Positions 1-64,000 of a DNA stretch of 64,000 nucleotides are shown here, piece by piece. The notes below the pieces were generated by a model. It was given only the letters and a program-made list of their open reading frames with translations, had not been told where the DNA came from and did no database searches. Origin of the DNA: Octopus sinensis. Lineage: Eukaryota. Where the stretch lies: assembly GCF_006345805.1 (NCBI RefSeq), contig NC_043004.1, positions 83,328,001 to 83,392,000 of the forward strand, written 5' to 3'. Every line of letters begins with the position of its first letter. The stretch's first letter is position 1. Position numbers and translations under genes: made by a program.

Positions 1-1368
1 TTCTGGCGGAGGTCAGACGCAACACGGACATTGCCCTGGCTGTAGCTTCCTCTGGTATCGCGGCCACGTTGCTTCCGGGTGGCAGACCCGCTCACTCTGC
101 CTTCAGACTCCCGCTCGATCTGGCAAAGTCCAACTCACCTATCTGCAACATCGCCAAGAACTCAGAACAGGCCGACATTCTGCGCAGATGCAAACTCATC
201 GTATGGGACGAGTGCACTATGGCACACAAAGGCGCCCTCAGGCACTGGTCAGGTCCCTGCAAGACATCAGAGACTCTACGGCCCCCATGGAAGGATTGAC
301 TTTACTTCTTTCTGGAGACTTCAGGCAGACTCTACATGTTATTCCAAAATGAACCCGTGCCGATGCCGTACGCGCGTGCCTTAAGTCGTCAGCTCTTTGG
401 GCACATGTGCGGCCCTTGCACCTCCAAACTAAGATGCGCGCGCAGTTGATTGGTGACAGCGGATCCGCTGCATTCTCCAGGGATCTTTTATCGCTCGGTT
501 AAAATACGATGCCGGCTGATGCGGATGGCTGCGTTCAATTGGACTCACTTTGCACCACTGTCAACACCCCTGCTAGCCACTGGGACGCTGTCTTCCATGA
601 CCTACAAAACAATTTACGCGACCTAAAATGGCTGGCAGGCAGAGCTATTCTCGCACCCAAAAATACAACCGGCAACTCCATCAATATCCAGCTACTTGAA
701 GTTATTCCTGGTGATGTCCAGGTCTACAAATCTATAGATAGGACAGCAGACCCCGCCGAGCTTGCCGATTATCCTGCTGAACTCCTGAATTCACTTGAAC
801 CGTCAGGCCTGCCGTCACACATCCTGAAGTTAAAGGTCGGTGCGCCCATTATGCTCATCAGGAATATGGTTCCACCAAAACAGTGCAACGGCACACGTCT
901 GGTTCTGAAACATTTGGCACCACATTCAATAACTGCCACAATACTTACCGGTTGTGGGAAGGGAGTGGACGTCTTCATTCCACGCATGCACCTTCAACCG
1001 TCGGGCGCTGACCTACCAATGCACCTCAGGCGTTCTCAGTTTCCTGTTAAACTCTGCTTCGCAATGTCCATCAATAAATCCCAAGGCCAAACGCTACAAG
1101 TCGCTGGGTTACATTTGGGCGAACAGTTCTTCGCCCACGGTCAACTCTACGTGGGCTGTTCACGCGTTGGGAGGCGCAATGTTGTTTTCATGTTTTCGCC
1201 CAAAGGGACAGCTAGGAACATCGTATACACAGAGGTATTCGAGTGAAGAGAAGACATTGCAACCTACACATGCGCCTTCGTTCCCTAGAGGGAAAGGACT
1301 AGAATGGGATCAGTCGTTGCCTACTTGGGGCTCTTACATACCCGGGCAACGCCGGGCTATGCTATTAG
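1..1368 (+). mobile_element. Helitron 3' part with a disrupted PIF1-family (RepHel) helicase
   Basis: Helicase motifs LIVWDECTMAH, GDFRQ, LKVGAPIMLIRN...CNGTRL and QFPVKLCFAMSINKSQGQTL...HGQLYVGCSRV spread over several frames. 3' hairpin CCCGGGCAACGCCGGG at 1341-1356 and terminus TTAG|T at 1365-1369. Confidence 0.92.
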
Positions 1369-1382
1369 TATATATATATATA

Positions 1383-3072
<1,690 letters not shown>

Positions 3073-3520
3073 TCGGTTGTTTAAAAAAGAAATAATTTAA
3101 AATAAAGCCTTTGCATTTAACTTGTTTCACGTGTTGCACTGGAGAGACACTCGGACAACGTCCTGTATATTCTATTCGAACAATTCAACCCTGGTGTATA
3201 ATTAACTGTAGTATGTCTGATACTTATTAGAACAGCTATTTTTGTTACAGGGACATAAACAAACCAAGGCCTGTTGTGAAGTGGTGACGAGGATAATCAA
3301 AACCGCTTTCATACACTTACATCCTGCTCACCCATTCACAAATATACAGCTTCGGCATGTTTCCACGTCGTTTCCATCAAATTTCTACTCAAGGCTGTGA
3401 TAACCCCAGGTATATAGTAGCATACGTTGCAGTGTGACTAAACTCGATTCTATACTGTTGTATTCCTGCGCCTAAATTGAAATAGACACATCGAAAAAGA
3501 AAAGAAAAACAGAAGCTTAC

Positions 3521-3589
3521 CTTCATATTAAAATCGGGTTTTTTAAAGTCATCTGTAATATTGAATATATTTTCACGCACTTCATATAT
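3521..3589 (-). CDS. GRL-A exon 2 (69 nt, IYEVRENIFNITDDFKKPDFNMK)
   Basis: Acceptor ttatctttcAG and donor GTAAGC, phase 0/0. Clearly homologous to GRL-B exon 2. Exons 3-4 were not found in the window. Confidence 0.85.
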
Positions 3590-3691
3590 CTGAAAGATAA
3601 ACCACCGATGCTTATGGTAAAGATAACCACACAATTTTTATCGTTAAACATACGTATATCTAGCAGTCTACGATACAACGATAGCAATAAT

Positions 3692-4222
3692 TCGTATGAC
3701 AAAGGCTGTGAACTGGCAAAAATGTTAGCACGCCCGGCGAAATGCTTAGCGGTATTTCGTCTGCCGCTACGTTCTGCCTTTAAATTCTGCCGCGGTCGAC
3801 TTTGCCTTTCATCTTTTCGGGGTCGATTAAATACATACCAGTTACACACTGGGTCGAGATAATCGACTTAATCCGTTTGTCTATCATTGTTTGCCCTCTC
3901 TGTGTTTAGCCCCTTCTGGGTAGTAAAGAAATAGATATTTCAAATGTAATTTTGTTCTGAGTAACAATTCCGCCGAAGTCGACTTTGCCTTTTATCCTTT
4001 CGATCTCGACAAATTAAGTACCAGTTGCGTACTGGGGTCGATCTAATCGACTGGCTCCTTCCTACAAAATTTCGGGCCTTGTGCTGTGCCTAGAGTAGAA
4101 AATAATATTTGTTATGACAAAGGCAGCGAGCTAGCAGAAACGTTAGCACAGTGGTCGAAATGCTTAGCGGTATTTCGTTTGTTTTTACGTTCTGAGTTCA
4201 AATTCCGCCGAGGTCGACTGTA
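3692..4222 (+). mobile_element. Three adjacent or partial copies of an abundant octopus-type SINE
   Basis: The signature gaaatgcttagcggtatttcgtc...caaattccgccgaggtcgactttgcc...taagtaccagtt recurs many times in the window. Confidence 0.75.
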
Positions 4223-4584
4223 GCCTATTTGGTATGACATAAAATTATATATTGAAAAAATCATTAAAATCGCAGTATTACTAATGTTCTTTTTTCTTTT
4301 ATTACAGTTAATCATTAACTGCGTCATATACAACCAAACTAACAACTCAATTTTGAAAAACGAAAAAAAACTGAAGTTTGAGAAACAGCCTTTTTGCAGA
4401 CACAACAGCTTCCAGTACAGATATTCCCGATCTAAACGTCAAAAGATAGTAAGAAACACAGGGTGTTGGTTAGGGGGAAAAAGGGCAGAAACGCCCTCAG
4501 TCTTACATAAAACCAAGCAGAAACGCGTCAAGGGAACGAGTATAACAATGTCAGAAGGAAAGATAGCAAAGGACATCGGTACGA

Positions 4585-4874
4585 AAAAGTGACTTCTGAA
4601 GTCAGTATCTGTCCAGCGTTCAGCGTTCTTTTCATCGCATCCTTCATATTTTCAACATGTTTTATTAACTAGTTTAATGAAATATTTGGAATTGTGGCCG
4701 TGCTTTATATTCGGGTTAACTAGTCGTTCTTCGACAGCTACTGACTTCAGAAGTCACTTTTTCCTACCGAAGAACGACTAGTTAACCCGAATATAAAGCA
4801 CAGCCACCATTCCAAATATTACATTAAACTAGTTAATAAAACGTCGAAAATATGACGGATGCGATAAAAAGAAC
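4585..4874. repeat. Imperfect foldback (arms about 4625-4733 / 4768-4874)
   Basis: The arms are reverse complements. The spacer carries an inverted copy of 4585-4606. Confidence 0.75.
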
Positions 4875-5158
4875 TGTGACGTACAGGCTTCAGTAATTGA
4901 ACTGTGAGCATCATTGGGCATAGCCTACAAAAGTTTAGTCGAATAAATGGATAAATGTTAAATGTTTTTCTTTTATCAGTATCTTATGCGAAAGACGTAA
5001 ATAAGCCCACCACCACGCATATGACAGACTTCCATGCAGTTTCCGCCTCACAAATTTTCTAACCGAAAACAGAAAAAAAAAGAATCAAGAATACACCTCA
5101 TCTGCAAGGAAGTGTAGCAGGTGATGCAATAGAAATTTGATTGAAACTAATAAATATC

Positions 5159-5215
<57 letters not shown>

Positions 5216-5723
5216 TAATAATAATGATAATAATAATAATAATAATTAATTCTTGTTTTTTCTTTCGTTTTCCCTTTTTTTAATGCAGTACAAGGCAGTG
5301 GCTCTCGTGGCTTCTTATCTTAATTGATTGGAAGTGTTTCGACCTGAACAATTCAATAATTATCTGTGTCTCCTCAGTGAAATTGGTGCTGACACAACAA
5401 TGGAACAGGACACCAACCGTCTCCGTGAAACGATAAGAATGTACAGAATTCCAATATCATATATTCTAACTTAGATTTAAACGCCATTGCAGTAGCGCAG
5501 TAAGCCAGAAAATAACAGCAACGGATGATACTCAGCAGTGAATCAACGTAAATATTTATCAACTGAAAGTCTCCGCTTTTTGCTTTCCCTCGTTTTTGCA
5601 TGTATACATAGGAACATATGCATAATAGTTTGAATAACAAAAACTATTATATACAATATTTAAAATTTGTTAATCCGTCAAACTGTCTTTCTCTCTTTGT
5701 CTATCTTTTTCTCTCACTCTCTA

Positions 5724-5818
<95 letters not shown>

Positions 5819-5979
5819 GTACGTAATTTTTTTACTTATATATTGATTATTCATTTTTATACTTTTTGAGATCTAGTTAAATGTTTTATAAAAATATATT
5901 CTATTTGTTATTTATGTTTTGGTTTATGTCAATCACTGTTTGAGTTGCATAATAGTGGTTTTTAGCTCTAATTTATATC

Positions 5980-6010
<31 letters not shown>

Positions 6011-6130
6011 CATATAATGGGTCTCTTTCAAATTTAATTGGCAGCGAATTAAATAACAGCGGGGAAATTAAAGCCGAAAATTTTATGTTATATTCATGAC
6101 AAATACTTCATTGTATAGCTTCATACTTAC

Positions 6131-7152
6131 AGAATGATGCAATTTTATTCCTTTCCGAAATGTATGTACACTTAAATTCGTGAGCATGTAAGTTAATATT
6201 ATCCAGTAAATACAATATACGTCATATGTCGAAGAATTGCTGTGATATTTTATGAGAAAAAAAAATGAAGCTGCGAAAATTAATGTAAGATAGCCAATAT
6301 AATACTGGAATAAGTCATTTGTCACACCCAGTAGAGTACAGAGTTCTTGAAATTGGTCGAAAATTCTCATAATTTCTTTCCCTGTGTCTTCATCACGTAT
6401 GCTTTTGTTTTCAATATTATTTATTATTCTAGTGTTTAACACCTTGAACTCAGTTATTAAAGTGTTTATAACGAAGTTATGAATTGCTAATAATGTGAAA
6501 ATAGGTATAAATTTTATGGTGCTTATTAGATAATGAAGTATTAAGCTAATATTGCCAAAAACACTGGTTCGTGGAAAAGGATATGTGAAGAGTTCCATAA
6601 ATGTATTACTATCCTTAGTGCAAATCGGTAAAAGATATTCAGCAATAAAATGCTTCCAAAAACAAGTATGACATGAAGACATTTGTAGATTTTCTGGAGA
6701 AATTGTTTTTCAGACGGAGAATTCAGGTTATATTTAATACATTGAAAATTGGTTATCTTATCCAGAATTTCGACATTACTGTTGGCATGGAAAACACAAC
6801 TTAGCCATAGAAATGTTAAGGCAATTTGGATAGCAATTATACTGCTTTTGACTTGGGATACAACTTTAAATTCGTTAATATTCGCTCGCTTATATGCGAA
6901 CATTTTAATGATTTCTGCAAACGTGCACATTTCTAGAATGCGGCAAGTGATGTATAAACATTTTCTCTTTAGACTATATGATTTCCAAAGAGATGCTGAG
7001 ATTTTCATATTTGTAAGCTGGTGAATCCTTATACAAAACTGAATGAAATAGTGTGTGTTGTTTTGACAATGCACATCTCTCTGGTAATTTACTTTCTGAG
7101 AGTGTGCAGGTGTCTGTATATTGTTGCTGTTTAAAGGATATATTGCAAACAT
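6131..7152 (-). pseudogene. GRL-A exon 1, paralog of GRL-B with a -1 frameshift (pseudogene or homopolymer assembly error)
   Basis: ORFs 6541..7152 and 6083..6682 together align end to end with GRL-B exon 1. Length is 1022 nt versus 1023 nt. There are 4 T where GRL-B has 5 T (agcaTTTT(T)attg; A6647-6650 on the + strand). The donor TCT|GTAAGT at 6131/6130 is intact. Confidence 0.85.
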
Positions 7153-7348
7153 TTTGTTCAGCTATATTTCTGACAACAAACCGTGTAGTGCAAATATGTA
7201 TACTTTTGTTAAGAATTATAACGTTCCCTTTCCTGTGTTATGAGTTCAAATATTTTGTTGATAAGTCATTTATTTAGCTATTACTTCAAATCTAATGCTC
7301 ACTTGATATCTTATATGAATTTAAAACATGCATCTATGTCATAAAACG

Positions 7349-7425
7349 AATGACGTTGTAAGACAGGCAGTAAGTAATACCGTTTAATGATTTCATTATA
7401 TTTATAATGTTCTCCTTTCATTAAA
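7349..7425 (-). promoter_or_regulatory. Candidate core promoter of GRL-A (TATAAA at 7406-7401, TTACAACGTCATT at 7361-7349)
   Basis: Paralogous to the block upstream of GRL-B. Confidence 0.45.
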
Positions 7426-7964
7426 ATATATAGATGCAAAGGCCATTCGTATCATTGTCAAGTGTTTTCAATAAAATAATGCATTTAAAGTTATATCGTA
7501 AAGCTTCTGTCACTTAAAATGCGAGGAAAAATTGCTGAAAATATTACTTAAGTAATTTCTTAATTTATTCGTTCTTTGTAAATAAGCTCAATGTATTCGT
7601 TCTTTGTAAGTAAGCTTCTTATGGACGTGGGTGATCTGTTTTCTATATACTTAAGTGTTGTGCACTAGGTGAGATTATAACACAAGAGGATTTGTTTTCA
7701 TTTTGTTCAAGTATCAATAAAACAACAGTGAGGGATTCATCTGGAAATTTATATAGAAATATTATGCAATTAAGAATGGCTATATCACTGAAAATTCAGT
7801 ACATAGATACATACATATATACGCCTAATCACTGGGATGCAAGTTCGAATATCATGGTGGGCCGTCAACAGGTTTTTCTGCAAAATATGGATAGTTTATC
7901 CTGTTCATGTTATATTATTAGCATTATAAGGCGTTTGAGAATAAAATTATTTCTTTAAATGTAT

Positions 7965-8033
<69 letters not shown>

Positions 8034-8041
8034 TATATATA

Positions 8042-8080
<39 letters not shown>

Positions 8081-10170
8081 ATATGTATATATGTACATAT
8101 GTATATGTATGTATACATATATATATATATACGCAGTTACATTTATACATCGATATTTGATGCTATATCTATCAATACTAACGCCAATGCATATGATATG
8201 ACTCATCACTCCTCCCTAAGTTCCCTGTCGTGCACCCCTCCCATGCAACCGAGTACTAAATCTTTGCTGATTCCTGGAACGGAGATTTTTCGATCCATCT
8301 TAGAAGTGAGAAGCTATTCTTGCCTTTTGTCAATAAAAATCAAGCGATTTTTTAATAAATAAAATACCATCTCCTCGCCTGAACATGAACAGTACTTAGC
8401 TAAGACCTACACAGTTGCTCTCAATGTGGAATCTCGTTATCACCGAGGGTAATATTCTGCCGCAAGCAGATCTATCTTTAACATAGTTAGGAGTGGACTC
8501 CTGAAACAAGCCCTGATGAGAAGGTCCAGAAATTATAGCAACAAGCAAGAGGTGCTGAAACTCTAGTCTACAAATCCCAAGTGAAACGTCATGATAGAGT
8601 AATTTCTGTCCCTACATCCGGAATTTTGAAGCAAATACAGTCGCGATGGTTTTCGTTCAGAAAATGTGTGATTGTTTGAATTATATCAAATCTCTCCCAA
8701 AATATACTCCAGGCTGCAGACTCACGACTCCAAACTTAGATGGTGATAGCTTCCCTCTGTATTTTTCTCTCCCGTTAGTATAATGACCTCTCTTTCTTGT
8801 AGATAGCTAATTTCATATCCTCCCTTCTTTGACTCCCACGACTCATCCGTCTCTTTACTTCTTGTCACATTCATTCCATTAGACATTCGGCTCTTTGCTA
8901 ACTACTAAACCGGTCACTCTCTTCTAGTATATCAACTTCATGGAATTTCCTCTCTGCTCATGTGTTTCTCGCATGCCTTGAGCTGCGTCAATTTAAATGA
9001 AACCTTAACGTCGTTTAATTTCCTGAAAGAGTGAAATAATTAAACGATGAAAGAGATAAAAAAAAAAACTGCAGGGTTTATTCCGATGTGTGTAATACAA
9101 AGTAAATATAACAGCGATGTAAATAGCAACTATTGTACTCTAATATGTATTTCTCGTTCAGACTGGCCTGCATATTATTGTTGCAAATCACCATTCATTT
9201 ACAGCTCTATGGAGAAAATTATTCTGTCTATAAACCACTTCATTAGTTTCTAAAGCGAGTACAGCGAGTTTTCAGGGTGCTTTGTTTGTTATTTCTAAGA
9301 TGTTGAGCAATCATGCTTCTACAAGATTTGTCACACTGCAGGACAGCAGCAGATAGCTGGTAGAATTGAAAATCTATGTTAAGAAGCCTAAATGCAAAGC
9401 TGAAAACCAAACATGGATGCTTTGCTGTAAGAAGATAGATGGCAATGAATATCAGGCACCAATTTTCATCAGTGTTAAATTTTGGAAACGAAATTATAAC
9501 TATTAAATTACACGGCTCCATAATAAGATGTAACAAATAATGACTGGTGTCCATAAGACAAAGCATGCTAAAGAAGCCCCAAGAAAGAATTTTTACAAGA
9601 ATCGGTATGTTTAGTATTTGATGTAAGAAGCTCCACTTTGAAAACTCTATATCCCTTAACGGCAGTCATCATCAGTTGATATTTCATTAGCAACAATGAA
9701 CATCATCAATTTGATGTTTCAAATTTGTTACCTGGACACAGCCGTCATCAAAGGAAAGTGACATCATGCTTTACGGCACTTTTCCGATGATTGACTGGAA
9801 ATTTAATTCTTGCTGATACTAACAATTATTACAGATTTTGTACATATTTAAAGAAAAAATTGCATGAATTTACCCTTAACCAAAACGGATTTATTTTTAC
9901 GTTTGACTCACATACATGCAAGACTTTTTTGAAGTTTAAGAAACATTTCGCTAGTATCTGAATTTTTACTGATATAACTTTAATAGTAAACAATATACAT
10001 CGATATATTTCCTTACTGGACAACGGTTATTAATGTAAGGAAGCTACACAGATAATATTAAAGCTTTTGTCAATAAGGCTGAATTATATTGAATGTAATG
10101 AAGTACCGAGAGAGATGGAGTCATCATTTATAGATACAAATATACATACATACATGCGCGCGTGTGTGTG

Positions 10171-10222
<52 letters not shown>

Positions 10223-10272
10223 GTTTGCATGCATATATATGTATATATGTGTGTATATATGTATATACACTT

Positions 10273-10315
<43 letters not shown>

Positions 10316-10794
10316 AATGAAGGAAAATAAGTGGGTCAGATGATTGTGAAGAAATACACATAAATTATATGTACATATGTATGTGTGAGAGTGTGTGTGT
10401 GTGTGTGTGTTTGTGTTTGTGTGTGTGTGCGTGTGTGTGTGTGATTGTAGTGAGGTATTCAACTTCCAATCGCATTTGTACATAAATTTCAATATGAATC
10501 CTGTATGAGACTCATTGATGTTTTATTGATATTTCTACAAAATAAAGCGAACCATTTTTCTATTTTCATCGTTATATATTTACAACACTTAAACGTAAAG
10601 AATATTGACTTACCTAAAATGAAGCTATTTACGTAGAAAGGGCGAATCAATTGATTATTTACTACACTTAAGTAAGATCCAATAATCTCTTACTCTTCTG
10701 TACTGAAGCTAAATAGCATAACTTTTAAAACATTACTTTATAGCAGGTCATTGATGTTATTATGAATGATCTTTGTTTTCATGTAGTTTGTTTT

Positions 10795-10865
10795 AAGAAA
10801 GATGAACATATAAAGTGATGAATTTATTGCACTATACCAAGTGTTCCCTACATTACAACGTCATT
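10795..10865 (+). promoter_or_regulatory. Candidate core promoter of GRL-B (TATAAA 10809-10814 and conserved TTACAACGTCATT 10853-10865)
   Basis: Aligns with the 5' flank of GRL-A, where TATAAA and TTACAACGTCATT have 45-nt spacing versus 44 nt here. Confidence 0.45.
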
Positions 10866-11089
10866 TTTGTTATTTTGAAGATACTGTCCGAACACATGAA
10901 AACCAGGATTACAGAATATATGAAGCGCGTATAACAGTTGAAATATCATCTAAAAAACAACCGTTAACCTTGATCTACAAAATAATTTATAACACCAGCT
11001 TGGAAACGGAACTTAATATTTTTTAACAAAATTATTCGTGCAGTAGTATATATTTTATTTAAGTCGTATTAGAAATATACTTGAAGAAA

Positions 11090-12112
11090 ATGTTCACAAT
11101 ATATCCTTTAAACAACAACGATATACAGCCATCTACATATTCTCCGAGGGTCAATTACCAGAGAGAAGTGCATCGTCCCAACAACGCACACTATTTTATT
11201 CAATGTTTTATAAGGATTCACCAGTTTATAAATATAAAACTTTCAGCATATCTTTGGAAATCATATAGTCTAAAGAGAAAAGGTTTATACATCACTTTTC
11301 GCATTCTTGAAATATGTATGCTTGCAGAAAATGCTAGATGTTTCTTATACATTCATTCGAATTCTAAGGAGGTCGAAACTGTGTTCAACGTTAAAATTGA
11401 TATCGGTTTTAGCCAAATTGCTGCAACATTACTATGGTTTGGAACTGCTTTCCATGCTGATAAAAATGTTGCAATTCTGAATAAGATAACCAATTTTCAA
11501 TGTATTAAATATAACCCGAATCTTTCACTTCAAAACAACTTTGTTCGGAAAATCTACAAATATCTTTATACCTTTCTTATATTTCTAAGCATTTTTATTG
11601 CTGAATATCTTTTACCGATTTGCACCAAGGATAGTAATACATTTATGGAACTCTTCATATATCCTTTCCCACGAACCAGTGTTTTCGGCAATATTAGCTT
11701 AATACTTCATTATCTAATAAGCACCATAAAATTTATACCTATTTTCCCGTTATTATCAATTCACAACTTCGTTATAAACACTTTAATAACTGAGTTCAAG
11801 GTGTTAAACACTAGAATAATAAATAATATTGAAAACAAAAGCATACATGATGGGAACACAGGTAAAGAACTTAAAATGTTTTTCAATAATTTTCAAGAAC
11901 TCTGTACTCTACTGGATTTGACGAATGAATTATTTCAGAATTATATTACATATTTTGTACTTTCATTCTTAACAACTACCTGTTATTTTTTATATGGTTG
12001 CATTGAAGGGTACTTGTATCATATAGATAGTGCTTACTTGACGATTTCAACATGGCTGTTGGCAGGGTTGTATATATATTTGCTTAGAAAAGGAATAAAA
12101 TTGCATGATTCA
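11090..12112 (+). CDS. GRL-B exon 1 (341 codons, TM1-TM6) of a gustatory-receptor-like 7TM ion channel
   Basis: ATG at 11090 within ORF 11081..12142. Six hydrophobic segments and the GR-like IC2/TM5 pattern FQELCTLLDLTNELFQNYI. The frame passes a strong donor TCA|GTAAGT at 12112/12113 (phase 0), at the same position as donors in both paralogs. Confidence 0.9.
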
Positions 12113-12346
12113 GTAAGTATGAAAAATATATATTTGTCATAAATATTACATGCTTGATAATTCGAAGCTTATTTAGTTTTCCTCAGTAAGTTAATCGGAC
12201 GAACAACTAAATTTGACACATTGAAAACAGATGCCCACTCACACATACATATACATGCGTTGATTGACGTAACCGTAGGACCGTATGTGATAAAATAAGC
12301 CTATTAGAAATAATGATATACACACAGACAGACAGAGAGACAGACA

Positions 12347-12431
<85 letters not shown>

Positions 12432-12664
12432 TATAGATTCTGTTCTGTTCCCTGGTGATCGAAACGAATATGCTCACTGTGTAAATGAATGCTATAATTG
12501 GTCACCCGTTAAGTTCCAAGCTCACAGCTGGGGCTGGTGCTAAGGGTCCGTAGTAGGCTTCCGGGTCAGCAGGTATATATTAATGGAAAAGGAAGCAAAA
12601 CCAAAGCAGAACGAGTATCTCAGGGTGTTTAGAATTTTGGATTCTACATATTTTACTCAAATAT

Positions 12665-13235
12665 TCTCATCATCATCATTGTTCGACCATGGTCGAGACA
12701 ATGGAATTTACCATGCTACGCCAGACTTCACGGTCCATCATGGCATTACGGAGGTACTGTTTCTGGATGCCTGTATCCCTGGAGATTACATCAGGGTAGG
12801 AGAGTGTGCGCCCTCTGGTATTGCGAGTAGATGGCTTCCAGAGGAGAAGAGTAGAAATTACTTCTTTTTCAGCTTTACAACAATGTCCAGCAAACTGGAC
12901 TCTCCTACCTTTCACAAGAGAGGACACAGGTGGTAGTTTCCCATATATTTGCATTTTGATTGGATGGCGCCTCCAGGAGAGATTTTGAGCTCTCATAAGG
13001 AGGCGAGTGTAGGTTCCATCCAACCGCCTCTCAAGCTTCTTTGATAACGTCCAGGTTTCTGAGCCATATAGTAGAATTGGTTCGACTGTGGCTTTGAAGA
13101 TTTCAAGTTTGAAGTCTCTACTTAGATTTGATGACCAGATCTTATGCATGTCATTACAGGCTGACCAGACCATACCCTTTCTAGTTAGAAAGTCTTTTCC
13201 AGATATTCTAAATGACCTGAGATACTTGTTCTGAC
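12665..13235 (-). mobile_element. RTE-clade LINE 3' fragment
   Basis: ORF 12676..13173 has FKATVEPILLYGSETWTL...RRVQFAGHC...RGRTLSYPDVI...DREVWR, followed by a (GAT)n tail. Confidence 0.88.
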
Positions 13236-13256
13236 ATAGTTTTATTTCCTTTTCCT

Positions 13257-13307
<51 letters not shown>

Positions 13308-14397
13308 TATATATATGCATAGCCCCATATATGGGGCTATTTTTTACAGGCAATGCAATAAAACTAATATTCTTTTGTTTTAAAACATTTGAATTATTTT
13401 TCATTGTGGATGATTGAATTGAAATAAGAATTTTATGGTTTGTTTTCTTAAATGTTCACATATTTTTCCTTAAATTCTGAAAATATGAAATAAAAAAATA
13501 TCTGCATAGGATTTCGTTGCATTCGCTAATATATAGATGTTGAGGTTATAAAGTTGCTGTAAGACGTTACCACGATTTTTGGCATATTAGCTCTATATGT
13601 AGCCTATGATGTGACCAATCTATAAATGTAAACATCATCAAATTTGGTTAAAAACTGAGTGAGTGAGAAAGCCTAAAAGTGGTCCTGAGTGAGTAAATAT
13701 TGACCTTAACAATATCATTCACACATGGTAATGTTTGAATAATATTTTTTGAAAAGATTTGCACCACAGCACTCGTCTTGTTGACTTCTATCATATGAAG
13801 TAAAAAAAAAAATAGGCCTTGAATTTAATTTCAGGGATTACCACTTTTTGTGCACATTTGGCCGCAGTAATTTTCTATTTAATAGATTTGATTTTTTATA
13901 TATAATTGGCATCATGGGATTACTCTAGCGAAGATCTATCAGAAAAGTTGAATTTACATAGTTTTCTTTTGAAATAAGAATAATATTTGGAGTCGAAATT
14001 GATTTCAGTCATTGTTCTCCGTATTTTCTCACCGGTTTTTACTTCAGTACATTTTTCTACAGAATATTTTTTGGATAAACATTCCCCTTGCCAAGATCTA
14101 TCATATAATCTAAAATAAAATATAGATTTCTTAAGAATATATATATATATTTGGACTAAAATTCGATTTCAGTCGTTAATCTTCCGATTTTGACAAGATA
14201 TATTTTACTGCAAATTTTTTCTACCAAAGCAATTTTAAAATTTTGTACCTGAAAATGTAGCTTGGGATTTGACCAATCTAAAGCTGTAAACACAATCTAA
14301 TTAGCTTAAAAACTGAGTTAGTCACAAAGCCTAGAACTGGTCACATGTGAGTAAATGTTGACCTTAACAATATCATTCATACACTACCTTGTATGAA

Positions 14398-14438
<41 letters not shown>

Positions 14439-14659
14439 TATATATATCTATATATATATATGTTTATGCGTGTGTGCGTGTGTATGTATGTGTATATGTA
14501 TGTATGTATGTATGTATGTATAGTTGTGTGTACTTTTTTTTAAAAACCAAAGAAAATCCGCTATATTTAAAACCGGATCATTTTAAAGAAATAGATTTAA
14601 AATAAAACACAATATTTTACTTTGTTATCAAATTTATGTAACCACTGTCAAGTGCTGTT

Positions 14660-14962
14660 CAAGGGAGCCGACAAAAGCCTTGTGAGTTGATTTGGTAGGC
14701 GGACACTGAAAGAAGCCCGTCGTATATATGAATATATTTATATATATGTATGTGTGTATATGTTTGTGTCTGTGTTTGTCCTCCCAACATCGTTTGACAA
14801 CAGATGCTGGTGTGTTTACGTCTGCGCAAGTTAGTAGTTCGGCAAAAGTGACCGATAGAATAAGTACTAGGTTTACAAAGAATAAGTCCTGGGTTAGAGT
14901 TGTTCGACTAAAGGCGGTGATCCAGCATGGCCACAGTCAAATGACTGAAACAAGTAAAAGAG
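14660..14962 (+). mobile_element. CORE-type tRNA-derived SINE, 3' part
   Basis: ccttgtgagt.gatttggtag.cgga.actgaaagaagcccgtcg...gttcggcaaaag.gaccgatagaataagtact...ccagcatggccacagtcaaatgactgaaac. Further copies at 41259, 44840, 47390, 49280 and 57815. Confidence 0.7.
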
Positions 14963-15143
14963 TTATATATCTCTATCATAGATAATGTTGTTCAATGTTG
15001 TTTGAGTTGCTTGAAGGTGGTTCTGTCTCTCAACCCTATCTATATATATATCTATATAATACAGCGACAAATTCTTTTTAGTCCCACTAAATTGAATTTC
15101 TCTCCCCTGTGGACCTGTGGACTCGGAAATAACTTCCCTAATA

Positions 15144-15201
<58 letters not shown>

Positions 15202-15204
<3 letters not shown>

Positions 15205-15373
15205 TAAATAAATGGTACAACGAAGCACCGATATTTACTGAAAAATAGCGAACGTAATAAATACGACGCTAATGTATAGGTTCACTGCAGTGAAGCTATA
15301 CATTAGCGTCGTATTTATTACGTTCGCTATTTTCCAGTAATTATTGGTGCTTCGTTGTACCATTTATTTACTT
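15202..15373. repeat. Near-perfect 172-bp palindrome (MITE-like) in GRL-B intron 1
   Basis: aagtaaataaatggtacaacgaagcacc...cactgcagtg...ggtgcttcgttgtaccatttatttactt. Confidence 0.85.
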
Positions 15374-15415
15374 TTATGTATAATTTTACCCTCACGAGCT
15401 ATCCTTTACATGCAT

Positions 15416-15475
<60 letters not shown>

Positions 15476-15498
15476 CTATGTGTGTGTGTATGTGTATG

Positions 15499-15529
<31 letters not shown>

Positions 15530-15629
15530 TTAGCAGCGCCCGTACCTTTTTGGTCTTATATGTATATATGGCGTCACGTACCCTCCTTAACACTTATGTG
15601 AGCACATATTCTTGTAAATTTGGTACGAC

Positions 15630-16438
15630 TCTACACTGTTTGTCTCTCTCTCTCTCTCTTACATTTACTTCGCATTCTACGTTGATCTGTCCCCTTCTCT
15701 CTCTTTTCTCTCTACTAACCCCCCTTTTCTCTTCTCTTGCCTCTGATTCTTTGGTCTACTCTTCCCCTACCCTTCCATTTCTTTGTCTTCCTTTGCACTC
15801 ACAGGTCAATCTTTGACACCCATCCCTTCTACCCTCTCTAATTCCTTCCTTCTCTCTATTCTCCCCCCTTGTTGCTTTCGTCCCTCTTCTCTCTCTCTTC
15901 CTTCCTTTGCCTCCCTTTCTTTCGTTTCTTTTCTTTTCTCTCTTCTCTGTCACGTGACCGCTGGCCAAAATCCGCCTTTCGGCCTCTGACCAGCGCCGTG
16001 AAAACATCGTTGTCCTCGTTCGCCGCTAAGGCAATGTTTCCAAAATACGCCAGCCAGACCTGTTTGCACTGTTATTAGTCGTTAGACACTTGCTGTTTTT
16101 ACCATTATTGCTTTTGTATTTCACGTTTTTGTATTTCGTTATTGTTTTTTGTTTTTTATATTCGTGTGGCACCGTCCGTTTTGCTGTCCCTGTGTTCGTA
16201 TGCATTCGATCCTTCTTCCAGGAAATCTACGCTCCTAGCTTAGTTTTTCTAATGCTCGTTGCTTAGTTTTTCCTGGAGGGCTGGCCGTTCTAGTAATCTC
16301 AAGATTAATCAGCCGAAATTACTACGATGATCCGTTCTTGACTGAAGACTGAGGGCTTCGAATGTCCTGTCTGTGTTGTGTTGTATCGTCTTCTAAGTTT
16401 TTATGCGTTCTTGTCTCAGTTTGTATTTTTTACATATC

Positions 16439-16440
<2 letters not shown>
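15630..16440 (+). repeat. Unclassified interspersed repeat (pyrimidine-rich tract plus conserved tail), related to 56450-57170
   Basis: The motif ttattagtcg..agacac.tgctgtt is shared with the reverse complement of 56450-57170. Embedded in (TA)n. Confidence 0.4.
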
Positions 16441-16486
<46 letters not shown>

Positions 16487-16683
16487 AAACAAGTACAATG
16501 TGAAGATGTATTCATAGCACACTCCCCAGTTAGCTCTCAGCATGCCTGTGACTGCAATCGAATTTTTTATTAATATTATGCCACGACAAAAACTCAAACA
16601 CATACACAAACGTTATTTGTTTTTCATCTGAGCTGTCCATCATCTTGTTTCTTAATGTAAACCCTTGTGGTTAATAAAGAAAT

Positions 16684-16720
<37 letters not shown>

Positions 16721-17022
16721 GCTATTTTAAGGCGATAAGATGGCATAATCGTTAGCGCACCGAGCAAATGTCTTAGTGAAATTTCACCCATTTTTATGTT
16801 CAGAGTTCAAATTCCGCCGAAGTTGAATTTGCCTTTCATCCCGTCGGAGTTACGCTCCTTCTCCCAAAACTTCAGGCCTTGTGCCTATTGCTGAAAACAT
16901 CCTCCTCCTCCTCCTCATCATCATCATCATCATCATTATCATCATCATAATAATTATCATCCTCATTATCATCATCATCATCATCATCATTATTATTATT
17001 ATCATTATTATTATTATTATTA

Positions 17023-17192
17023 TTCAGTAGTTTTATTTTTAGAGCGTGTTTTCACTTTACTACCGAGCGCAGCTCTGTGTGCCTTGGGTATGTGCTGTGA
17101 TTTGTTGTGATGCTCTGATGGTTATTGTATGGAAAGTGTTCTGCGTAGGATGTGTGCAGTGCCTAGTAGTGCTATTTTCTGTATGTTATATG

Positions 17193-17195
<3 letters not shown>
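17023..17195 (-). mobile_element. Short 3' end of a Dong/R4-type LINE inserted in (TAA)n
   Basis: Encodes TYNIQKIALLGTAHILRRTLSIQ plus a 3' UTR nearly identical to 27250-27420. (TTA)n on both sides. Confidence 0.85.
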
Positions 17196-17264
<69 letters not shown>

Positions 17265-17617
17265 TGTTCAATATTTGGTAGATTGAGGCAAATTCCTGCT
17301 GCATCACCTGCTACATTTTCGTGTCGCTGAGGTGTGTGCAGCACTATGTGTTCCTTTCTGCTGTTGGGATTGTGCAAATTCTTCCTGGTACTCTGTTAGT
17401 TTTTTTTTTATTCTTGAGGTGTGGAGCTTTTTTTTTTATTGTGTAACTGCTTTGATTCTATGTTGAGTGTGTAATGCTTTGATTTTCAGGATTGCTAGTG
17501 GAATCTCAGTTCACTGGGTAAATACTGCATAGGGTGCCTTGTTTTCTTTATGTTGTATTATTCGATTGACCGTGCCTTGCCTAGGTGTGGGCTGTTCCTT
17601 GCAGAGCTATATATTGG

Positions 17618-17838
17618 ACAGTGAGCTGGCTGAAACGTTAGCACGCTGGGCGAAATGCGTAGCTGTATTTCGCCTGCCGTTACGTTCTGAGTTCAAATTC
17701 CGCCGAGGTCGACTTTGCCTTTCATCCTTTATCGGGGTCGATTAATTAAGTACCAGTTACGCACTGGGGTCGACGTAATCTGTTTGCATGTCATTATTTA
17801 TCCCCTCTATGTGTAGCCCCTTGTGGGTAGTAAAGGAA
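17618..17838 (+). mobile_element. Octopus-type SINE copy (same family as 3692)
   Basis: Full head-to-tail signature. Partial copies also at about 16730-16895, 18517-18592, 24120-24292 (-) and 25750-25912. Confidence 0.75.
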
Positions 17839-17874
17839 TATATATATATTGGACAGTGAGTAGTGTTGAGGATC

Positions 17875-18012
17875 CAGGTATAGCTTGTGCATTTCTGTTC
17901 ATATGGATTTTTTGATCATATCCACTGCTCCAAATATAAATGGTAAACTTTTATACTTTCATGCCGCACATTTTTAATACTTCAGTTTCGAGATCTTTGT
18001 ACTTCCACTACA
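17875..18012 (-). mobile_element. Degenerate Dong/R4-type LINE C-terminal fragment
   Basis: The minus strand encodes KYKDLETEVLKMCGMKV, homologous to KYKDLEIEVTRMWNLKT at 27115. Confidence 0.55.
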
Positions 18013-18317
18013 CTTGTTGTTGTTGTTGTTGTTGTTGTTGTTCTTCTTCTTCTTCTTCTTCTTCTTCTTTTTCTTCTTCTTCTTCTTCTTCCTCCTCTTC
18101 TTCTTCCTCTTCTGCTTCCTCCTCCTCCTTCCTCCTCCTCCTTCCTCCTCCTCCTTCCTCCTCCTCCTCCTCATCTTCCTCCTCCTCCTCCTCCTTCTTC
18201 CTCAACCTCCTTCTTCCTCCTCCTCCTCCTCCTATCCTTCCTCCTCCTCCTCCTCCTTCTTCTTCTTATTCTTCCTCCTTCTCCTCTTTCTTCTTCTTCT
18301 TCTCCTTATCATTATTA

Positions 18318-18381
<64 letters not shown>

Positions 18382-18398
18382 CATCATTATTATTATTA

Positions 18399-18492
<94 letters not shown>

Positions 18493-18513
18493 TATTATTA
18501 TTATTATTATTAT
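18013..18513. repeat. Compound trinucleotide microsatellite (GTT/CTT/CCT/ATT/CAT)
   Basis: Direct reading of the sequence. Confidence 0.95.
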
Positions 18514-18594
18514 TTAGGCGGCTAGTAGGCAGAATATTTAGCACTAGGGGAAACATGCTAAGTGGTGTTTCGTCCGTTCTGAGTTCAAACGCTG

Positions 18595-18680
<86 letters not shown>

Positions 18681-18692
18681 GTCGGTCTATCA

Positions 18693-18778
<86 letters not shown>
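18595..18778. repeat. (CTAT)n microsatellite
   Basis: Direct reading. Similar arrays at 19706-20060, 22110-22272, 23076-23160, 43197-43272 and 46560-46645. Confidence 0.95.
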
Positions 18779-18882
18779 GGGTGCAGTATAATATACGAAA
18801 CAACTAAAAGATAACGATAAAAATATTACTAATCAAACGTGTGTATATCACTTGTATATGCATTGTCTGTTTTCTTTTTCAG

Positions 18883-18951
18883 ATCTATCAAATCCGTAAA
18901 AATATATATAAAATCACACATGACTTCGAAATACCCGATTTCAATTTAAGA
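18883..18951 (+). CDS. GRL-B exon 2 (69 nt, IYQIRKNIYKITHDFEIPDFNLR)
   Basis: Acceptor ttttctttttcAG and donor GTAAGT, phase 0/0. Same length as, and clearly homologous to, exon 2 of GRL-A (3521-3589) and GRL-C (46718-46786). Confidence 0.88.
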
Positions 18952-19705
18952 GTAAGTTTTTCTCAAACAATGCATATCTTTCAAACTGTTTTGGCGCCAG
19001 AATATCTGTGCGGTTAAGATCCTCGCTTTAAAATCACTTTATTTCCAGCTTACGTGACGTTGCGTAGAGTCTCAACAAGTATATTTGACTTTAACCTCAG
19101 GCATACCAATAACTTGTGAGTGAATTTGATTGACGGAAACTGTGTGGAAGCACGAGGGGATTTTTCCTTGTGTAGTTGTCTTGTACTCTGTTTGTTTCGT
19201 TGTTAAAAAAATGGTCGGTTCCATGCTGTTTTTACTTTTTCGTTTCTCATTGAGTTCTACGTCTATTTGTGGTGTCCTGTACACACGTATATATTTATAT
19301 ATGCATGTATATATACATGTAGATGTAGGTACGTACATATATGTTTGTAAGTATGCATATATTTTATTTATTACACTATTGTATGACTGAGCGCCCTCGC
19401 GTCGATTCGATTCGATTAGTTTCGTTTCGTTTCTTCTTCTTCTCTAAGCTGGTGTTTTATATTTATATATATTGGATTGACAATATACTTATCGTTTCAC
19501 TGCTCACTAGGTTGTTCATAACGGCAGTAAACAGCTCATACCGGGACAAAATACGGAGTCGTTTCTCAATTTTGATATGATATTTATATCAAACATTCTA
19601 CCACACTTATTGCGGTGTATAACGGACCATGTTTGTATAATGCAAAATGCTTTAATTTACTCCACAATTTTTACATATATTTATATATGCTTGTGCGTGC
19701 GTGAG

Positions 19706-19808
<103 letters not shown>

Positions 19809-19964
19809 TTATTTATCTATCTATCAATCTATCTATCCATCTATCTAAATATCTATCTATCTATCTATCTTTCTATCTATCACTCTCTCTCTCTTTCTCT
19901 CTCTATCTATCTATCTTTCTATCTATCACTCTCTCTCTCTATCTATCTATTTATCTATCTATAT

Positions 19965-20023
<59 letters not shown>

Positions 20024-20456
20024 GTCTATCTGACTGTCTATCTGCCTGTCTATCTATCTTTCTGTCTGTCTGTCTAGCTATACATTTCTCTATCCATCCT
20101 TCTATCTATCTATACACGTGCCTGTGTATCTGTTTTTCTGGCTTCATCTCCATTCATGCTTCTAGAAGAATCTCACTCTAATATAAAACGTTTATACATA
20201 CATACATACATACATACATACATACATACGTACATACGTACGTACGTACATACATGCATACATACATACATACATACATACATACAAACACATACATACA
20301 TACATACATACATACATACATACATACATACATACATACATACATACATACATACATACATACGTACGTACATACATATGCCTATGTGTATTTGCTGTCG
20401 TACGCTTTGAATGTTAATTTGCAACGCATGAGATTTTTTTTCTGCTGTATTTCCAG

Positions 20457-20546
20457 ATGATGTTAGTGCTAAATCGAATGTCTTCATCAGTGATGGGTAT
20501 CAGCATTGGTGGGTTTATGACTATAACACCCTCATCATTAGTTACA
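20457..20546 (+). CDS. GRL-B exon 3 (90 nt, MMLVLNRMSSSVMGISIGGFMTITPSSLVT; TM7a)
   Basis: Acceptor tttctgctgtatttccAG and donor GTAAGT, phase 0/0. GISIGGF matches the GR/GRL TM7a motif (typically a-x-G-F-F-x-I). Homologous to GRL-C exon 3. Confidence 0.9.
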
Positions 20547-20952
20547 GTAAGTATAATATCAATTTAAAGCTAAACCTGTCACGGAAAAGTCAAATTAAAG
20601 AATGTGATTGCATAGTTAATGAAGAAATGATATCACAGTTTTGAAAACTGAATATGTGATCGCATACATTGACATAGATAAATGTCTATGTATGAATTTG
20701 AATATAATACGACGCACTTCAATTAGATTGTTCAAAGAAAGAAACTCAGAATATTTCCCCTGCGAAATATTTGATATCATAGAGGTTGATTTTCTTAAGG
20801 ATCTTGAAGTCAACTACAGTAATTAAAGTATGAATAGATGTATTGCAGAGATTCCGTATCGTGTATTGCAAGTACAGTGGAAAATGTTTTTTGTTGGTCT
20901 TGTTAAATTCTATTATAGTTGTCAAAATGGATCTAATTCTCATATTTAATTC

Positions 20953-21540
20953 TTTATTGCCCACAACGGTCTAAACATACAGGGGATAGACAAAGGAACT
21001 AAGTCGATTACATCGACCTCTGTGCGTGACTGGTACTTATTTAATCGACCCCGAAAGGATGAAAGGCAAAGTCGACATCGGCGGAATTTGAGCTCAGAAC
21101 GTAGCGGCAGACGAAATACCTATTTCTTTACTACTCACAAGGGGCTAAACACAGAGAGGATAAACAAGGACAGGCAAACGGATTAAGTCGATTATATCGA
21201 TCCCAGTGCGTAACTGGTACTTATTTAATCGACCCCGAAAGGATGAAAGGCAAAGTCGACCCCGGCGGAATTTGAACTTAGAACGTAGAGGCAGACGAAA
21301 TACCTATTTCTTTATTACCCACAAGGGGCTAAACACAGAGGGGACAAACAAGGACAGACATAGGTATTAAGTCGATTACATCGACCCCAGTGCGTAACTG
21401 GTACTTAATTTATCGACCCCGAAAGGATGAAAGGCAAAGTCGACCTCAGCGGAATTTGAACTCACAACGTTGCGCCAGACGAAATACCGCTCAGCATTTC
21501 GCCCGGCGTGCTAACGTTTATGCCAGCTCGCCGCCTTTAC
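20953..21540 (-). mobile_element. Tandem trimer of the octopus-type SINE body (about 180-bp units)
   Basis: Three consecutive units joined at gacgaaatacc|tatttcttta (about 21120 and 21303). Confidence 0.8.
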
Positions 21541-21890
21541 CGGTTGATCCGATCAACGGAACAGCCTGCTCGTGAAATTAACGTGTAAGTGGCTGAGCAC
21601 TCCACAGACACGTGTACCCTTAACGTAGTTCTCGGGGATATTCAGCGCGACACAGATAGTGACAAGGCCGGCCATTTGAAATACAGGTACAACAGAAACA
21701 GGAAGTAAGAGTGAGAGAAAGTTGTGGTGAAAGAGTACAGCAGGGATCACCACCATCCCCTGCCGGAGCCTCGTGGAGCTTTTAGGTGTTTTCGCTCAAT
21801 AAACACTCACAACGTCCGGTCTGGGAATCGAAACCGCGATCCTACGACCGCGAGTCCGCTGCCCTAACCACTGGGCCATTGCGCCTCCAC
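21541..21890 (-). mobile_element. tRNA-derived SINE (second family)
   Basis: tRNA-like head with A box TGGCCCAGTGG and B box GTTTCGATTCC. The same head recurs at 51995-52090. Confidence 0.8.
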
Positions 21891-22114
21891 AGACGAAATA
21901 CCGATAAGCATTTCGCCTGGCGCGCTAACGTTCCTGCCTGCTCGTCGCCTTATTACTCATATTATATTATACTCAAACACACACACTTACACACACTTAC
22001 ATAGACGCACACAAACAGATACACACATAGACGTATGTAGTGTGGGAGATAGAAAAATGGTTAGATTGTTAGATAGACAGATAGAGATAGAAAGACAGAC
22101 AGACTGACAGACAC

Positions 22115-22151
<37 letters not shown>

Positions 22152-22194
22152 AAAACAGATAGACAGATACACAGATATATAGATAAATAAATAA

Positions 22195-22274
<80 letters not shown>

Positions 22275-23074
22275 GTTTCTTTATTGGCCACACAAGGCTG
22301 CACACAGATGGGACAAGTTACAAGGTAGAGCTTTTGTTTTGGGGGAGAAAAAAAAAAGGTGGCGTAGGTTTTCGGTCAAAAGGGATCGTAAAAGGGAAAA
22401 AAGAACAAAAAAAAAAGGAAAAGAAAAAAAAAGGAAAAGAAAAAAAAGAAAAAGGGAAAAAAGAAGAGAAAAATGAAAAAAGGAGAAAAAAGAGGGAAAA
22501 AAACGATCAATAGGGATCGTGTATCACAGTGTCATGATGTATGGTGTAAAGGGGAAAGCAAGTAAGGTTTATCCGTGGGAAGAAAAGCCTACGAAAAAGA
22601 CCACGGTAACCTTGGTCAATATTGTTATATGTTACCACATTTGTTTGCAAGTGGGTAACCCTCTGTTTTCAATTTCTGGGTCCATAGGATTATGCTCAAG
22701 GTGGCTTCGTCATTCATAGTGCCATCCTTGCTACATTCACCCATCTTTTTTTAAAACGTTCGCTAGACAAAACTTGCCTCTCTACTCTCACTTTCCTTTT
22801 CAAGTGGTACTTGAAGAAGTTGACGAGAGGTTGACCAGAGAGGAAAGTGTTTGTCTCCAATCCTTTCAGACGCGTCCACCAGATACATTCTTTCGCCATA
22901 GCCACAAGGATGATGAAAATAGCTCTTCCTTCCCGTTTGAAGGAAGGAGGCGTGACAATATTGACGATAGACTCAGCTGATAAACCGACTCGTCCCACAC
23001 GTGACAGCAGTTGTTCGACATAAGCCCACAGGTCGGAAGTTGTTGGACACTGCACGAGTGCGTGCAGAACGGTT

Positions 23075-23075
<1 letters not shown>
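22275..23075 (-). mobile_element. 5'-truncated Tx1/L1-type LINE inserted in (GATA)n, in GRL-B intron 3
   Basis: Encodes HALVQCPTTSDLWAYVEQLL...AKECIWWTR. Nearly identical to 42400-43193. (GATA)n on both sides. Confidence 0.85.
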
Positions 23076-23160
<85 letters not shown>

Positions 23161-23199
23161 TACAATATAACAATAAGATTACAAGAACGTATCTTCACA

Positions 23200-23620
23200 C
23201 CAAATGAAGGATGTGCAACCATAATAATGAAATTTGGATCACATCATGTCCGGTTGTCCAGTCCTTTTCACATAAATGGTCATGGAGGCAGCTACTTCAC
23301 TGGGTAATATGCCAACACCTCACCGAAAACTAGTAAGGAGATAGGCTACCATGTACCAAGTATGGCACATGCTAACGACCTGGAAACAATAATCTGGGAT
23401 ATACCAATCAAAACTAACAAAGAGATCAAAGTGAACTCTCTGTCAGTTTTACATAATATAAAATTGGAAAAGAAACACATGTACACTGAAAGATATCGTA
23501 TTAAACTCTGATGTAAAGATTTTTTCTAAAAAAAGTAGGGTATCTGTCAAAATACACGGACTTTCAAATTGAAATATTCAAGGTGAGACGTATGAGAGTG
23601 AAAACAGTACGATTACGAGT
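23200..23620 (+). mobile_element. Old degenerate Dong/R4-type LINE fragment
   Basis: IIWDIPIKTNKEIK and SKYTDFQIEI resemble ILWDMPIHTDREIK and SKYKDLEIEV at 26960-27135. Confidence 0.5.
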
Positions 23621-24304
23621 TGGGACACTATGTATTATAAATTATGGAAAGAAACGTAAAAATTATACCAGGGCTCATAGCACTAGACACTTCAATATCT
23701 CGGTGAGGAATAGCAGACGTTTTGCGCAAAGCATTATTAGTCCAATAAAATAGCTCACGATTCAATAGAATAACTTAAATAACAATCTTCATACACAATA
23801 TATACCCTGTACAACAAGTACCTAATAACAAATCAACACGACTCAGGCAACATATATCTCGAATAGAGTAACACAACTCGCCAAATATATGACTCACATT
23901 GACCACTCAATACACAACACAACACAGCAGAAAATGCTTTAGAATAAGAAACATTAAACTCAACCCCATAACAACACAAGCTTTCAGGACACTTCTAATT
24001 GTTACAAAAACTGAGAAATCACTGCTCCACAAACCTAGTGATGCAGAACAAAGTTAAAAAATGTGTATAATAATAACAATAATAGTTTCAAATTTTTGTA
24101 CAAGACCAACAGATTTAGGGGTAGGAATAAGATTGCATCGACTATAGTATTTAAAAGGCACTTATTTTATCGACCTCGAAAGGATGAAAGGCAGAGTCGA
24201 CTTCGGCGGAATTTGAACTCAGGTAGTATCGTCAAACGTAATGCTAGTAAGCGTTTGGTCCGGTGCGCGAAAAATTCTACCAGCACGCCGACCTAATGAT
24301 AATT

Positions 24305-24326
24305 ATGACTATGATGATGGTGGTGG

Positions 24327-24391
<65 letters not shown>

Positions 24392-24428
24392 GTAGTGGTG
24401 GTGGTGGTAGTGGTAGTGGTGGTGGTGG

Positions 24429-24491
<63 letters not shown>

Positions 24492-24508
24492 CGATGATGA
24501 TGATGATG
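24305..24508. repeat. (GAT)n/(GGT)n microsatellite
   Basis: Direct reading of the sequence. Confidence 0.95.
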
Positions 24509-24579
24509 CTATTTTTTGAGGCTTTTATAAATGTCATGTATATACTGCTTTTCTCACTTAATTCTTTTCTCTTCTTTAG

Positions 24580-24660
24580 ATGATCGGTTGTTTAGTGACC
24601 ATCACCGCCTTTGTTACCCAAAATAAACCAACTCTTGACGGTATCAAGTATCAGAAATAA
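24580..24660 (+). CDS. GRL-B exon 4 (MIGCLVTITAFVTQNKPTLDGIKYQK-stop; TM7b)
   Basis: Acceptor ttcttttctcttctttAG, TAA at 24658-24660. G-x2-V-T-I-x5-Q aligns with the TY-x5-Q(F) motif and with GRL-C exon 4. Confidence 0.82.
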   Translation: MIGCLVTITAFVTQNKPTLDGIKYQK

Positions 24661-24804
24661 CGGATATTTCAAACTCATGAAGCATTAACAAATCACAGAA
24701 CTGTTCAAATTTTAATTATATAACCTCTTGAAACTTTAAACAGCAATTTATTCAATAATATTTGTTTTGCAAGATTTTTGATGTGAAATCGCGTGTTGAA
24801 ACAG

Positions 24805-25242
24805 ATATTGTTGTAGTTAGGAATGGTCATTTTGCCAGTTTAGCCAATAAAATCACACGCACTGTATATTTGGTGTTACTTTGCTTCAGCGTTATTCCTT
24901 TTTTACATTAATCTTAATCTTATTTCGGCCAGAGTTCTTTATTCAGTGGTCCTTTGCTTTCTTCTTTCTTATTTGTATGTCTCTCCTTACTAACGGTCAG
25001 TCTTTAGTAAAATACAAAATATAAAATGGCTGACTGTTAGGAAGGAGAGACACACAAATAAGAAAGAAGAAGCAAAGTACCACTTATAAGGTCACAGGAG
25101 TATGACGAAAAACTCTGGCCGAAATAAGATTAAGATTAATGTAAAAAATGAATAACGCTGAAGCAAAGTAAGACCAAATATATAATGCGTGTGTTTTTAT
25201 TGGCTAAACTGGCAAAATTACCATTCCTAAATCCAACAATAT
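24805..25242. repeat. About 440-bp imperfect foldback (arms about 200 bp) just 3' of the GRL-B stop
   Basis: 24805-25004 is the reverse complement of about 25030-25242 (e.g. ttttgccagtttagccaataaaa / ttttattggctaaactggcaaaa). Confidence 0.85.
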
Positions 25243-25539
25243 TCAATAATATTTATACACTAATTATTTCAAAATCGTCTCGCTCTATTGTACATCAATT
25301 CAATATTCAACCCATGAGAATATGTTTATTCAATTAACAAATCAGTAAATAAATACGTACCTCATACACCACACGATTTTGCATTTGTTAGCAGTATACG
25401 GACACTACTCTCAAATAGCGATACAATTCATGTTTTCCCCGTTGTAAAATACTTCGAACTTCAACTGAATGTGCTTTCGTTTCTTCATCTATTTTATATA
25501 CGTGTCTTTGTGAATTTGATTGTGTCATAGAAATATATG

Positions 25540-25628
<89 letters not shown>

Positions 25629-25633
25629 GTATA

Positions 25634-25708
<75 letters not shown>

Positions 25709-26710
25709 GTATATATATATGTGTGTATATATATGTAATATATATATATAAGGCGTTGAGCTGGCAGAATCGTTAGCACGCCGGGCGAAATACGTAGCCG
25801 TATTTCGTCTGAGTTCAAATTCCGCCGCCGAGATCGACTTTACCTTTCATTCTTACGGGGTCGATAGATTAAGTACCAGTTACGCACTAGGGTCGATATA
25901 ATCGACTTAATAAAAAAAAAAAGACAGCGGCGGTGCCCCAGCATGGCCGCGGCCTTCGGGCTAAAACATTTTAAAGGATTTTTAAAGATTTTAAGGACAT
26001 ATATATAATATTTTATAATTACGAGTAATAATTATAATTGGGGTTCAGCAAAGATTTGCTTTACCACATACCGAAGTTTAGAAATAGCAGCCAAAGAATC
26101 TTGGCTATTTCTTCTACTACAATAGTATTTGTGTCCCGTACAAAACAAAATACTTGAAAAAACCCACGCAGAGAGAGAGGAAAAATAAGGAAATTCACTC
26201 GGTATAAGAATGTAAATTCATGGGCAAATACTCTTTCACAAAATATTTGAATTATCTCCCATGTTTAATCCGTAGAATAACTTCAGATAAGTTGCAATTT
26301 GCATCAAGGCACCAAACAACGTAAGCCATTAATTGAAAGGGACAATATCACGTACAAAAAATTATGATTTGCCTCCCTTATACACAGCGTACGCTTTTGT
26401 AAATTTCATAATTTTCATAAAAACAAAAACATGGATATTATAGTAGATTCTTTTAACGGAATAAATTATTTTAATTTGCAAATGAATTCTCTTCATCTTA
26501 TTTTAGTTTTCCGTTTTTAACTATTGGTTTCAGCTTCTTTCCGATTCCATGCTGCATCAGCTTTGGGTCGACCATTTCATCCATCTTTGAGTTTTAGAGT
26601 CTTATTAAGCAATTGGTTAAATGGGGGTACTCGATAAACAAGGCTCGGAGAAATGCTCTTAGACTGATCAAGATATTGCAGTTCGATTCCAGGCAGTGAC
26701 CTGAATAATG

Positions 26711-26773
<63 letters not shown>

Positions 26774-27420
26774 GCTGCCCAGTCCTGGCTAAGATCTCTA
26801 GCTGCCCAGTCCTGGCTAAGAAGGAATATATTCACAGACATGACAGAGTTGGAACCTACATACATTGGAAGCTATGCCAACATTATGGAATAACAACAGA
26901 AAAAAGATGGTATAGGCACACACCAGAAAAGGTCACAGAAAACGAGAAAGCAACCATACTCTGGGATATGCCGATACACACAGATAGAGAAATTAAGGCC
27001 AACAGACCAGATATAGTTGTCAGAGATCATGAAGAAAAAAAATGCTTTCTAATTGATGTATCAATACCGGCAGATGACAACGTGTCTCTAAAAGAAATGG
27101 AGAAACTCTCAAAATACAAAGACCTGGAAATAGAGGTAACTAGAATGTGGAATCTGAAAACAGAAACAATTCCTATCATAGTAGGTGCATTAGGCATGAT
27201 AAAAAAATATTCAGACAAATACATAACAAAAACACCAGGACTTACAAACACATATAACATACAGAAAATTGCACTACTAGGCACTGCACACATCCTACGC
27301 AGAACACTTTCCATACAATAACCATCAGAGCATCACGACAAATCACAGCACATACCCAAGGCACACAGAGCTGCGCTCGGTAGTGAAGTGAAAGCACGCT
27401 ATAAAAATAAAACTACTGAA
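26774..27420 (+). mobile_element. 5'-truncated Dong/R4-type LINE (restriction-like endonuclease C-terminus) inserted in (TAA)n
   Basis: ENEKATILWDMPIHTDREIKANRPDIVV...CFLIDVSIP...KLSKYKDL (PD..D..K REL motif). (TAA)n on both flanks. A second divergent C-terminal fragment follows at about 27445-27590. Confidence 0.9.
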
Positions 27421-27758
27421 TAATAATAATAATAATCATTACTAGTGAATGTAGGATCTCTAGGAATGATAAAAAATGGTACTGAAACTTATTTGAAAAT
27501 GATACCAGGCTTACCATCCCAACAGGAAGTGCAAAATATCGTGTTAACTGGAACGATTCATGTACTGAGAAGAGCATTATCGTTGTGAAAACAATATCCA
27601 TTCAGGAATCTATTTATCTATTATTATTTTTTAATTATATATTTTACCCGTGAATTTTTCGTGTGTAATCTGGGAATGCAAAGAATGAGCTTCTCTGCCC
27701 CAGGTGTACAGACAACACTCGGTGAGAAATGGAAGAAAATTTGAAGAAAGGAAGGAAA

Positions 27759-27802
<44 letters not shown>

Positions 27803-27803
27803 A

Positions 27804-27842
<39 letters not shown>

Positions 27843-27989
27843 TCGAAAATACCTTAGCAATGAGAACCCAGATTCGAAATTTCCCCAAGACACCTGATGA
27901 AGGCTGGAGGGTATATCAGCCGAAACGTTGTGTTAACAACAAACAAGATGAGGGCAAATATCCTTGAAATGTAGATAATGTAAATAATG

Positions 27990-28640
27990 ATCAAGATATT
28001 GTCATTCAACGCAAACAAATTTTATTTTTCAACATAGTCCTCAATGCGATGTACACATTTCTTCCTCCGGTCTTGCAATGCTTAGAACCCGTTGGTGAAG
28101 AAGCTTCTATCCTGTTGGTAAAAAAACTGTCATCAACAGTATATATGACGTAATAATCATTGAGATATTGTTTCCAGGCGAAGTGTTTTTCATGTTGATG
28201 AATAGATTATAGCCAGAATAGACCAAAGCAGGTGGATAGGGATAGTGATTAATCAGTTCGAAGCCACAGTCAAGCATAGCATCCATTGAATCGTAGTATT
28301 TGTGTCCTGGGACGTTGTCCTGGTGAAACAAGTCCCCTTTCGTCAGTTTTCCTGGTCGTTTGGTCTTCATAGCGTTTCGTAGCTTTTTCAGCAGCTTTGC
28401 ATAGAAAGCTCCTTTAATTGTGTAACCGTTTTGAAGATAGTCAATTATCACAAAACTTTTGCATCCTCAAAAACTGAGGTCATCATCCCCTCTACAAATG
28501 AAAGGTCCTTGGCCTTCATTGGAGCAGGAGATGAGGAGCGCTTCTCTATAATGGATTGGCTCCCTCAGACAAACATCCGCGAAAACGTAAGCATACGCAC
28601 ACGTGAGGTTTGGTGCACTCATGAACACAAAGCGAGTTAT
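27990..28640 (-). mobile_element. mariner transposase relic
   Basis: IDYLQNGYTIKGAFYAKLLKKLRNAMKTKRPGKL...FHQDNVPGH...HYPYPPAL matches mariner DDD-domain motifs. Confidence 0.85.
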
Positions 28641-28789
28641 CTACTTGGTGTTTGTAAGAATGGGGAGGTAAAAAGTAGACTTCAGTCATCCATACCTTAA
28701 CGTAAATCAAATTATTTTTAACGGTTACTCAAAATTCGTTCCCACTGCATTGTGCGAAAGTACGTTTATATGTGTGTAGGCATCTTGAG

Positions 28790-30560
28790 AGTCTTTCAGA
28801 AATTCTTTTAATGATCTTCTCGTTAGTCAACAAAATAGACATGGATTACTCAGAACAGAGACGGCATCTCCAGGATATTATATTGTATGGTTTCGCGTGT
28901 CTTACCATGAACCAACTTATGTTTCACTTCCTTTTAACCTCATTAAGTTGCCATACAAAATCTGCCAAAGATGTTGAATGTCTCTTATTGATTGTCTTAA
29001 AGCTGGCAACATGGTTACGATAACGATTGTTAGATAAATCAACTGTCTTCCCAATGTAAATATAGAGCCCTCCTTTTGTCTGCACGATACGATTACATAC
29101 AAGACTTTTACTCATCAGAGTATATTTTGATTTTTCTCTGCATGAGCATTTATCGTATTCATTTGTATATAAGGCGTACCGTTTCCATTTACCGAGGTTT
29201 TTACCGTGTTAGCTGTATCATAAGTATTTCTACTACTACGATTTGGTCGCAGTAGGTGTTTATAGTTGCGATTTATATATCGTTGGTTTGTATTTAAACG
29301 CATATGTTCGCTAGATATAATAGGTGGGATATTGAACCTTTGCCGCATTTCGCTATTGTTTACGCGTTGCATAAGCTGCTCTAAATTAGCAGAATTGCCG
29401 TAGGATAAGGTCTCGGTGTGCCGATTAACAATAGCATGATGCCGATTTGATTTAGGAAAACATTTGTCCAAAGCAACAAATAATTTTCCAGCGATCTTGG
29501 TTGAAACATGGCAACTGAAAATATGTGTTGTACAGGATTGGAACAAGCATTTGGATTATTATGTCGCGTGTGTCTCTGAGTTTTCGTTGGTAATTCATTG
29601 ATATGACCAATTCTTACTAGCCTGTATTCTCTATCCGAGTGAATTCTAAAACCGTGACGTTGTGGTGGTGTACAATGTGTATTACAATTGGAGGAATTAC
29701 CATTGTTTTTTATGCCTGCTTTTTGTGTATATTGAATTTTTCATGGTACCTAGCCCTGGATAAAGCAGCATTATGATAAGTTGCATGAGATTCCAAAATT
29801 TTATTAACAGATAATCTAGACATTCTTGTAGAACTATTCTTAACTCGTCCCCGTATAATCGAGTTGGAGGTTACGTTTATGTACTTAATAGGATCGTTTG
29901 GTTTATGAAATGCTTCAAAAATCCACAATCATGACAGAAGGTAGCGTCAAGAAAACTCACTCTACGTTTATCTTTATCCATAGTAATGTTTAGTCCTAAA
30001 ATTTTAGAAAATCTAAAGAAATTTTTCCTATGCCTTTCTAACTGTACTTCGCTACTTCTGTCCACAAAAATAAGGCGTCATCCCTATATAACCCCCCTGT
30101 TATTTCTGGAAAGGAAAACTGAATTAATGAAAAGATATATATTCCGACTACGTCAGTGAACTGAGCAGAATCATATGAGTCGATTGCTATATCAAATGCA
30201 TTCTCCGTATCTAGTCTATTTCATAATCTACCATCACAATATGCTAGAGAGAGTGGTTCGCACGGCAAGTATAATATCTGTTTCGTGTCGGGACAAATTA
30301 AGGGTTAATTAACAACAATCAGGTTAATAGTAGCATAATAGCTCTCTATATTTAGTTCCATGAATTTACTGTTCTTACTAGTTTATAGAAGCTTAAACCA
30401 TCATGAGTATCAGACTAGAGGGCTAATCTAATTTAATACTTAAGGGTGGGTTACATTACCCTATCAATTAATTTTCCTAATAATGCCTATATCGGATTTA
30501 GAAGGGCAAATCAGTCGATAAGAAATTGCCCCATGTAGTTTGACCGATGGCATTTATACA
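28790..30560 (-). mobile_element. Penelope-like element relic (RT plus GIY-YIG)
   Basis: The minus strand encodes FDIAIDSYDSAQFTDVVGIYI...GLYRDDAL, FHKPNDPIKYINVTSN and IYIGKT...RYRNHVASFK...HSTSLADFVW, with many disruptions. Confidence 0.8.
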
Positions 30561-30998
30561 TCCATATTTGTTAACCGTTATTTTCAATACTTTTCTCGCT
30601 GGATTGCGTGTTCGTTTTTTTTTTCCATCTGTGATTTTACTTTTGATTATCTATATAAATGAAGATATTCTCTCCGACTGGCTGCTTTTGTTTCTACAAA
30701 ATGAGAAGAGACATTGCAGAACAGTTATTTTAACGAGTTGTTTTTATTTATCACTGGACGAAATACATTTGCATCGCCAGATGCTCCTGAAACAGTTGTT
30801 GAGTGTCCCAACCATGAGGGATCGATTCTAGATGTGTCGAAACAATTGTTGCGATTAATAATAAATTCTCGTATATTCCACCTTCCTGTCTTTCATTTGC
30901 CATATACATATAGATTACTACGAAAGTGACCGTGATTTACCAGTAAACTACCAGGTGTAAACCATTCGTTTTTTATCCATTATATATATGTATATATA

Positions 30999-31861
30999 TC
31001 TTTATATATATAAAACTGAGAATGTGTGTCTGTCTGTCTGTCTGTCTGTCTGTGTGTTTCTCCAAAACCTGAGAACTACACAACCAATTTCATTCAAATT
31101 TTACATATGCCTTACTTAGGGTCCGGGAAGTGTCATCGCCAAAAAATTTCAACTTTTTGCCTAGGGCAAGCTAACAGCAATAACATACCTTCTCCACTAC
31201 GATTCCCTAAAACTTGAGAACTACACAACCAATTTCATTCAAATTTTACACCTTACTTAGGGTCTATGTAGTTTCATGGGCAAAAAAATGTTCAACTTCT
31301 TGCCTAGAGCGAGCCCATAGCAATATCATATCTTCCCCACTATTTAAGTATTACGTATTAAAAGTGAAACAAAAATATTTCTCTATTTTATGTCAAATGC
31401 TTTCACTTTAACAATAAAAATAATAATAACAATTGAATTATATGTAGTAAGTAATAATTAAAATCAAACTAAAGTATAATATAAGTAAAAATAGCAATTG
31501 GTATAAAATTGCATCAATGATTTGAACTTGAATAAGTGGTTTCACATGAATGGGAATTAAATTAAAAATAAAATTAGCGTGCAGAAATGGAATAGTCCAG
31601 ATGGATAATAAAAACTTTAATTAAAGAAAAGACTATTGTCTATAAAGTATACAATGTAGAGAAAAAAGAAGAGCTAACAATTCCAGTCTGTTATATATTT
31701 TGAGTATTGTTATCACTAGCGATATCAAGATATAACTTTGTATTTTGCGTTTTATGTGTAGATGTATATATATAGATGTACATGTAATATGTACACATAT
31801 ATATACACATATATACATGCACTAGCACTATGGCCCGGCAACGACGGGTTTTTAATGTTAG
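30999..31861 (+). mobile_element. Non-autonomous Helitron-like element
   Basis: Starts A|TCtttatatatataaaac followed by (TGTC)n. Ends with hairpin CCCGGCAACGACGGG and TTAG|T. Confidence 0.55.
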
Positions 31862-31881
31862 TATATATATATATATACATC

Positions 31882-31962
<81 letters not shown>

Positions 31963-31987
31963 ATTTATGTATGTATGTATGTGAGTC

Positions 31988-32049
<62 letters not shown>

Positions 32050-32178
32050 TATATATTTATCGCTCTCTCTCTATATATATATGTATATATATAAATATAT
32101 TATATATATAGATACATCTACATATATTTGTATGTCTACACATATACATATATTTATATATATTCATATATATGTATG

Positions 32179-32227
<49 letters not shown>

Positions 32228-32270
32228 GTATGTATGTATGTATTTATGTATGTATACACACACATACAAA

Positions 32271-32345
<75 letters not shown>

Positions 32346-32507
32346 TTATCGCCATACTAATATGGCATTCTTATAAAAATAAGAATAAAGCTGACCGCTT
32401 ATTAGCTCCATGAGGCAATCGCCTTAAGTTAGCTATTTGATACACAAACTGTATCCATATAACCTTTGAACAAGGGAGGTCAGTCGCTCCACACTACTTG
32501 GCCGGCA

Positions 32508-32549
32508 GCTACAGACGCGTTTCGGGGTATTGCCCCTTTTCAATGCAGC
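32508..32549 (-). ncRNA. Minimal type I hammerhead ribozyme motif (U3-A8 core variant), inverted copy
   Basis: Same as the 32879 copy but with a perfect GGGG/CCCC stem II. Confidence 0.65.
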
Positions 32550-32878
32550 GTAGCCAAACCAGTAGGTGTCGCTTCCGACAATCTCTGTTCAAAGGTTTTA
32601 TTTACCTAGCTTCGGTGGAATACATCCACTTGTTTTCAATAATAGAAATATTAAAATTACTAATAAGCGGTCAGCTTTATTCTTATTTTTATAAGAATGC
32701 CATATTAGTATGGCGATAACTAATATTTTCCGGGAACGCTGCCGTTGTTCTCTTTTAGAGAGACTTAGTAATTTTAATATTTCTATTATTGAAAACAAGT
32801 GGATGTATTCCACCGAAGCTAGGTAAATAAAACCTTTGAACAGAGATTGTCGGAAGCGACACCTACTGGTTTGGCTAC

Positions 32879-32920
32879 GCTGCATTGAAAAGGGACAATA
32901 CCCCGAAACGCGTCTGTAGC
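32879..32920 (+). ncRNA. Minimal type I hammerhead ribozyme motif (U3-A8 core variant)
   Basis: GCTGCA-TTGAAAA-GGGAcaataCCCC-GAAACGCGTC-TGTAGC. Stem I is 6 bp, stem II is 3 bp, stem III is the palindrome ACGCGT, and the cleavage triplet is GUC. Confidence 0.6.
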
Positions 32921-34211
32921 TGCCGGCCAAGTAGTGTGGAGCGACTGACCTCCCTTGTTCAAAGGTTATATGGATACAGATTGTGTATCAAATAGCTAAC
33001 TTAAGGCGATGGCCTCATGGAGCTAATAAGCGGTCAGCTTTATTCTTATTTTTATAAGAATGCCATATTAGTATGGCGATAACTAATATTTTCCGGGAAC
33101 GCTGCCGTTGTTCTCTTTTAGAGAGACTTAGTAATTTTAATATTTCTATTATATATATATATATATATATGTATGTATTTATGTATGTATACACACACAT
33201 ACAAAATTCCTTTTAAGGAGTGGAGAAAATTTAAACTTCGCCTAGCGTAGGGTCAGACTGAATGTCCGTTGACGTTTTGTTTTCCATTCTATCCACGATT
33301 TTTTTACGGTTTTGTGTACCGCTTTTTCTGTATCAGTGTAAAGCATATCCTTTGATTAATATGATTTGTTTATATTTCATATTTCTTTTTATTTTCTGAT
33401 TCTCTGTAAATCACTTTATTATGATTCTTCATAGGTCACTTTATACGAGAAATCCTCAACATTTTAACCCAGTGCTCTACTTTATCCCTCGTGTAAAGGG
33501 GTAGCGAAATACAGTTACAAAAATATATTCTAATCGAAATAAGCTAACCGGTGATTGAAAAACGAGGTATCTTTTGGAAAATCATCGGATGAGACACATC
33601 TGCATCTATGATGCTCCGGAACATTTTGTAAATCCTCCCACTCGCTTGGCACAGGTACGCGATGGGTGGAATCGATCTTAGTCGATATTAAAGAGTCGCG
33701 TGAATTCCATTTGCATTTTTCTCATACTTTATCAACCCTTCAAACACGAAGAAATTCCTGAAGTAAATAAAATTACGTTTTCCTCCATCATTTCGAAGAC
33801 ATCAGTTAGCAGAATATAGTGAACGGGCTTCACACAGCGTATAACAAAATGTATGCCCAAAAACACACTCACATATACGTATGTAACACTCACCGAGAAC
33901 AATAAACTTTCTAAAATGCATGAGGAAATTTGAAAGATTACTGTAGACCAACGGTAGAATATCTCCTTTGCTTACAAGTCATGTCAGTTTCCGTCCTATG
34001 GCAGCCTTCGAAATTTGGAAGTGACTTGTAAAGATAATTATTCTTAGCTATTATTTGTAGCTTTATCTGCTTTGACTTTTATTGTTACATAAAAGAAGTC
34101 TTTTACGTCCTCCATGTCCTCTCGAATTTCTAAATTTTAGGACCTCACACACATGCGCGTACACACACGCGCGCACACACACACACATACATACATACAT
34201 ACATACATACA

Positions 34212-34278
<67 letters not shown>

Positions 34279-34425
34279 AGTTACCTCGGTGTGCAACAAT
34301 AAGAAAGTTTTGATACAACCACATACATACATATATACATACATACAAACATACATACAACCACATACATACATACACACATACATACATACATACATGC
34401 ATACATACATACATACATACATACA

Positions 34426-34456
<31 letters not shown>

Positions 34457-34489
34457 GCAATCATGCATACATGCATACATATAAATATA

Positions 34490-35331
34490 TTGGGTCATTC
34501 CCTATCGAAGGGGTTGGGATAAACTACCTGCATCAACTTGCTACAACAGCAGGTAGTAATGTTATCTTGTCCCTATTCTTAGTGCAAGTTTTGAAGAGTG
34601 TAGTTCGATTTTAACAGTAATTTTTCCAAAACTATAATGGAAGTGACAAAGAAGCATAATCGGCATATTTTACTTAATAATTTCAATAAAAGCAACAACG
34701 CAACGGAACCTTGCGAGGAATCTTAATGCAGTACATGGGGATCGGACAATAAGCGTAAACCGATGTCAACGGTGGTTTCAGAAATTCCGAGCAAGAAGCT
34801 AGAGCCTAGAAAACGAGCATCTGTAGAGGTTGGCGAAGACGTCTTGCAAACCCGGTTGGAACAAAATCCCATTGTAACTGTTTGGAACTACAGAGAAGCT
34901 TGGATTTGGTCATTCAACCACTCATCGCCACCTGTGCTAGAAGGAAAACGACCATCTTTGGTTTCAAGACGTAAGGTGATCTTCCATCAGGATAATGCTT
35001 GGCCACATACAGCGAGGATGACGTTCAAAAGTCTGCTTTGAATAGGAAAAGATGCCCCACCTACTATATTCGCCGGACATTGCTGCATCTGAGTAGCATT
35101 TATTCCAGTCTTCAAAATCACTTGCACGGTAAAAATATGAATTCTGTAGACGAGGTCAGAACAGTACTGGGGGAGCAGTTTTCGTCACGGTCAATTGAAA
35201 TTCGGACGACGGGCCTTACCAGATAGATGGAAGAGCATTGTAGAAAATGAAGGAGAGTATACCTAAAATCTATCTGAATTTTGAAAAATAAGAGTAGTAT
35301 AAAAAACCGCATTATTTATGGGATGACCCAA
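34490..35331 (+). mobile_element. Internally deleted mariner element with TIRs
   Basis: TIRs ttgggtcattccct / atgggatgacccaa flanked by TA. Encodes MEVTKKHNRHILL and IFHQDNAWPH remnants. Confidence 0.85.
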
Positions 35332-35334
35332 TAT

Positions 35335-35379
<45 letters not shown>

Positions 35380-35463
35380 GAAAGTGAGAGGGAGATAAAT
35401 TGACAGCTAGGTAGATATACATGTCGATTTACATTTATTTGCATATACATATTTACACACATA

Positions 35464-35521
<58 letters not shown>

Positions 35522-35589
35522 ATCTTCGGATTCTTTTTAATATGCCAGACCACTGGTTTTAATTGATAAATATCAATTTCTACCCTTAA

Positions 35590-35644
<55 letters not shown>

Positions 35645-35977
35645 GCCCGTCGTCCGAATTTCAACCAGTTGAATATATAGTTATCACCGTGTCCACTGCC
35701 TTGGGTTGCATTGTAACAGCGTGAGTCTATTATGGTCTTTGCTCTGCTGAGTACTTACTTTTAGCCAGAGTATTATATGTTCGTACAAATAACTCATCAC
35801 ATTCAACATTCTTTCAAATCTATTTCATTGCAGTCACGTCTAGCAGCATATTAGTAGTTTAGAGGGGGGAAACGGTAAGAATATAGCTAAACGCACGGTC
35901 GTAGTTGTTATCGTCACTTGGGTGAGAAAGGTTGTATATAGAGAGAAGAAGAAACGGGGTGTAAGATGGAGGCAATA

Positions 35978-36363
35978 TCTTTATATATAAAACTGTAGTT
36001 GTCTGTCCCCTTCGATTTAGATTCCTAACTACTCCCACATTTTGCGGTGCAGTTTAACCAAAACCGGGTATCTTATAGTCGTGATTCATTTCAAGCCCTT
36101 CTGTGTATTAGCGCGCGTCTACGATGAGTCTAGGATTTTAAAAATAATTTACCATCATTTTTTTCCATTTTCATGCATATTTTTTTAAAGGGAAGTAACT
36201 CTCTAAAAATGTCTACGATGAGTCAACGATTAAAAAAAAATTTACCATCATATTTTTTCCATTTTTAATGCATTTTTTTGTTATTTTTTTGGCTATAACT
36301 CTCTAAAAATGCTGTATAGTTACTTCCCTTACAAACCCGAGCAACGCCGGGCGATACTACTAG
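35978..36363 (+). mobile_element. Non-autonomous Helitron
   Basis: A|TC 5' end, internal inverted motif aagggaagtaact/agttacttccctt, 3' hairpin CCCGAGCAACGCCGGG and CTAG|T. Confidence 0.85.
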
Positions 36364-36818
36364 TTAACAATAAATATTAACATATGACATAAAAGTAGCT
36401 GATGGCTGTTTTAAAAGTTTACGATTAAATCCTGCAAATGGTTAAGCTACACAGAGTATATAAAATTAGTTAAATGTCCGAAAGATTATGTAATTAGCCT
36501 GCTGGATTTGAGAAAATGTCACAACAAATGTTGAAGGAATGTTTGATTCAATCTTAGAAGTTGTAGTACGATAATGTATTCATGTTCTGTGTTTGCTCAA
36601 TAGTTACATTTTTCATAGACAGACAATTAATTTACGATCTATTTTGAGAATGAGGCTATTGGGCGCTGCTGTGTGGAAGCTGACAATTTGGCTCGGCTGA
36701 CTGAAAATTCAGCAAGTTTTGGAGATTGTAGGTTTCTGCGCTGGAGGCAAACAGACGCGCATGCGTGCGTAACAGTTATATACACATACACATACTAAGA
36801 TTGAGAGAGACTTGTATG

Positions 36819-36863
<45 letters not shown>

Positions 36864-37465
36864 GAATGGAGGGAGAGAGAGAGACGGGGGAAGAGTCATT
36901 ACAATTAATTTATTAGCTGAACGCTAATGACATAGACACACTCACGTATTCTCATGCACGTAAAATATGATATGCTGACACACATAAACAGAGATAGGGA
37001 AAGAGGGAGGGTAAAAGAGAGAAGAGGGTGAGAGCAAAAGAAGAAAGAACGAGAGAAGCATTCAAAAGTTTGATGTCAAATCAGCGTTGAATAAGCAATG
37101 CCGAACAGATTCTGCGAGATAGCATCATACCCGGCCTTATTATCTCGTGTGTAACGCAGTAGAGTCAGAGTATAGCTTTTTTTCTGAAATTTTACTCCAG
37201 GCACTATCATCTCGTAGTTCTAGCGTGTTTCTGGCTTCTGTAGTTTATCTATTGACAAGTTCGATTTGGTGCGTGTTGAATACTGATGCCTGATTAATGA
37301 AATGTTAAACCTACGCACAAAGTTGTCCGCATTGTCTTTTTTTTTTTTTCAGAAAGATGAGTTTGCACAGCAAACATATATTTATTCTATTTACTGGTTT
37401 CAGCTTTTGTGATGTGTTTTTTTGTGAATGTTAACAAACAGATATATAGATATGCACTACAGGGT

Positions 37466-37535
<70 letters not shown>

Positions 37536-37542
37536 TATATAG

Positions 37543-37590
<48 letters not shown>

Positions 37591-37672
37591 ATAATAAATA
37601 TTAGGGAATAAATCCAAATTTACAGGGAAAAAATCAGATTTAGGATTAAATCCAATTTTATAGTAAAATATT

Positions 37673-37845
37673 ATATAATATTAATAGAGAGAAAACCACT
37701 ATTTTGTAAAACAAACAAGGAAAGACTTAATCAATACATAAAATTTTAATAAAAAGTAAAAAATATTTTTTACTTTTTATTAAAATTTAACGTATTGATT
37801 AAGTCTTTCCTTGTTTGTTTTACAAAATACTGGTTTTGTCTCTAA

Positions 37846-37858
<13 letters not shown>
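37673..37858. repeat. Near-perfect 186-bp AT-rich palindrome
   Basis: Centred on aaaaaatatttttt (about 37765). Arms include ttttgtaaaacaaacaaggaaagacttaatcaatac and its reverse complement. Confidence 0.85.
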
Positions 37859-37891
<33 letters not shown>

Positions 37892-40800
37892 TATATGTAT
37901 ATATACATTTACACACACGCACACACACACACACACACACACACGCACATATATATATATACATACATACATATATATATGCATATATTCATGCATATAT
38001 GAGTTCAGAACGTCACAAACAGTGCAAATAATATGAAATACGTAAATAGCGTGAAAATTATTGTAAACAGGGCAAGTATACACAGAGAAAAGATCCTTCC
38101 TCAGTAGTCGGCTGTCTATCTACTCCTTATTTTGATATTTCAATGATAATATGAGTCTTCAAAGACAGACGATTCCATAAATTCTAAAATAAAATTTAGG
38201 ATTTATGGAGGGCCAAAGTCGGGAACATATACATGACAGTGGAGACATACAAGGTAACCGAACGAAAACAAACATGGAGGGTCATTAGACCAGAGCGAGA
38301 AGAACATAGTGAATGCTAGGTGAAACATTTATTTTTAAAGATAAATGATAGAAGAGGGAGAGAAAAAAAACATGTCCGTTCTTTTGAACGCCTGTGCAGG
38401 AAATGAAAGATTGTCACATGCATAAAAGAAAGATGGGCGATGGTCATGTGTGAGCAACAAGAGAGAGTGAGAGATAAGAGAAAGAGGGGGAGATATAGCT
38501 AGATAGAGACACAGAGAGAAAGAGAAATAGAAAACAATGAATAAAGGAGAGGCGAAAACGGGAATTAGAGAGGGATAGAGGAAGAAAGCAATAGAAAGTA
38601 GAGAGTCGCATCAAAAAGGTGAATATAAACTTACTTGGAAATGGATGCGTCGCGTTCAATTAATTGATATAATGTAATATAATGTAATATAATATAATAT
38701 AGAATAATACACACACACACACATATATATACACACACACACACATATATATATATACACACACAAACATACTTATGCACGGTAGCTTTGAACTTTTGGT
38801 TTTGGTTATTCAGCTACATAGCAAGGAAATAGATACAATATTGGAAATATGTTTTGCCTTGAATTAAATAAACTACACAATGAGTTTTTAGTTAGCATTT
38901 AATTTAATCAAAATTCAGAACTTTTTTTTACCCTTTTCATATTTGTAAACATTATTGATTTGAAATAGTTCTATATGACAACGACAAACTAAAGTTACTT
39001 TTTACTTGTTTAGAATTGGCAAAGAAAAGAAAAAAGTGCCAATGCATCCACATATTTAGAAATATAAACATAAACAGAAATATTTCATAAATTTTGATAA
39101 ATTGTTTTTAAGATATTTGATAAAAAGAAACATGCAAACATAAACATCTTTATTGACAAACAAGTATTCACATACAAAACTATTCCAATATATCTTCACT
39201 TGCTGTCGTTTTTCATACATTTTTCAGTTGTGTTGAAGTTATTATTTCCAACCAATCCACGTGTGGTGAAATAGATATGCCTTTCTTTTATCTGTTCTGA
39301 TTCTCCTCTTCTGATAACACATTCGATGTCGCGTGATATCATAAGCTAAGAGCAGTCACTGTGCGCTGTTTGAAGTTCAAATACGATCCGTCTGAAATAT
39401 TAGCCGTATTCAAATCACGAACCCGATTAGGTGTTCAGTTTCTTTGCGAGAAGGAGAATCTTTTTTGGAAAATCATTCACTTGTTCTTTGTATGCGATAT
39501 ACACTTTTTCATGAAATTTCATTACGATTCAATTACAATATTTACAATCTTATTATTTTTAAACACCGTTTCACTATTTGCAATGTATTTACAAATTTAT
39601 ACGATTATCTGCAAAGATACATGACAGGTATATCGAGATATATAAATAAAGAATATGCGCAAGCGTAATGCCACAGGCTAATTCTTAGTTATGCGAGAGA
39701 TGACTAAAATTAATAACTTGTTTATATCAGTTCCTAAGCCGTTAAATGAGTTAAATCAACAGATTAATAATTGTATTGGAGAGGAAGTTTAATTTCTGAA
39801 TTAAACAGCAATTATTCCCACAATTACGTGTATTTTCCTGTGATTAATTTTTAATTTTTTCTATTTCTTACATTAGGACATATATTTTTTCAAGATTTGG
39901 TACTAAATTATGTGTACTTGTATTATGATCTAAGAGTGGAGACATCGATTAAGTACAAAGGATATGTATTAGATGAAGCAAAGTGGCTGAAACGACAAAC
40001 TTTTGATGAAACCACTGGCGCAGGTTGCCTGACAGTGTAACAAATATTCAATCTAGGAGTTTTCAATTGGTGGTTATTTAGTAAATAAATAAATAAGTAA
40101 ATAAATGATAGAAACATATATATCTAAAGAGAACATTCCTCTTCATGTATTTAAGATATTTGAAAGTATGGATTAATTTAATGATTCGATGCATGTATAT
40201 ATGCGAACGTTTGCGCGCGTGTGTCTCTGTATGTGTTTAATATTCTTATAATATTTCTCATAAATTTATGAGTTTATAGTTTGGAAGGAAAAATGTTTAT
40301 AAATTTGATTTACAATAATAAATAATACAATGGATAATAATAAAGTAGAGTATATTGTGAAAATAATTATTTTTTCTGATGTATAATGAAATCATTTTTC
40401 ATATATACTTCATCCAATAGAGAAATATTATTACTATATGATGCACATCCTTGACAAACGCCATATTCCCTTGGCAGTGATCATCATATATGGAGGAAAT
40501 TCTTTAAGTTTTAATGTTCAACATTTGGTCTAATGTAAATATTGCGTAAACGTATAAACAAAGGAGAAAACATTTTTCTGACTTCATTGAGACATTGTAT
40601 AATCTGGGGGAAAATATATGATTTTATTAGAGTAGCTGGTGTTAACCATATTTAATGCAGTAATTATTGAAACGCTGACAGTTCAATGACGTACTATTTT
40701 ATCATTGTGTTAAATAAGAGGGATATATTTCGCTCATATTAATTATCGGCAGCGCGTCAAGGACAGCCCTGAATAACCGAAATAATGACGAAAGAGCTTA

Positions 40801-41258
40801 CCAAGATATGTATATTACTTTAGACGAGTAACTGTACCTAAAAATATTTTAGTGCATGAAATTTTAAAGACAAATTCTGCAGTGAGTTAAAGTTATTAAA
40901 GTGTCAGTTATTAAAAAACAAGTGTTCCACGTGTTCGCATATTTGAAATATGGCTGAAACTTCCTCATGTTCTACAGTAGATCATTGTTTTATGTACAGA
41001 ATGTATATTATAACAGCATGTTTTGAAACGCAAAAAATATACAGAAATGTGTTACATTTTAAAACAGAACATAAAATTCTCAAAAAAGTTTCAAACTTAG
41101 TGGTTCTGGACAAGAGAACGCTTAAAAAAAGTACTGAAGTCGATTTAGTCAATATAAGCGGTGCCACAGCATGGCCACAGTTTTATGAATCAATCAAGTA
41201 AAAGAAATTTAGCAAATATGTATGCATACATACAGGCGCCGGCGTGGCATTATAGGCG

Positions 41259-41650
41259 CAGATGTGGCCGAGTGGTAAGAAGTTTGCTACACAAGCACAA
41301 GGTTCTGAGTTCATCCCACTGCGTGGAACCATGGACAAGTGTATTCTACAATAGCCTCTGGCAGACGAAAGCCATGTGAATGGATTTTTAGACGGAAACT
41401 GACAGAAGCCCGTCGCATATATTTATGTATACATCTGTGTGTGTGTGTGTGTCTGTTTGTTTGTTTGCTTACACCCGTCATAACTTGACAACTGATGTTG
41501 GTGTATTTACGACCCAAAATGTAGCAGTTCGGCAATAAATACTAAGCTTACAAACAATAAGTCCTGGGTTCGAGTTCTTCGACTAAAGTCCTTTAAGGCT
41601 GTGCTCCAGCATGGCCGCAGTAAAATGGCTAAGGCAAGTAGAATAATAAA
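41259..41650 (+). mobile_element. CORE-type tRNA-derived SINE (near full length)
   Basis: tRNA-like head (tggccgagtggt ... gttctgagttcatccc), central domain and ccagcatggccgcag tail. Confidence 0.75.
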
Positions 41651-41739
41651 AGAAAACATAGTTACTGTTCATCCAGTATCACAATCAAATTCGTTTTAAG
41701 TGAAGTTTTAATAAATTGTTTCTGACCAATGATTTCATT

Positions 41740-41802
41740 CTAAGTTGTTTCCTTCTTGGTTTGTAAAACGACGATGGCGTAAGTCAACATGATTCCCAGA
41801 AT
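41740..41802 (-). CDS. GRL-C exon 4 (ILGIMLTYAIVVLQTKKETT-stop; TM7b)
   Basis: Acceptor cattttactttattctAG, TAG stop. Contains the canonical GR/OR/GRL signature TYhhhhhQ (TYAIVVLQ). Confidence 0.9.
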   Translation of the reverse strand: MLGIMLTYAIVVLQTKKETT

Positions 41803-41900
41803 CTAGAATAAAGTAAAATGTTTATCAGAATTTTCTCGTTGCATGTGAACACCTCACTACCACACACAGGCACGTGTGTGTCTATCTATCTATCTATCTA

Positions 41901-43088
41901 AAAGGAGGGCTGGGCATGCCGTGGTTGATGATGCGCAGACACGCGCTGAGACTGCGACATCTCTGGCTCTATGTAGACGACGGTGAACAGGTGTGGTCGC
42001 CGTTTGTGAGGCACGCTTTCCCGCAGCTCGTCTCCATGACCGAACTGCAGTCGTGGATCAAAAAGAGGCCGAGGAAGGGCGAATGGCACCGCGAGTGTCG
42101 CGTTGCTCTCAAGCAACTCTGCCGTCCTGGGTCGACCTTAAGTGACTTCAACACAACCAAAGCATTCTATAGGGGTTTAGTGGAGGGGAGGTACGACGAC
42201 GAGCTCGGGGCGAACCTGGACGTCGACGAGGAGTACCTGACCCGCCTGTTCGGGACGACTTTCGGGCCAGGGCCCATGACAACTTCCAGAGATCCCTGGC
42301 CTGGCAGTGCTACCGAGAAGCGCTACCCGTTCGGGATAAGCTCTACAGACACGGCTCGAGAAACACGGGGCCGACCTGCCCGAGATGCGGTCAGAGCGAC
42401 GAAACCGTTCTGCACGCACTCGTTCAGTGTCCAACAATTTCCGACCTGTGGGCTTATGTCGAACAACTGCTGTCACGTGTGGGACGAGTCGGTTTATCAG
42501 CTGAGTCTATCGTCAATCTTGTCACGCCTCCTTCCTTCAAACGGGAAGGAAGAGCTATTTTCATCATCCTTGTGGCTATGGCGAAAGAATGTATCTGGTG
42601 GACGCGTCTGAAAGGATTGGAGACAAACACTTTCCTCTCTGGTCAATCTCTCATCAACTTCTTCAAGTACCACTTGAAAGGAAAGTGAGAGTAGAGAGGC
42701 AAGTTTTGTCTAGCGAATGTTTTAAAAAAAGATGGGTGAATGTAGCAAGAATGGCACGTATGAATGACGAAGCCACCTTGAGCAATGTCCTATGAACCCA
42801 GAAATCGAAAACAGAGAGTTGCTTATTTGCAAAAAGAAAAAAAAAAAAAAGAAATATAAAACGTGACTTCATTGACCGAGGTTACCGTGGTCTTTTCCGC
42901 AGGCTTTTCTTTCCACGGGTAAACCTCACCTGTCCTCCCCTTTACACTTCATATTGACATTTCTGTGATAACGATCCCTATTGATCATTTTTTCCTCTCC
43001 CCCCTTTTTTTTTTTTTTTTTTTTTAACCCCACTTATTTTTGTCCTCTTTCTCTCCTTTTACGATCCCTTTTGATCGAACCTCCCCCT

Positions 43089-43122
<34 letters not shown>

Positions 43123-43193
43123 CCTTCAAAAGAAAAGCTCTACCTTGTAATTTGTTCTATCTGTGTGCAGCCCTGTGTGGCTAATAAAGAAAC
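41901..43193 (+). mobile_element. 5'-truncated Tx1/L1-type LINE (ORF2 C-terminus with CCHC knuckle) inserted in (CTAT)n, in GRL-C intron 3
   Basis: GLGMPWL...LAWQCYREALPVRDKL...TCPRCGQSDETVLHALVQCP across a frameshift. 3' end aataaagaaac followed by (CTAT)n. (CTAT)n also at the 5' side. Confidence 0.88.
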
Positions 43194-43196
43194 ATA

Positions 43197-43260
<64 letters not shown>

Positions 43261-43474
43261 TTATCTATCTATACACACCACACACAGAGACACACACACA
43301 AACACACACACACATATGGTGGTGTTAAAAAGATCCTGGCAATAAGGGTATCGCACAAAAACACAAAAAGCTGCCTGATTCTGAAATCGAAAGCATTGTC
43401 TCATGAGTGATACGTCTTCAAGCAATGTAAAGATACCCCACCACACACAAACACATATATGAACATATACACAC

Positions 43475-43518
<44 letters not shown>

Positions 43519-43999
43519 CTATTTATCTATCTATATCTATACATATAAATTTGACATGGGCGATTCCTTCTTGTGTATATATATACTCATCATAGATATA
43601 GGGTAAAGAATTATTAATGTGATAATCAATAAATTTTACCAAGTAGTCTCAGTAGTCTGGAAAAAAAAGACATTATCGGTAAAAACGTTTTCAAAAAGTA
43701 TTTTTTTATATTATAGAAAAAGCAGCCAAAGACATCTAATTCTTTTAACTACAAATACAACTCCACAGACAACAATATTTGTAACTCACATAGGCAAAAA
43801 GAAGAAAAAATAATGAAATCAAACAGTCTACGAAAAATTATGTACGCGTTTCCTGATTAGAGTTAGAAGTATTTACTTCCTTCATCAGCATATATTTCGA
43901 GAATTATAAATTTGAAATTTATAATTCTCAGTCAAAGTCTTGTGAGTGAATTTGGTAGACGGAAACTGAAAGAAGCCCGTCTTATACGTACATCCATAC

Positions 44000-44064
<65 letters not shown>

Positions 44065-44092
44065 TATTTATATATACGTATGTATATATATT

Positions 44093-44119
<27 letters not shown>

Positions 44120-44134
<15 letters not shown>

Positions 44135-44633
44135 TGTAGTTGTGTGAGTGTCTGTCTCCTACGATTTAGATTCCTAACTCCTCCCACATTTTGCGGTGCA
44201 GTTTAACCAAATTCGGGTATCTTATAGTCGTGATTAATATCGAGCCCGTCTGGCTATTAGCGCGCGTCTACGATGAGTCTACGATTTTAAAAATAATTTA
44301 ACATAATTTTTTATTCCATTTTAATGCATAATTTTTGTGTGTCGATGGCGGCGGAGTTGGCGTCCACGCTCAAACACCTGCACCTGTGTTTGCTTCTCCC
44401 CCTTCTTCCCTCCCTCGTGAAGCTGTGGGGAGGGAGTTTAAGGAAATCAGCGTCGTAATGCGTTGTCAAGGAGACCAGCGTTCTTTTAGAACAACGACTT
44501 CATGGCTTGAAGACACCAAAACAGAAATGGCTAAGAAAGCCCGAATTGGCATCTATAAGGGAAGTAACTCTCTAAAAATGCTTATATAGTTATTTCCCTT
44601 ACAAACCCGAGCAACGCCGGGCGATACTGCTAG
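44120..44633 (+). mobile_element. Non-autonomous Helitron
   Basis: Same 5' module as 35978 and the same 3' hairpin plus CTAG|T, but a different internal segment. Confidence 0.85.
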
Positions 44634-44714
44634 TATATATATATATATATATATATTTTGATTTTGATTTTTCCAGTTTCAGCTAATGAGCTGTGGCCAT
44701 GCTGGGGCACCGCC

Positions 44715-44802
<88 letters not shown>

Positions 44803-45179
44803 TAGATATAGATATAGACATAGATATATATCTCTGTGTGTGTATGTATTTGCTATTTGTGTCTGCGTTTCACCCCACCACCATCGCCTGATAACCGATG
44901 TTGGTGTGTATATTCGTCATCATCAACTAGCAGTTCGGCAAAAAAGACCGATAGAATAAGTACTTGGCTTACAAAGAATAAATCCTGGGATCGATTTGTT
45001 CGACTAAAGGTGGTGCTCCAGCATGGCTGCAGTCAGATGACTGACATAAGTAAGAGAATAAAAGAAAATGCATGCATGTATGTATCTAAGCACATGTATA
45101 TATTTACGTATTTGTTTGTGTTTTATATCTTAACCGTTGGTTTAAGAGGTATTGTATATAAATTTAAGCTTACACCTAC

Positions 45180-45269
45180 CTCGACAAATAACATAGGACT
45201 GATTACAGCAATACCACCAATACTTATCCCAATAGTGCCAGAGTTTATTCGATTAAGGACCAAATTGAT
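45180..45269 (-). CDS. GRL-C exon 3 (90 nt, INLVLNRINSGTIGISIGGIAVISPMLFVE)
   Basis: Acceptor tttttcttacAG and donor GTAGGT, phase 0/0. LVLNR and GISIGG are shared with GRL-B exon 3. Lies inside ORF 45123..45308. Confidence 0.9.
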
Positions 45270-45780
45270 CTGTAAGAAAAATTCTTTTCGTGAGTTTGAA
45301 GAATGCATATGAATTAATTTAGCAAACGGAAAAATAGGATGGCACTAGTTTAAGAGACGGAGATTCCTTTTTCTTGAAATTCAACATTTTAATGAGAGTA
45401 GATACTCCAAAAGCGAGTGGGTCGACTAGAAGTGAATTTTCGAGTGAAAATCACTGAAAAGTTATGGATAACAATTCGAAGACGTGAAGAATATTTTTAC
45501 AAAACTCCCAGTGTATAATATATTAGAATAATATTTCTTAAGCACTATATATATATATGTATATATAAATTAGAGAAAAAAACACTATTATGTAATTCAA
45601 ACAATGATAGGCGTAAATCACAGCATATAGAAAAAATAAAACACATGATAAAACATTTATCTAGATCACGATAAAGTACATCATAATAAATAAACAGTAT
45701 ATAATTAGTATATAATTTGATTTAATACTAAATTAAATTTTACCCTGTAAGTTTGGATTTATACTCCCTATTAATATTAT

Positions 45781-45827
<47 letters not shown>

Positions 45828-45892
45828 GTGTATATATATATATATATATGTGTGTGTGTGGGGGTGTGTATAATAATATGTGTGTGTATAAT

Positions 45893-45944
<52 letters not shown>

Positions 45945-45946
<2 letters not shown>

Positions 45947-46430
45947 CAAAAAGGTCCCGGACTATTTCTATAGCGCGCCAACAGAAGGCAGCACACTGTT
46001 GCGTGCACATTGATAGCTAGCAGTGACCTTCGTGAGGAAGTGCGCCGAGTGACACCGCTAAGTTTACTTCGCAAGTTGTGAAATTTGTGTTTTCTTGTTC
46101 GTGTGTATGCCTTAGTCTATGATTTTGTCAGGGACAGGAACAGTGAGCCGATGTGAAATTTTGCGTTAAAATAAGGACGTCACCTACGGAGACATTGAGC
46201 ATGTTTTGGCAAGCTTCAGGCAAGGACGCAATGGGTCATATGCAATGTTTCTAGTGGCACGGGCGCTTCAAGAATTGAACGGTTCTGGAAGACGATGAGC
46301 GATCTGGAATACATGCCAAGATCGTCAGCCTCGGAAATGTGGCTTTGTTCATCGCGAATTCGTCCTCCGAAGCCAGACTTTCGATCGGAATCTCTGCTGT
46401 GACTTTTTGAAGCGTTTGAAGGAAATATAA
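45945..46430 (+). mobile_element. mariner transposase N-terminal relic
   Basis: VKFCVKIRTSPTETLSMF...WHGRFKN...LEDDERSG resembles the mariner HTH region. Confidence 0.7.
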
Positions 46431-46479
46431 TATTATATAAGCTATTTAACAATTTTATATACATATATATATATAAAAT

Positions 46480-46512
<33 letters not shown>

Positions 46513-46568
46513 TGAGAGAGAGAGGGATGGAGAGAGAGTGATGGAGAGAGAGGGAGACTGATAGATAA

Positions 46569-46647
<79 letters not shown>

Positions 46648-46717
46648 TTATATAGCAAAAGTGCGTGGTAAATGGAATTTAGAAACATTGTCGAAGGAAT
46701 TTAGAAAGATTGCTTAC

Positions 46718-46786
46718 CTTTGATGCAATTTCAATACTATATTCAGGGACGTTTATGTTATAAATTCTGTCGCGTATTTTAGAAAT
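46718..46786 (-). CDS. GRL-C exon 2 (69 nt, ISKIRDRIYNINVPEYSIEIASK)
   Basis: Minus-strand acceptor tttgttttacAG and donor GTAAGC, phase 0/0. Same length as the paralogous exons, with the shared I-x2-I-R-x2-I-Y-x-I pattern. Confidence 0.85.
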
Positions 46787-47389
46787 CTGTAAAACAAATT
46801 CAAGGCTGAGAAGATATGCATTAATTCATCGACTTCAACTTACAAGATGTATTTAATGAGATAAAGGCTTTTGGTAATGCATCCAGTTGCAGATTGCTCT
46901 TAAATGTTTGTTGAAGATTGTATAAATTCAAGTCTGTTAGTCGAAAATATTATGATAGTGGCGCACAGCATGTTAATGGCCATTTAGTTACGTGACTCTA
47001 ATTTTCGAGTTGGTTAATTATTTCAGTGAATTAGTAGATACCGCAACATAGCTATGGACCATAAAATGTTTGGACTAATATTACTCAACTTGTCTCTTAG
47101 AGATTAGTCCGTCTAATAGGCTATAAGGATTGTATTCTTTAATTTTGATATTTATTTAACCATCTCTTTTATCAGAGCGCTGAAAACATAACTAAATCAA
47201 AATCAGTTGTTAAGCGGCGGAGGGACAAATATTGAGATATGCACACATACACCCACGTATAAGACGGGCTTCCACACGATATCCACTTTCCTGATACATT
47301 GGGCATTAGTTTTCTTGATATAGTGCGGTGAAAAGCTTCGAACAATTACAATAAAATATTTTTGTCAACTCTCTCTTTTACTCTTTTAC

Positions 47390-47522
47390 TCTTTTACTTG
47401 ACTACGGCCTTGCTGGAGCATCGCCTTTAGTCAAAGACCTCGACCCCAGGACTTATTCGTTCTAAACCTAGTACTTATACTATCGGTTCTGTTTTGCCGA
47501 ACAGCAAAGTACACACACATAC

Positions 47523-47567
<45 letters not shown>

Positions 47568-47725
47568 ACGACAGGCTTCTTTCAGTTTCTGTCTACCAAA
47601 TCCACTCACAAGGCTTTGGTCGGTCCGAGGTCATAGTAGAAGACACTTGCTCAAGGTGTCACGCAGTGGGACTGAACCCGGAACCATGTGGTTCGTAAGC
47701 AAGATACTTACCACACCGCCACTCC
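47390..47725 (-). mobile_element. CORE-type SINE copy
   Basis: Reverse complement of the family at 41259 (tttcagtttctgtctaccaaatccactcacaaggctttggtcgg...). Confidence 0.75.
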
Positions 47726-48336
47726 TGCAATTATTTTCTATCGATGTAAGTATATATAGATGCACTTTTTAGTATGACTCGGAGGCATGCCCTAAAATTT
47801 AGCCAATTAATTCAAATGAGTATTTACTAGCGAGCAGACGTAATGAGAAAACTTAGACCTTTGATTCTCAGCCCAACAGCACAACCAAATACGAGGTATT
47901 GTTTATAAGATATGTACGTTTCAGTAATATATAATAATTAATAAAATAATTTTTAATTATGAGAGTATCGAGTCACTTTTAAGGTGGTGAATAGTCATAT
48001 TCAGATTCTAGGGTTTTATGTATATTTACATCTCCCCGACTAATTAACAATAAGAATTGATTATCTAGCTTGCATTATCTCACTAGTAACTATCTTAAGT
48101 CATTGAACCGCAACAAGAGATATTTCATAGAAAATCTCACTTGTGATTTTTTAAAATTGTTTTCTTCATATATTCTATGTAAGACTGAGAAATATATAAA
48201 AAAAGTAACGGACACAATAACAGCACACGAGCAGAATTACACATGGTGGTCTCACTGCTAGGTTTCTGTCACGCAGTTTAAGGTGAAATTTGTGATGTGC
48301 GTTCATATATATGTATAAATATATACATACACACAA

Positions 48337-48390
<54 letters not shown>

Positions 48391-48431
48391 TATATATACA
48401 TACACACACGCACACACACACCCACAACACA

Positions 48432-48477
<46 letters not shown>

Positions 48478-48526
48478 ATATATATATTATATTATATATA
48501 TATATGTATGTATGTAATGTAATGTA

Positions 48527-48624
48527 TAAATTTAAAATGAGGGTGAGAAATTAGATATTATTTAATTAACATCGATTTCACACCAGTGGTCTAGCGTAAA
48601 AAACTGAAGGTTCAGTAAAATTGC

Positions 48625-48677
<53 letters not shown>

Positions 48678-49225
48678 GGGAAACCACTATGTGGACACCC
48701 ATATGCTACAAATAGATCCGCTACGCTCTCACCACTAAGAAATGTTCTCAAGAAAAATTTACCAAAACAACCAAAACGTAATCGAGTTAGACAAAAGAAA
48801 ATGTAATAAAAATATGGATTATTCGTGTACATGTTTCACTATCAACAAATTACATAATCTTACTTACGTAATTGTACGTACAACATCGGTACGACCGTCC
48901 AAGGTGAACATAATTTGTAGGACTGCATACTAGGACATCAACACAAAGTCAGACTTGCAAAAAAGACCTATCCATTACTCTCGTGACTACAATTTCAAAC
49001 GTACTCGTTTTGACGCGTTAAATTACCGGAAAAACTGTTGCTGCTGATAATACTTTACTACAGCGGCCTTTGCCGGTTAGAGAACTTATTACTTTAATTT
49101 TAAATTTAAAATGAGGTGAGAAATTAGATATTGATTTAATTAACATTGATTTCACACCAGTGGTCTAGCATAAAAAAAAACTGAAGGTTTAGTAAAATTG
49201 TATTATATATATATATTATATATAT

Positions 49226-49267
<42 letters not shown>

Positions 49268-49509
49268 TGTGTGTGTATGAGTGTGTGTATATCTTTGTGT
49301 GTCTTTGTTTGTGCCCCCAACCGCGCTTGACAACCGGTGTTGCTGTGTTTACGTCTCCGTAACTTAGCGGTTCGGCAAAAAAGACCGATAAAATAAGTAC
49401 AAAGTTTACAAAGAATAAGTCCTGCTGTCGATTTGGCAGACTAAAGGCGGCACTACAGCATGGCCACAGTCAAATGACTGAAACAAGTACAAGAGTAACA
49501 GAGTAAAGA

Positions 49510-49545
<36 letters not shown>

Positions 49546-49830
49546 TGTGTGTGTGTATTAGCGCTATATATATAATTTTAATAATGAGAGAGATACATTG
49601 AATATTAATTTAATTAATATTAATTTAAAATCAGTAGCCTAGCATATCTAAAAAATCTGAAAATTCAGAAAATTTCAATACATGTGTCTATTTAGGGATA
49701 AACCACTAGGTGAATAACCAATTCGCTAGAAGAAGATCACATACGATCTAACTACAAAAAGAAAAATGTTCTCCAGAGAAAATTCAGCGAACACTAGAAC
49801 ATAAGCGGGCAAGATAGATGAAAATTATAT
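48527..49830. repeat. Dispersed direct repeats (about 110-bp module at 48527, 49098 and, degenerate, 49575) in GRL-C intron 1
   Basis: aaatttaaaatgag.gtgagaaattagatatt...cacaccagtggtctagc is repeated. Two copies are followed by a homologous aaaccacta segment. Confidence 0.6.
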
Positions 49831-49954
49831 AAAAATCAAGAATTCTTGATACATATTATTTTTGCAGAGAGAGGGTGAGTAAAAAGAGAAAAAGTACGAA
49901 AACATTTGAAGCTCAGTGAGAGTAAAATATATGAAATTATGTTTTAATACATAC

Positions 49955-50980
49955 CAAAAGATGCACTTTGATTCCACTTTGGAAAATGTGCACTAAATTT
50001 AAACCATTAAATATTGACAGAATCATTATATATTCATATTCAGGCACGTCGGTTACACGAATTATTGCTCCATAAATAAGTGAACAAATACATATTTCAC
50101 TAAATATTATATTAAATAAAGTTTGTGTTTGCGTAAATATATTTGTTAATTTGAGCAATGAACACAGTTCTTGAAAATGGTCAAAGAGATGTACTAAAGG
50201 TACACTCTGCTTTTTAGGCATCATATTGTCCCTAGGTCCATACTCTTCAAAATGCTTTATTAATTTGTTCCCTTCTCTCAAAATAATTCTTTGCATCACA
50301 TTTATAGCAGATATGTGAATATAAAAAGGAAAAACGTGAATCATATGAATCCAAAACCTCAGTAAAAGTATTAGAATGGCATATTTAGTGTCAGATGATA
50401 AAGGATATAGATATATTGAAAGTAAAATATTATTCTTATTTTTCACAGGTAGAAATATTGTCATTAGAATGCTAAAGCATACAAATAAAATCATACATAT
50501 ATACTGTTTGCATGTGCATTGTTTATAAATCTTGTCTATGGATTTGAGATTGCATTCTAAAAATTTAAAGTCATTAAGATTTTTTATGATACTAGTACAT
50601 ATATCCACTTTCCACATTCTATCAATTATAATTAAAAACGAAACAAGTGTTTCTCCGATTATTAAATAATAAAACATTACGGCGGATACGGGATGATTGT
50701 TATGAACCACAGGTAAAAAAGTGACAATACGAATAGTATCCAAGGTAAACAATACGATTACGAATAAGCGGAAAAAGTAAAATAAGCGTTTCTTCATACT
50801 GGAAGAGCTCCAAATTCTTGTATTCATTTTCATATCTAGAAGAGCCATACACTTGCGAATTCTCTCCATGTATTTCGATAAACGAGTATCACCCAATTTC
50901 TTCCATGTAGTATTAATCGGTTCATGCATTGGATTTGGGCTCTTCTCCATTAAAGATTTAATTGTAACTATTTCCGACAT
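49955..50980 (-). CDS. GRL-C exon 1 (342 codons, TM1-TM6) of a gustatory-receptor-like 7TM ion channel
   Basis: ORF 49937..50980, with an in-frame stop upstream of the ATG. Six hydrophobic segments. FDHFQELCSLLKLTN and GIKVH are homologous to GRL-A/B. Donor TTG|GTATGT (phase 0) at the same position as in the paralogs. Confidence 0.9.
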
Positions 50981-51088
50981 ATTGATAATGGGTAACTAAA
51001 AATGTTGTACTTTCATATGCTACCTGTTATTTGAAAATGGAAAATGCTCCTGCAAAGTCCGTGTCTCTGTGTAGAAGTATATATGTAC

Positions 51089-51133
<45 letters not shown>

Positions 51134-51911
51134 ATATATGTATATCGAATATGAGATCGATATTAGTCTACACCATTCATGTAAAAATATTGACTACCCT
51201 AATTCTTTTTCCATCATATTATTTTAAAATTGGTTCTGTCCGAGTAAATTCTATTGTTATACATTTACCTATATGCTTAGCACATAATCCAGATGTCGAT
51301 ATTTTCTATTAATTTTATGTATACATATAATTATCTATTTATTTATTTACTAATACTTACTTCTTTTAATTGCTTCTCAAATATACATTATTGAGCTGCT
51401 ATTTGCATGGCTTTCATTTAAAAAAAATTGCTGCTTTATTGGTGTAATCCAATATAATCTTCGGATATGGTTATAGACATCCATATATCACAAAATATAT
51501 TGTTTGCTTGTCTCCGTCATGCGATTAGAATATAAGTTTTATGATCACCAGTTTCAAATGAATCAAATATATGAGATCCCCGTCGTGAAATATTAATGGA
51601 AATCATCCAGATTAGAGGTGAAAAGTTTTTTTTTTTTATTTATTTTGTAAGGCGGGGACACTTAATAGCTTTATTGAGCTATATCTATTCCGTATTGTAG
51701 AGACGTCAGTTGCAGACCGTCCCCGATGTTAAATCAATGATAAACGTATGGCAGTGCTGAAATTGGAATATTCAGGAATAAAATATAAAAAAATTAAATA
51801 ATTAAAGAATAAATTGTTGCATGGTTGTCTAGATACATAGATCTAAACATATATTAAGATGAAGACGGGTACATACACATTTGCATATACATACATAGAT
51901 ACATACATACA

Positions 51912-51943
<32 letters not shown>

Positions 51944-51994
51944 ATAAATATATATATTATATATATATATATATTATATATATATACATACACG

Positions 51995-52300
51995 TGGAGG
52001 TACGATGGCCCAGCAGTTAGGGCAGTGGACTCGCGGTTGTAGGATCCCGGTTTCGATTCCCAGACCGGACGTTGTGAGTGTTTATTGAGCGGAAACAGAA
52101 AAAACCTAAAGCTCCACGATCTCCAGCAGGGATTGGTGGCGATCCCTGTTCTACTCTGCTGCCACAACCTTCTCTCACCCTTTATTCTGTTGGCCTGCCC
52201 TCTTAGCCAGCGGGGTGGCGTCATTTGAAGGCTAAAACAAGCTTTGTGACCAGCGATGCGTAGCAACATCTGGTAGCCTGGTCGGTCATGGTTATCACGA
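51995..52300 (+). mobile_element. tRNA-derived SINE (head shared with 21890, different tail)
   Basis: ggactcgcggttgtaggatcccggtttcgattcccagaccggacgttgtgagtgtttattgagcg. Confidence 0.7.
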
Positions 52301-52596
52301 TGGTCACATACATACACACATAATTGTGTATATATATATATAAATATATATATATATGTGTATATATATATATCTCTTATCATAAAAGGCAGATTTTATC
52401 TGCCTCCCTTTGTCTCTTATAGAAATCTACAATATAGGATTTCTTCAATTACAATTTACCTAGCATTTTTAAGAGTAGAATGCATCGGGTCGTGCCAGGT
52501 CCAGTTTTTAAAATTACAACCCCAATTAAGCAAAATTTAGAGAAAACTCACATTGTGGTGTGTGAGTCAAGTGCTTTTCTTAGTGTGGGCTATAGC

Positions 52597-52638
<42 letters not shown>

Positions 52639-53424
52639 AGCGATCTGGTTCACTCACGCTATCACTAATTTCTACGACTTTCTCTTTGCAAGTTTGCAAC
52701 GATTAAAGTGAAACTACTTCGATAAAACGAGAGAAGTGTACCTTAAACCACTACTAAAAAAAAAAAACACAGCAAACAGAAAATAAATACATAACGATTT
52801 ACTCCTCACACAATTTCTTCAATTAGAGTTTACCCATGATTTTTCAAAGTACTTCCATTGGGTGATGCCATACAAAATTTCTTTCAATTTTACCCCCAAT
52901 TAAGACAAAATTCGAGAAAACTCAATATTTTAACATTTCACTCCGAAAGCATTGATGTACATGTGTGCGTGCGTGAGTGTGTGTGTGTCATTCCTCACAC
53001 ACACGCATACACATACATATATGACAGTGACAAACAAACGTTTCAAACAACTACATACAAACACGTGTGTGTTTGTTATTAGTAAAAAGGTGCCAAAACA
53101 CAACTCACTTCTCATTCCAACACATTTGCAAAGACACACGGACGGTCGAATTGCTATAACAATACAGAAGAGGTAAATTGGTTTTTATTTTACTTTCTGT
53201 CGTTAAATTTTGGTAGTATTAATTGGCGAGCCGAGCTTGCAGTATGAAACAATGTTTATGTATAAACGGACGACACTTATATATAGTTATTAATAAATGT
53301 ATGCATCCGTTTAAAAGAAAAACCAAAAAATATTTTATTCTTTATAAATGTTGTGTTCAAAATAACATTTTCTTTTAAGAATGTGTATATAACAAAGTAT
53401 GTGTATATAACTACGTGGCTTATA

Positions 53425-53680
53425 TCTTTATATATAAAAGTGAAGTTGTGTCTCTGTTTCCTACGATTTAGATTCCTAACTACTCCCACATTTTGCGGTG
53501 CAGTGTAATCAAAACCGGGTATCTTATAGTCGTGATTCATATCGAGCCCTTCTGGGTATTAGCGTGCGTCTACGATGAGTCTACGATTAAAAAAAAAATT
53601 ACCATCATATTTTTCCATTTTGATGCATTTTTTCGCTATTATATAAGGGAAGTAACTCTCTAAAAATATCTACGATAAGC
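53425..53680 (+). mobile_element. Non-autonomous Helitron 5' module (3' end missing)
   Basis: A|TCtttatatataaaag... cgatttagattcctaactactcccacattttgcggtgcag... as in 35978. Confidence 0.75.
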
Positions 53681-53740
53681 TAACGTGTGTGTGTGTGCGT
53701 GTGTGTGAGTGTGTGTATGTGCGTGTGCGTGTGTGTGAGG

Positions 53741-53776
<36 letters not shown>

Positions 53777-53794
53777 GTGTGAGTTTGTGACAGG

Positions 53795-54476
53795 AAAGTT
53801 TTTTAGGACGAATATAAGACCTAAAGTATATCCAAGTAGCAGAAAGATCGCCCAAAAGTGTATATAGATATTTAAATGTATTTATATATTCATCTATACA
53901 CAGATGTATGTATAATGTGTGTGTATATATTTCCATAGAGGTAACCTTTCACTCCATACAAAGTTTTTTAGGACGAATATAAGATCTAAAGTATATACAA
54001 GTAGCAGAAAGATCGCCCAAAAGTGTATATAGATATTTAAATGTATTTATATATTCATCTATACACAGATGTATGTATAATGTGTGTGTATATATTTCCA
54101 TAGACGTAACCATTCACTCCGCACAAAGTTTTTTAGGACGAAAATAAGATCTAAAGTTATCTCTAAGTAGCACAAGGATCGCCCAAAAGTGTATATAGAT
54201 ATATAAATGTATTTATATATTCATCTATGCACACATGTATGTATAACGTGTGTGTATATATTTCCATAGAGGTAACCATTCACTCCATACAAAGTTTTTT
54301 AGGACGAAAATAAGATCTAAAGTTATCTCTAAGAAACAGAAAGATCGCCCAAAAGTGTATATAGATATTTAAATGTATTTATATATTCATCTATACACAC
54401 ATGTATGTATAATGTGCGTGTATATATTTCCATAGAGGTAACCATTCAATCCATACAAAGTTTTTAAGACGAAAAT
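53795..54476. repeat. Tandem array of about 4.1 copies of a 165-bp unit
   Basis: The anchor a(g/a)gacgaa starts at 53805, 53970, 54135, 54301 and 54466. Confidence 0.92.
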
Positions 54477-55320
54477 ATTTAAATATAAAAGAAAGGTTGT
54501 GTGTCTGTCTACTCCGATTTAGATTCCTAACTACTCCCACATTTTGCGATGCAGTTTAACCGAAACCGGGTATCTTATAGTCGTGATTCATATCGATCCC
54601 TTCTGGATATTAGCGCGCGTCTACGACGAGTCTACGGTTTTACAAATAATTTACCACCATTTTTTCCATTTTAATGCATATTTTTTTTAATAAAGGGAAG
54701 TAACTCTCAAACTTCACAGCAATATGCGTGCTCATATGCGACGTAATATCACATCAGCAGCATTTCCTCACACCCTCCTTGCACTTGGCGAAGGCAAAAT
54801 ACCAGGGGATGAAAATGGTAATATTGCCATCGATTCCATTTGTACCATTGTTAAGACGCCTTCTGATTTCAGAGATGCAGTGTTCCCAGATCTACAAGCT
54901 AATTATCAGAATATGGATTGGATTGGCAAAAAGGCTATACTGGCCCCGAGGAATAAAACTGTTCACCATATTAATGATGAAATGCTAAAACTCATTCCTG
55001 GGGAAGTCTATGTATATCAGTCTATCGATACAACTCCTGACCCAGAGGACGTCATCAACTATCCAATAGAGGTACTCAATTCCTTTGAGCACCCCGGACT
55101 ACCACCACACTTTCTCAAACTTAAAGTTGGTGCCCCTATAATGCTCATCAGAAATTTGGTTCCCCCAAAACAATGCAATGGCACACGTTTGATCGTTAAG
55201 TCCTTATCTCCCACCGTAAACTTATATCAATATTTGCCTGAATAATCATCATAATTCAGTGCAATCATTAACAGTACTTTCAAGCAATTCAGACCCGAGC
55301 AACGCCGGGCAATTCTGCTA

Positions 55321-55321
<1 letters not shown>
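54477..55321 (+). mobile_element. Helitron deletion derivative carrying a PIF1 helicase fragment (ORF 54724..55245)
   Basis: Family 5' module, then KKAILAPRNKTV...LKLKVGAPIMLIRNLVPPKQCNGTRL, then hairpin CCCGAGCAACGCCGGG and CTAG|T. Confidence 0.88.
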
Positions 55322-55357
<36 letters not shown>

Positions 55358-55449
55358 AACATGACAGAAGTAAACAGACATCCCATATGTTTATTCTAAC
55401 TTATAAATGTTTATGTTTTTTATTAATTAACATATTTATGTTTCAGGTT

Positions 55450-56210
55450 CTATACGATACTTTTTAATCAATTCATGTACGAAAGAAGCCTTGGAATTGT
55501 CTGAGATTTAAAGAGGCTGTATTGTGGGTCATTGTGAAGGTAGATATATTGCGTAAAATCGCAGGAAAGCTTGGGATCCCGCTTTCTACTGTTAATAGAG
55601 TGATTGTACAATTCACCAGAAGGAGAAACGTGTCCACATCACCTCACCCAGATCAAGCAGGGCCCTTCGACAGGACCCTCTGACATAGCAGAAAAAGTTG
55701 ATGTCAGTCCAAGTACAGCTCACTGGTATCTCCACGAAATTGGTTACTGTGATGGAGCAGCAAGAATGAAGCCACTTCTTGGACCAGACAATATCAAGCG
55801 GAGAAAAGATTGGGCCAGTGAGATGGTGGAGAGGTCACTAGCATTATGGGATACTGTAATATTATCTGATGAGACTAGATTTACTGTATTTCCTGACAAT
55901 GGTCGAGTGTGGCTCTGGAGACTTTGTGATCAATAGTTTGATGTAAAAAGATTGTAGCCAACAATGAGAAACGGTAGCTGCTCTGTGATGGCCTGGGGAA
56001 CAATTTAGAGCAATGGTTGATCAGAGCTGGTGGAGTGTGAAGGAAACAGAAACTCAGATAAATATGTGTTCATATTGCAGAAAGAACTCCTTCTAGTCTT
56101 CTCCATTCGTGAAATGATTTAAGAAACCTCTTTATTTATGGAAAATAGGGCTCCTCGTTACACGTCTAAAATGAACCAAGATTGGTTGGATGTGAATGGC
56201 ATGTGAATGT
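55450..56210 (+). mobile_element. Tc1-like transposase relic
   Basis: KPLLGPDNIKRRKDWA...WDTVILSDETRF...GRVW (first catalytic D), followed by degenerate downstream motifs. Confidence 0.8.
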
Positions 56211-56265
56211 ATGTATAATACCGTACTAAATTCTGGTGCGCTGGTGCCTCAACTTAAGTACCATA

Positions 56266-56301
<36 letters not shown>

Positions 56302-56449
56302 TAATACTAAGCAATAAAGGGTTTAGCAACGAATTGCCTTACCACATACCGAATTTAGAAATAGCAGTCAAAGAGTTATAGCTATTTCTTCTACTAAAAA
56401 GGGAGATCTCAGTAAAAACAGCAATTATTATATATATATATATATAACG

Positions 56450-57170
56450 CAATAGAGAACAATAAAACATCATGACAGAAAGACGATACAAAGGCGAACA
56501 GGATATACAACAAATAAAGAGAGAGGAACTTAAACAAGGGTCGGGTCACTCGTTGCCTTCTCTCCTCAGTCAATTTTCTAGATTTCCTTACATTTTCGGG
56601 GAGTTACACTTGAGACTGTTCAAATCTGGATGCTCCCAAAATATCTATGCTAAGAACATTAGACTTTTGTGAGATAACAGAATGTTTACGACAACAAAGA
56701 CAAAAAACGGAGAACATGTTACACAGTTACAAATACAAACAAGAAAACAACAGCAGGTGTCTTTCGACTAATAAAGATGAATCAGATTGAGCTAGCGTGT
56801 ATAGAGTGAAAGCCTTGAGCCAGGAACATAGAAGATGGACATAAGAGATGTTGGCAGTCGACAGTCAAGCCAAGAAAGAAAGATCATGCTTGGCAGAACA
56901 CCGGACATGTAGAAGGAGAAGAGAGGGGTAGAGAACAGAAGGATTGAAGGATTAGGGGAAGAACGAGAAAGAGAGAGAAAAGGGACAAAGCGAACGGTAC
57001 AAGGGCGATAAAAGAGGAGGAAAAGTAGGAATTAATGAAAGGGAGGGCCAAGAAATATGAGAGAAGGGGAGCGAGAAAAAGAAAAGAGGAAACAAGGAAG
57101 AAAGTATGAGGAGGACTAAAACACAGAGTAAAAGAATCGTATAAAATCTAGATATATACTTAATTACAAG
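56450..57170 (-). repeat. Unclassified interspersed repeat related to 15630-16440
   Basis: Shared internal motif and purine-rich tract. Confidence 0.4.
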
Positions 57171-57209
57171 GTAAACAAAAGTGTACGTACGTTGCTATAG
57201 AAATATATG

Positions 57210-57269
<60 letters not shown>

Positions 57270-57814
57270 GAGCAAAACAGCCCCCGCCCAATGGATGGTG
57301 GTGAATCATATCTACTGAATAAAGAGCCATCAGTGTTTTCTTTTCATTAAAAAATAATTAAGCATGCCTTTATTTGAATAAAATTTTTGGTTTTGTGAAA
57401 CGAAGTTAGGGCAAAAAAAAAGTTCTTGAGAAACCAAATAGCTTTTCTTTCCTTCATTCCAGGTTTGAAGAAAATATCTCTTTTGCAACCTAATTTTTGG
57501 GTCTCTTAAATATATTGCATTTTGTGGCATTATTTCAAGCCAGCCGGCTTTTTTGGTGCAAATTGCACGTGCAGTTTTCTCGCATAGGCATAGAATCGAT
57601 CGCAACAGCTGATTTACTTGCACGTTCCCACGGCTTTATCGATCGAATTCTCACCTAGAATCGATTTTTGTAATTTTTCCAAGACTTCTACACGGCCTGA
57701 TACCGTCGGTATCTATATCTCAAATTTGAGCGCAATCGGATGGAGGATGCCCGATATCCTTGAAGACACACACACAGACAGACAGAACGGATTTTAAATA
57801 ATATATATATATAT

Positions 57815-57975
57815 ATTCGACGGGATACTTTCAGTTTCCGTCTACCAAATCCACTGTCAAGGCTTCGGTCGGCCTGCAGCTATAGTAGAAGACATTAGCC
57901 CAAGGTGCCACGCAGTGGGATTGAACCCAGAAACATGTGGTAGGGAATGAAGCTTCTTATCACACACTCACTACT
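57815..57975 (-). mobile_element. CORE-type SINE 5' part
   Basis: tttcagtttccgtctaccaaatccact...gcccaaggtgccacgcagtgggattgaaccc. Confidence 0.7.
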
Positions 57976-58044
57976 GCGCCCATACACATATGCTTATCTA
58001 TATGCACACAAATGCATATGCGAATGTAATTGTATATGTGTATA

Positions 58045-58115
<71 letters not shown>

Positions 58116-58645
58116 TATAAACCTGAAATGCGAAAAGTTTGTTTGTTTGTCTGGTTTTGGCATTGAGAACGGGTTAAAGGCCACTAGATCCCGTCGGATT
58201 GACTCCAAAATCTACAGGGACATGTAAAATGAGGTGAGGATGCCAGTGGGCTAGGTTAGAAATCCCTATCTTAAAACGTGCCGTTGCTAGGGCCAAAAAC
58301 GCACTTTGTCAAGTCTACTCTCATTCTTTTATGTATCTGCCCTTCCTCCGTCACTCACTTTCTTTCCTCCCTTCCCATTACATTCTATATATAACGTCGT
58401 TTAATAGCGTCTAACCCCCCTTCACTTTCTCTTTATAACGTCGTCAAACAGCGTTCTATATCTTCGCCTCACCGCCTTCGACAGCGCTTTCATACTCTCT
58501 CACTCTCTGCGTCTGTCTGCATTCATAGACATAATTATCATCACCACCACACCCACACAATCATGAGAACAAATATTATGAATCAGATATGCATTGGGTT
58601 AATTTATATATATGTGTGTGTGTGTGTGTGTGTTCTATATATAAA

Positions 58646-59019
58646 CTAGCAGTATCGCCCGGCGTTGCTCTGGTTTGTAAGGGAAATAACTATAAAGCAT
58701 TTTTAGAGAGTTATAGCCAAAAAATAGCAAAAAAATGGAAAAAAATTATGGTAAATTTTTTTTTTAGTTAAAAAAGGTGGAGTTGCGTCCCCTAGACAGT
58801 TTGCGGTTTGTGTTTCTGATTCTCGACCCCATGTCGAATTTATCGATTTTTTTCAGAACTGGGGGAAATTTTCGCTACGTTAGTTTTGAATTATGACATT
58901 GGGCTATGTGTGTGTCAAGTTTCATCAGAATCAGTTGAAAGCCGTGGTCAGGGTGAGGGTACAAGCAAACAGACACACAGAAACACGCACAGACAAACTG
59001 CCGTTTATATAGAGAGAGA
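58646..59019 (-). mobile_element. Non-autonomous Helitron
   Basis: On the minus strand: A|TC start and CCAGAGCAACGCCGGG...CTAG|T end. 3' module shared with 35978 and 44120 but a different 5' module. Confidence 0.8.
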
Positions 59020-59233
59020 TATGTATATTAAACTTTTTAATACTTTTTGACAGTTATATATATTTAAAAAAATTATACATATAAATTAATAATTTTAATT
59101 TTAAATTTAAATAATTTAAATTTTTCAATTTTATATTTTATATATTTTGTATATTATATTTTTATTTTTATGTTTTCGTTTATGTTTTTCGCTGTTTTAT
59201 TTGCCTAATAGTGGTTTTATCTCTAATTTAATT

Positions 59234-59281
<48 letters not shown>

Positions 59282-59283
59282 GC

Positions 59284-59325
<42 letters not shown>

Positions 59326-60144
59326 TGCATTTTGTGTCGGTTGTGCTGAAAATATGTACACCTATGTCAAAAGTGCTTGCGAGTTTGCATGGCAACTGGT
59401 TTTTTCCTGAAATGAAAGGCGTGACCTCTAGGACAAAATTCCTCATCTTATAAAATGTGACCCGAGTAGACCCGAATGAAATCGGGTCATATTAACCAAA
59501 ATGTGAAAAGAGGTCTAAATGGGGCTTGAGGGGATTAAAATTTACAGGAGCGGGTGTTTAGGAATTCACTGTTACATGAAGCTAAAAGATTTGCGCCAGC
59601 CTTTAAATCGTCAATGTGTTGCCGTCCATGATGAAGAAGTTTTGAATGCTTGCCATGTTGAGTCTACTGTCGTGAGAAAGAATCACTTCAAAGCTTGGTT
59701 TTTAGGAATTTTCTTTTACATCAAGTTCAAAATTTTACGCCAGCCGTTAAACTGCCACTATGTTACTGTCCGTCGTTAAGAAATGCCAGCCATGGTGACT
59801 CTAATATCCTCAGATTCTATCCTTTCAAACTTTGGTTTCCAATATTTTTTTTATTTTTATTCAGATCGCAAGTTCGTCTGTCCCTTTTAAATGTTAGTGT
59901 TTTGCTTTCTGCCTTGAAACAGACCTTTCCGTTGTCACTGCCTGATATTTATGATTGATCTTTCAAACTACTTTCTTTCTCAACTTACTCAAGATCTTTT
60001 GTTGTTTATACATGGGAGAGAGATAGATAGAGAAAGATAGAGGGTAAGAGAAAGCGAGGGAGAGTCCGAGAGAAAGGAAGAGTAAGAGAGTGGGAAACGG
60101 AGAGAGAAAGGAGAGAGAAATAAAGAGGGAGAATCATCATCATC

Positions 60145-60450
60145 ATCGTTTAACGTCCGTTTTCCGTGCTAGCACGGGTTGGGCGGTTTGACCGGGGTCT
60201 GGGAAGCCAGGAGGCTGCACCAGGCTCCAGTCTGACCTGGCAGTGTTTCTACAGGTGGATGCCCTTCCTAACGCCAACCACTCCGTGATTGTAGTGGGTA
60301 CTTTTTCGTGCCACCGGCACAGGTGCCACGGGGAAAAGGGCCCTGGCAGCGGCCACGATCGGTTGGGGCTTTTTACGTGCCACCGGCACAGAAGCCAGTC
60401 AAGGCGGCGCTGCCATCGGCCACGTTCGGATGGTGCTTTTTACGTGCCGA
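60145..60450 (+). mobile_element. Interspersed repeat (SINE or RTE-tail-like) with short gtgccaccggcac repeats
   Basis: catcatcatcgtttaacgtccg...ggatgcccttcctaacgccaacc is a motif typical of retroelement tails. Confidence 0.5.
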
Positions 60451-60514
60451 AAGGATGCAACAGAAAATAACAACCACACTCTTACCCACGCGTAGAGCGC
60501 GTCACCTTAAGTTA

Positions 60515-60575
<61 letters not shown>

Positions 60576-61241
60576 TCTTTGTGTGTGTTTGTCTCTGTCA
60601 ATTTGCTTATCTCTAGATATCCTCAACAACAGTTCTAATGTTACAATCTTTCATATTTTTGCCTTTTGTTTTCTTTATATATATATAATGAACAATATAT
60701 AGTCTGTTGACTAGTGTGTCTACACCCGAGGCCACGGTGGTAAAAAAATTCTAAATAATATTTTATTACTCTGAAATTTATTAATGATAATTCTGTTGGC
60801 TAATTTAGACAGAAATTCATCATTATATCTATTTGCTGCCGGAAACAAAACTGCGTTTGGGTGGTGGATTTGAAAAATTATAACATGTAACCACGTGGCA
60901 TATTCTGTATTGCCTCGGTCTTATATGCTAATATTTGGCTTTCCTGCTAATGAGAGCTTCGCGTAGCAAAATACTTTATTTGCTGAAGAGAGCTTGAAAC
61001 CATGGTCCAGGAAATATATGGTAAATGGTTTTATTTTTCATTCCCTTTCAACATTACCCCTATTTGTGGTTTGGATTTTAACTACTCCTTCTAGCGGTTT
61101 AGATGTCCGATTATGGCCATCTCTTATGTACTTAAATGTACACTGTATATATGACGAATATATAGTATTTTGACTAGTTTTTCTACAAGCTAGACCAGGG
61201 TGGTAAAAAATGTCTACATAATATTTTACTACCCTGAGATT

Positions 61242-61313
<72 letters not shown>

Positions 61314-61344
61314 GAGGAACACAAATATAACACACACACATACA

Positions 61345-63120
61345 TATAAATTTAGCTGTTTCGACCAAAGATTGGTCAAGGCTATGTCTAACTTATAAGT
61401 ACCCCCTGATAGGATTATCTGAATTATTTTAAATCAAGTATCTTGGTCCATTCAAGTAGTGAGTTGTATCCAGGTATAAATAGCTTATCTGGTTTTCCTT
61501 GAAGTAATTTTTCCAGACTGTTTAAAAGTGATAAGGATCCTTTTTCCTCTTTGATCAGTTTCGGGACAATGTTAACTAGGTCAGGGCCTGTTGAGGAAAA
61601 GAAATTGTGTCGCAGTGTACTTATATGTTGTGATCCTGAATTGGGCAGGGTACGTATGGCCCGTGGTTCCATCCGTGGATGAACCTTGAAGTTAATGTTC
61701 AGGTCGTTTGTGCAATACTCGCAGTATATTCTCCACATCGTGCAAATGATATGCCGCTCGCGGCGACGCTAGAGGGAGTAGAGTTTCAATGTTTTAAGGC
61801 GATCCCTGTAATCGAGATCAGTCATGCTCTTAATTCGTTTGATGATTCAATTTTCGAGAGATTTTGTTTTATATTGGGAGACCACAGGGGGTACGGTATT
61901 CGAGGTGTAGCCGTACAAAGAGGAGAAAATTGGAATGATGACACCTTGTTCTCTGGACCGGAAAGTTCTTAAGATCTAGGAGCTCATCCTGCACCTATAT
62001 CCACCGACCTTATTGTTGATTTGGGCACTCCAACTGTGATTATTATCAAGAATTACCCCTAGGTCTCTGATATTATTAAATGCTGTGAGCGGTTCCCTTC
62101 AAGGAAGAGAGTATGGCTGTTTTAGTATAGTCTTTCTTCCAATATGCATCAGCTCAAATTTTCCCTCGTTTGGTTGCACTTTGTTTTTGTCTGCCCATTG
62201 ACTCACCGCATATCGATCGGATCGGATTTGAGTTCGGTCTTCTTCTTCATTGATGATTTGCTGGAGCTTAGTTTCATCAGCAAATATTTTCACTTTGCAG
62301 TGTTTTACGAAGCTGGAAATGTCGTTTATGTAGATTATAAAGAGGAGCGTGTCCAAGACAGTCCCCTGAGGGACACCACTGGTGACTTTTTCTGGGCTTG
62401 ATTGGACTTCATCAACCACAACGTGTTGTGTTCTATTCACCAGGAAATACTCAATCCAGTGTAGAAGTATTCCATGGATTCCAACATGTGCCAATTTTGA
62501 GAGTAAGATATTATAGTCAACGCTGTCGAACGCTTTACTGAAGTCAAATTCGAACCTGTTCCCAAGGCTTTAAGTATATCTTCAATGTAGTATTAGAGTT
62601 GTGTAAGACAGTCCCTGCCGCAGCGAAAGCCATGCTTATTTGCATTTAGGAGTTTGTGAATCTCCATGAAGCCAGCTATCCTTGATCTTACCACTCTTTC
62701 AAACAATTTAATGATGTGGGAGGTAAGTGAGATTGCATAATAGCTGACTGCGTGGGATCTGTTTCCCTGTTTTAAAACCAGGATGAGAGACTGGGATAGG
62801 AGTTGTTTCGGTATATAATCTGAATCTAAGGAATTTTTCAAGAGCTTGGTCAGAGAGACTGCAAGTTGTTGTCTACATTCCTTCAGGAGATTAGCAGGGA
62901 ATCTATCAGGGCCTAGAGCAGAATATTTAACCTTATTTATTGCTGCAATGATGTCTGAGATTTTATGTTGGGAATCAACTTCATTCGCTTCTCTTACGTC
63001 AATATTAGTGAAATCACTAAAGAGAGAGCAATATTGTTTCTGCAGTATCTTGAGAACTTTTTGAACTAAAGAGTAGGAAGCCATGATGGTCCTGTGGAGG
63101 ACAGTTGTTCTCAGCCACCT
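61345..63120 (-). mobile_element. CR1/L2-group LINE RT relic
   Basis: GPDRFPANLLKEC...ISLTSHIIKLFERVV...HGFRCGRDCLTQL, FDFSKAFDSVD and SGVPQGTVL..LLFIIYINDI...IFADETK, with frameshifts. Confidence 0.9.
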
Positions 63121-63645
63121 GGACTACTGCCCCCAACTATGGTCACCATACAGTGTAAAATTAACAGCAGACATTGAAGCAATTTTGTGAAGCTTCACAA
63201 AAAAAAACATCTCATTGCAACAGCTAAGACTCTGCTCTCTGGAGCGAATGCAGGAGAGATATGCAGTAATAAACATCTGGAAGACCCTGGAAGGCATTGT
63301 GTCAAAGTTTGGCATTGAAAGCTACACAAATGCCAGGACGGGTCCACATTGCACAGTGCCAAATATCCCAGCAATGCCATCGTACTTCAGGACTGGTTAA
63401 TGCAACAGACTGGGTTTTACGGGCCCATAGCTTTTTAATATTTTTCAAAGAGACTGAAGGACAAAGTGAATATAGTGGTTTTCAAATTAAAACAGGATTT
63501 CATCCTGTCGAGAGTCCCAGATGAACCTACCTAGCAGCAGAAGGCGCAAATGAGGGCAGCGGTATCAAACTCACATATTAGATGATGTTCTCACTAATAA
63601 CAGTGTAGTAAAACGGTGGTGCCCCAGCATGGTCATAGCTTTCAG
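63121..63645 (+). mobile_element. CR1-group LINE 3' fragment
   Basis: LQQLRLCSLERMQERYAVINIWKTLEG followed by a 3' tail ggtggtgccccagcatggtcatagc. Confidence 0.7.
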
Positions 63646-64000
63646 CAACAACTGATATATATATATATATATATATCTACATAAATATAATATAAATAAT
63701 ATATATATATATGCATATATACATACGTATAAGTACATACTTACATGTATACGAATTTACATATGCATATGTGGGTACAGGACGTCACAAAACTAAATAA
63801 CAGAAAATAGGAAGTACGCGGACATGGAATATGAACTTTTTTGCGAACAACTAAAGAAAGAAATGGAAAAGAAGAGAAAACACAAAGAACGTCTCTTCAG
63901 TTGTTGTCGAGTGTTTTTCTATTCCGTATTTCGAGCAATTCACAAGATACACCTTCGATAAAACAGTTGCTCTTTCAAAGTAAATTAAATAAAATTTGGG

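What the first reader, a model, noticed from the sequence alone, without database searches (positions are those of the whole stretch)
41740..50980. GRL-C: intact four-exon gene with the canonical TYAIVVLQ pore-helix motif
SEEN: exons 50980-49955, 46786-46718, 45269-45180 and 41802-41740 join without stops. The C-terminus reads ...SGIKVHLL ISKIRDRIYNINVPEYSIEIASK INLVLNRINSGTIGISIGGIAVISPMLFVE ILGIMLTYAIVVLQTKKETT*. It is far more distant from A and B than they are from each other, so the cluster spans an old duplication. INFERENCE: this is the best candidate for a functional receptor and the clearest family assignment.
Basis: partly seen in the sequence, partly recalled or inferred. Interest (0 to 1): 0.85.

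Follow-up and report, generated by a model that had tools for sequence, protein, structure and literature searches.

The report
Octopus gustatory-receptor-like ion channel gene
This is an intact four-exon octopus gene of the insect-type gustatory/odorant receptor ion-channel family; it probably shares its last three exons with two more first exons upstream, and it belongs to a family of at least 35 members that I could not find described for cephalopods.

Summary
Exons 50980-49955, 46786-46718, 45269-45180 and 41802-41740 (minus strand) join into a 415-codon ORF. All three introns are GT..AG and phase 0.

The family assignment holds on four independent lines:
- Exon sizes of 1026/69/90/63 bp match the published GR/GRL gene structure exactly.
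- TM7 reads TYAIVVLQ, although the final motif residue is Thr rather than F/L/M.
- Three paralogous first exons exceed Pfam's cut-off for 7tm_6, and GRL-C's own orthologue matches it below threshold.
- An AlphaFold model of the exon-1 product (pLDDT 82) hits only insect OR/GR structures (TM-score up to 0.65).

The Octopus vulgaris orthologue has the same intact ORF and splice sites, and an annotated O. vulgaris protein uses exactly exons 2-3-4. Recent dN/dS is about 0.94 from only 14 substitutions. However, a 70%-identical orthologue in a more distant species is open and ungapped (0.35% of neutral simulations), and its changes cluster in the extracellular loops.

A new inference: two intact paralogous first exons lie 17.5 and 22 kb upstream on the same strand and have no 3' exons of their own. 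This points to a Gr39a-like locus with alternative first exons. No transcript data could be checked.

The parts
49955..50980 (-). Exon 1 (1026 bp, 342 codons). It runs from the ATG at 50978-50980 to the donor TTG|gtatgt and encodes the cytoplasmic N-terminus and helices S1-S6.
   Evidence: Translation; splice sites; hydropathy; AF2 model with pLDDT 81.7 and six long helices; fold hits only to insect OR/GR structures.
46787..49954 (-). Intron 1 (3168 nt, phase 0, GT..AG), rich in microsatellites.
46718..46786 (-). Exon 2 (69 bp, 23 codons), part of intracellular loop 3. The acceptor is ttgttttacag| and the donor is AAG|gtaagc.
   Evidence: The O. vulgaris annotated protein uses it. Paralogous exon 2 copies are also 69 bp. 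This is the canonical 69-72 bp second exon of GR/GRL genes (PMC13388675).
45270..46717 (-). Intron 2 (1448 nt, phase 0).
45180..45269 (-). Exon 3 (90 bp, 30 codons; contains GISIGG). It covers the end of loop 3 and the start of TM7, and is the most conserved part of the family.
   Evidence: An HMM finds only four copies in 276 kb of the cluster, all 90 bp. This is the canonical 90-bp third exon.
41803..45179 (-). Intron 3 (3377 nt, phase 0). It is 1.9 kb longer than in O. vulgaris.
41740..41802 (-). Exon 4 (60 nt coding plus TAG), encoding the C-terminal half of TM7 and a 5-residue tail.
   Evidence: identical in O. vulgaris.
41758..41784 (-). Codons for the TM7 motif T402-Y403-AIVVL-Q409-T410.
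   Evidence: Regex scan: it is the only T-Y-h5-Q match in the window followed directly by a short tail and stop. Motif definition from PMC7746228; residue roles from PMC11100771.
50981..64000 (-). Inferred: part of the long intron that transcripts from the two upstream alternative first exons would have to span. Those exons are at C8:83396497-83397483 and 83400966-83401994, beyond the window's end. This stretch holds only transposon remnants and microsatellites.
   Evidence: No exon 2, 3 or 4 copies here; Pif1/Helitron and reverse-transcriptase fragments; the apparent ORF at 51829-52395 is repeat sequence.

Best explanation
GRL-C is an intact protein-coding gene of Octopus sinensis. [quoted passage not shown] Shown here: a 415-residue protein with seven hydrophobic helices and a K/R-rich, presumably cytoplasmic N-terminus. 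One long exon encodes S1-S6, and three short phase-0 exons of 69, 90 and 63 bp encode the last loop and the TM7 pore helix. Inferred by analogy with solved GR/OR structures: four subunits assemble around a central pore lined by the C-terminal half of TM7. Ligand binding in the extracellular-facing pocket of S2-S6 would move TM7b and open a cation path. T402 would form the hydrophilic ring, V406 the inner hydrophobic gate, and Q409 the residue that swings into the open pore. The outer Phe plug is replaced by T410 throughout this octopus family, so resting-state gating probably differs from insect GRs. Also inferred from genome architecture: the three short exons are constant exons shared by three alternative first exons (two upstream, plus GRL-C's own). 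Each first exon has its own ATG and an identical GTATGTAT donor, giving three receptors with different ligand-binding halves and one pore helix, as in Drosophila Gr39a. The most likely role is chemoreception, but this is not tested.
For: - Gene model.
- Conservation in O. vulgaris: the same 415-codon ORF and all six splice sites are conserved. An annotated O. vulgaris protein joins exons 2-3-4 exactly as predicted.
- Motif: TY-h5-Q is present.
- Topology: seven hydrophobic segments, an N-terminus with 15 K/R, and long loops 2-3, 4-5 and 6-7.
- Pfam: paralogous first exons exceed the curated 7tm_6 cut-off of 25.8 bits (32.0, 30.9 and 30.1 bits). The matches are long and colinear and stop where exons 2-4 would continue. 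Two paralogues also match 7tm_7 at E = 0.002-0.005. GRL-C's own orthologue has 7tm_6 as its only hit (E = 0.002). GRL-C links to those paralogues at E = 6e-13 to 0.04.
- Structure: the AF2 model has pLDDT 81.7 and pTM 0.75. Foldseek's ranks 1-9 and 11-13 are all insect OR/GR structures (probability 0.87-1.00, TM-score 0.41-0.65), while every other hit has probability of 0.16 or less and TM-score below 0.25.
- Constraint: the 70%-identical orthologue P0005 is open and ungapped. Only 0.35% of neutral simulations stay open. Replacements are non-uniform (chi-square P = 0.001), and the extracellular loops are 49% identical against 72% elsewhere (P = 0.004). There are no indels in the CDS against 6.3 expected from flanking DNA.
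- Shared exons: only four exon-3 copies (E <= 1e-16, next best E about 0.9) and four exon-2 copies occur in 276 kb that holds at least 20 first exons, and none belongs to the two upstream first exons. Those two exons are intact and use the same donor. One of them has an intact 80%-identical orthologue (neutral P = 1.5%). The precedent is described in PMC2204066 and PMC6175461.
Against: - GRL-C's own protein has no Pfam hit, and a profile of the family finds no solved structure by sequence.
- dN/dS against O. vulgaris is 0.94 (11 nonsynonymous, 3 synonymous). Values of 0.2 or below are rejected (P = 0.009), so strong recent purifying selection is absent.
- No spliced full-length product was found among 5.8 billion proteins, including assemblies of public sequencing runs; all relatives read through into intron 1.
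- The O. vulgaris annotation gives only a truncated 170-residue model that uses an internal GT donor.
- The last motif residue is Thr instead of F/L/M.
- The introns are rich in microsatellites, which inflates the indel contrast.
- TM7 could not be included in the fold prediction.
- Exon sharing rests on the absence of private exons, not on transcripts.
Confidence: 0.8

Rival explanations
1. GRL-C is an intact-looking but functionally dead or dying copy. It would be a young pseudogene or a never-expressed first exon whose frame has not yet been hit.
For: dN/dS is 0.94 against O. vulgaris. No spliced product exists in the protein databases. The O. vulgaris annotation pipeline, which had Iso-Seq and RNA-seq input, produced only a truncated model. 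The neighbouring family member B is frameshifted, and about six first exons in the big array are degraded, so gene death is common in this family.
Against: The frame is open and ungapped in a species at 70% amino-acid identity, which happens in 0.35% of neutral simulations. Substitutions are significantly clustered in the extracellular loops, while TM2, TM4 and TM5 are 84-90% conserved. All six splice sites and the start and stop codons are conserved in O. vulgaris, with no coding indel. A dN/dS near 1 from 14 substitutions has wide error and is common in young chemoreceptor expansions.
Confidence: 0.12
2. GRL-C is a functional GRL channel subunit, but its role is not external chemoreception. 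It might act in development, internal sensing, or temperature or light sensing, as reported for some family members.
For: The literature read here notes non-chemosensory roles in this family: Nematostella Grl1 in body patterning (PMC7746228 and PMC5850775) and Gr28b in light and heat sensing (PMC6175461). No expression data are available for the octopus genes. Octopus contact chemosensation is already attributed to nicotinic-receptor-like CRs (PMC11526382).
Against: A large, tandem, fast-evolving family of at least 35 first exons, with pseudogenes, arrays of alternative first exons and the fastest change in the extracellular loops, is the typical signature of environmental chemoreceptor repertoires. 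Developmental GRLs are usually single-copy and conserved.
Confidence: 0.2
3. The family is an octopod-specific seven-helix membrane protein family unrelated to GRs, and its motif, exon structure and fold resemblance are convergent or coincidental.
For: No relative outside octopods was retrievable by sequence. GRL-C itself has no Pfam hit. Foldseek E-values are modest, at 2.7e-3 at best.
Against: Four independent characters agree: exact 69-bp and 90-bp phase-0 exons, TY-h5-Q at the right place in the last helix, 7tm_6 matches above the curated cut-off in three paralogues plus colinear 7tm_7 matches, and OR/GR structures as the only credible fold hits. No GPCR family or other membrane-protein family competes with them.
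Confidence: 0.03

Closest known systems
Animal gustatory receptor-like (GRL) proteins and arthropod GRs (Pfam 7tm_7, PF08395; 7TMIC superfamily), including the mollusc GRLs described from Aplysia, Lottia and Crassostrea
   Same: Length is about 415 aa. There are seven helices with the N-terminus inside and long intracellular loops. TY-h5-Q lies in the C-terminal half of TM7. [quoted passage not shown] The predicted fold superposes on Gr43a, BmGr9 and insect ORs.
   Different: The last motif residue is Thr (Thr, Arg or Asn across the octopus family) instead of the conserved Phe/Leu/Met that forms the outer hydrophobic plug in BmGr9. Sequence similarity to the Pfam GR model is only sub-threshold. 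No non-octopod relative is retrievable by sequence. I found no cephalopod member described in the searchable literature.
Drosophila Gr39a and Gr28b, and cockroach Gr60a-m, as complex loci
   Same: Tandem long first exons each encode six helices, with their own ATG and GT donor. They are followed by a single block of three short exons encoding TM7 and the C-terminus. Degraded pseudo-exons are interspersed in the larger array.
   Different: Here the arrangement is inferred from DNA only, with no transcripts. Spacing is far larger: 22-26 kb introns at GRL-C and up to about 156 kb in the neighbouring array of at least 13 first exons. The host is a mollusc rather than an arthropod.
Insect odorant receptors (Pfam 7tm_6, PF02949), such as MhOR5, AgamOR28 and AaegOR10
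   Same: These give the best Pfam matches for the paralogues and the best structural matches for the GRL-C model (TM-score 0.50-0.65).
   Different: ORs are an insect-specific offshoot of GRs. The octopus genes keep the ancestral GR exon structure and the TY...Q motif that most tuning ORs have lost. The 7tm_6 hits therefore reflect superfamily-level similarity, not OR membership.
Octopus chemotactile receptors (CRs, nicotinic-acetylcholine-receptor-like pentamers)
   Same: Both are lineage-expanded, tandemly clustered ionotropic receptor candidates in octopus.
   Different: The fold and family are unrelated: CRs are Cys-loop pentamers, while GR-type channels are seven-helix tetramers. CRs have demonstrated expression in suckers and known ligands; GRL-C has neither.

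Membership tests
GR/GRL (insect chemoreceptor superfamily, 7TMIC) | Length of about 350-500 residues (criterion ii of PMC7746228) | tested here: met
   415 residues.
GR/GRL (insect chemoreceptor superfamily, 7TMIC) | Seven transmembrane helices, an intracellular N-terminus, and intracellular loops longer than extracellular loops | tested here: met
   Kyte-Doolittle hydropathy gives six clear peaks plus one weaker peak. The 73-residue N-terminus has 15 K/R. The loops are 8/41/21/71/~8/~50 residues and the tail is 7 residues. AF2 gives six long helices in the exon-1 product. Orientation is inferred from the positive-inside rule; no dedicated topology predictor was available.
GR/GRL (insect chemoreceptor superfamily, 7TMIC) | TM7 motif positions (T/S), Y and (Q/K/E), separated by five hydrophobic residues | tested here: met
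   T402-Y403-AIVVL-Q409 lies in the terminal exon. Motif definition.
GR/GRL (insect chemoreceptor superfamily, 7TMIC) | Last motif position is F/L/M (the outer hydrophobic plug in BmGr9) | tested here: not met
   The residue is T410. It is also polar in the paralogues (T, R or N). The source paper calls the motif diagnostic but not definitive, with divergent members known.
GR/GRL (insect chemoreceptor superfamily, 7TMIC) | [quoted passage not shown] | tested here: met
   Exons are 1026/69/90/63 bp and all introns are phase 0. The structure is as stated in PMC13388675 and PMC9998090. The same 69-bp and 90-bp sizes occur in paralogues.
GR/GRL (insect chemoreceptor superfamily, 7TMIC) | Significant match to the family's profile models (Pfam 7tm_7 or 7tm_6) | tested here: inconclusive
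   GRL-C itself has no hit. Its orthologue P0005 scores 17.7 bits against 7tm_6 (E = 0.002), below the 25.8-bit cut-off. Three paralogous first exons score 30.1-32.0 bits, above the cut-off, and two match 7tm_7 at E = 0.002-0.005. All of these scores come from exon 1 alone. Full-length spliced paralogues could not be scanned.
GR/GRL (insect chemoreceptor superfamily, 7TMIC) | Fold of solved OR/GR subunits | tested here: met
   The AF2 model has pLDDT 81.7. Foldseek against the PDB returns MhOR5, AgamOR28, AaegOR10 (TM-score 0.65), ApisOR5/Orco, DmGr43a and BmGr9 at probability 0.87-1.00. The next-best class has probability of 0.16 or less. TM7 was not in the model.
GR/GRL (insect chemoreceptor superfamily, 7TMIC) | Forms a tetrameric ligand-gated cation channel | not testable with these tools
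   This needs heterologous expression and electrophysiology, or a structure.
Gr39a/Gr28b-type complex locus (alternative long first exons) | Several tandem long first exons on one strand, each with its own ATG and a GT donor at the same codon position | tested here: met
   Three intact exon-1 copies of 343, 329 and 342 codons lie on the minus strand within 24 kb, and all end in |GTATGTAT.
Gr39a/Gr28b-type complex locus (alternative long first exons) | A single shared block of three short 3' exons, with no private copies | tested here: met
   tblastn and exon-specific HMMs over 276 kb find no exon 2, 3 or 4 copy between or after the upstream first exons other than GRL-C's own. The same pattern holds for the neighbouring array of at least 13 first exons.
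Gr39a/Gr28b-type complex locus (alternative long first exons) | Transcripts showing mutually exclusive splicing of each first exon to the shared exons | not testable with these tools
   No read-level RNA data were available, and no spliced products are in the protein collections.
Insect odorant receptors (7tm_6) as a family in the strict sense | Phylogenetic position inside the insect OR clade and pairing with Orco | not tested
   No OR or GR sequences were available to build a tree. By established knowledge ORs are restricted to insects, so the 7tm_6 matches are read as superfamily-level similarity.
Rhodopsin-type GPCR chemoreceptors | Match to GPCR profile models or to the GPCR fold | tested here: not met
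   No GPCR family appears in any Pfam scan. The only GPCR in the fold list has probability 0.06 and TM-score 0.15.

The most novel reading that the evidence does not exclude
Octopuses carry a previously undescribed, octopod-restricted repertoire of at least 35 GR-type seven-helix ion channel variants in a 1-Mb cluster on one chromosome. The cluster is organised largely as protocadherin-like or Gr39a-like arrays of alternative first exons: three at the GRL-C locus and at least 13 intact ones in the neighbouring array. The arrays share pore-helix exons in which the conserved Phe plug is replaced by a polar residue. If these genes are expressed in suckers or the olfactory organ, they would be a second ionotropic chemoreceptor system alongside the nicotinic-like CRs.
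Probability: 0.35. Interest if true: 0.75.

Novelty: new member of a known kind. Interest (0 to 1): 0.55.

Why it matters
Octopus chemosensation is currently explained by nicotinic-receptor-like CRs and by GPCRs. The papers I could search do not mention GR-family genes in cephalopods, although GRLs are known from gastropods and bivalves. An intact, conserved GRL gene inside a fast-evolving cluster of at least 35 members therefore adds a candidate receptor class to test in suckers and the olfactory organ.

The finding also extends the alternative-first-exon architecture of arthropod GR loci to a mollusc. That suggests the architecture is either ancient or repeatedly reinvented wherever the ancestral "long exon plus three short exons" structure persists.

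The family-wide loss of the Phe plug gives a natural experiment on gating in this channel class. The O. vulgaris annotation holds only a truncated model of this gene, and no full-length spliced product of this family appears in the protein collections searched, so the family is easy to miss in proteome-based surveys.

Tried and rejected
- **Pfam scan of the joined protein:** no relevant hit.
- **Pfam 7tm_7 against the whole genome:** only weak hits; one at E = 0.3 lies in the cluster.
- **Sequence searches of solved structures:** neither the family profile nor a Pfam-positive paralogue found anything relevant.
- **Word-indexed searches of 5.8 billion proteins:** three searches (single sequence, and profiles of 19 and 25 sequences) plus one exhaustive phmmer over 1.84 billion representatives found only octopod sequences. 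The one exception was a Fasciola repeat protein, which I reject as spurious.
- **DNA of the distant orthologues:** not obtainable because the sample files were too large. No deep dN/dS could be computed, so I substituted a neutral-drift simulation and heterogeneity tests. The species behind runs SRR11869384-94 could not be identified.
- **Genome search with an alignment:** A search with the 30-residue exon 3 was too insensitive. I replaced both with local HMM scans of 276 kb of fetched sequence.
- **Weak exon-2/3-like match at window 54796-54876 (minus strand):** examined as a possible relic of private 3' exons and rejected. It has no AG acceptor and lies inside a Helitron fragment.
- **The 188-codon open frame at 51829-52395, upstream of exon 1:** it is microsatellite/SINE-like sequence.
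- **First candidate for A's exon 4 at 26098-26154:** rejected because it lacks a phase-0 acceptor, in favour of 24580 onward.
- **Global intron alignments:** those across large indels gave inflated mismatch rates (intron 2: 12%), so I did not use them as a neutral rate.
- **Full-length analyses:** folding and Pfam-scanning the full-length spliced protein, and scanning spliced paralogues, were left out. A spliced sequence has no reference and would have to be typed in.
- **Unavailable papers:** Robertson 2015 and Saina 2015 are not held in the library.

Full report
**Observation**

Joined on the minus strand they give 1248 nt, which is 415 codons ending in TAG. Every intron begins with GT and ends with AG behind a pyrimidine-rich tract, and all three introns lie between codons, that is, in phase 0. 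The ATG at 50980 is the first Met of a 352-codon stop-to-stop frame.

**Source genome**

The window is C8:83328001-83392000 of a genome of 2,719,151,902 bases in 13,516 scaffolds. These figures match those tabulated for the Octopus sinensis assembly GCA_006345805.1 in PMC10700109.

**Independent support for the gene model**

An exhaustive phmmer search returned P0007, which is the annotated O. vulgaris protein CAI9727297.1.

That model jumps from an internal GT after residue 96 of exon 1 and skips 246 open codons. The annotation is an EVidenceModeler consensus of transcripts, protein alignments and ab initio predictions. It therefore supports the 3' junctions but is probably truncated.

In the O. 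vulgaris genomic locus (L021), all four exons are present with the same lengths, all six splice sites, the start and the stop. They give an uninterrupted 415-codon frame.

**Family assignment**

The joined protein has no Pfam hit. No sequence search finds relatives outside octopods. Even so, four independent lines place it in the gustatory-receptor-like branch of the insect chemoreceptor (7TMIC) superfamily.

[quoted passage not shown] GRL-C is 1026/69/90/63 bp with three phase-0 introns. The paralogues have the same 69-bp and 90-bp exons.
- **Motif.** The family's only primary-sequence hallmark is (T/S)Yhhhhh(Q/K/E)(F/L/M) in the C-terminal half of TM7. GRL-C has T402-Y403-AIVVL-Q409, followed by T410.
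- **Profiles.** Three paralogous first exons of the same cluster exceed Pfam's curated cut-off of 25.8 bits for 7tm_6, scoring 32.0, 30.9 and 30.1 bits. Their matches are colinear and cover profile positions of about 6-243 out of 313. The remaining 70 or so positions correspond to what the 73 residues of exons 2-4 would supply. Two paralogues also match the GR model 7tm_7 over positions 28-290 at E = 0.002-0.005. GRL-C's own orthologue P0005 has 7tm_6 as its single hit (E = 0.002, sub-threshold). GRL-C's exon 1 matches those paralogues at E = 6e-13 to 0.04.
- **Fold.** An AlphaFold2 model of the exon-1 product, built on 25 family sequences, has mean pLDDT 81.7 and pTM 0.75. In a Foldseek search of the PDB, ranks 1-9 and 11-13 are all insect odorant or gustatory receptors: MhOR5, AgamOR28, AaegOR10 (TM-score 0.65), ApisOR5/Orco, DmGr43a and BmGr9, at probability 0.87-1.00. 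Every other hit has probability of 0.16 or less and TM-score below 0.25.

Hydropathy adds the expected topology. There are seven hydrophobic segments and a 73-residue K/R-rich N-terminus. Loops 2-3, 4-5 and 6-7 are long, the other loops are short, and the tail is 7 residues.

**The motif nuance**

In BmGr9 each conserved motif residue has an assigned role (PMC11100771):

- Thr forms a hydrophilic ring.
- Tyr contacts a pore-penetrating lipid.
- The middle hydrophobic residue is the inner gate.
- Gln swings into the open pore.
- Phe is the outer hydrophobic plug.

GRL-C keeps T, Y, a middle Val and Q, but has Thr in place of Phe. The other terminal exons of the family read TYSIVAYQT, TFTVYCLQR and TITAFVTQN. 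The plug position, however, is polar across the whole octopus family, which suggests altered resting-state gating.

**Is the gene under selection?**

Against O. vulgaris (split about 2.5 Mya) there are 14 substitutions, 11 of them nonsynonymous. This gives dS = 0.012, dN = 0.011 and omega = 0.94, and omega of 0.2 or below is rejected at P = 0.009. On this short scale the gene is not distinguishable from neutral.

Three observations argue against a dead gene.

- **No coding indels.** The coding sequence has none, whereas the flanking and intronic DNA has 5 gap events per kb (expected 6.3, P = 0.002). This contrast is weakened by the many intronic microsatellites.
- **An open distant orthologue.** An orthologue from an unidentified, more distant octopod (P0005, 70% identity) is open and ungapped over all 342 codons of exon 1. 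In 2000 simulations of neutral drift to 70% identity, only 0.35% stayed open, with a mean of 5.6 stops.
- **Non-uniform replacements.** Differences from P0005 are unevenly distributed (chi-square P = 0.001; windowed-variance permutation P = 0.006). TM4 is 90% identical and TM2 and TM5 are 84%, whereas the extracellular loops are 49% identical against 72% elsewhere (P = 0.004).

This pattern fits a receptor whose core is constrained while its outward-facing surface diversifies.

**Context: not a stand-alone gene**

GRL-C's closest relatives are not A or B. They are two intact first exons just beyond the window's end, at C8:83396497-83397483 and C8:83400966-83401994. Both lie on the same strand, 17.5 and 22 kb upstream of exon 1, and are 40-42% identical to it. 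Each starts with its own ATG and ends at the same codon position in the identical donor GTATGTAT.

tblastn and exon-specific HMMs over 276 kb of the cluster find only four exon-3 copies (E <= 1e-16; the next best is E about 0.9) and four exon-2 copies. None lies between or after those two first exons except GRL-C's own.

By contrast, exon 3 of the far more distant paralogue A was found easily at E = 4e-6, so a private copy should have been detected. The more upstream of the two first exons has an intact 80%-identical orthologue in the distant species, which happens in 1.5% of neutral simulations.

The simplest reading is a Gr39a-type complex locus. [quoted passage not shown] The same design appears on a larger scale 330 kb away. 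There, at least 13 intact and about 6 degraded minus-strand first exons (C8:82895531-83048629) precede one exon-3 copy and one terminal exon, plus a plausible 69-bp exon 2. All of this is inferred from DNA. No transcripts could be examined.

**Family census**

At least 35 first exons were detected, all within C8:82.48-83.53 Mb. Within the window, C is 25-26% identical to A and to B-type copies, which are 64% identical to each other. B's exon 1 is frameshifted.

**Comparison with what is known**

GRLs are documented in molluscs such as Aplysia, Lottia and Crassostrea. Alternative first-exon arrays are documented in arthropod GR and OR loci.

Searches of the held literature for GR-family genes in octopus or other cephalopods found none. 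Reviews attribute octopus contact chemosensation to nicotinic-like CRs. Robertson 2015 and Saina 2015 are not held, so I cannot exclude a prior mention.

I therefore class this as a new member of a known kind, with two unusual features. One is the polar plug position. The other is the alternative-first-exon architecture in a mollusc.

**Limits**

- The spliced 415-residue protein has no reference in this system. It was therefore not folded, and full-length paralogues were not scanned against Pfam, so TM7 packing is inferred.
- No DNA of distant orthologues could be fetched, so there is no deep dN/dS.
- Expression, assembly, ligand and ion selectivity are all untested.

Noticed in passing
G000 C8:82886329-83048629 (loci L024-L041): A second and much larger array lies here. 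At least 13 intact and about 6 degraded minus-strand first exons spread over 153 kb precede a single exon 3 (82889868-82889957), a single terminal exon (82886329-82886379, reading LIGSIITYSIVAYQTRS*) and a plausible 69-bp exon 2 (82891484-82891552). Three of its first exons pass Pfam's 7tm_6 cut-off.
   Followed up: partly
window 6083-7161 (-), with exon 2 at 3521-3589 (-): Exon 1 of family member B needs a frame switch near ...VFGSI|FIAEYLLP..., so it carries a frameshift (a pseudogene or an assembly error). Downstream of the shift it is 98% identical at protein level to the copy at C8:83527756.
   Followed up: partly
window 4656-8479 and 9718-13601, versus C8:83526256-83530143 (L006) and C8:83521142-83525029 (L009): The A/B pair is part of an inverted segmental duplication about 190 kb away. 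Both blocks are 97.4% identical at nucleotide level in reverse orientation.
   Followed up: partly
window 11090-12112, 18883-18951, 20457-20546 and 24580-24663 (+): Family member A has the same long/69/90/short phase-0 exon structure. Its TM7 reads TITAFVTQN, with Tyr and the last motif residue lost. The earlier candidate terminal exon at 26098-26154 lacks an acceptor.
   Followed up: partly
L021 (O. vulgaris OX597821.1:106245077-106273906), gene at 10001-18830: The annotated O. vulgaris protein CAI9727297.1 (170 aa) uses a weak internal donor (CCC|GTATCC) after residue 96 and skips 246 open codons of exon 1. The full 415-codon frame is intact there, so the public model is probably truncated.
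   Followed up: yes
window 54694-55245 (+) and 62099-62569 (-): Transposon remnants lie between GRL-C's exon 1 and the upstream first exons: a Pif1 helicase 2B domain (Helitron-like, E = 2.7e-15) and a reverse-transcriptase fragment (E = 8.6e-14).
   Followed up: no
window 41803-45179 and 45270-46717, versus L021: Intron sizes differ sharply between the two species. Intron 3 is 3377 nt here against 1471 nt in O. vulgaris, and intron 2 is 1448 nt against 2610 nt. Both introns are packed with di- and tetranucleotide microsatellites.
   Followed up: no
P0008 (Fasciola hepatica CAK6928197.1, 1364 aa): A tandem-repeat protein scored E = 2.5e-16 against exon 1 through 12 repeated short stretches. 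I judged it a repeat-driven artefact, not a homologue.
   Followed up: no
Logan runs SRR11869384, -90, -91 and -94 (P0005, P0006, P0010): Contigs carrying the orthologous first exons have nearly identical ends in different runs (for example ORF at 205-1272 of 1455, 203-1270 of 1453 and 191-1258 of 1441), and they read through the donor into intron 1. This could mean genomic reads or unspliced transcripts. The species and library type could not be determined.
   Followed up: partly
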